Below are positions 1-39,687 of a stretch of DNA of 39,687 bases, one piece after another. The stretch's first letter is position 1. The number at the start of each line of letters is the position of its first letter. Below the pieces are notes generated by a model, which had not been told where the DNA came from, made no database searches, and saw nothing but the letters and a program-made list of their open reading frames with translations. This stretch comes from a virus. Its lineage: Duplodnaviria; Caudoviricetes. The DNA lies in the IMG/VR virus record IMGVR_UViG_3300017747_002332, positions 1-39,687 of that record; one strand, 5' to 3'. The translations under genes and the position numbers were made by a program.

Positions 1-153
1 GTCGCATTCCGCCTCTGCATCTTCGATACATTTTCCACCTGCTAGGTTGGTGCATGAACAGCCTGGATGCCCATTCTCACACTCTGGAAATGTATACTCT
101 GGCATTTCCTCCCATACGTGGATACGTATGTATTCAGCTGTACCGTATGTCAT
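1..153 (-). CDS. Small early hypothetical protein, Cys-rich (partial, runs off left edge)
   Basis: Own translation from ATG at 153: MTYGTAEYIRIHVWEEMPEYTFPECENGHPGCSC...; preceded by AGAAAGGT leader and hairpin 182-201; not in ORF track. Confidence 0.7.
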   Translation of the reverse strand, partial: MTYGTAEYIRIHVWEEMPEYTFPECENGHPGCSCTNLAGGKCIEDAEAECD

Positions 154-215
154 ATCTAACCACCTGATACCTTTCTAGAATGCAGGGTATTTCTACCCTG
201 CTATACCTGCCGATT

Positions 216-506
216 CTATTCTGCGTCTTCGTCTTCGCCTTCTTCGTCTTCGCCTTCTACATCTTCGTTTACAGCGTCTGCGATTTCACGCCAATCTACC
301 GTACCCATAAAGCTGTTGACGATATCGCCTATGAAACCCTGGAATACTTTACCCACGCTATTTTCCAAGTATTCTGAAACGTATTCTTCGCAATAATCAG
401 CTGTTACACGCTCGTTGTTATCCTGAGCTTGTTCTGCCATATCATCGACAAACCAATTGCGTACCGTCCAAGTTTCCTTATTCGCCCAGCCGTTATAATC
501 TGCCAT
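216..506 (-). CDS. Acidic early protein of the phage YNGWxNxETW family
   Basis: N-terminal YNGWANKETW motif common in small phage proteins; very acidic tail; strong RBS. Confidence 0.8.
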   Translation of the reverse strand: MADYNGWANKETWTVRNWFVDDMAEQAQDNNERVTADYCEEYVSEYLENSVGKVFQGFIGDIVNSFMGTVDWREIADAVNEDVEGEDEEGEDEDAE

Positions 507-564
507 ACCTACCTACCTTTCTATGGTGCAGGGTATTTCTACCCTGCGATTACTACCCTAGTGT

Positions 565-828
565 TTACCTACCTGCTGCCCGTACATTATCAATCGTGCT
601 GCGTATCTGCATTTCTTCGGATTTGGTAATCTTGACATTTGCAATTACTTTGCAGATTATTGAATGAATAGAAGCATCTACCTTTATGCCTTCTCTCATT
701 ATCCTGCCTTTGCATTCATAGAGGGTTTCAAATGGAATGATGGATACTACTTTACGTGTATAAGTATCGTAATTGATACCTGGATTATCGTTGTGATTTA
801 TGTGAACAATTCCTGATACGTGAATCAT
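565..828 (-). CDS. Hypothetical early protein
   Basis: 87-aa ORF with AGAAAGGTAGTAGGTAGGTAG leader and hairpin 855-874. Confidence 0.7.
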   Translation of the reverse strand: MIHVSGIVHINHNDNPGINYDTYTRKVVSIIPFETLYECKGRIMREGIKVDASIHSIICKVIANVKITKSEEMQIRSTIDNVRAAGR

Positions 829-891
829 CTACCTACCTACTACCTTTCTAGAATGCAGGGTATTTCTACCCTGCTAACTACCTACACTTAG

Positions 892-936
892 ATGATACTA
901 CATCATACGGTAGATGTAAATGTGAGATATCTCACA
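892..936 (-). promoter_or_regulatory. Sigma70-type promoter with upstream TGTGA-N6-TCACA palindrome
   Basis: -35 TTTACA (920-915), 17 bp spacer, -10 TATCAT (897-892); perfect palindrome TGTGAGATATCTCACA at 921-936. Confidence 0.7.
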
Positions 937-1080
937 ATCGATTACCCTGCTACCTGCTATCCTGCTGCAGGTTTTACCCTGAGATTTGGATTTGTATATT
1001 GTGCTAACCTGCTACCCTGCTATAGGTAACTGGTATCGTGTTAGATGCTGCAGGGTATATGCTACCCTGCAACCTTTCTA

Positions 1081-1347
1081 TTACCCTGCGTTATCCCACG
1101 CTATATCCCCATTATCATCTACCGCCCAGTCTGTTATGCTATATCCGGATTTACTTTCCAGCTGATTGTAGATATAGGCTGCCGCGTACGTGGTAGGCAT
1201 ACTTTCGTATAGCCCAGGTTTATAGTATCGTTGCATTTTGCATAGCCTGGCATACTCCCTTGACATCATGCCATTATGGTAATGCGTACAATACCAGTAA
1301 TGAGCTTGCACGATATCTACCCTATCGTAATCAAATCCAGCTACCAT
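1081..1347 (-). CDS. Hypothetical early protein (Tyr/His-rich)
   Basis: 88-aa ORF, GCAGGTAGGTAG leader, hairpin 1370-1396. Confidence 0.75.
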   Translation of the reverse strand: MVAGFDYDRVDIVQAHYWYCTHYHNGMMSREYARLCKMQRYYKPGLYESMPTTYAAAYIYNQLESKSGYSITDWAVDDNGDIAWDNAG

Positions 1348-1421
1348 CTACCTACCTGCTAACCTTTCCGCAGGGTATACGCTGGGCATACCCTGCTAAC
1401 CTACCATCTACCTACTACCTG

Positions 1422-1745
1422 CTAGAATGCCCCACGCTCGCCCGTCAAATGACGCAGGTACAAAGCTTTGTTTATATCTACGCCTTTCTCGCATACCGAT
1501 AGGTATTTTGTACCGTCTGGTTTACGCTTGACATTATAAACAGCTACCGTATCACCCATAGGGTTATCATCGGAATATTCCGATACCTTGACATAACCAA
1601 TTGCCCAGCCACGTCCGAATTTGTTCGCCTCTGCTAGTATGCTACGCTTGCATTCTTTCAGGGTATCAATTTGCTTTCCGCCTATGCCTACATGACGGGT
1701 TGCATAATACATTTCTTGGCTTTCTGAATACGTCCAACGATACAT
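1422..1745 (-). CDS. Hypothetical early protein
   Basis: ORF 1422-1763; start refined to ATG 1745 (MYRWTY) after GAAAGGTAGGT RBS. Confidence 0.75.
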   Translation of the reverse strand: MYRWTYSESQEMYYATRHVGIGGKQIDTLKECKRSILAEANKFGRGWAIGYVKVSEYSDDNPMGDTVAVYNVKRKPDGTKYLSVCEKGVDINKALYLRHLTGERGAF

Positions 1746-1811
1746 GATAAACCTACCTTTCAAGATTGCAGGGTATACAATCCTGGCATATACCCTGCCG
1801 ATACTATCTAC

Positions 1812-2012
1812 CTACTTTGTAAATACCATCATTACATTTGGTGCATATGCACGTACCCGTACCACGTCCGATTTTATGCGCAGTAATTCCGTACCAGATA
1901 GGCGTATCTGATTTGTAACCTTCCCTGCAGCATCCTGCCACATCCAAACAAATGCCCACGTCCCATCATCTACCAGAGCTTGCAAGCGTTTTGCGCTAAC
2001 TGATTTTCCCAT
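1812..2012 (-). CDS. Hypothetical early protein
   Basis: 66-aa ORF with GAAAGGTAGGTAG leader and hairpin 2034-2059. Confidence 0.7.
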   Translation of the reverse strand: MGKSVSAKRLQALVDDGTWAFVWMWQDAAGKVTNQIRLSGTELLRIKSDVVRVRAYAPNVMMVFTK

Positions 2013-2075
2013 ATCTACCTACCTTTCAAGCTTGCAGGGTACGGTATGCCATACCCTGCGGATACCATCTACCTA

Positions 2076-2309
2076 TTATCTACCTGCTGGTAAATCCTTT
2101 ACATCATAGAATGGTGTACTAGGATTTGTTACGTATAAGGCATCACCATACCCACGTAGGTATGCCAAAGCTTCGGACGAATTCCCACCAAATAACCTGC
2201 GTCCTGACTTGGTGTAAAAGTTTATAATGTACCCTGGCATACCGGATTGAATTTGAGAATCCAAATTATAACGTGATACCAATTCCCTGATTTGTGCTAT
2301 CTTTGACAT
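2076..2309 (-). CDS. Hypothetical early protein
   Basis: 77-aa ORF with AGAAAGGTT leader and hairpin 2329-2349. Confidence 0.75.
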   Translation of the reverse strand: MSKIAQIRELVSRYNLDSQIQSGMPGYIINFYTKSGRRLFGGNSSEALAYLRGYGDALYVTNPSTPFYDVKDLPAGR

Positions 2310-2369
2310 GATGTAACCTTTCTATATAGCAGGGTGATATACACCCTGCATTTACCTACCTGCTAGCTG

Positions 2370-2639
2370 TTAGCCTTTCCTGCATTTATCTAGATGTAAC
2401 GTACCTATGAATACGCCCACATTATCTTTTTCGTAATACTCGGATGTATCGGATTTGAAACCCGTATAACGTACACCATTTACCCGTACCGTACACGTTG
2501 CAAAATTGCCCAGGCTTTCGTAGTAATCAACCTTTCGTATTTTGTTATACGCTTTCCCATTTACCGTACCGACAACCCGTACGGTATTACCTGGAATAAT
2601 CCAACGGGAACCGCTATTATTCAGATACAAAGCTCTCAT
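2370..2639 (-). CDS. Hypothetical early protein
   Basis: 89-aa ORF with AGAAAGGTT leader. Confidence 0.75.
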   Translation of the reverse strand: MRALYLNNSGSRWIIPGNTVRVVGTVNGKAYNKIRKVDYYESLGNFATCTVRVNGVRYTGFKSDTSEYYEKDNVGVFIGTLHLDKCRKG

Positions 2640-2659
2640 GATGTAAACCTTTCTACTTT

Positions 2660-2893
2660 CTATTCAGTATCCCCATACTCTGATTTGTATATACAATCCT
2701 GGCATATGGTGCATTTATCTTCGCCTTGTGACGGGATGTGTACTACCGTTACGTCATAGCACGTATGGTACATATCGCAATATTCACAACGTGCGAAATA
2801 ACTACCTGATTCAAAATCAGCCGTACCTACAAATTCGGAAATACCATCTACGTAATTCTGGGCGTAATGTGTAATACGCATTTCATCTACCAT
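2660..2893 (-). CDS. Small CxxC...CxxC (putative zinc-binding) early protein
   Basis: CEYC and CTICQDC motifs; GGAAAGGGTAGGT leader. Confidence 0.7.
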   Translation of the reverse strand: MVDEMRITHYAQNYVDGISEFVGTADFESGSYFARCEYCDMYHTCYDVTVVHIPSQGEDKCTICQDCIYKSEYGDTE

Positions 2894-2926
2894 TTGAATA
2901 ACCTACCCTTTCCTGCTAACACTATG

Positions 2927-2971
2927 ATGATACCAGATGATACGGTATATGCTAGTGTTAGAAATATCACA
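2927..2971 (-). promoter_or_regulatory. Second early promoter, same architecture as 892-936
   Basis: TGTGA-TATTTC-TAACA directly upstream of CTAGCA, 17 bp spacer (TATACCGTATCATCTGG), then TATCAT. Confidence 0.55.
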
Positions 2972-2973
2972 AC

Positions 2974-3108
2974 CTATTTGCCGAAATGCAGCATCCAAAT
3001 TCCACAATACATGATGTATGCGACAGCTAGCGATACTACTCCCTGTAGTAAACCGATAATGATGGTACGGGTACGCTTTCCTGCGTTATATGACGGTTGA
3101 TGATACAT
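2974..3108 (-). CDS. Small single-pass membrane protein (44 aa)
   Basis: Own translation MYHQPSYNAGKRTRTIIIGLLQGVVSLAVAYIMYCGIWMLHFGK; GAAAGGT RBS and hairpin 3131-3155; below ORF-track cutoff. Confidence 0.7.
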   Translation of the reverse strand: MYHQPSYNAGKRTRTIIIGLLQGVVSLAVAYIMYCGIWMLHFGK

Positions 3109-3168
3109 AATTCTATTACCTTTCAAGCTTGCAGGGTAGATGATACCTACCCTGCGTTATAACCTTTC

Positions 3169-3480
3169 CTAGATGAAAAATGTACGTGCGTTATTTGTGT
3201 ACGTGTTATCTGAGTAATACCAGATGTAATCTTTCTGATAGATAGATGTATTGCAATATGCCCGCAGGATAGCATTTAGTCTAGACTTTGTGGTAGCAGA
3301 TTTATACGTTGTCTTGACGTACATTTCCCTGCCAGATAGCCCATTATCTATCATGCATATCAGATTATTGAACAGGTATACCTGTACACTGTCCCCACAT
3401 ACATCTACCCGGGTATTACTACACGTCCAGGATTTACCCGTACGTATTGCATCTAACATTTTGCGTTCTATTACTCGCAT
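3169..3480 (-). CDS. Conserved phage early protein (MRxIE...TTKSRLNA family)
   Basis: Motifs MRVIERKM, VYLFNNLI, TTKSRLNAIL, IYQKDY recur in aquatic phage proteins. Confidence 0.8.
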   Translation of the reverse strand: MRVIERKMLDAIRTGKSWTCSNTRVDVCGDSVQVYLFNNLICMIDNGLSGREMYVKTTYKSATTKSRLNAILRAYCNTSIYQKDYIWYYSDNTYTNNARTFFI

Positions 3481-3541
3481 TTTCCTACCTGCTACCTTTC
3501 TACTTGCACGGTATTTCTACCCTGCATTTGCCTACCATCTA

Positions 3542-3769
3542 CTAGTCTATTACGTGGTTCCCTGCATCCGCATTTGCTACGTCTGGGTCTATTATGAAAT
3601 CGGATACCTCAGACAACTGGGCGTACATCTGATTAATTACATCCGTAAAACTATCCGACAATTCCGGTACATCCGTACACACTTTGGTAATTGCCAATTG
3701 CACATTACGCAAATTCTGCATGACATGACCCAGCATTTGATGTGCATTTTCCAACGTCTGAATTTCCAT
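3542..3769 (-). CDS. Hypothetical helical early protein
   Basis: ORF 3542-3784; start refined to ATG 3769 after GAAAGGT RBS. Confidence 0.7.
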   Translation of the reverse strand: MEIQTLENAHQMLGHVMQNLRNVQLAITKVCTDVPELSDSFTDVINQMYAQLSEVSDFIIDPDVANADAGNHVID

Positions 3770-3825
3770 TTGTTTACCTTTCATCTAGCAGGGTATGCAT
3801 TTGCATACCCTGCATTTCTACCTTT

Positions 3826-4236
3826 CTAGATGTACCTATTCACCTTCAATTGTGTATTCAGGTATTCATTCACCCTCTGATTTTCCGTACGCCAATGGAA
3901 ATTACACGTTATGCTATAGGCGTAGGTTGTACCTGACACCAATTCCTGATTACCGCTAAATGATTGACTTTCAGGCGTGAAACATAACGCACCATCTTCA
4001 ACAGTCCACACGATAGGATACTCAAAAGCTTGAAATACTTTATTCAAGGCATTTTTCAATTTGACAGTACTACCATTTGTTGCACGTGTAGCAATTGACA
4101 TACCGATAGGACTAAACATAAACAATTCACCATCAAGGTATGCACGAATTTCTTTCCTTTCGGATACCTGCAAGGTAATGTTACCAATGGTGTGATTACC
4201 CGGAACATACATAACGTCCGACAATTTGACTTGCAT
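3826..4236 (-). CDS. Hypothetical early protein
   Basis: ORF 3826-4272; start refined to ATG 4236 (MQVKLS) after AGAAAG-rich leader. Confidence 0.7.
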   Translation of the reverse strand: MQVKLSDVMYVPGNHTIGNITLQVSERKEIRAYLDGELFMFSPIGMSIATRATNGSTVKLKNALNKVFQAFEYPIVWTVEDGALCFTPESQSFSGNQELVSGTTYAYSITCNFHWRTENQRVNEYLNTQLKVNRYI

Positions 4237-4299
4237 TTTCTTTCTACTTTCTACCCTGCCGTATGCGTACATCTGGCAGGGTTATAAACTGATTACTTT

Positions 4300-4539
4300 C
4301 TACTTTGTTGATACCGTATTTCTAACCGACTGGTCAGAATTTGATAATGTCCAAATAATTTGCTTGGCAATTTGGATAGAACGTACCGCATCCATTGCAA
4401 TTCCTTTGGTGATTCTAGGATTATGCAATGCGACAATTGCGGAATTCAATTCCGAGATAGCATTTTGCATTTTGTCAGAGTCTGATTTTTCACCGAATAA
4501 TGTATTCAGTAATTCCTGCTCTGGTGATTTTGTTTCCAT
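4300..4539 (-). CDS. Hypothetical protein, first gene of the leftward array
   Basis: ORF 4300-4761; start refined to ATG 4539 (METKSP) after GGAAAGGTT RBS. Confidence 0.65.
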   Translation of the reverse strand: METKSPEQELLNTLFGEKSDSDKMQNAISELNSAIVALHNPRITKGIAMDAVRSIQIAKQIIWTLSNSDQSVRNTVSTK

Positions 4540-5190
4540 ACTTTGTAACCTTTCCACACAAAGAATATACCGTATCATCCAGAGCCAACGCCACCATTTA
4601 CCACCAGGATTTGATATGAACAAATTCACACGTCCAATACACACATTTTGACTTGACAACCCATCTACAGCTGTGGTATTCACGCGCGCGCGTTCCTTTC
4701 TATACAAATTGAGGACTCCCTTTTTTCTAAAAACTGCGGACTGGGGAGCCGGGTATGGCAAGACCCCCTCCCAGTGAGCAGTTGTTGGTGGGGGGACTCC
4801 GACAGATATATCTACCTATCTCATACATCATCATTTCTCCCATCGTAGAAACATAACGTCTCAACTACATCATCATTTCTACCCTGCGTAATGACTGTTA
4901 GATGTGTCCTATTTGACCTGTATTTGACCAATCTGAGGTCAATTGGTACGTAACGAGTAGTTGTTAGGATGTACTCAGTAAGGCTGGTATACAGTTGGCA
5001 TATCGGGGTAGTAGTACTCAGTAAGGTATCAAATATGCCAACGCACGTAAATACGTGCAAATACGAGCGTAATCGTGCGGTTGCGTGCGGATAGATATTA
5101 TCCAGTGAGTGGATAGATTTGTAATTCGTTTTCAGTAAACTGGCTGCCCTGTAATCGTTTTTACACCTTTGTAATCGTAATATGTGAAAC

Positions 5191-5559
5191 ATGACAAAGA
5201 ATACGTTGTACCAGTATGCGTTGAAACGTGTACGTGTAGTAGACGGTGATACGTTGGAAGGCGATATAGACCTAGGCTTTGGTGTTATGTTGTCAGCTAC
5301 GAAGGTCAGATTGGCACATATCAACTGTCCTGAGAATGATACAGAGGCTGGTAAGGCTGCTAAGGCATTTACTGAGCAGTGGATAAGTAAGATACTAGAT
5401 AGCAAGGTAGACGTTATAGTGCTTGTCAAGAACCACAAGAAGGACAAGTACGGCAGGATACTAGGTGTAGTGTCTGGTAATGGTGAGGACTTAGCACAAA
5501 TGCTGCAGATGAATGGTCACGCAAAGCAGTACGAAGGCGTTGGTGCAAAGCCTGTCTGA
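5191..5559 (+). CDS. Thermonuclease (staphylococcal nuclease family)
   Basis: VVDGDT, IDLGF, VRLxxIxxPE and DKYGRIL motifs. Confidence 0.9.
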   Translation: MTKNTLYQYALKRVRVVDGDTLEGDIDLGFGVMLSATKVRLAHINCPENDTEAGKAAKAFTEQWISKILDSKVDVIVLVKNHKKDKYGRILGVVSGNGEDLAQMLQMNGHAKQYEGVGAKPV

Positions 5560-5572
5560 TGTGCTATAGTAC

Positions 5573-5652
5573 TGATGCCACCGAGAGGTGAGCATCAAAA
5601 AGAACAACAACAACCAAATGAGCCACCTTGAATAAGCACCAGGGTGGCTTTT
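5573..5652 (+). ncRNA. Candidate sRNA A (~80 nt)
   Basis: GTGCAA-16 bp-TATAGT promoter with extended TG (5543-5570); GAGA-tetraloop hairpin; AAC-rich linker; terminator 5621-5652. Confidence 0.5.
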
Positions 5653-5659
5653 AGTTATT

Positions 5660-5842
5660 ATGACAATAGAGCAAAAACGACAGAACTGTAAAGATATGAG
5701 GGAAGCCCTCATACTGCACTATGGGTACAAAGACCTCAATCGAGATAGCGTTGCGTATATTGAGAACGCTTCTAGGGAAGAGATAGACCTGCTGCACAAT
5801 AGACTAGTAGGTATCGTTAGAGGCAAAGTACTACGCAAGTAG
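5660..5842 (+). CDS. Hypothetical protein
   Basis: 60-aa ORF, plausible composition. Confidence 0.55.
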   Translation: MTIEQKRQNCKDMREALILHYGYKDLNRDSVAYIENASREEIDLLHNRLVGIVRGKVLRK

Positions 5843-5938
5843 ATAAGCAGGCGATACAGGTACATCAGCTTACCAAGCACAAGAGTTTATTTATCTCCAT
5901 TAATTGATGTGCCTGTATCTACTGTATTGTACCGTAGT

Positions 5939-6060
5939 AAAAGATAAGCCACCTAGTGTTCGGCTAGATGGCTTAGAGGAGACAGAGTATAGAAACGGGT
6001 TTTGAACAGTCGGTCGGGTTTTCTGGAGACTTTCTTTCTGTTCTACTACCTTTCGGCAGT
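5939..6060 (-). ncRNA. Candidate sRNA B (~120 nt)
   Basis: TTGCAT-16 bp-TATACT promoter with extended TG (6093-6066); 5' GAAA hairpin 6045-6060; terminator stem 5945-5975 followed by UCUUUU. Confidence 0.55.
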
Positions 6061-6071
6061 AACCTAGTATA

Positions 6072-7394
6072 TCACTCAGGTTGTTCTATGCAAGGTATTT
6101 GACTACAAGCGTGTTTGATACGTGCTTCTGCTATTGCAAGATACTCTTCGTCAAGCTCACATCCTATGAAGCGAAAACCTTCGAGCATTGCTGCTTTGCC
6201 TGTAGAACCAGACCCCATAAAAGGGTCAAGTACTATTCCACCAGGTTGTGTTACTAGACGGCATAGGTACTTCATCAACTCTGTAGGCTTGACCGTTGGG
6301 TGTGGATTTCGTAGTTTAGTAGCCTCTTTAATGACTGTTCCGTTACTACGTATCTGCCCTTCCATACCTTCGTTAAATTGCTTTGCGCCAACCTTTTCTT
6401 CAAAGCCATCTAAGCCTTCTTCTTTATCTCGCTTCGAGGCTTTAGGTACATAGAAGAATCTAGCAGCTGAACCACCATTATCGTCATGTCCAGTTCTAGG
6501 TTGAGGTTTTTTACCACTTAGATGTTGTGTATCTTTGTTGTAAGATACTCCACCGGACTTACTAGGCTTAGTGTCAGGAAACAACTCAAGTACTTCTTCA
6601 CTACCATCATGTATGAAATTGGCTGGCCATCTACCAGCAGGATTGACTGGATTAGCACCTGATAGGTCACTACTATTCTTCCAAGAGTTACCCATCGTGC
6701 CACCTTTTTCACGTATGCGTTCTACTCCAGTAGATAACTTTTCATAGTCTTCATCAGACATAGGTACTCGTGTAGCATCGATATTAATGCCTCCAGTACC
6801 CCACGTTAGTACGTTATTGGCTACCGTACCATCTAGTGGTTTACGTGCCATTGCTATGAACTCTTGACTAGGCTTGAGTGCAGTACCCCAACCTTGCCAT
6901 TGCTTGGCTTCATCTGTCTTAGGCTCGTAAGGACCAACAGGATTACTAGTCAACTTGTTCTCTTGGTCTACATCACACGCTTGATATGACGAGGCTGTAG
7001 GTATTGCACGACCTCGATTAGGGTGACCATACATCTTGTCTATGGATGCAGAGATATTGTGTGACTTTGGAAATCCTGAGGAGTAGTTCCACGTGCAGGA
7101 ATCTCTGATTTCAAAACCAGCATCTTCGATATTGATGGTCATTCGATGGTAAGTACGTGTACTTGAAAAGGATAAAAGGAATCCACCAGGCTTGAGTACC
7201 CGTAGGCACTCTTTCCATATCTCAACACTTGGTACGTCATAGTCCCACTTCTTGGACATAAAGGATATACCGTATGGTGGGTCAGTAACAATCGAGTCTA
7301 CTGAGTTATCTGGCACACCTTTGAGTGAATCAAGGCAGTTGCCTAAGTGGAGTATGTATCTATCTACCAAGCTGGTTCCTCTATCACAATCCAA
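6072..7394 (-). CDS. Orphan N6-adenine/N4-cytosine DNA methyltransferase (beta class)
   Basis: TDPPYG catalytic motif, HPTVKP, VLDPFMGSGSTG SAM-binding motif; true start may be TTG at 7370. Confidence 0.93.
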   Translation of the reverse strand: MDCDRGTSLVDRYILHLGNCLDSLKGVPDNSVDSIVTDPPYGISFMSKKWDYDVPSVEIWKECLRVLKPGGFLLSFSSTRTYHRMTINIEDAGFEIRDSCTWNYSSGFPKSHNISASIDKMYGHPNRGRAIPTASSYQACDVDQENKLTSNPVGPYEPKTDEAKQWQGWGTALKPSQEFIAMARKPLDGTVANNVLTWGTGGINIDATRVPMSDEDYEKLSTGVERIREKGGTMGNSWKNSSDLSGANPVNPAGRWPANFIHDGSEEVLELFPDTKPSKSGGVSYNKDTQHLSGKKPQPRTGHDDNGGSAARFFYVPKASKRDKEEGLDGFEEKVGAKQFNEGMEGQIRSNGTVIKEATKLRNPHPTVKPTELMKYLCRLVTQPGGIVLDPFMGSGSTGKAAMLEGFRFIGCELDEEYLAIAEARIKHACSQIPCIEQPE

Positions 7395-7579
7395 TCATCA
7401 GCAAAGAAGTCTTCAGTGGGCAACGTAAGTCCTTCTATGATGGATTCTTGCTTGTCTATGGTGAATACAAAAGAGTTGAATGCTTCAGACCAACGAAGGT
7501 GAGCCTTCTCACTATCCCAGTGAACACGAGATACTTTCTTGCCTACCGCAATAGCGTTGTAAACCTCGCCAAACGTCAT
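7364..7579 (-). CDS. DUF2829 / Tad2-like anti-defence sponge candidate
   Basis: MxFGE...GKKVSRxxW...DFFADDW pattern typical of DUF2829. Confidence 0.7.
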   Translation of the reverse strand: MTFGEVYNAIAVGKKVSRVHWDSEKAHLRWSEAFNSFVFTIDKQESIIEGLTLPTEDFFADDWIVIEEPAW

Positions 7580-7642
7580 ATTCAGTAATCTCCCTATATT
7601 TACCTTGGTAAAAAACCTTTGCTAACTGAGTTTTACAGATAT

Positions 7643-7679
7643 TTTTAGTAAAGACTTTTAGTAAAGACTTTTAGTAAAG
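7643..7679. repeat. 13-bp tandem repeat TTTTAGTAAAGAC, 2.8 copies
   Basis: Units at 7643-7655, 7656-7668 and 7669-7679. Confidence 0.9.
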
Positions 7680-7757
7680 TGACCCGGCGGTTTGAGCATA
7701 TACAGAGGCTTGCCGGGTTCTATTACATTAACTTATCGTTAAAGTCATATGCATGAG

Positions 7758-7831
7758 AAGCAAAGAGCGGACTCGAACCCCCACCTGCGATGATATATGC
7801 ACCGCTGCCCTACCAATTAGACTACCCTGCT
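7758..7831 (-). tRNA. tRNA-like element with non-canonical anticodon loop (isotype undetermined)
   Basis: AGCAGGG-TA-GTCT-AATTGGTA-GGGC-A-GCGGT-GCATATATC-ATCGC-AGGT-GGGGG-TTCGAGT-CCGCT-CTTTGCT-T; no encoded CCA. Confidence 0.75.
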
Positions 7832-7842
7832 ACTCACTGTCA

Positions 7843-7871
7843 ATCTTACAAGGTTTATCTAAACTTGGCAA
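7843..7871 (-). promoter_or_regulatory. Sigma70 promoter for the tRNA-like element
   Basis: TTGCCA-17 bp-TAAGAT ending 11 nt upstream of the tRNA 5' end. Confidence 0.65.
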
Positions 7872-8241
7872 CTTTCTTTGCAACCGTCTTAGGTTGCGCT
7901 ACAAACTGCTTACCCTTAGCATTACCATCTGCCTTAGCACGATTAGTTGCTGCCTTCTCACCAGACGATAGTGAAGACCAAGCCTTCTCTGGAAGGTATC
8001 GTTTCTTCCCTTGACTAGGACTGCCATCGCTAGTTGTCCACTTCTGTTCAGTCCACTTTGAAAGGCTGTTGTCAGAAGACTTTGGACCTACGTATCCACC
8101 ACCAGATTTCTTGTATTCCTGTACGGCTAATTGACTTTTTCTAGCCGACCATTCACCAGGGTCACCACCCTTGGTAGAGGCTTTTACCTTGGCTACAACA
8201 GCCTTCCATTTGGCTGGATTAGTCTTCTTAGCAACGCTCAT
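7855..8241 (-). CDS. Basic protein, DUF5872-like
   Basis: KGGDPGEWSARKSQL, YKKSGGGY, LSKWTEQKW, RYLPEKAW motifs. Confidence 0.75.
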   Translation of the reverse strand: MSVAKKTNPAKWKAVVAKVKASTKGGDPGEWSARKSQLAVQEYKKSGGGYVGPKSSDNSLSKWTEQKWTTSDGSPSQGKKRYLPEKAWSSLSSGEKAATNRAKADGNAKGKQFVAQPKTVAKKVAKFR

Positions 8242-8413
8242 AAAGCATCATATCAAAGACCTTAGAAGGGTGTAATACCCGGCTATTAGGGGGTAAATAT
8301 TTTGTGGGGGGAGGGGAAAGAATTTTATACCCCTATTAACAAGAATATATACATACTAAATATGTATATAATTACGCACGTGCGAAAGCAGTTGTGTTTA
8401 TGTAAGATGCGTC

Positions 8414-8671
8414 ATGCCATACGTCAACAAGGAACGACCATACAAAAAAGAGTACGCACAACAGGTATCTCGTGGTGAACATCCACTGCGTATGGAACGC
8501 CAAAAGGCACGTCGTTCTATGGACTCCAAAGGTGTTGACCGTACAGGTAAAGACATAGACCACAAGAAGCCACTTTCAAAGGGTGGTACTAACTCAGCCA
8601 GCAACCTTAGACTGGTTCAACCTAAAACCAATCGAAGCTTCAAACGTAACCCTGACAGTAGTGTCAAGTAA
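8414..8671 (+). CDS. Small HNH endonuclease-like protein
   Basis: DIDHKKPLSKGGTN...NLRLV...NRS. Confidence 0.85.
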   Translation: MPYVNKERPYKKEYAQQVSRGEHPLRMERQKARRSMDSKGVDRTGKDIDHKKPLSKGGTNSASNLRLVQPKTNRSFKRNPDSSVK

Positions 8672-8701
8672 GTTGTGGTATACTGGCACTGATGACAGGT
8701 A

Positions 8702-8995
8702 ATGTCAGAGGAGTTAGTGATGAAGTTAATTGGTTTTTCAAGGGATTCTGAAGTTGAGGTTGTTATCAACCCTTCAACCCCTGGTACATACGACGTATCG
8801 TTTGCAACGCAAGATGGCATCAATATCGAGTGTGGTTTGTCAGCTGGTGATGCTTGGTTGCAGATTCGCACATCTGGACTCAAGGTTCCTGCTAAGTTGA
8901 TGTTGGACTTTGCTGAACTTGCAGTAGCCTCTTTACTCAAGAGTAAATCAAACTACAACGTGACACTCAAGCCAGAGGTGTCTAATGCTGAATAG
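8702..8995 (+). CDS. Hypothetical protein
   Basis: 97-aa ORF overlapping the ssb start. Confidence 0.7.
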   Translation: MSEELVMKLIGFSRDSEVEVVINPSTPGTYDVSFATQDGINIECGLSAGDAWLQIRTSGLKVPAKLMLDFAELAVASLLKSKSNYNVTLKPEVSNAE

Positions 8996-9374
8996 GGTTA
9001 TTCTTGTAGGTCGCTTAGTTGCTGACCCTGAGCATCGTATGACTCAGACTGGTAAGGGTGTAGCCAACCTTCGTGTTGCAGTAGACCGCAAGGGTCGAGA
9101 GAAAGAAACGGATTTCTTCGATGTTACAGCTTGGGGTCAGTCTGCGGATTTCGCTTCTACATACCTTTCTAAGGGTAGACTTGTTGCTGTTGAAGGTCGT
9201 TTGCAGGTTCGCCAATACACTGATAAAGACAACCAACAACGTAAAGTATGGGAAGTTGTTGCTGATACGATTCAGCCTTTGGATAGTGGAAAGACTAGAG
9301 AACCGGGTCAACCGGGTCAGTCGGCAAATTCTGCACCTGTAGCAATGGATGACATATCGGACCCGTTCGGTTAG
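8985..9374 (+). CDS. ssb: Single-stranded DNA-binding protein
   Basis: NRVILVGRLVADPE, DFFDVTAWG, KGRLVAVEGRLQ, acidic DDISDPF tail. Confidence 0.96.
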   Translation: MLNRVILVGRLVADPEHRMTQTGKGVANLRVAVDRKGREKETDFFDVTAWGQSADFASTYLSKGRLVAVEGRLQVRQYTDKDNQQRKVWEVVADTIQPLDSGKTREPGQPGQSANSAPVAMDDISDPFG

Positions 9375-9804
9375 GTGTCCATAACTCAAGCTTTATAAAG
9401 TAACTAAGAGGAATGAAAACTGACTGCGCTTCGTCAAACTCATTCCTCTTTACTCTTGGTCCAGCTAGCCTTGATTCTAGGTTAGGCATTCCTTGGACTT
9501 CGGTTATGTAATCACCATCAGTGAACTCTGTTAGTAGTATTGCATACCCATCATAACTACGTAGGTAATCCCACTTTGACTTGGTAATCATCACGTCAGG
9601 GTAAGTCCCAAAACTATGCGTACGTTGCTTGTATTCGCATATTCCAGATAACTCAGGGGTAGACCAGTTAATGTCGTGTTTGCAAGTCTTTGACGTTATT
9701 GCTACGTCACACTCGCCGAATATGCAGAACAGCCTTCCTTGTAGTTTGAGTGCTGCATATGCTTGTGCCTGTCTATTGGCAGGTGTCTCAAATAACTTAC
9801 GCAT
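9295..9804 (-). CDS. PD-(D/E)XK-like nuclease candidate
   Basis: HD...ICEYKQR...YPDVMITKSKW pattern; start refined to ATG 9804; 3' end overlaps ssb by 80 nt. Confidence 0.6.
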   Translation of the reverse strand: MRKLFETPANRQAQAYAALKLQGRLFCIFGECDVAITSKTCKHDINWSTPELSGICEYKQRTHSFGTYPDVMITKSKWDYLRSYDGYAILLTEFTDGDYITEVQGMPNLESRLAGPRVKRNEFDEAQSVFIPLSYFIKLELWTPNRTGPICHPLLQVQNLPTDPVDPVL

Positions 9805-9825
9805 ACTTGATTCTATAGGAACAAC

Positions 9826-10488
9826 ATGAACGAAGTAAGAACAATCTGGTCTACTCCAGATGCTGAAGGACACATTTGTTATTGTGCTAGAGTTTCTTCT
9901 AGCACTCAGTCCAATAGGACTGAAAAAGAGAATAAGCGTCTACTGAAGTACTGTATGCGTAATGGTCATTGGTCTATCTTTGAAATGGCTAACTGGACAA
10001 TCGAGATAAAGACTAGTAGGATGGTTAGCCGTCAGTTTATACGTCACTCAAGTATTAGAGTGCAGGAGTTTAGTCAACGATATGCGGAAGTCAAGGATAG
10101 CATTACACCTCCAGAGATGCGTGGAAAGCATCCTTACAATCGACAGATGTCCGTACCTCTGTCTACTGATATCCAGGTATATGCTGACCACATTGTTTCT
10201 GACGCAATTCGCAAGATTGAAGACGCATATGATTCTTTGATTGAGTGCGGAGTAGCCTACGAAACCGCTAGGGCTATCCTGCCTGAGTGTACGCCTACAA
10301 AGGTATACGCTAACTCATACATTCGTAATTGGATTCACTATATGAACGTGCGTAGAGGCAACGGTACGCAGAGTGAACACGAAGACCTTGCCAATAAGAT
10401 ATTCGCTGAGTTCAAAGTACAGTTTCCATTTATTGCTGAAGTAATGGAAGAGATGGAAGAAGAGAAGAATGTTCAACCTACTGTTTAA
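9826..10488 (+). CDS. thyX: FAD-dependent thymidylate synthase
   Basis: GHWSIFE, RQFIRH...QEFSQRY, ETARAILP, RNWIHY motifs. Confidence 0.94.
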   Translation: MNEVRTIWSTPDAEGHICYCARVSSSTQSNRTEKENKRLLKYCMRNGHWSIFEMANWTIEIKTSRMVSRQFIRHSSIRVQEFSQRYAEVKDSITPPEMRGKHPYNRQMSVPLSTDIQVYADHIVSDAIRKIEDAYDSLIECGVAYETARAILPECTPTKVYANSYIRNWIHYMNVRRGNGTQSEHEDLANKIFAEFKVQFPFIAEVMEEMEEEKNVQPTV

Positions 10489-10891
10489 GGAAGCTTGTGT
10501 TCCTACTAGGGCTACATCTGGTGCAGCTGGATTTGACCTATACGCACTCGATGACTATGAGTTGAGTGATGGTCAAGTAATCGTCGTGTCTACGGGTGTG
10601 TCTGTAGATATTCCTGATGGTCACTACGCTATGGTTTGCTCACGCTCAGGGCTTGCTGCCAAGTATGGTGTATTCGTACTGAATGCACCCGGCATTATTG
10701 ACTCAGACTATAAGCTTGAGATTAAGGTAATCCTGTCTAAGGTTCCTAATGGAAAGAATACATCTAAGTTCAATATCAATCAGGGTGACCGTATTGCTCA
10801 ACTAGTATTCGCTAAGTGTGATGCTGACGTGTATCCACGTATGACTAGTGATGCTGTACGAACAGGTGGGTTAGGCTCTACCGGGATGTAA
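10469..10891 (+). CDS. dut: Trimeric dUTP diphosphatase
   Basis: AGFDL, RSGLA, GIIDSDY, DRIAQL, RTGGLGSTG (motifs I-V). Confidence 0.96.
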   Translation: MFNLLFKEACVPTRATSGAAGFDLYALDDYELSDGQVIVVSTGVSVDIPDGHYAMVCSRSGLAAKYGVFVLNAPGIIDSDYKLEIKVILSKVPNGKNTSKFNINQGDRIAQLVFAKCDADVYPRMTSDAVRTGGLGSTGM

Positions 10892-10985
10892 AAGCAACAG
10901 AGCCAGCCGCTGGGAGTACGACTGGCTCTATCTAGGTAGAAAGGTTATCTGAATCAGGTTGGTAGGTAGGTAGCAATCCAGACGT
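10890..10985 (-). ncRNA. Candidate sRNA C, antisense to early-gene leaders (~95 nt)
   Basis: TTGCCA-16 bp-TATACT promoter (11017-10990); 8-bp stem presenting GCUACCUACCUACC; single-stranded UAACCUUUCUACCUA; 11-bp terminator stem 10899-10929 followed by GUUGCUUUU. Confidence 0.7.
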
Positions 10986-10997
10986 AAGTAGTATACA

Positions 10998-11231
10998 TCA
11001 CGTTTCATCGCTGGCAAGTGACTTGCGATGGTAATCAGCATAATCAAGTGCTAGGTTTATTAGGTAGCGATGACTATCAGCGATATTGCACTTCTTGTAT
11101 ATGTTTTGAAGATGGAAGTGTACTGTCCTTTTAGAGATGAGTAACTTATCTCCAACTTGATTGACCGTTAGTCTATCTATGGCAATCATATGCAGGATGT
11201 CAAGCTCACGCTTGGTGAGGTTGTCAAACAT
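10998..11231 (-). CDS. LuxR/GerE-family HTH transcriptional regulator
   Basis: LTKRELDIL...ISKRTVHFHLQNIYKK. Confidence 0.92.
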   Translation of the reverse strand: MFDNLTKRELDILHMIAIDRLTVNQVGDKLLISKRTVHFHLQNIYKKCNIADSHRYLINLALDYADYHRKSLASDET

Positions 11232-11583
11232 CCCTTGCTCTCCGCTTCAAAGTATTGAACTGAGTCTCAGCCTTTGCTTCATCTTCATAGAAGTAGATGA
11301 CGTTCTGTTGCTTTCCATTAGAGTAGTCTTCTCTATGGAATACAAAGAACTTATAGGTTGGATGCTTGCTTATAGTACCTAGGTTACACACTAGACTATG
11401 ACCAGGACAACGTCCATTGATGCAACCTTCTTCGCAGTATTGCTTGCCTACAAACTTCTCTTGCCACTTAGGTGATACTCCCATAGGTGTACCAAATGTA
11501 CGCTCATCGAGGAGATTGGCTAGGTGTACGATTGCATTGATGTACAAAGGGTCATCAGTTGAAGTGATTAATTTCTGTGCCAT
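11224..11583 (-). CDS. Hypothetical protein
   Basis: 119-aa ORF coupled to the LuxR gene; apparent leaderless start. Confidence 0.75.
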   Translation of the reverse strand: MAQKLITSTDDPLYINAIVHLANLLDERTFGTPMGVSPKWQEKFVGKQYCEEGCINGRCPGHSLVCNLGTISKHPTYKFFVFHREDYSNGKQQNVIYFYEDEAKAETQFNTLKRRARDV

Positions 11584-11635
11584 ATGACAATAATATCAGG
11601 TATGTAATATTAGGGATATACGTTACAATCGTTTT

Positions 11636-11887
11636 ATGGGCGTTGTCAAGAAATACCAGAATCCTAAAGGTGGGTTAAACGCTGCTGGTAGAGCGCATTT
11701 CAAGCGTACTACTGGTGCTAACCTTAAACCGCCAGCACCTAATCCTAAGACACCTAAAGATACTGCAAGGCGTAAGTCTTTTTGCTCTAGGATGGAAGGT
11801 ATGAAGTCTAAACGTACGTCTTCTAAAACGGCTAACGACCCTAATAGCAGAATCAATAAATCCCTAAGAGCTTGGAACTGTAACTAA
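11636..11887 (+). CDS. Small basic protein, DUF6321-like
   Basis: NPKGGLNAAGR...RRKSFCSRM...DPNSRINKSLRAWNC. Confidence 0.75.
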   Translation: MGVVKKYQNPKGGLNAAGRAHFKRTTGANLKPPAPNPKTPKDTARRKSFCSRMEGMKSKRTSSKTANDPNSRINKSLRAWNCN

Positions 11888-12408
11888 TGCCACAAGACCC
11901 TAGTAAATTTCGTAATGAAGATGACTTCCGTCGGTCACTTTATAATGTAGCAAAACCATCTGTTGTGCCTAAGCCAAAAGGTCGTGACACACGTATTACA
12001 GCAACATCTGGAAGTAGTGCTAGTTTTGCACAGTTCCCTAATCGGGCGGCGGCAGTTGCAGAACTGAATCGTTTAAAACAGTTTGACCCTACTAAAGGTG
12101 ATTCAGACTTTGATGGACCATTTAAAGGGACAACATCTGCGTTACGTAAACGAGATGCGTGGGCAGACCCAGTAGATACAGGATATCAAATTGACCCTGA
12201 AAATAAAAAAGCCAGAGCAATGGGATTCACGTCCGTAGTTGATTATATGGGAGCCTTGCAAAATGCAATTGATGGTTACGACAAAACATTAACTAAACAA
12301 AAAAACTATGGAACTACAGCACTTGGTGGTACTCAAGGAGCATATCCAGGACAAAGCAAAATGTCTAAAGCACTTGGCGTAACTAATGAGAAGGCTGGTA
12401 AAAAGTGA
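11887..12408 (+). CDS. Hypothetical protein
   Basis: 173-aa ORF, TAATG coupling. Confidence 0.75.
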   Translation: MPQDPSKFRNEDDFRRSLYNVAKPSVVPKPKGRDTRITATSGSSASFAQFPNRAAAVAELNRLKQFDPTKGDSDFDGPFKGTTSALRKRDAWADPVDTGYQIDPENKKARAMGFTSVVDYMGALQNAIDGYDKTLTKQKNYGTTALGGTQGAYPGQSKMSKALGVTNEKAGKK

Positions 12409-12578
12409 ATAGTAAGGCTCATCCTGGATTCAAGGCAGTCCAAGCAAAGATTGCTAAGAAGTCAGGTGTATCTATGGAAGCAGCTGGTGCTATTCTTGCG
12501 TCAGCAAGCCGTAAGGCTAGTCCTGCTGCAAAGGCTAAGAATCCTGCACTCAAGCGAGTTGCTGGTAGAGGTCGTTAG
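12405..12578 (+). CDS. Small basic Ala/Lys-rich protein (57 aa)
   Basis: Own translation MNSKAHPGFKAVQAKIAKKSGVSMEAAGAILASASRKASPAAKAKNPALKRVAGRGR; fills the gap exactly, GTGA overlap. Confidence 0.75.
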   Translation: MNSKAHPGFKAVQAKIAKKSGVSMEAAGAILASASRKASPAAKAKNPALKRVAGRGR

Positions 12579-12851
12579 ATGCTGAACGAGATGAACAAGC
12601 ATATGAACCATCTTTCTATGGGTACTTTGATGAACGTAGAAATGAAGGAACATAACCTCAAGAAAGCACCTACCAAAACGGAGCTTCTGAAAATGGAGCA
12701 ACGTGAGCATAAGTTAGGCAATCGCCCGACTATGCGACAAGCAATGGAAGCCGAGTACGCAGAGCATTCCAACGCTGAGGGTAAGTTGGTAATCAAACCA
12801 AGTGAAGCGCAGGAATCTAAAGCTACTGCCATTTATAAGAGAAGGAAATAA
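12579..12851 (+). CDS. Small Met-rich ExxEH-repeat protein 1
   Basis: Three ~19-aa repeats ending EMKEH, EQREH, EYAEH. Confidence 0.75.
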   Translation: MLNEMNKHMNHLSMGTLMNVEMKEHNLKKAPTKTELLKMEQREHKLGNRPTMRQAMEAEYAEHSNAEGKLVIKPSEAQESKATAIYKRRK

Positions 12852-12856
12852 CTAAA

Positions 12857-13066
12857 ATGCCAATGGGTATGCCTTATCCTAAGGGAAAGATGTCGATGTC
12901 TAAGATTATGGGAGTTGAGTCCAAGGAGCATAAGGTTCCTATGAAGTCAACGTCCGCAGTTATGAAGGCTGAGACTAAGGAATATGGAAAGCGTCCTGCA
13001 TCTAAGGAAGCAATGATGAAGGGCGAGATGAAAGAGCATCGCTTTATGAAGGGTAAGAAGAAGTAA
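12857..13066 (+). CDS. Small Met/Lys-rich ExxEH-repeat protein 2
   Basis: Repeats ending ESKEH, ETKEY, EMKEH. Confidence 0.75.
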   Translation: MPMGMPYPKGKMSMSKIMGVESKEHKVPMKSTSAVMKAETKEYGKRPASKEAMMKGEMKEHRFMKGKKK

Positions 13067-13572
13067 TGGCTGAAGAGAAAAGTATCTCTAGGAACGTAAT
13101 ACCAAAAGCTTCTGGTACTTATGGTCCTGCATTTGCTGAAAACCCATACGCTTCATCAAATCAACGTAAGATGAAGTCGGGTATGTCTTACGGTATGGGT
13201 AATACTGACAAGTCTGTATTTGGACCATCTAAAGCACCTGAAGGTGGTGGAGATACTCTTAATTTCTTGAGAGCTAATCAAGGTACACCACTAGGCAAGG
13301 CTCTTGCTTATGGCGTTTCCCTTGTTGAACAGTCTGAAAAGAAGGGACAACCTAAAGACAAGTCTGAGTATATGAGGTTGCTCTCCGGTTCTGAAGCGTT
13401 CCGTAAACTTGACCCAGAAGGACAACAGAAGGTTCGACTTGGAATGCAACAATGGTTCCAAACTCAGTCTAAGTTCAATCCAACTAAAGCAATGCAAGTT
13501 AAAAAAGATGAAGAACTTAACCGTCAGAAGGCTGGAGCTAAACAGGCTGCAGATATGATTTCAATCTTCTGA
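13066..13572 (+). CDS. Hypothetical protein
   Basis: 168-aa ORF, TAATG coupling. Confidence 0.75.
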   Translation: MAEEKSISRNVIPKASGTYGPAFAENPYASSNQRKMKSGMSYGMGNTDKSVFGPSKAPEGGGDTLNFLRANQGTPLGKALAYGVSLVEQSEKKGQPKDKSEYMRLLSGSEAFRKLDPEGQQKVRLGMQQWFQTQSKFNPTKAMQVKKDEELNRQKAGAKQAADMISIF

Positions 13573-13821
13573 TTAATCTTTATCTCGATAAGCCTTTAAA
13601 AACTTATCAGTAAACTCAACATCACCACTAGTCAGTTCGTAAACCAAATACCAGAGTGCCTTCATCAAGTCATCTTGACGAGTGGCACTTTCTTTTTTGC
13701 CAGCACGAGATACGTACTTGACTACATTCCCAAGGGCAAATCCTAGTCCCCAGTCACTAATAGCCTCAACTGGTTGGATTGCGCCTTTGCGATAATGGTC
13801 TGGTACTGATATATGTGACAT
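13573..13821 (-). CDS. DUF3310 (SaV-like) protein
   Basis: PDHY...GFALGNVVKYVSRAGKK...DLMKALWYL; start refined to ATG 13821. Confidence 0.88.
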   Translation of the reverse strand: MSHISVPDHYRKGAIQPVEAISDWGLGFALGNVVKYVSRAGKKESATRQDDLMKALWYLVYELTSGDVEFTDKFLKAYRDKD

Positions 13822-13860
13822 AGTAAAAGTATACACTGTCAAAGGTACTAAGTAAAAACA

Positions 13861-14730
13861 TTGAAGCGTTCGTTTAGGTACTACAAAGGGTTTGGTGCTA
13901 AGAAGGATGCGGAAGACCCTGTAACAGAGAAAGACGGCATTCGTTATAAGACACGTAATGGAGGCTTAGTCAAACTATGTGACGCTGAAGTTAGTAAAGG
14001 GTATGTCACCTACAAGTGTAAGAACTTTGCTATTAAGGGGCAACTCTTTTGCCTTCGGCACGGGGGCGTACCAGCAGTCGCTACCACCGACACTATGAAC
14101 TTTACGACTGGATTAAAAAGTAAGATTAACTCTGGTCGTTTTAGGAATGTGGGTTCTAAGTTACTTGGTCGCATTGATGAACTTAGAGAAGACCCTGGCT
14201 TGTGGTCTCTGCGTGATGACGCTGCGTATATCACTGCACTTCTTGATAATCGTGCTGAGGCTGCATCTGAAGGTGTAAGCATTGAGCAATACAAGAAGAT
14301 ACAAGAGATGTATCGTACGTGTTGTGAAAAGCGTTACGCAGATGACTTTTGGGATACTTTTGATGAGTTAGGTAAAGCACTCGAAAACGTAATGAGTGAG
14401 TTTGCAGCTGCTAAAGATGTTATTGAACTCATTGAAAAACGTACGTCTATTGTTGAGACTGAGCAACGATTGTTGCACCAAAAAGCATATACTCTTGAGG
14501 TAGACCAAGCATTTAGCCTTGTGATGCAGATGGTTAAAATCATCCAAGATAACGTCACCAACGCAGAGGAGTTACAGGGTATCAAGGCTGGTGTAGGTAA
14601 GTTGCTTGCTGTCTATCAAGAAACTATTGATGACATGATTATTGATGCTGAGGTAGTTGATGGCACAGAAGAGTCAGGTGAATACGAGGATAACGCCGAA
14701 GGCACTGAAGAAGTTCATTCGTCCGAATAA
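13861..14730 (+). CDS. Terminase small subunit (probable)
   Basis: C...C..AIKG...CxxHGG zinc motif plus helical C-terminus; immediately upstream of the large terminase. Confidence 0.65.
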   Translation: MKRSFRYYKGFGAKKDAEDPVTEKDGIRYKTRNGGLVKLCDAEVSKGYVTYKCKNFAIKGQLFCLRHGGVPAVATTDTMNFTTGLKSKINSGRFRNVGSKLLGRIDELREDPGLWSLRDDAAYITALLDNRAEAASEGVSIEQYKKIQEMYRTCCEKRYADDFWDTFDELGKALENVMSEFAAAKDVIELIEKRTSIVETEQRLLHQKAYTLEVDQAFSLVMQMVKIIQDNVTNAEELQGIKAGVGKLLAVYQETIDDMIIDAEVVDGTEESGEYEDNAEGTEEVHSSE

Positions 14731-16399
14731 GCCTTTGACTGTCGCATTGCTACAAGCGATGCAAGAACGATTTGATGTACAGATAGATGGTAGTGAGTTT
14801 GGTTCAGTAGCAAGTCCTATTGATGGGCATGAGATGGATTACAAGAGGTGGTTAAAGCGTTATGCTCCTCATGCTGCATCTGCACCACTTGCTAAACACC
14901 ATATACGTGCGTGGGAATGGGCTGAGTCTATTGAGGCTAAGAATCCGCCACCTGCCCTTATTGAGTGTTGGTTTCGTGGTGGTGGTAAGTCTACTACGAT
15001 GGAACTTATCTCCAGTCGTATTGCAGTCAAGGCTACTAGACGATTCTTGTTATACGTGTGTTCAACACAGGATGCTGCTAACCGTCACGTCGCCGATATT
15101 GCTAACACGATGGAGAAATGTGGTATCCAGCGAGCCATCAATAAATACGGTTATTCCAAGGGTTGGAATGCTGAGAAACTACGTACTGCTAATGGATTTA
15201 ATATCCTAGCCTTTGGACTTGATACCGGCGCACGTGGTGTCAAGCTTGATAACCTTCGCCCTGACATGATTATCCTCGACGATATTGATGAGTTGGATGA
15301 CTCTGTCAATAGAGTTGAGAAGAAGGTGCAGACTATTACTCAGACTATTCTCCCTGCGAAGAGTACTGATTGTGCGATTGTCTTTGTCCAGAACAGGATT
15401 CACGCTAACTCAGTTATGAGTCGTGTTCTAAGTGGTGAGTTAGATATGTTACAGAACAGAATCCAATCACCAATTGTTCCAGCGATTGAGAACCTAGAGT
15501 ATCAACCTGTTGAGAAGGAAGATGGTCGTACTGGATATAAGATTACTAGTGGTACAGCGAACTGGGAGCATAAGTCTATTGAAGTCTGTCAACGTGAGAT
15601 TGATGACTTTGGAATCATTGCATTCCTTCGAGAGTGTCAGCACGAAGTAGGTGTTGGTGGACGCTTCTTTGGTGACTTCAAAGAGTATGGTCCTGATGGT
15701 GACCCTTGGCACGTTGTTGATGCCGTTGAGTTACAGCCTTGGTGGCGTTACTGGGCAAGCCACGACTTTGGTACTGGTAGTCCAGCTGCATTCATTCTCT
15801 ACGCTAGTGATGAGAAAGAGAACATCTACGCTATTGGAGAGTTCTATGAAGCAGGTCATGTATCATCTAAACAGGCTGATAACGCACTTCTCCTGTTGGA
15901 GAAATTCAAGTTGGGTGAGGCTAATGACAGACGGTTCAAAGAAGGTAAGTGGAATACGAAGTTAGAGGCTATTGCTTTTGACTGGGCTAATACATTTCCT
16001 CCTGAGAATCCTGCACAACGTATTGGTGAGTATCCTGTTGAGATTTGGTGGAAGAAGGGATTGCCTTGTGTAAGGGCGGTCAAAGACCGTAAAGCAGGAT
16101 GGCGTAGGGTAAAGGAATGGTTGATTGCCACTAGAGTAGATGGTGACAAGATAAAGCCTAAGTTACGTATTGTGCGTGATGCTTGCCCTAACCTAATACG
16201 TGAGTTGAATAACACTATGGCTGACCCTAGAGACCCTGAAGATATTGATGGTGGTACTCGTAGTGACCACGCAATTGACTCCTTTAGGTATGGCTTGATG
16301 TGGCGTGAGTATCCGGTGAAATGTCCTGAGACTACAGATATGCAGACGTGGAAGCCTTTATGGGCAGATGATGGTTACGGAAGAAAAGACTACTTGTGA
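14657..16399 (+). CDS. terL: Terminase large subunit
   Basis: Walker A RGGGKST, Walker B IILDD, nuclease motifs SHDFG and DHAIDSFRY. Confidence 0.92.
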   Translation: MMAQKSQVNTRITPKALKKFIRPNKPLTVALLQAMQERFDVQIDGSEFGSVASPIDGHEMDYKRWLKRYAPHAASAPLAKHHIRAWEWAESIEAKNPPPALIECWFRGGGKSTTMELISSRIAVKATRRFLLYVCSTQDAANRHVADIANTMEKCGIQRAINKYGYSKGWNAEKLRTANGFNILAFGLDTGARGVKLDNLRPDMIILDDIDELDDSVNRVEKKVQTITQTILPAKSTDCAIVFVQNRIHANSVMSRVLSGELDMLQNRIQSPIVPAIENLEYQPVEKEDGRTGYKITSGTANWEHKSIEVCQREIDDFGIIAFLRECQHEVGVGGRFFGDFKEYGPDGDPWHVVDAVELQPWWRYWASHDFGTGSPAAFILYASDEKENIYAIGEFYEAGHVSSKQADNALLLLEKFKLGEANDRRFKEGKWNTKLEAIAFDWANTFPPENPAQRIGEYPVEIWWKKGLPCVRAVKDRKAGWRRVKEWLIATRVDGDKIKPKLRIVRDACPNLIRELNNTMADPRDPEDIDGGTRSDHAIDSFRYGLMWREYPVKCPETTDMQTWKPLWADDGYGRKDYL

Positions 16400-16536
16400 A
16401 ACCTATGAACATTTACTTTGGTACACTTGCACTTATAGTGAGTTGTGCGTGTGTGTATACTGCGTATGAATTACACTGTATACGTCGGAATATCCCTGTC
16501 AAAAAACAACAGGACGATAAGGATTGGTACATCTGA
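16396..16536 (+). CDS. Small membrane protein (46 aa)
   Basis: Own translation MKPMNIYFGTLALIVSCACVYTAYELHCIRRNIPVKKQQDDKDWYI; overlaps terL stop and portal ATG. Confidence 0.55.
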   Translation: MKPMNIYFGTLALIVSCACVYTAYELHCIRRNIPVKKQQDDKDWYI

Positions 16537-18767
16537 TGAGGCTTCCACTGCAACGCAAAAGGAATAAGAATACTGTAGGGATGGACGTTATGTCCGGGCT
16601 TGTCTCTTTTGCAGAGCAGAAGATGCAGGATGAGTCAGAACCTAAGGTTATGGCGTTTGAGAAACGTATGGTTCAAGGTATTCCTGGAGCAGCGGAACTC
16701 AAGAATGATGAGACTATCAATAACAATAACCTGACGATTGACAACAACTCCAATGAGTGGAAGGTATTACCTGAAGCACCAAACGAAGAGAAGCTTGAAG
16801 TAATCAAGTTCGTCAAAGGTCAGTTTGATATTGCTTATCGAGCAAGACAAGAAATGGAACTTGAGTGGGCTATGGCTATTGCCTTCTTTGAAGGACGGCA
16901 GTGGTTCCGTATCTCAAGCCAGACTCGTAACCTTATTCAGTTGCAGAATAAGGATGAGCCTAACCGTTACATCACAGTCAATAAGATGCGTCCTTTGATT
17001 GATGGTGTTGTAGGTAAGTTGACGCAAGTTGGTCCTGATGCACGAGCAGTACCGCTATCTCACACTCAAAGAGACTTACTTGCCTCGGATGAGGCAAACC
17101 ACATTTGTGGTCACTACAACCGTAAGTTTAGTCGTGAGACTCAGTTGAAGGAACGTGTTCGTTGGGCTTGTGTCTGCGGTACTTCCTACTTGAAGATTTA
17201 CTGGGATGCTAAGGGTGAACAGGTCATGCCTTACTTCTCTCCTGAGACAGGTGAGATTACAGGGTATGAGAACATTACGATTGGTGATGTCAAGGAAGAG
17301 ATTCTTCCAGCCTTTGATGTATTCCTAGACCCAACAGCGAAGCGTGATGCTGACGTTCGTTGGTTGATTCACGCATCCGCTAAACCACTCTCTTGGTTCG
17401 TAGACAACTACGGAGATATTGGCAAGTTGGTAAACCCTGATGCGTTGACAGGTAATAACGCTTCCTATATTGACTCATATCTTGAGGGTGGTAATGGTTC
17501 CGGTAACGGATGGGTTCCACCTAGTACGGCACGACTTGCACAGAGTGACTCTAAAAAACGTGCAGCAATTGTATATGAGTACTGGGAAAAACCGTCACAG
17601 CAGTATCCATCAGGGCGATACATAGTTAGCACTAACTCAGTACTGCTTCACGCTGGTCCTTGGTTGTACAAGAAGAAAGATGAGTTCCCATTCATCCCAC
17701 TACGTTGGCAACCTCGTTCAGGTACTCCTTATGGACACTCTCTAGGGTTTGACTTGTGTTCACTACAGCAGACGTATAACCGAGTGTACTCACGTATGCT
17801 TGAACAGTTTGAGCAACAGCGTGACTACGTTATGGTTCAGCGTCTATCGAATGTAGGTGCTGATGCGTTCAACCATAAGGGTGATGACTACTACGACGAG
17901 AGTAGGACGTACAAGAAGATTTACTACAACCCAGGTTCTGCGCCTCCAGTAGTATCTCGTGCGCCGGGTATTGGTGGTGACCTATTCCCTATGCTCCAGT
18001 ACATCGAGAAAGACATGATGGATATTGCTGGATTGCATGATGTATCGCAAGGTCAAGCACCTGCTGGTACACCTGCTGAGGCTGTCCAACTCCTTCAACG
18101 TGCTGATAACACACAGCATTCCTACGTACGTGCAGATATTGAGATATCAGCTGCCAAGATTAAAGAGTGGGAGATTGCTCTTGTAGAGCAGTTTGGTGTT
18201 GCTCCATTCATTGGTAATGTTGACCAAGAATCTAATCCTTACGAGAATATTGAGCAGGGTGTCATTACCTTTGACCATATTCGTAATGGTGGTCAGTATC
18301 GGATTGTCTACGTACCGGGGTCCAGTATGGAAGATAGCCCTGACCAGAAACTACAGAAGGTTTTGGCTATGCGTCAGATGGGATTGTTTGGTGACCCTGG
18401 TGACCCATCAACCAACAAGCTTGTTATTGGTATGCTCAACATACCTGAGACCTCTAAGATTATTCAGCACTTGAATGAGCAAGAAGAGGGTATGGCTCAA
18501 CAGGCTCTTATGATGCAACAACAGATGATGGAGCAACAACAGGTTGCTGCTGACTCTGTCAAACGGTTTGACCCTGAGGAGGCTCAGATGCTTTCTCAGT
18601 TGGATATACAGAAGATTCAGGCACAAGTCGCTGCTAAGACTGAGGCTGACCTTCTTAAGATGCGGGAGCGTTCACGCCTTACACAGGAGAACGATGCTGC
18701 AAAGGGAATAGTTGATATCTCAAAGGAAAAACTTAAGAATCAAATTATTCCAAGTGCCAACGGATAG
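16524..18767 (+). CDS. Portal protein (podovirus type)
   Basis: Position after terL, ~740 aa, FFEGRQW and FPFIP motifs, Gln-rich C-terminal barrel; likely start ATG 16536. Confidence 0.88.
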   Translation: MVHLMRLPLQRKRNKNTVGMDVMSGLVSFAEQKMQDESEPKVMAFEKRMVQGIPGAAELKNDETINNNNLTIDNNSNEWKVLPEAPNEEKLEVIKFVKGQFDIAYRARQEMELEWAMAIAFFEGRQWFRISSQTRNLIQLQNKDEPNRYITVNKMRPLIDGVVGKLTQVGPDARAVPLSHTQRDLLASDEANHICGHYNRKFSRETQLKERVRWACVCGTSYLKIYWDAKGEQVMPYFSPETGEITGYENITIGDVKEEILPAFDVFLDPTAKRDADVRWLIHASAKPLSWFVDNYGDIGKLVNPDALTGNNASYIDSYLEGGNGSGNGWVPPSTARLAQSDSKKRAAIVYEYWEKPSQQYPSGRYIVSTNSVLLHAGPWLYKKKDEFPFIPLRWQPRSGTPYGHSLGFDLCSLQQTYNRVYSRMLEQFEQQRDYVMVQRLSNVGADAFNHKGDDYYDESRTYKKIYYNPGSAPPVVSRAPGIGGDLFPMLQYIEKDMMDIAGLHDVSQGQAPAGTPAEAVQLLQRADNTQHSYVRADIEISAAKIKEWEIALVEQFGVAPFIGNVDQESNPYENIEQGVITFDHIRNGGQYRIVYVPGSSMEDSPDQKLQKVLAMRQMGLFGDPGDPSTNKLVIGMLNIPETSKIIQHLNEQEEGMAQQALMMQQQMMEQQQVAADSVKRFDPEEAQMLSQLDIQKIQAQVAAKTEADLLKMRERSRLTQENDAAKGIVDISKEKLKNQIIPSANG

Positions 18768-18800
18768 TTGGCAAGAACGTAAATAAGGAGTACGATACAT

Positions 18801-19634
18801 TTGTCAGACGAGATGATGATACCTACACCTGAGTCATCAACAGGTGCGTCAGACGGTTACGGCGTTGGTAACGCCATTTTGGACGCAGTTCGTGGAGCCG
18901 CCGACTACGATACTGTAAGCACAACAGGCGTTAACGATAGTGCTACGGTCCCAGTGGAGCAATCCACAAATGACGATGACTTCGGTTATCTGTCACAGCC
19001 AGTCAGCGATACTAAGGAACCTGGTCCTATCCCATACGATAGGTTTAGGGAAGTAAACGATAAGGCTAAGTCTTATTCAGAACGCTTGGACAAGTGGGCT
19101 GATGTTATTAGTCAGTTTGAACAGCAGGGATTTCAATCAGCTGCTGACTTACAGAAGGCTATTCAACAGCAACAGGTTCAGGCTCAAGAAGAGTCTATTA
19201 AACAGCGTTATCGTGAACTTGAATCTCAAGACTTAATAGACCCGGCTACTGCTCAACTACAGCTTGATGCTGAACTCCAGAAGTTCCGCTACGAACAGGC
19301 TATGGCTGAAGTCAGTCAGTTTATGGTTCAGCGAGAACGAGAACAAGCAGTCCAGATGTACCCGTTGGCACAGAAGGCAAACCATATGGTGGACAGTCTT
19401 GTGAATGCTGGCATTAAGCCATCAGACGCAGTACGGATGGTCCACGACCAAATCCAGAGTCTTCAACAATCACTAGTGCCAGAACTCACCAAACAGGTTG
19501 TTCAGGGTCAGCGTACTCCGACTCCACAATCTCAAGCAGGTTCAGCAGCTCCAGTGGTTGGTGGCACACAACAATCACCCCGTCGGATGGGTCTATCAGA
19601 ATTGATGGGCATCAACCGAAACAAAACAATGTAG
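18801..19634 (+). CDS. Capsid scaffolding protein (probable)
   Basis: IPYDRFREVN motif, coiled coil, located between portal and capsid genes; AAGGAG RBS with TTG start. Confidence 0.75.
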   Translation: MSDEMMIPTPESSTGASDGYGVGNAILDAVRGAADYDTVSTTGVNDSATVPVEQSTNDDDFGYLSQPVSDTKEPGPIPYDRFREVNDKAKSYSERLDKWADVISQFEQQGFQSAADLQKAIQQQQVQAQEESIKQRYRELESQDLIDPATAQLQLDAELQKFRYEQAMAEVSQFMVQREREQAVQMYPLAQKANHMVDSLVNAGIKPSDAVRMVHDQIQSLQQSLVPELTKQVVQGQRTPTPQSQAGSAAPVVGGTQQSPRRMGLSELMGINRNKTM

Positions 19635-19648
19635 GAAAGGCTAAGTAA

Positions 19649-20665
19649 ATGGCTATTGACTTTAACGGAGCCTTGACGCTTGCGGACCAAGCAGCTATTA
19701 GCAACGACCCTCTCGTCAAGGAAATCACAAAATCTCTTCACCAGACGTGGAATGCCCTTAAGGATATTCCTCTCTATACTTCTCCATCGCTCAAGCAGAT
19801 TGGTGTTCGTTACCTGAACTCAGGTATCCCTTCGCCAAACTGGACGGGTGTTAACTCTGAACCAGTTGCGGTTAAGGGACGACCAAAGTCTTACGAAGAG
19901 CAGATGTACCTTGTTCGTAACAAGATTCTTGTAGACCACGTTCTGCTTGACCAACCAACGAACATCATCGACCCGATTGAAGCTCAGGTTCAAATCTTCC
20001 TCGAGGGTTTTGCCTATGATTTCAATGACAAGTTCATTAACAACAATCCGCTTACGGGCAATATTGATTGTTTCCCTGGACTTGCTTACCGTATGGATAA
20101 CTTCAACGACTTCGATATCCCATCGGAAATGTCGTTGATTGCTCCTGATGCAGCACGTATTGACATTTCGGCTAGTACGACAAGTGCTACCGCTAATGCA
20201 TTCTTTGCTTATCTCCAGCAGTTGCTTGACAACATGAACTCCCCAGATGGAGATGGTGTTGTCTTGTATATGTCTGAGAAGGCAAAACGTTCTGTTGAGT
20301 TTGCAATCCGTACTATGGGAATTGGGGCTGGATTCGATGTCACTCGTGACTCGTTCGACCGCCCAGTTGAGAAGTACAAGAATGCAACCGTCCGTACAGT
20401 TGGTCGTAAGGCTGACGGTACTACGAGCGTAATCTCCGATACTCAGACAGCGTCTGGTATTACTGGTTCCGTTGCTTCCTCCATCTATGCAGTTCGTTAT
20501 GGAACTGGATATACGCAGGGATGGCAGAGTGGACCATTCAAGCCAACCTACCTTGGTCTTTCCAAGGAAAATGGCATTATGCACAACGTCGTATTCGACT
20601 GGGGTATTGGTTTGTGGATTCCACACACTCGTGCTGTTGGTCGCTTGTTCTGCCGAGTCGCATAA
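19649..20665 (+). CDS. Major capsid protein
   Basis: 338 aa after scaffold; HK97-like features (FPGL, LYMS, SSIYAVRYG, AVGRL). Confidence 0.85.
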   Translation: MAIDFNGALTLADQAAISNDPLVKEITKSLHQTWNALKDIPLYTSPSLKQIGVRYLNSGIPSPNWTGVNSEPVAVKGRPKSYEEQMYLVRNKILVDHVLLDQPTNIIDPIEAQVQIFLEGFAYDFNDKFINNNPLTGNIDCFPGLAYRMDNFNDFDIPSEMSLIAPDAARIDISASTTSATANAFFAYLQQLLDNMNSPDGDGVVLYMSEKAKRSVEFAIRTMGIGAGFDVTRDSFDRPVEKYKNATVRTVGRKADGTTSVISDTQTASGITGSVASSIYAVRYGTGYTQGWQSGPFKPTYLGLSKENGIMHNVVFDWGIGLWIPHTRAVGRLFCRVA

Positions 20666-20683
20666 TAGAAAGGAAGAAAAGAA

Positions 20684-21268
20684 ATGGCACGTGATAAGAA
20701 GGCTTCCTTCAAATTTACAACAGTTGCAAGTTATGCTTCAGCAAAACTTAAGCAAGATGCTTCTACTGATAAGTTGGCAACAACTATCACTATGACAGGC
20801 TATGCTGGAACGACTCAGGTTTATGGTGCTTCGGATGTATTCTCTAGCCCTAACATGATTCTTGCTGCAGCAGCAGACTTTGCTTCTCAGGCAGATACCG
20901 CTGCAAGTGGTGCAGGTGTACTCCCTGGAATCAATGGACAAAATCAAGACCTGTTCGTAAAGGTTGTTTATACAACTGCTGGTACGCTTACCAATATTGG
21001 TACTGCTGTATTTAAGGTCGTTGGTTCTGATGCTAGTACGGTTGCTACTGCTGGAAACCTCAGTAGTAGTCCTGCTGACATTTCTCCAGCTGTAGTTGTG
21101 AATAAGACTGCGGGAACATATGTTACATATATTCCTGTTATGTCTGCAAAGCCATACTGGCAGTTGCAGTTCACAACTCTTACGTCGGCTACGACCACTG
21201 ACACTGGAACTATTGCTGTTGCAATGGCTGCACTCGTCAATGGACGTGACGGCTCAGTTAGCCTCTAA
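20684..21268 (+). CDS. Capsid decoration/cement protein (probable)
   Basis: Ala/Thr-rich beta protein directly after the capsid gene, strong RBS. Confidence 0.55.
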   Translation: MARDKKASFKFTTVASYASAKLKQDASTDKLATTITMTGYAGTTQVYGASDVFSSPNMILAAAADFASQADTAASGAGVLPGINGQNQDLFVKVVYTTAGTLTNIGTAVFKVVGSDASTVATAGNLSSSPADISPAVVVNKTAGTYVTYIPVMSAKPYWQLQFTTLTSATTTDTGTIAVAMAALVNGRDGSVSL

Positions 21269-21286
21269 TTAGACTAAGGTAACGAG

Positions 21287-21928
21287 ATGACACTAGGTGA
21301 AATCAAACAAAAGGTCAGGATGATAGGCTTGCACCACTTTGGTAGCAAGCAAGACCTTGACCCATTTGGACTTGAATACCTAGTGTTGGAATCTGCCAAT
21401 CAGATAGCCCGTAAAACAGACTGTTTGTTTGGCAGACGTTACCTAGACTTAGAGGATGGTGTAGACGAATACTGTTCCCCTGATATGTATCGTATTAGGG
21501 GAGTATTCAAGTGGGAAGACAACGAGTACCGACGGCTACGGTTATTAGACTTTGCTGACAGGCAAGTAGACCGCTACAGGACTCAAGGTGACGCTGTTAT
21601 TGACGCTTGCATACTTTATGCAACGAATAGACTCAGGTTCCTCCCTACGCCAATCTCTAGTGTTACAAACGGCGTGATGATTGAAGGTTACTGTCAACCT
21701 GGAATGATATGGCAGTACGATACGAACGGTAATGCAGTACCTCTAGCAGATGACCAAGAGTGTCCATTACCAGATTCAGCACACGACTGTCTTGTTTATG
21801 GTGTCCTTTACGCTCGTGCTATGCAGATGAAGGATAATCAAGTACTTGCTATATACAAGGCAGAATACTTAGATAGACTTGGTATGGTTGAATCCAACTC
21901 TGCTATCTATGGTCGAAGGACAGTTTAA
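21287..21928 (+). CDS. Head-tail adaptor / ring protein 1
   Basis: MTLGEIKQKVR N-terminus, LRFLPTP, PLPDSAHDCLVYG. Confidence 0.7.
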   Translation: MTLGEIKQKVRMIGLHHFGSKQDLDPFGLEYLVLESANQIARKTDCLFGRRYLDLEDGVDEYCSPDMYRIRGVFKWEDNEYRRLRLLDFADRQVDRYRTQGDAVIDACILYATNRLRFLPTPISSVTNGVMIEGYCQPGMIWQYDTNGNAVPLADDQECPLPDSAHDCLVYGVLYARAMQMKDNQVLAIYKAEYLDRLGMVESNSAIYGRRTV

Positions 21929-22668
21929 TGGCAACTCTGACTACACTTACATCAGAGGTTATTCGCCTCTTGAACGAAGCAACTGATTCCTCAGTAGGTG
22001 AAGTTGGCAACGGTTCAGGCACTGTCTCTACAACGACTAGTCAAACGATTGAGGCTTATCTAAACGAAGCCATTAAAGAAACGTGTAGGACTTGTATATA
22101 CGTTCCAGCAAAAGGAACAGTTACTCAGTCCAATCCTATTATCAACCTGTCTAGCATTAGCCTAGACTCAGCCTACGTACCTACTGACGCTTCAACGGTG
22201 AATGACGCTAGTAGTATGTGGTTTCCTCTTACTGTCCAATCTGGGCTTACAAACCTAGTCCACTGTAGTGAACCTACCCTAAGGGCATATGACCCCACGT
22301 TCGAGACTACAGCAGCTGGTACGCCTAAGTATTGGTATCGCTCTGGTGATTACCAGATAAGGATTTATCCTGCTCCATCAGCATCTACTACGTTTACTGT
22401 TTATGGTTGTGGCACGTTAGGTGATATTGGTGCTACGTCTGTTACGGTTATTCCTGATGACTTGCAGTTAAAGATGTGGGCTAGTTACGCTGCCTACAAG
22501 TTGGCATTGAAGAATACGGATGACCCATCTGTTGCTCAACGTGCCTTCTGGGGAAATTGGTACAACGAGACTCGTATGAGGTTGTGGTCTCAACTTGATA
22601 CATTCTTGCGTATGCCGGGTTCTCCATTTGCAATCCCTCCCGTAACAGGTGGTTCTGATGGAAATTAA
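21928..22668 (+). CDS. Head-tail adaptor / ring protein 2
   Basis: TLTTLTSEVIRLLNE, YLNEA, GTPKYWY, IRIYPAP, IPDD motifs. Confidence 0.7.
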   Translation: MATLTTLTSEVIRLLNEATDSSVGEVGNGSGTVSTTTSQTIEAYLNEAIKETCRTCIYVPAKGTVTQSNPIINLSSISLDSAYVPTDASTVNDASSMWFPLTVQSGLTNLVHCSEPTLRAYDPTFETTAAGTPKYWYRSGDYQIRIYPAPSASTTFTVYGCGTLGDIGATSVTVIPDDLQLKMWASYAAYKLALKNTDDPSVAQRAFWGNWYNETRMRLWSQLDTFLRMPGSPFAIPPVTGGSDGN

Positions 22669-22927
22669 GGATATTGGTATAGTCTTACTGACTGTATTTC
22701 TAGGTGCTGTTTCATCCTTCTTGGGTGCATCATTTACGTTTGTTCGTAAGGTAGACAAGCTTGAGATTATGCTCGCTAACCTTACTACTCAGAGTGAGAC
22801 GCAGTATAAAGACCTTAAGGGCAGTATTCAGGATATGCGGGTAGAGATTGTACGATTGGATAAAGAACTCCAGAGTGTCAAGGAACGACTGAGAGTCCTG
22901 GAAGAGAAGACTAAAACAGTACGATGA
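22658..22927 (+). CDS. Membrane-anchored coiled-coil protein (holin/XhlA-like)
   Basis: One TM segment followed by heptad repeats ending RLRVLEE. Confidence 0.6.
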   Translation: MEIKDIGIVLLTVFLGAVSSFLGASFTFVRKVDKLEIMLANLTTQSETQYKDLKGSIQDMRVEIVRLDKELQSVKERLRVLEEKTKTVR

Positions 22928-23259
22928 GCATAGCGTGGGTTCGTTTGGTATGGATTGCACTTGGTGCTTTTATGGCTAGTGCTGGTCCCGCTTTCAATAT
23001 GGAGTGGGAAGCAAGGCACATACCAGACACCGCCACATTTGGTTATGTTATGAAGGTACTTACGCTTTGTGGAGTTGAAGGAGTACGTGCAGGGATACCT
23101 GCACTGATTACAGCGGTAATCGCTTTCTTTGTGCGTCAGGATTCTGATGCTAAAGCGTTTCAGTTAGTCTCTCAAAGGGATGTTGTGTTACAACAGATAC
23201 GAGAGAACACACCTAGTGATATGGTTATCAAGAGAGCATCTAAGGAGGAAATGTTATGA
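22924..23259 (+). CDS. Holin-like membrane protein
   Basis: Two hydrophobic segments and a charged C-terminus. Confidence 0.55.
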   Translation: MSIAWVRLVWIALGAFMASAGPAFNMEWEARHIPDTATFGYVMKVLTLCGVEGVRAGIPALITAVIAFFVRQDSDAKAFQLVSQRDVVLQQIRENTPSDMVIKRASKEEML

Positions 23260-23438
23260 GTTGGCTAAGTAAGTTTCTAAAGAAGAACGCTAACGTGCCT
23301 GAGGTAAAGATTCCTTTTGGTGAGATGCTGTTGGTTAATCAGGTCATTGAGCATATCGGCTTCCTGTCTACGTCCGACCTTGAAAAGGTACGTAATGTGG
23401 TCATGCTTGCTATTGATGCAAGGAAGGTGAAGAAGTGA
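23256..23438 (+). CDS. Hypothetical protein
   Basis: 60-aa ORF, AAGGAGG RBS. Confidence 0.7.
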   Translation: MSWLSKFLKKNANVPEVKIPFGEMLLVNQVIEHIGFLSTSDLEKVRNVVMLAIDARKVKK

Positions 23439-23560
23439 TGGCACTGTACGGAAGCAAGGCTGTAGCGGCTGGTGTCTCCGCTGCGGTGAGCAGTGTGCTG
23501 GCGTTCTTGACGATGCCTTTTAAGGGGACAGATATGAACGCTTTGAAGGTGGGCAAATGA
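23438..23560 (+). pseudogene. 40-aa C-terminal remnant of a holin-like gene
   Basis: VMALYGSKAVAAGVSAAVSSVLAFL aligns without gaps to VLTLCGVEGVRAGIPALITAVIAFF of 22924-23259. Confidence 0.55.
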
Positions 23561-23784
23561 ATCTGCAGAACTTCCGGATTGAAAAGGAACCTGCACCGTC
23601 AACCGACTGGCGTGTATTTGGTGACATCGAGGACGATGCCGGTAATATCCTCGGCACGTTCGGTGTTGATGGTACTTCAGTCAATCAATGGTGGGTGACG
23701 CAGGATGAGCAGTTTCAGGCTGGTATCGTCAATCAATTTGCGGTGATTATGGCTCAACAGATTATCAGTGGGGATGCCGAATAA
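23557..23784 (+). CDS. Tailspike-associated small protein, copy 1
   Basis: 75 aa, near-identical to 25790-26017. Confidence 0.85.
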   Translation: MNLQNFRIEKEPAPSTDWRVFGDIEDDAGNILGTFGVDGTSVNQWWVTQDEQFQAGIVNQFAVIMAQQIISGDAE

Positions 23785-25694
23785 TGGCTACATACTACGT
23801 CAGGGACGATGGCAATGATGCAAATACTGGGCTAGGGTCTACCACTGCTCTTGCTTGGAGGACTGTACAAAAAGCATTGGGAGCCACTGGCATAAGCTCA
23901 GGAGATACGGTTTACATCGCTCCGGGCGTGTACCGAGAAAATGTCACGATTGCAGGTACATACACTGCTGCTACATACATAATCGGTGACCCAACAGCCG
24001 CACAGTTTGCTGGCGTGTCACAGGGTCTTGTGCGTCTTACAAACTACCTAACGCTAGATACAGTTGCGGGTTCTGGGACTATTATTTCCAGTGGTAATAA
24101 AAATTATTTAAATTTTAGTTACCTATATTTTGATGGCTCGGCAACGATGTTGTCCCTAGGTTCCAGTGTTGAGTGTGTTATAGAAAATTGTGCTTTTGTA
24201 GGCTCTAGTCTTACAGCATCCGTTGGCATTACTGGTAGCGTTACAACTGGTGTAACGACTAACAATGTCATAAGAAAATGTATGTTCTCAACTGGTTCAT
24301 ATGGAATCAATTACACTTGTGGTGTCAATCACTCTTCCGATTGGAGTGCTGGCATATCTGTACAAAGTTGTGCGTTTATTGGTTGTTCTTCAGTAACTGC
24401 AAGCAGTGCCGCAGTTCGCTTTGTAAAAGGAGCTGGAGGACTAAACACCAATTTAGCTGGAGGCATTACTGTAGTCAACTGCTATATACAATCGTCTGTC
24501 ATAGGTGTATATTTTGAAAGCATAAGCAACACCACATATCCAACAAACGTTAGAAACTGTTTGATCGCAAACTGTGGAACTGCTATCGTTGGTCGTACAA
24601 CGACAGTAAATTTACAGGATTACAATCGAATCATAGGGTGTACAACTACACTAACAAACGTAGCAACTGGAGCCAATACAGTAACCGTCGGGCCTGTTAT
24701 GCTTGACATAGGAATTTCCCAACTCTTTGGACTATTGGCAAAACAAACGTGGTTTAGCGCACTTCCTGGAAGCCTAAATATTGGATTTGGTGACCCGACT
24801 GGAGCATTGACTACAGACTTATTTGGAGCTACTTGGTTTAACGGTGGAAGTGACCCAGATGCTGGAGCTTTGACATCTATCCAGTTGAGTAATACAAGTT
24901 ACTACCAACCAACCGAGCGCAACGCATCGACCATCACAATCGCTCCAGGAAGCACATCACAGTCCATCGAACTCTACCTTGGTGCTACTGGTCTTACAGC
25001 CTCCACAAGTGGCCTCTCAGCCCGATACAACCGCACACGCACTGCATCTGTAAGCATCCCTCTAGTAGCCCGTACCATCGCTCAGGCGTGGACATCTGGT
25101 GGCTTTGCCGAGGTTGACGCAACCAATATGCCGGGGGTCTACAGATTGGACATCCCTGATGCTGCTTTGGCTGCTGGTGCTGACGATGTCACGGTTGTTG
25201 TCAGAGGTGCAAGCGGTACTAACGGTGCGGTAATGACGGTCAAACTGAGCAGTGGTGGCTTGACGGCAGCGCAGACTGCCTCGGCGGTCTGGGATGAGGC
25301 AGTTGCATCACACGTTACACCCGGGACATTTGGTTTAGTAACCCTTGAAACTAATCAAACTACTTACAATAATTCACAAGACCTTTTATACGTACCGGGG
25401 CTAGTATGGGATGAGGCAAAGTCTACTCACAATATCGCTGGTACATTTGGTGAGCGTCTACAGCCTAATGTTCTTGCGGATGATTTACTCGCTAGAGATA
25501 TAGGTAGTGGTTCAAGTGCAGGGTCTATCAACGAGCGTACAGTACGTAGTGCTTTGCGAGGCTTACGTAATAAGACAACAGTCATCAATAATGAGATGAC
25601 TGTATACAAAGAAGATGATGCAAGTACTGCGTGGTCTGCTACAGTAAGTAGTAGTGATAGCAGTAAGACGATTACTGGCGTTGACCCAGCGTAG
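23784..25694 (+). CDS. Right-handed beta-helix tailspike / receptor-binding protein 1
   Basis: TYYVRxDGxDxNxG...GDTVYIAPGVYRE N-cap and NCxF/I beta-helix rungs. Confidence 0.75.
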   Translation: MATYYVRDDGNDANTGLGSTTALAWRTVQKALGATGISSGDTVYIAPGVYRENVTIAGTYTAATYIIGDPTAAQFAGVSQGLVRLTNYLTLDTVAGSGTIISSGNKNYLNFSYLYFDGSATMLSLGSSVECVIENCAFVGSSLTASVGITGSVTTGVTTNNVIRKCMFSTGSYGINYTCGVNHSSDWSAGISVQSCAFIGCSSVTASSAAVRFVKGAGGLNTNLAGGITVVNCYIQSSVIGVYFESISNTTYPTNVRNCLIANCGTAIVGRTTTVNLQDYNRIIGCTTTLTNVATGANTVTVGPVMLDIGISQLFGLLAKQTWFSALPGSLNIGFGDPTGALTTDLFGATWFNGGSDPDAGALTSIQLSNTSYYQPTERNASTITIAPGSTSQSIELYLGATGLTASTSGLSARYNRTRTASVSIPLVARTIAQAWTSGGFAEVDATNMPGVYRLDIPDAALAAGADDVTVVVRGASGTNGAVMTVKLSSGGLTAAQTASAVWDEAVASHVTPGTFGLVTLETNQTTYNNSQDLLYVPGLVWDEAKSTHNIAGTFGERLQPNVLADDLLARDIGSGSSAGSINERTVRSALRGLRNKTTVINNEMTVYKEDDASTAWSATVSSSDSSKTITGVDPA

Positions 25695-25703
25695 AGGTAT
25701 TAG

Positions 25704-25793
25704 ATGAATCTTCAGAACTGTAAGATGGAAACACGCCTTGGTAAAGTTGAAAGCCGGGTGTCTAACATTGAAGGGCGTATGAACACAAGATGA
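25704..25793 (+). pseudogene. 29-aa chimeric remnant (MNLQN start fused to a coiled-coil tail)
   Basis: Own translation MNLQNCKMETRLGKVESRVSNIEGRMNTR. Confidence 0.5.
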
Positions 25794-26017
25794 ACCTGCA
25801 AAACTTCCGCATTGAAAAAGAACCTGCACCTTCTACTGACTGGCGTGTCTTTGGTGACATCGAGGATGACAACGGTACTCTGTTAGGTACATTCGGTGTT
25901 GATGGTACGAGCGTAAATGTCTGGTGGGTCACTCAGGATGAGCAGTTTCAATATGGGATTGTGCAACAGTTCGCTGTGATGATGGCTCAAGAGATTATTC
26001 AAGGGACGGCTGAGTAA
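25790..26017 (+). CDS. Tailspike-associated small protein, copy 2
   Basis: 75 aa, near-identical to 23557-23784. Confidence 0.85.
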   Translation: MNLQNFRIEKEPAPSTDWRVFGDIEDDNGTLLGTFGVDGTSVNVWWVTQDEQFQYGIVQQFAVMMAQEIIQGTAE

Positions 26018-28065
26018 TGGCAACATATTACGTCAGGACTGATGGTAGTGATGTAAACGCTGGTACAGGGCCTGCAACAAATCAAGCGTGGCAAACTGTA
26101 GGAAAGGCACTCGGAGCAGCTGGTATTGGTGTCGGTGACACTTTGTATATTGCTCCCGGTGTTTATCGTGAGTCGGTCACAGCGGCATTTACAAACCCAA
26201 CATCAGAAGGACAGCGAATCACGATATCTGGTGACCCAACCGCTTCACAGTTTAGCGGTGTAACTGCTGGGCCAGTCATTATAACAAGTTATACAAGCAA
26301 TACTAGTTCAACTTTAAGTCGTGCGCTAACAATAGGAAAATCGTATATCACGATTCAGAATTTGCACATAACAGGGTATGCAACTGGTGGCTCTGGCATA
26401 TATGGCGGCGTTTTTGTGGTGGGAGGTACATCTATCATTGTCACATCGTGTGGGTTCTATACGCCCGCTAACAATGTTGACATGAACACTGCGTTTTCTT
26501 TTGACCCAATACAGAGCACTGCTGGATTTACAGTTTCAAAATGTATATTTTTCGGACCTGTGCGTTTTGGTGTATCTGGTACAACCGCGGCGTGGGATTC
26601 TCAGACAACATTTACAGATTGCATTTTTATAAATCCATCTGCATACACACCTACTTCTTGTTTGCTTTTGTATAGCCCAGCAGGAGCGCATCTTGGTGGT
26701 GCGACAATACAAAACTGTAGGTTTATAGGTAATACTGGTGTTGCTCCGTATCCCGGAAACAATATGTCCACGACATATCCGATTGTAGTTCGCAACTGCA
26801 TCTTTGAAACATCAACCGGAATCACATCAACTACAAACAATGGTCAAATAGTTGAGTCGTACAATATTTTTAATTGTGGCACAGCTCGAACAAATGTCGG
26901 CACTGGAACAGGCTCTTTAAGTCGTGCGTTCATATCGCCGGACTACAATCTAAGCCGAATCACAGGATGGGGAAACTTCCCGTTCTGGGCTAACCATTCA
27001 AGCAGTGCATCGCAGAACGCCGGCACATCAACGGGCGCACCTGCCGCTGATATCTATGGTGTAACGTGGCTTGCGCCATCTACTCCAACAATGGGTGCGA
27101 TTGAGTACTTTGATTATTCAGACACTGGTCGTTACATCCCAACCGAACGCAACGCATCCACAATCACAATCGCTCCCGGCTCCACATCCCAGAGCATCGA
27201 ACTGTACCTCGGTGTTACAGGCCTAACAGCCTCCACATCTGGCTTATCCGCCTATTACAACCGTACACGTACCGCAGACGTACAGATACCTCTCGTTGCT
27301 CGTGTGATTGATGGGTCAAATCCTTCTGGAGTATGGACATCAGGTGGATTCGCTGAAGTCAACGCTAGTACGATGCCTGGCGTATATCGACTTGACCTAC
27401 CAGATGCAGCAGTCGCAGCGGGTGCAGATGACGTAACAGTCGTTGTCAGAGGTGCGTCAGGTACTAATGGTGCAGTATTGACTATCAAACTCAGTTCTGG
27501 TGGTCTAACCGCTGCGCAAACAGCACAAGCTGTTCTTGATGCAGTCGCATCAACACACAACAATATTGGTTCCATAGGTGCGTTCATACAAGACAAGTCA
27601 GGTTATTCACTCTCTACATCCCAGACGTTCAATACAACGGGTTCTGTAGGAAGTGTTACTGGCAATGTGACAGGTAACGTAACAGGAACCGTAGGTGGTG
27701 TAGTTGGCAACGTAGTTGGTAACCTTACTGGTTCTGTAGGTACTGTTGCTACACCTGACAACATTATCGATGGCGTGTGGGATGAACAGCGTGTTGGTCA
27801 TACTGCAAGTGGCTCGTTTGGTGAGAAGCTTCAGACGAATGCTATGGCTGATGAGATGCTTGCACGAGACCTTGGTAGTGGCTTGAATGCTGGTACTGCT
27901 GAGGAGCGTACTGTACGTTCAGCGTTACGTGCTTTGCGTAACAAGGTGAATGTCGGTAGTTCTCAGATGGTTGTAAAGAAGGAAGATGATACGACTGACG
28001 CTTGGACTGCATCGGTTACAACGACTGCGGTATCATCCAACGTAAGTGGTATAGACCCGAATTAA
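26017..28065 (+). CDS. Right-handed beta-helix tailspike / receptor-binding protein 2
   Basis: Paralog of 23784-25694 with a divergent beta-helix core and an extra G-[NS]-V-x tetrapeptide repeat. Confidence 0.75.
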   Translation: MATYYVRTDGSDVNAGTGPATNQAWQTVGKALGAAGIGVGDTLYIAPGVYRESVTAAFTNPTSEGQRITISGDPTASQFSGVTAGPVIITSYTSNTSSTLSRALTIGKSYITIQNLHITGYATGGSGIYGGVFVVGGTSIIVTSCGFYTPANNVDMNTAFSFDPIQSTAGFTVSKCIFFGPVRFGVSGTTAAWDSQTTFTDCIFINPSAYTPTSCLLLYSPAGAHLGGATIQNCRFIGNTGVAPYPGNNMSTTYPIVVRNCIFETSTGITSTTNNGQIVESYNIFNCGTARTNVGTGTGSLSRAFISPDYNLSRITGWGNFPFWANHSSSASQNAGTSTGAPAADIYGVTWLAPSTPTMGAIEYFDYSDTGRYIPTERNASTITIAPGSTSQSIELYLGVTGLTASTSGLSAYYNRTRTADVQIPLVARVIDGSNPSGVWTSGGFAEVNASTMPGVYRLDLPDAAVAAGADDVTVVVRGASGTNGAVLTIKLSSGGLTAAQTAQAVLDAVASTHNNIGSIGAFIQDKSGYSLSTSQTFNTTGSVGSVTGNVTGNVTGTVGGVVGNVVGNLTGSVGTVATPDNIIDGVWDEQRVGHTASGSFGEKLQTNAMADEMLARDLGSGLNAGTAEERTVRSALRALRNKVNVGSSQMVVKKEDDTTDAWTASVTTTAVSSNVSGIDPN

Positions 28066-28075
28066 GGAATAAGAG

Positions 28076-28465
28076 ATGCCTACAACAACTGCTATGACGA
28101 ACACTCTTGAGAGTGCGTTGATTAATCTTATATTGAATGGAACTTCGTATACTGCTGGTCAGGTTACTTATGTTGGCATTCTAAGTGCTGCTGGTAGTGA
28201 CTCAGCACAAACTGAAATGAGTGGTAGTTCCCGTCAGGCGATTGCTTTTGGGAGTTCGACCAGTGGTAGTGCAGTTACTAATACAGGGGCTATTACATTC
28301 ACTAACTCAGGTTGGGGTTCTACTTCTGTTTATGGTGTGGGTTTTTATACTGCTGCTTCATCTGGCACTTGTCTGCTATACGGTAATTTTGATAGTGTTG
28401 TCACTGTAACTTCAGGTCAGTCCCTACAGTTCAACATTGCTGGAATTACTATATCTATGGATTAA
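28076..28465 (+). CDS. Virion tail-associated protein
   Basis: LESALIN...YVGI...RQAIAF...TNTGAITF...WG...LLYG pattern of a common phage tail protein family. Confidence 0.65.
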   Translation: MPTTTAMTNTLESALINLILNGTSYTAGQVTYVGILSAAGSDSAQTEMSGSSRQAIAFGSSTSGSAVTNTGAITFTNSGWGSTSVYGVGFYTAASSGTCLLYGNFDSVVTVTSGQSLQFNIAGITISMD

Positions 28466-28468
28466 TAG

Positions 28469-29221
28469 ATGCCTACAGAAGAAGAGGGTGGTGGACTACC
28501 TCCTGCACCAGTACCTGCCCCAGAAGTTATAACTGACTTTGGTCAAGGTGGTGGCGGTGATGCAGTCATTACGATTGAGCCTCCAATCATTGTCCCTCCT
28601 TCTGGTTTTAGTCTTTCTGGTCAAGCCACTGTAACGTTACCTGTCTTTGCAACGATATCTTTATCGGGACGTGCAACGACTAGTGTTACACCTACTCAGA
28701 TACGTTCAGTATCTCTTAGTGGTTTTGCAACCACAAGTGAACAACCTAGGGCTGTTCAATCACCTACTCTAAATGGTAGGGCTACTGTAGATGCTCTACC
28801 TGTAATCAACTTTGCGTTAGCCTTAAATGGTACGGCTACGGTTGATACTAACCCTATTGTTGGTGGTGTAGTTGAAGCAAGTATTACTCTTTCAGGGAGT
28901 GCATCTGTTGACCTAGAGGTAGGTTATACAGTTTGTGAGTGTCCTGACTACCTATTCGACCCTGTAGATGATTTACCTGCTGGCTCATTCCGTAGTGGTG
29001 TATTTATCCCTTGTCTAAGGCTTGCTGCTGGTAGCGTGTTTGTACCTGCTACAACTGAGCAGACGTGGATACGTCGTAACGACAACGGATGCCATACATA
29101 TGGCGCAGTAGGCTTTGCATTCCCTCTGGGTCCACTAATGTTGCGGTATGCAAATGCAACTACTACTATCAAGTACGTGCCAACAATATCAAATAGTTGG
29201 AAACGTAGAGGGTGTGACTAA
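28469..29221 (+). CDS. Virion protein with LSGxAT repeats
   Basis: Repeated L-[SN]-G-x-A-[TS] motifs; located in the structural operon. Confidence 0.6.
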   Translation: MPTEEEGGGLPPAPVPAPEVITDFGQGGGGDAVITIEPPIIVPPSGFSLSGQATVTLPVFATISLSGRATTSVTPTQIRSVSLSGFATTSEQPRAVQSPTLNGRATVDALPVINFALALNGTATVDTNPIVGGVVEASITLSGSASVDLEVGYTVCECPDYLFDPVDDLPAGSFRSGVFIPCLRLAAGSVFVPATTEQTWIRRNDNGCHTYGAVGFAFPLGPLMLRYANATTTIKYVPTISNSWKRRGCD

Positions 29222-32200
29222 TGGCAGATACAACACGTATGGTTACTGATTCAGCGTTACCTTTCGTTGTTGGCGATAAGGTCTGGCGTGGTATTGACAC
29301 CTATAATGACGCTAACAAGCTTGATACAGGGTACGCAGAGACAATCAACAACCTTCAACTTGATGGTGGTTCTCTTGTTCTAAGGAATGGATGGCAGGGT
29401 TTACTTCAACCAACTGAGTTGAATGCTTCTGCTAGTGACGCTAATGGCGTTTACGAGATGGTCCCTATCAAAGGTGCATCTGGTGTAACTAGTAACTTTG
29501 TATATACATCAGCTGGTGATGTACGCCTATTCAATACGACTACTAATACGTATACCAACCTTACAACTGACAGTGCGTTTGACACGTTGTATAGCCCTAA
29601 TGTCAGGATGGTTGCTTACGGTAAGTATGTGTATGGTGTTCCAGGGCTAAAGTCTGATGGGACTGAATCACCTATTGGTTTATTTAGAACTGATGGTTCA
29701 ACCATTCAGATTGTTCCTACTATCGCTGGATTCCCTAATCTAAAGCCTTCAGCAAGAGCGTATGCGTTTGCTGAGTACACCGTACCTAGTACGAATAAAC
29801 ATACATTCATAGATTCTGCTGTTGGTCCTATCCTTAGAACAGGTGGGATTACAACACTTATTTCTGACTGGAACTTTACTGCTGGTAGTACAGGCTCTAT
29901 GCCTACTAGTGGTGCTGCTTGGCTCAAGTATTCAGGTGACCCAGTACGTAAGGCTATTCCATATACTGTTGATGCTGGCAACTTTCCATCTGGTGTAACT
30001 GCTCAAATTGTGTCACCACTCGGTCAGGGTGCTACCCGTATGATTGAGATTGCTGGTACGGATGATGGTATCTATCAGAACATTCCGTATACCAGTACAC
30101 CTGTTACCTTCACTAATGGTAGTGCCAATATAGGTGGTACGTTTGTCCCTGTACCTGTTGCTGGTACACCTGTTGAGTTTACTACTGCTGGGACACTACC
30201 AACTAACTTTGCTATCAATACAACCTACTTTGTTGTAGGTACTCCATCATCATCTACGATTACGGTATCGAGTACTGTTGGTGGTACGGCTATATCTGCT
30301 GGTAGTGCTGGTAGTGGTACTCATGCATTGCAGTACATCAACGTACCAGATGAGCAAGTTAACTTCACGAACCAGAATGATAGTTCTAGTGCCATTAGTT
30401 GTTCTGTAGCATCTAGCACTACTGTTACGAGTTCAGCACACAACCTAAAGGTTGGTCAAAAGATTATTTTTGCAGGGTCATTAGGTATCCCTGCTAACAC
30501 TCCTGCGTGGGTGTTGACTGTACCTAGTGTGAATACATTTACTGTATCTATTGTTAGCCAGGGTGGTGCTGCTTATACCTTTACTGATACAGGAATCAAT
30601 AGTTACTTCACCATTCAAGGTGTTGGTATGTATCTTGTTAGCCTATGGGCTATGAACGTAGATACTCAGAATAGTGTTACTGGTCAAAGTATCAAGGTGT
30701 CCCTGCAAGCCTATAAGGATGGTGTTGCTATTCAGGGTGCGTATGCATCTGCTATTGTTGCGCCACCTATTGCACGTTCAGGTACTGACTGGATAAAGGC
30801 TAACCTGTTATGTGACTTCCGTCCATTCAGAGACCAGATTACTTCGTTCCAAATTCTCATTCAGAACATCAACGCTAAGGACGGTAGCCAGAAGGGTATC
30901 TACGTAACCAACGTAAACCTACACGCTGTTAGCCCTAGGTTGAATAGTGATAGTACTGATGCTGCCGACCCTATTACAGGACTTGTAAAGGTCAAGGTGT
31001 ACCAGAACAATACTAATGTAGCTGGTTATGCTGGTCTCCTTAAGGGGTGTGCTGCTAAGTTCTCATTTGCTACTGGTAAGGACTGGAGTAAGTACGACAC
31101 TGTCAGTATGCGTATGCAGTTTCCTGAGAAGATACGTACATCTATTCCTAATCTAAGGATTGGACTCCAACAGGCTAACGCTGCTATCGAGTGGGGTGGT
31201 TACGGAACCCTAGATGAGAAGAACGGTTACATGACTTGGAGTGTGCGTGGATTTACTGATTCACGTATTAGTGCTGTCAGGCAGATGTACCTTAGAGTTG
31301 AAGATGACGTACAGGACTTGGTTGATGGCGAAGACTTCATGTACGTTGGAGATATTGTTGTCAACGGTAACCTATCTACTGGGATTAAGTATACGTATCG
31401 TTTTTCTCGTTGGTATCCTGAAGATGGTGCATCTGCTCCATATGTACCGGGTACTGGTACAGGTACTTCAACTGTTTACCTCAAGGGATTTGAGAGTGAA
31501 CTCTCAGGAGTAAGTGAAGAGATTACGACTAGTGAGGCGTTGTCTGCTAACCAGATTCTATTGAATCCTGGAGGTGAGACTCTTACTGGTACTGGTTACA
31601 CACACCTTATTATCTACCGTTCTAGTACTGCGTTTACTGATGGTTTGTATAGGTGTCTTGGTTCTATCAATCTTAGTGACAACACCATTAATGGTCCTAA
31701 CCTGACGCTACTTAGTTCATCTGGTGGAATCACTTTGATTGATAACGTGGCTGAGTCTGCTACGTTTGATGATGGACCTAAGGGTTCTCAGGGTGACGTG
31801 TATGAGTCTGGTCAAGATAATTTTCCTGCAGGTGCAACGGCTATTGCTGTTCACCAGAATAGATTGTGGGTAAGTAAGAATAACTCTTTATGGGTATCTT
31901 GGCAGTTTGATTCAGACAACGAGTACACAATTAATACTACTCACGTCCCGCTTCCTACTGACCCTAAGATAGGAATCAAAGGTGCATCGTTTGATGTCTC
32001 CTCGAAAGATGACAAAGAGTTCATCGTGAATATGTTGTCGTACCACGGCGATATGATGTCACGTAACAACAGTACGACAGCTGTCCTTCTCGTCTTCCGA
32101 GAGAATACCGTCTATCCGGTAACAGGTTTTGACCCTAGTAACTATTCCATTCAGGCGTTCTTGCGTGAACCTGGTATTGGCTTGCTTGCACCTAGAGCGT

Positions 32201-33204
32201 TGGCTAATGTACTTGGTCAACCTTGGTACTTGAATGCTAAGGGTGTTGTCCAGTTCGCTGGTACTGAGGTTATCGCTAAGTCTATTGCCCTTGATGGCTT
32301 GTTGTCTATAACGCCTTATAGGGTTCAGGTTGGTAGCGATAATTTCATTACTGCTGACCAGTATTCCAAGTCCGCTATGGTGATGCACGATAAGAAGTGC
32401 TTCTTGTTTGCACCTAGAGCGTATAAGACTGATACGACTGACTACCGTAAGAACATACAGGCATATGTATGGGATACGAGATATGCAGGATGGGTATCGT
32501 TTGATGCACCTGCGACCATAACGGATGGTCTATCTGTAGATACTACGAACGATAGTAGTATTCTATACGCTGGTGGAAGTGACGGTCAGATATACATACT
32601 GAACAAGTTCTATGACAGCTTGTATACGTATAAGCCTACTGGTGGTACTGGTACTACAACACTTACATTCTCAGGGACTACGAATACTACTGGTCTAGCG
32701 GTTAATGATGCAGTCATTATTACTAAGGCTGGTGGTGGACTTACTTTAAATGCAACTATGTATGTCAAAGCGGTTACTAATAATAGTGTTCAGTTGAGTA
32801 CAGCGGTTGGTGGTCCTGCATATACGTTTGTAAGTACTGTTCCTAACTTCTGTAAGCAGGGTGCTATTGATTGGAATGTATTGACCAGAGCGTTTGGTCA
32901 AGCTTATTCAGATGGTGTTTCATACTACGCTAAGAACCGTCCTTCTCAGGTTGACTTACACGCAGTCGGTAAGGCGAGTGTAGGTTCTGAGGTTGATTGG
33001 TCTGTGGTGAATGAGCGAGGCATCCAGTCTACAGGTATGTATAAGATTACTGGAGATTCCTCTAGGGCTATACGTGGTCTGAGTCGTGATGTTGTTGGTG
33101 TTAACTTCCAGATAGGTTTATCTGGTACTGAGTTGGACTTCCCTTTTAGGTTGTATGCAGTACACCTGCATATGATTGAGAGTGGAATACAGAGGCATAG
33201 ATAA
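29221..33204 (+). CDS. Tail nozzle / tail tubular B-like protein with inserted domains
   Basis: N-terminal WRGID...NLQLDGGSLVLRNG, beta-propeller motifs (AVHQNRLWVS, LLVFRENTVY), position before ejection proteins. Confidence 0.7.
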   Translation: MADTTRMVTDSALPFVVGDKVWRGIDTYNDANKLDTGYAETINNLQLDGGSLVLRNGWQGLLQPTELNASASDANGVYEMVPIKGASGVTSNFVYTSAGDVRLFNTTTNTYTNLTTDSAFDTLYSPNVRMVAYGKYVYGVPGLKSDGTESPIGLFRTDGSTIQIVPTIAGFPNLKPSARAYAFAEYTVPSTNKHTFIDSAVGPILRTGGITTLISDWNFTAGSTGSMPTSGAAWLKYSGDPVRKAIPYTVDAGNFPSGVTAQIVSPLGQGATRMIEIAGTDDGIYQNIPYTSTPVTFTNGSANIGGTFVPVPVAGTPVEFTTAGTLPTNFAINTTYFVVGTPSSSTITVSSTVGGTAISAGSAGSGTHALQYINVPDEQVNFTNQNDSSSAISCSVASSTTVTSSAHNLKVGQKIIFAGSLGIPANTPAWVLTVPSVNTFTVSIVSQGGAAYTFTDTGINSYFTIQGVGMYLVSLWAMNVDTQNSVTGQSIKVSLQAYKDGVAIQGAYASAIVAPPIARSGTDWIKANLLCDFRPFRDQITSFQILIQNINAKDGSQKGIYVTNVNLHAVSPRLNSDSTDAADPITGLVKVKVYQNNTNVAGYAGLLKGCAAKFSFATGKDWSKYDTVSMRMQFPEKIRTSIPNLRIGLQQANAAIEWGGYGTLDEKNGYMTWSVRGFTDSRISAVRQMYLRVEDDVQDLVDGEDFMYVGDIVVNGNLSTGIKYTYRFSRWYPEDGASAPYVPGTGTGTSTVYLKGFESELSGVSEEITTSEALSANQILLNPGGETLTGTGYTHLIIYRSSTAFTDGLYRCLGSINLSDNTINGPNLTLLSSSGGITLIDNVAESATFDDGPKGSQGDVYESGQDNFPAGATAIAVHQNRLWVSKNNSLWVSWQFDSDNEYTINTTHVPLPTDPKIGIKGASFDVSSKDDKEFIVNMLSYHGDMMSRNNSTTAVLLVFRENTVYPVTGFDPSNYSIQAFLREPGIGLLAPRALANVLGQPWYLNAKGVVQFAGTEVIAKSIALDGLLSITPYRVQVGSDNFITADQYSKSAMVMHDKKCFLFAPRAYKTDTTDYRKNIQAYVWDTRYAGWVSFDAPATITDGLSVDTTNDSSILYAGGSDGQIYILNKFYDSLYTYKPTGGTGTTTLTFSGTTNTTGLAVNDAVIITKAGGGLTLNATMYVKAVTNNSVQLSTAVGGPAYTFVSTVPNFCKQGAIDWNVLTRAFGQAYSDGVSYYAKNRPSQVDLHAVGKASVGSEVDWSVVNERGIQSTGMYKITGDSSRAIRGLSRDVVGVNFQIGLSGTELDFPFRLYAVHLHMIESGIQRHR

Positions 33205-33653
33205 TGTCGATACCTACACCTGCACCTGTTACACCTCCGGGTGACCAAGGTGTGCCAGCGGTAACAATATTGCCTGGTGGTAGTGCGTTAGTGATTGAAG
33301 GAGACTTCAGTACATATAACGAACGTCCTAAGGCAGTTGCAGCTGAGATTACGATTACGACTACGACTGCATCAACGATTACTCTTGATAACGCTCCATA
33401 TGTTTTGAGGTGTGACACTACTAGTAATAATGTAACTGTTACGTTCCCACCTGCTAACTCTTGTATAGGTCGTATTGTTTGGTTAGCCAAAGCGGACTCA
33501 GGAAGCAACGAAGTATTCTTTGTTGTACAGACTGGTGATACGTTATGGAAGCCATCACACTTTACTAGTTTGAAGAGTACGCATACCTGTTGTTCGTTTA
33601 TTGCGTGTACTGATGGGACTAATCCTGGCTGGCAGGTGCTTAGTTTTTCGTAA
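33204..33653 (+). CDS. Small tail protein
   Basis: DTTSNNVTVTFPPA...GR...KADSGSN motif common in phage tail proteins. Confidence 0.6.
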   Translation: MSIPTPAPVTPPGDQGVPAVTILPGGSALVIEGDFSTYNERPKAVAAEITITTTTASTITLDNAPYVLRCDTTSNNVTVTFPPANSCIGRIVWLAKADSGSNEVFFVVQTGDTLWKPSHFTSLKSTHTCCSFIACTDGTNPGWQVLSFS

Positions 33654-33700
33654 GAGTATAATCGTGTTTATAGTAATCGTAAAAGTAATGGTGCAAGATA

Positions 33701-35095
33701 ATGGCTCAACAATATAACCCATTTGCCTTCCTAGGAAGACTAGGGAAATTTAATCCAAATTCAGTCAAGAGTGTGAACGACTTTGGTTCAAGCGTAGGAC
33801 TCAATCAGGCTAATACTGGTATGGGTTACTTGAACGCAGGTCAAAAGGCACTTAAGGGTGATATTGGTGGTGCAATTGCTTCAGGTGCTGACACGTATCT
33901 AGGTGCTGCCATTCCTGCTTATGGTGCATTGAAGACGTTTAATCAACTTACTGGCGGTGGTATCAACTTCAATCGGATGATGAATCCTAGAGGGACTGTA
34001 TACAACGAGGCTGACCTTGCACGTAAGGCTATGATGACTGGTGAGATTGAGAGCCAGCGTAACCTTGCTAGTGAGCAGATTCGTGACGCTACAGAACGAC
34101 GACAGGCTATTCGTCCTCAGCAAGAGAAGATTCAATCTGACATTCTAGATATGCTTACACAGGGTTTATCTAGTAGACAACTTGCTCCTATCTATGGTGC
34201 AGGTGAAGCCCGTAATAGGCAGATAGGTGCTGCGTCTCAGGCTGCTATGCAACAATCCCTTGCTGCTAGAGGCGTTGGTGGTGGTGTCCAAGCAGGTGTT
34301 GAACAGGCTAACCTAGCTGCTCAGAACGAGCGTTCTGCTGCACTCAATAACGCTATTACTCAACAGCAACTACAGCAACGTCCTGAGATGTTGAATATGG
34401 CTGCTAACTTACTTGCACAACGTGACGCACAAGCACTTAGTGAGATGCAGTACGGTCAAGGTCTAAATCTACAGGCTAGTCAGATGGCTAACCAGCAAGC
34501 ACTTGCAGAACGTCAGTTACGTATGCAGGAAGATGCTGCTGCTCGTGCTAGACGGCAACAGGAGATGGAGAACGTAGGTCAGATAATGGCGTTACTTGCT
34601 CCTGAATACGACAGGATTAAGAAGAGAGGTAAGAAGACTACTAAACCATATGTGACTACTAACGCTCCATTTACTCCTGAAAATACGCCAGGTTATGGAT
34701 TAGATGTAACTACAGAGCAATCACCTGTTGAATCCTATGATTTACCTATGCCTAGTGATTCTGCGCTTAGTGTGCAAGATGTACTTCGTGGCACGTTCGG
34801 TATGGCACAACCAGAAAGCCTTGGTGGTGGTCTAACGCAGGTGACTGACATCAGGACTATTGAGGCTATTAATAGAGACCCTGACAAACGAATAGAGCAA
34901 GACCTTGGTAATGGACTCGCTATGGTTGCATATCTTGACCCACGTACTGGTCGTTATATGAAGATGTACGCTAGGTCAAATCCAGAGTATGTTGGCGCAC
35001 CAATATCTGGTGCTGCTGTTCTTCGTCAAGGTGAGACTGGTGTTCCATCTACACCTAATGCACCTATTGGCTTTGCTAAGTCGTTCTACGGGTAA
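33701..35095 (+). CDS. Internal virion / DNA ejection protein 1 (probable)
   Basis: Gly-rich hydrophobic N-region, Gln/Ala coiled coil, LAARG motif; podovirus gene order. Confidence 0.65.
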   Translation: MAQQYNPFAFLGRLGKFNPNSVKSVNDFGSSVGLNQANTGMGYLNAGQKALKGDIGGAIASGADTYLGAAIPAYGALKTFNQLTGGGINFNRMMNPRGTVYNEADLARKAMMTGEIESQRNLASEQIRDATERRQAIRPQQEKIQSDILDMLTQGLSSRQLAPIYGAGEARNRQIGAASQAAMQQSLAARGVGGGVQAGVEQANLAAQNERSAALNNAITQQQLQQRPEMLNMAANLLAQRDAQALSEMQYGQGLNLQASQMANQQALAERQLRMQEDAAARARRQQEMENVGQIMALLAPEYDRIKKRGKKTTKPYVTTNAPFTPENTPGYGLDVTTEQSPVESYDLPMPSDSALSVQDVLRGTFGMAQPESLGGGLTQVTDIRTIEAINRDPDKRIEQDLGNGLAMVAYLDPRTGRYMKMYARSNPEYVGAPISGAAVLRQGETGVPSTPNAPIGFAKSFYG

Positions 35096-35100
35096 TAACT

Positions 35101-36753
35101 ATGGCTATTAATCTTACAGGTCTACTACAGGGGTTCCAGCAGGGTAACCAGTTCGTTGAACAACAACGACAGGCTAGACGTGCTGACGAACAGTTCAAGC
35201 TTGCTGAACGCCGACAGCGAGGAAGTGAACTTGATGCCAAGTTTAAAGAGGCTCGTCGTGTCGCTGAACTCGATGCCCTTGATGATGAGAACACACTTAA
35301 GTCACTTCAAGTACCCGGTATGGATGAAGGTAGCCGTCAGGCTATTCTTGAGGCACGTAAGCGTAGGCGTTCTGAGAATGAGGCGTATCTAAAGACGTTC
35401 TCTATGGACCCTGAATCAGCACAAGAGTTGACTTCTAGGTTTGGTGACATCACTAAACTTATGCGTCCTTCTACCATTCAGTCTGGAATGCTACCTAAGC
35501 CTTCTATGGATATTGCCAACATCATCAAGATGGCAGAGGGTTATCGTAAGGAAGCAGAACTCACACCTGATGAGCAGACTAAAGGATTCCTAGTACAGCG
35601 TGGTCGTGATGCACTCTCTGCGTTAGGTGCTTCAGCGGATATCGTTGATAAGTTCCTTCCAGGCTATAAGGCTGTCGTTGGGAAGGGTCAAGAATCAGTT
35701 AGTCCTCTTGCGCCTGTAATGGAACCTGAGGCTTTACGTGCTAAGGGTCTTGGTGCAGGTAGTACGTTTGTAGACCCTCAGACTGGTCAGACTGTTCGTC
35801 TTACTGAACAGGATGGCAAGTTGATGAAGTCTTACGTCACTCCTCCTAAGGACATTATTGCTGAGTATATGCCTTCAGGTATGGAGGGCGTAAAACTCAA
35901 GAAGGCTCAGTCTGATATTGCTAGGACAGAGGCTGCTATCAAGGATATTGAATCTAAGATAAAGATGCGTCCTCAAGAGTTAGAGTTGAAAACTCAAGAA
36001 GCATTCTCAAAGATTAAAGACCGTAATCTTAGGGCGCAGATTGCAAGAGAAAGTCTTGGTATTAAACGTGCTGGACTTGCCCTACGAAGAGACCTTGCTG
36101 AACTTGCTCGTGATGATGCCAGGCGAAAGTTAGGTATTACCACCTCATTTAAGATGGCTGATTATATGCGTAAGGTGCAGAATACTGCTCAAGGTAGTCT
36201 TGCTGCAGCTGAAGCATCACTTCGTTCTGTAAATGAAAAACTTGCTGAAGCTACAACTAAAGGTGCGCCTGCTGAGGTTCGAACCCATAGAGCAGTGTCA
36301 CAAGCACTTGAGGCTGAGGTTGCAAAGTTACGTGCAGCTGCATCTGGTCAGATTGACTACAATATGTTTAGGTCATCTATGGACAGTCTTGGTCTAGGTG
36401 ATGTTGACGTAGATATGTCAGCCTTTGGTATGGGTGGCGGATATCAACAATCGTATGGTGGCGGTTACCCACAACAGTACGGTGGATATTACCCACAACA
36501 ACAGCAATCACCTGTAGTTGTAATGCAAGGTGGCGCACCTGCACAATACCCGTATCCGTATCCGTATCCTGCTCCTGCTCCTAGCCCAGCACCTGCTGGT
36601 GGTGGTACAACGGCAGGTAGTGCTAGATTCATATTGAGTGATGGAAGTGTGCTTCCTGTTGGACCAGGTGGACTTCGTGTTGGTTCAAAACCGGGTCAGA
36701 TTTCAAACAAGGCTAATGCACTAGCAGGAATGATGTCAGGTGGCAAAAAGTAA
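35101..36753 (+). CDS. Internal virion / DNA ejection protein 2 (probable)
   Basis: GLLQGFQQG N-terminus, long helical regions, low-complexity tail. Confidence 0.65.
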   Translation: MAINLTGLLQGFQQGNQFVEQQRQARRADEQFKLAERRQRGSELDAKFKEARRVAELDALDDENTLKSLQVPGMDEGSRQAILEARKRRRSENEAYLKTFSMDPESAQELTSRFGDITKLMRPSTIQSGMLPKPSMDIANIIKMAEGYRKEAELTPDEQTKGFLVQRGRDALSALGASADIVDKFLPGYKAVVGKGQESVSPLAPVMEPEALRAKGLGAGSTFVDPQTGQTVRLTEQDGKLMKSYVTPPKDIIAEYMPSGMEGVKLKKAQSDIARTEAAIKDIESKIKMRPQELELKTQEAFSKIKDRNLRAQIARESLGIKRAGLALRRDLAELARDDARRKLGITTSFKMADYMRKVQNTAQGSLAAAEASLRSVNEKLAEATTKGAPAEVRTHRAVSQALEAEVAKLRAAASGQIDYNMFRSSMDSLGLGDVDVDMSAFGMGGGYQQSYGGGYPQQYGGYYPQQQQSPVVVMQGGAPAQYPYPYPYPAPAPSPAPAGGGTTAGSARFILSDGSVLPVGPGGLRVGSKPGQISNKANALAGMMSGGKK

Positions 36754-39687
36754 TGGCTGAAAACCCAAAACAGAGATTTCGCAGAGTTCTTAATGACCTG
36801 TCCCAAGATGACAGAACATTCCTTGATAGTGGACTTCGACGAATCTATAGCGAGTCTCTGTCGTACGGTTTAAAGAACAACTTCCTTACAAAGGATGAGG
36901 TAGTCAAGTATCAGACTCTTGCTCAACAGAGAGATACAGCACTACGTAAAGTCAACGTACTTGACCCACAAGGTAACCCTATATCTAAGGAGACAACCGT
37001 TCCCGTTATGCGGAACGGTCAAGTTGTCCAAGAGAAGCGTGTAACACCTGTAACGCCATTTGACTTATTGCGTAAGACAGGTGGTCAGATGGAAGGTGGT
37101 TCAGTTGATGGACCACTCTTTACTGGTTACACATTAGATACTGGTGCGCCTATAGGTACTGCTCGTAAGAAGTTCCAAGAGGAAGTTATTCCTGCTGCAC
37201 AGAAGGCTGCAACTGAACTTGAGAAGACTAAGGGTCAGACTAAGTTCTATCAGCCTGGTACTGCGGTTGGATTACTTGCTGGTGGTCTAGCATCTATCCC
37301 TGTTGGTATTGGTAAGGCTGTTACAGCACCTCTTGCTGCTGGTGTTAGTCGTGGTATCGGATTAGTTGACCCTGAGGCTTCACGTCAGTTTGATGAGAGT
37401 GTTGCAAGGGCTTACTACCCTGAGGCTACGGTTGATGTATCACAACCATTCAAGACTGGTGTTGATGTAGGACAGATTGCTGGTATCAAGGCTGCTGAGG
37501 CTATTCCTGCGTCTCTTGCTGCGCTTACCGCTGGTGGTGCTGCTGCTATTCCTGCAAGTATTGCAACTACTCCTGTTGGTGGTGCTGTCGTAGGTACTGG
37601 TGTAGGTCTTGCTGCTGCTGCTGCTACAAATCAAGCTCAGAACTTCCTTACTGAACTTGCCTTAGGTTCGTCTTATAAACCTGCTGCTGAAGGTTTAGGT
37701 TTTGATATCCAGCGTAGTCCACTCAGTGAGGCTCGTGCTAGGTTTACTCAAGAGCGTACTGAACTTGCACCTAGTGCAGCATTTGCTGGTGAGTTTGCGC
37801 CTAACCTTTTGATGGGTACTCCTACACTTCCAAAGGGATTCTTTGGTGGTGCTAAGGCAGGACTTGCTGCAACTCGATTAGGACAAGAAGGACGTGCTGC
37901 ACTTACGGCTGCGTCTATGCCAGCGGCTGAAAGCCTTGCAGGTAAGTTCGCTGCAACACCTGTAATGCAAGCAGCCCGTAACGTAGGTCAACGCCTTGAA
38001 CGTATTCCGGGTGTTGGTGCTACTGCTACATTTGGTCGTGGGTTTGCTCAGTCTGAACCGGGGCGTGAGTTCCTTAGCGATATTGCAGAGCGTGGTGTTG
38101 AAGGTTCTGCTGACCTCTACTTTGCACTCAAAGAGAATGCAGATAAGCCAGCTGACCAACGTGACCCTATGTGGATGATTCTTGGTAAGACTGCACTAGG
38201 TTCTATGTTTGAAGGACAGCATAGACTTGGTGCTAAGTTGAATGCACCTGGACAAGCGTTAGGTATGGCTGCAGTACGCAAACTTGATGAACGTATGGGT
38301 ACGTTCACGCCAGAGGCGTATACAAGCCTTGCACCTCCAGTTGTACCATCGGCTACTGGAACAACCCCTACGGGGGCTACAGCGACTCCTAGAGTGCCTT
38401 CTCCGTTCACCTTTGGTAAGACTAGGGTTACAGGTGCATCTACTCCACTGCCGACACTTGATGAAGGTGTTGTACCTATTGGTGGAGGTATGGTTGCACG
38501 TATTGCACCTACTGGTGAAGCGACTGTTGAGTCAGCACCTCCAGTTGATTATGACCGTACTCCAGCGTCTAGTCCTTCTGTTGGTCGTAACGTACTTGAC
38601 GCACTTGGTGGTGTTGCACCTAAGAGTAATCTGCTTAGTGTTGGGAATATTGGACGTGTTGGTACACGCTTTGGAACTGTTCAGTCTCAGGGTGGAGAGT
38701 CTCAGTTATTCCTTGGTCTTACGCATGACGGACTCGTTATGGTTAAGGCTACTGACAAGAAGACTGGTGAGTCTAGTATTGACCTTGTAAGTCCTGACCT
38801 TTTGATTGGTGATAACAAGCGTATTGCTCGTGAAGCATTCAAGGCTGGTAATCTCACACCTAGCGATAAGACTGGTTATCAGCGTAAGGATTATGATGTT
38901 GAGCTTAGTCGTACGGCTGATTACGAACCTACTAGTGAGGGTGAAGGTCCATCTTCTAAGGACTTTGATAAAGAGATTCGTGTATCCAAGAACCCTATCT
39001 TTGGTCGTGTAGTAAAGGCTATTGACGAGAACTTCTCAGTCATGCAGATTCCATCACCTGTTGGTGGCTTTGACATGATGGTTGTTCCTAACGATACTGT
39101 TACGGGACTGAAGCGTGGTCAACGTGCTGTTGCAGGTGAGGTTCTTGATACTACTTCTATGAACCTCGATATGTCTGCGTATCGTGTTGATAGAGGTAAG
39201 TATGACCCTATCTTCAAGGGTGATAGCAAACAGCGTATTACGGGTGCTACGCATCCTATTATGCTTACACCTGAGCAAGTCGCTGATGCTGCTGCACGTA
39301 AGACTAATCTTGGTAACTTCCGTAACCAGTTGAAGGCTGAAGGTCGTGCTGAGGGTGATGTAAATGCTCAGTACAACGCTGCTCGTGACAAGTCTTATGC
39401 TGACTTGCGTAAGGCTACTCCAAAGGCTGAAAACGATTATGCAGTTGGTAGCACGATTGACTTTACGGCAGCTGATGGTGAAGTATCTAAGGGTGTTGTC
39501 GTAGGCAATACAGCGTACGGTCCAACTGTAGTAGATGTTGCTAATCCTATGTCACCTGCGTTTACTGTTCAGGAACCACAGATTGTAAGTAGTAGTGCAG
39601 AGCCTACTGTAAAGCCTGAGCCAGAGAAGAAGACTACCACTAAACCTAAGGCTGAAAAGAAAGAACCTGCTAAGAAGGAGCCTGTAA
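36753..39687 (+). CDS. Large internal virion protein (partial, >978 aa, open at right edge)
   Basis: Own translation from ATG 36753 (MAENPKQRFRRVLNDL...), TAATG coupling; apparently open to the window end, which explains its absence from the ORF track; Gly/Ala-rich hydrophobic segments. Confidence 0.8.
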   Translation, partial: MAENPKQRFRRVLNDLSQDDRTFLDSGLRRIYSESLSYGLKNNFLTKDEVVKYQTLAQQRDTALRKVNVLDPQGNPISKETTVPVMRNGQVVQEKRVTPVTPFDLLRKTGGQMEGGSVDGPLFTGYTLDTGAPIGTARKKFQEEVIPAAQKAATELEKTKGQTKFYQPGTAVGLLAGGLASIPVGIGKAVTAPLAAGVSRGIGLVDPEASRQFDESVARAYYPEATVDVSQPFKTGVDVGQIAGIKAAEAIPASLAALTAGGAAAIPASIATTPVGGAVVGTGVGLAAAAATNQAQNFLTELALGSSYKPAAEGLGFDIQRSPLSEARARFTQERTELAPSAAFAGEFAPNLLMGTPTLPKGFFGGAKAGLAATRLGQEGRAALTAASMPAAESLAGKFAATPVMQAARNVGQRLERIPGVGATATFGRGFAQSEPGREFLSDIAERGVEGSADLYFALKENADKPADQRDPMWMILGKTALGSMFEGQHRLGAKLNAPGQALGMAAVRKLDERMGTFTPEAYTSLAPPVVPSATGTTPTGATATPRVPSPFTFGKTRVTGASTPLPTLDEGVVPIGGGMVARIAPTGEATVESAPPVDYDRTPASSPSVGRNVLDALGGVAPKSNLLSVGNIGRVGTRFGTVQSQGGESQLFLGLTHDGLVMVKATDKKTGESSIDLVSPDLLIGDNKRIAREAFKAGNLTPSDKTGYQRKDYDVELSRTADYEPTSEGEGPSSKDFDKEIRVSKNPIFGRVVKAIDENFSVMQIPSPVGGFDMMVVPNDTVTGLKRGQRAVAGEVLDTTSMNLDMSAYRVDRGKYDPIFKGDSKQRITGATHPIMLTPEQVADAAARKTNLGNFRNQLKAEGRAEGDVNAQYNAARDKSYADLRKATPKAENDYAVGSTIDFTAADGEVSKGVVVGNTAYGPTVVDVANPMSPAFTVQEPQIVSSSAEPTVKPEPEKKTTTKPKAEKKEPAKKEPV

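Follow-up and report, generated by a model that had tools for sequence, protein, structure and literature searches.

A predicted phage RNA complementary to the ribosome-binding sites of early and replication genes

The window, by which we mean the whole 39,687-nt stretch of DNA analyzed here, is a 39.7-kb phage contig with a G+C content of 44.6%. Its main features are listed in Table 1. Most of the early ORFs could not be assigned to a protein family, and the genes of the small-ORF array are presumed to be early because of their small size, strong leaders and host-type promoters. The labelled runs that contained at least one fifth of the window's words were aquatic metagenomes. A search of cultured phages with the terminase gave only partial matches of ~30%, and a search of genome contigs with the SSB gave matches of 38-51% scattered across phyla. 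One SSB-matching phage contig was in a Cyanobium MAG; we took this to be a likely binning accident. An abiF RNA motif (Rfam) lies at 7682-7717 on the minus strand (39.1 bits, above the gathering score) and adjoins a tRNA-Ile with the rare anticodon TAT (7757-7831, minus strand). The short direct repeat ttttagtaaag occurs three times upstream of this motif (7650-7680), and the motif is kept across lineages (L055 13068-13103, L074 8283-8318, and L069 12436-12471).

Table 1. Features of the window around the predicted RNA and its predicted targets.
Feature	Position	Strand	Remarks
Predicted small RNA, ~94 nt (putative ends)	10890..10984	-	hairpin-linker-hairpin layout
-35-like hexamer TTGCCA	11012..11017	-	within the last codons of the HTH gene
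-10 hexamer TATACT	10990..10995	-	just beyond the HTH stop codon
Hairpin 1	10947..10983	-	9-bp stem (10983-10975 with 10955-10947), 19-nt loop with seed 1 CUACCUACCUACC
Unpaired 14-nt linker	10933..10946	-	carries seed 2 AACCUUUCUACCUA
Terminator-like hairpin	10890..10932	-	conserved loop UACUCCCAG (10918-10910), imperfect U tail
LuxR/GerE-type HTH gene	10998..11231	-	Pfam PF00196, E 1.7e-13; directly upstream of the predicted RNA, same strand
dUTPase gene	10469..10891	+	phrog_135; convergent with the predicted RNA
Array of 14 small ORFs, predicted targets	1..4560	-	starts 153, 506, 828, 1347, 1745, 2012, 2309, 2639, 2893, 3108, 3480, 3769, 4236, 4539
Example leader AGAAAGGUAGGUAGGU-AUG	506..523	-	12-nt match to seed 1, 9-nt match to seed 2
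Example leader	828..850	-	12-nt match to seed 1, 9-nt match to seed 2
Example leader	2309..2324	-	11-nt match to seed 2
GCAGGGT...ACCCTGC hairpins	182..3813		9 found by pattern; just upstream of most early leaders
Terminase, portal, capsid genes		+
Mixed middle block			methylase, SSB, ThyX, dUTPase, HTH

The minus strand after the HTH gene has the anatomy of a small RNA gene. An earlier note on this DNA had described a promoter (TTGCCA-16 bp-TATACT), a hairpin, a linker and a terminator at 10890-11017, and all four are present. The C/U-rich loop and the unpaired linker were as described; the stem has 9 bp where 8 had been claimed, and the U tail of the terminator-like hairpin is imperfect (UGUUGCUUUU). 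The promoter-like site agrees with the consensus at 10 of 12 positions and resembles a common sigma-70 site of the host; sites of this kind are by themselves not above chance (23 in positions 1-14000 versus 33.0 ± 5.5 in shuffles). The minus strand folded at -31.2 kcal/mol (z = -4.24) and none of 200 shuffles was as good, whereas for the plus strand (z = -0.30) 73 of 200 shuffles did at least as well. Five lineage versions of the RNA (types named below) had fold z-scores of -4.2 to -5.6, and every version that we folded formed two separate hairpins with the C-rich motifs unpaired, in loops or in the linker. The terminator loop was identical in all type A-D versions and may be a third seed; U tails and terminators are poor in the B and D versions. 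Rfam gave no match at 10890-11017 (E up to 1) or at the E, E2, D2 and F copies (E up to 0.05), and a nucleotide search with the predicted RNA also gave no match.

The RNA is probably a discrete transcript, made either from its own promoter or from the 3' end of the HTH mRNA. Seven of 18 runs were compared with the window, all as assembled contigs. Contigs from RNA libraries span the RNA locus and most of positions 1-16500; such contigs are blind to strand, ends and level, and DNA may be among them. Two of them, both from a single study, terminate close to the promoter (10996 and 11011); we do not count a single study as evidence.

The exposed segments of the RNA are complementary to the leaders of the small-ORF array. 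The GCAGGGT...ACCCTGC hairpins near these leaders are part of a repeated expression cassette in which the interiors vary and the pairing is kept. The early cassettes recombine: in two runs (X1 and X17) there is a joint between 507 and 867, and the gene at 565-828 between two cassettes is missing. All 11 seed matches given in the earlier note were found where it had placed them and with the same lengths. On the plus strand of the window, positions 1-4700 have 16 copies of ACCTTTC and the other 35 kb have 3. The listed matches had been said to cover an RBS or abut an AUG; of the 16 ACCTTTC copies, 12 are just upstream of a start, with three others just past a stop codon (1072, 3162 and 3820) and one within a gene (2530).

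We calculated binding energies as the energy of the duplex plus the cost of opening both RNAs, a windowed approximation of IntaRNA. Against 14 hand-picked array starts, the RNA had energies of -7.4 to -20.7 kcal/mol (median -11.2), at or below -7 in all 14. Late genes are not completely spared, contrary to what had been proposed for the structural genes: the leader of the late gene at 20684 has an 8-nt match to seed 2 (-7.8 kcal/mol), and energies of -8 to -9 kcal/mol occur for a few late leaders. The predicted duplexes with the array leaders span positions -24 to +1, covering the Shine-Dalgarno sequence and often the AUG. In the case of LhrC and RsaE, pairing there blocks initiation, according to the parts of the reports seen (PMC4132741, PMC2790875), which argues against a role in activating or stabilizing the mRNAs or in guiding processing at the repeated hairpins. 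Some seed-2 sites past stop codons are beside cassette hairpins, and the leaders of one lineage (type E) can fold, by eye, GGGG-loop hairpins over the Shine-Dalgarno sequence, as such a role might use; we consider it highly improbable.

The RNA unit is conserved in position and structure within one clade of phages. Using searches with the HTH protein, ThyX, the 119-aa neighbor and the terminase, we found the unit right after the HTH stop codon at 73 loci (many of them repeats of the same contig, and one of them the window), representing 35 distinct contexts and 19 distinct sequence versions, always in the same place. We named the types A, B, C, D/D2, E/E2 and F. On a terminase tree of 22 rows, the 8 carriers of the RNA formed one clade (support 87/93, below the tool's star threshold) with the topology (E,E2),(F,(A,B,C,D,D2)). 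The -10 sequence was TATACT, TATAAT or TAAAAT in 19 of 19 versions; it was demanded by the search pattern, yet had first been seen unprompted. The TTG of the -35 was kept in place in types A-D, type E has TTGAAT with an 18-bp spacer, and the -35 is missing in type F. When further early regions of type F were sought, only an unrelated phage group turned up.

In 13 aligned rows, 94.7% of the cells of helix 1 were paired, G-U variants included, with five of the nine pairs varying on one side and one on both. The structure as a whole was 90.8% paired versus 28-45% in slid controls. Pairs with changes on both sides (three) were not above shuffles (222 of 500). RNAalifold, run on one alignment, recovered helix 1 and missed the terminator because the E and F rows are misaligned there.

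Phages outside the carrier clade have the HTH gene and shared early leaders without the RNA. In the 14 non-carrier rows of the tree, what comes after the HTH gene is a bare terminator, tRNA-like or other sequence, or another gene; four further loci without a usable HTH start were left out of this comparison. The complete sister genome G015 has the same HTH and 119-aa genes and a different shared early leader, AGGAGAAC(A/G)GAC-ATGAC (L257 15500-19900 and L259 1-1800). There was no RNA after its HTH gene and no free-standing complement to the leader anywhere in the genome. Shared leaders can therefore arise without the RNA, and such a tag is no proof of an RNA reader. It is likely that repeated cassettes came first and that one clade later gained an RNA that exploits them.

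These comparisons also bear on whether the GGTA and GAAAGG repeats are DNA operators for the neighboring HTH protein, with the RNA locus being an operator at the end of that protein's own gene. The HTH gene is adjacent and the motif is a direct repeat, as an operator might be. However, the stem works on one strand only, through G-U pairs, the outgroups without the element keep the HTH gene, and the A and C HTH proteins are only ~50% identical, yet share seed 1. We regard operators as an extremely improbable explanation.

The seeds of the RNA change together with the leaders of each lineage. Types A-D have the seeds ACCUACCU and ACCUUUC and the leaders AGGUAGGU and GAAAGGU, type E has the seed CCCCUCC and the leaders GGAGGGG, and type F has the seed ACCUCCUA and the leaders UAGGAGGU, a partial fit. 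Leaders read GAAAGGTAGGTAGGT-ATG in the complete type D genome (G008), (T/G)(T/G)GGAGGGGTTCA or GTGAAGGGGTTCAC in a type E genome (G006), and TAGGAG(A/G)T in the few type F leaders.

Each RNA that we tested was predicted to bind its own early leaders better than the starts of other genes. The median energies for early leaders versus other genes were -10.8 versus -4.6 (A), -11.6 versus -4.5 (C), -15.5 versus -4.8 (D), -7.8 versus -3.7 (E), and -9.4 versus -4.2 kcal/mol (F). The proportions at or below -7 kcal/mol were 12/13 versus 7/34 for type A, 19/20 versus 8/46 for C, 16/18 versus 13/55 for D, 15/25 versus 10/47 for E, and 3/4 versus 8/42 for F. Genes were called by a simple script and some starts are wrong (for example, 2 of 13 calls in the window); start codons were picked with an anti-Shine-Dalgarno score, which favors purine-rich leaders equally in all sets. 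When the loop was shuffled with its composition kept, the real value was reached by 0 of 60 shuffles for type A and 2 of 30 for type E, the weaker case. Gene-level p-values overstate independence because the leaders are duplicated cassettes and because the seed states changed only two to three times on the tree (two major changes and one minor).

Exchanging RNAs between lineages gave the same picture. The RNA of the same lineage beat the E RNA on 12 of 13 leaders in A, 20 of 20 in C and 16 of 18 in D. On type E leaders, the E RNA beat the A RNA in 20 of 25 cases and the C RNA in just 14 of 25. The A, C and D RNAs were interchangeable on each other's leaders (A beat C on 4 of 13), as expected because their seed is shared. 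We also scanned whole genomes for complements to the early leaders, on both strands and at every position outside the array, using ungapped stacking and dropping doubtful gene calls (one in A, three in E and one in H). The RNA locus ranked first in A, second in C, second in D and first in E, and the top sites in C and D were the antisense strand of the tagged leader of a Gam-like gene. The RNA was thus the best free-standing complement in four of the five genomes scanned; the type F RNA was outside the top eight in its own genome, where the scan had only five leaders.

Bases next to the seeds vary with the leaders in some lineages. The type A linker CCUUUC-UA is matched by UA-GAAAGG leaders (7 TA and 1 AT of 14 sites) and the type C linker CCUUUC-AU by AU-GAAAGG leaders (11 AT and 1 TA of 16 sites). 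In type B (L009), the TA predicted by the linker was found in 0 of 5 leaders. The terminator loops ACCCCUUC (E) and ACCCCUCC (E2) mirror the leader of the first early gene in the same type, GAAGGGGT and GGAGGGGT respectively, a relationship that involves one gene. Target enrichment, conservation in relatives and seed/leader co-variation had all been put forward in the earlier note as checks, and each came out in favor of its proposal.

The seeds, which we take to resemble the 3' end of 16S rRNA, could belong to a general anti-Shine-Dalgarno mimic whose main targets are host mRNAs, or any mRNA that is strongly translated, with the match to early leaders a by-product. The F seed is the canonical ACCUCCU, and the conserved terminator loop has few targets in the phage. 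However, the E and F RNAs, which have canonical anti-Shine-Dalgarno-like cores, reached only -4.6 to -6.8 kcal/mol on A, C and D leaders, and it is non-canonical features (the GGUA repeats, and the UA or AU before GAAAGG) that co-vary with phage leaders. We think a general mimic very improbable.

The same co-variation bears on whether the locus simply ends the HTH operon as its 3' UTR and terminator and does nothing in trans, having perhaps originated when an early cassette was copied in inverted orientation. Several observations fit a 3' UTR: the -35 sits in coding sequence, early cassettes recombine, and outgroups have a bare terminator or another gene at this place. A relic, however, would have kept neither its -10 box nor the pairing of its stem, and its seeds would not follow the changes of the leaders in E, F and C. 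The plus strand, moreover, shows no start codon after the motif. A 3' UTR without a function in trans is, in our view, very unlikely.

Several other features of the type E and type F genomes were observed. In two type E phages, a strong promoter is followed by ~700 nt in which no ORF is convincing (L048 2420-3130 and L074 10120-10800). The two stretches have 84% column identity and many hairpins and are a candidate long non-coding RNA; the L074 stretch gave no match in Rfam. Leader hairpins with GGGG loops occur in L048 at 3160-10100 (GTGAA-GGGG-TTCAC, GTAAA-GGGG-TTTAC, and TTGGA-GGGG-TTCAA), and ACCG is common to the spacers of its early promoters. The type F region L004 13700-14577 is palindrome-rich and non-coding. 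It contains GGTTAGGTAAACCGGAGGTTAGGTT at ~13924-13948, which complements the F RNA loop and is possibly a sponge or an extra target of the F RNA.

The tag is also found on core replication genes. One RNA had been proposed to complement the shared leader of about 10 early genes; the complementarity is there, and the set is wider. Tagged orthologues of the replication module include a Gam-like gene (weak PF07352), an HTH_36 initiator, a 126-aa gene and, in C, a C-5 methylase. The leader of the Gam-like gene reads AGGUAGGU(A/A)GGU-AUG in 9 of 10 loci. Its E copy bound the E RNA best (-10.4 versus -3.6 to -6.3), and the leader of the F replication initiator bound the F RNA best (-14.9 versus -6.3 to -8.6). 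The exception was the F Gam-like leader, which bound the E and A RNAs better than the F RNA. Lineage-matched tags on core genes outside the array indicate that cassette duplication alone is insufficient as an explanation. A repeated leader, GGGAGATAAGA-ATG, was seen in an unrelated phage that has a Gam-like gene (L176 8750-10600).

Tags on the replication initiator and the Gam-like gene might also be expected if the RNA, like c4 of P1/P7, were a repressor for immunity or a carrier state, which would silence early and replication genes while the genome is dormant or would block superinfecting relatives that have the same leaders. A host-type sigma-70 promoter needs no phage factor, and lineage-specific seeds would give immunity groups, as reported for c4 in the portion of the source consulted (PMC5320573). 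However, among the scanned proteins of G008 and the window, which included most small ORFs, there was no integrase, partition protein or CI-like repressor, and no antirepressor was found. In addition, the genome collection had no prophage context save one 8.6-kb phage contig in a MAG. We consider an immunity function unlikely.

Exposed bases of the RNA complement the early leaders and change with them between lineages, so the RNA likely blocks translation of that gene set. We believe that it is probably a trans-acting, LhrC-like RNA that occludes the ribosome-binding sites of early and replication genes and turns the set down during infection. Host polymerase would make the RNA and, being stable, it would build up. 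Inside the cell, its loop and linker would seed on the stretch from the Shine-Dalgarno sequence to the AUG of the array and replication mRNAs, and the paired leaders would exclude the 30S subunit. The early phase would then end with most structural genes spared.

Occlusion of Shine-Dalgarno sites by C/U-rich loops is a known mechanism of small RNAs, for example RNAIII of Staphylococcus aureus. Shut-off of early protein synthesis by phages is known mostly from proteins of T4. The closest likeness to the predicted RNA in the parts of the literature seen is LhrC of Listeria monocytogenes, which has two hairpins with a single-stranded stretch between them and C/U-rich sites in loop A, in the stretch and in the terminator loop that pair over the Shine-Dalgarno region (PMC4132741). 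Unlike LhrC, the phage RNA had no sequence family match, its predicted targets are the phage's own genes, and UCCC in types A-D is confined to the terminator loop. RsaE and other UCCC-motif RNAs of S. aureus also use an unpaired C-rich motif to bind the ribosome-binding sites of many mRNAs (PMC2790875, in part), whereas the main seeds of the phage RNA are ACCUACCU and ACCUUUC and switch between lineages together with the targets.

As far as the excerpts go, c4 of P1/P7 is a phage RNA of similar size with two exposed seeds in loops, one of them over an RBS that it occludes, and seed and target change together between related phages (PMC5320573, PMC12197685). It has three stems, is excised by RNase P, acts on one antirepressor operon and serves lysogenic immunity, in contrast to the two hairpins and at least 14 distant predicted targets of the phage RNA. 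Repression as the effect of the RNA is suggested by analogy with LhrC, RsaE and c4.

Ending the early phase, as RegB does in T4, would by analogy be its purpose. The RegB endoribonuclease and the RegA repressor end early translation via a motif in many initiation regions, RegB by cutting Shine-Dalgarno sites; unlike the phage RNA, both are proteins. The consulted part of this 2010 review also states that T4 has no functionally characterized small trans-acting regulatory RNA (PMC3014915). On the target side, the PeSL cassettes of T4-like phages (PMC4122927) and the SAS/ESAS elements of cluster K mycobacteriophages (PMC3203893) are repeated units of hairpin and leader that precede variable small genes and serve as exchange points; no complementary RNA is described in the sections of these two papers that were seen. 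In the window, too, repeated units of stem-loop and RBS flank variable genes and mark a gene loss (507-867). PreS and VpdS have host or mixed targets and act via Hfq (10.1101/2024.10.31.621285, seen in part), and the phage small RNAs in the reviewed extracts regulate host genes or a single operon or depend on Hfq. We found no phage RNA that represses its own early genes in the literature within our scope, which excluded most subscription papers and the table of 38 uncharacterized phage small RNAs in PMC12197685. The mechanism suggested by the sequences would then be a known one, in a regulon-wide phage role that we did not find in print.

We consider it evenly balanced whether a non-integrating phage times its infection with one RNA that reads a tag built into the RBSs of 15-25 genes, early or replicative, and that, as the RNA equivalent of RegB, was gained once and then re-coded together with the tag in each lineage. 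The natural compensatory variants (A/C/D, E, and F) are ready-made orthogonal pairs of RNA and leader that can be tested without culturing the phage. Reading by an RNA offers a testable function for the repeated start-associated leaders in phage genomes and, if our reading is true, motifs that recur near starts in other phages may be address labels that are read by RNA.
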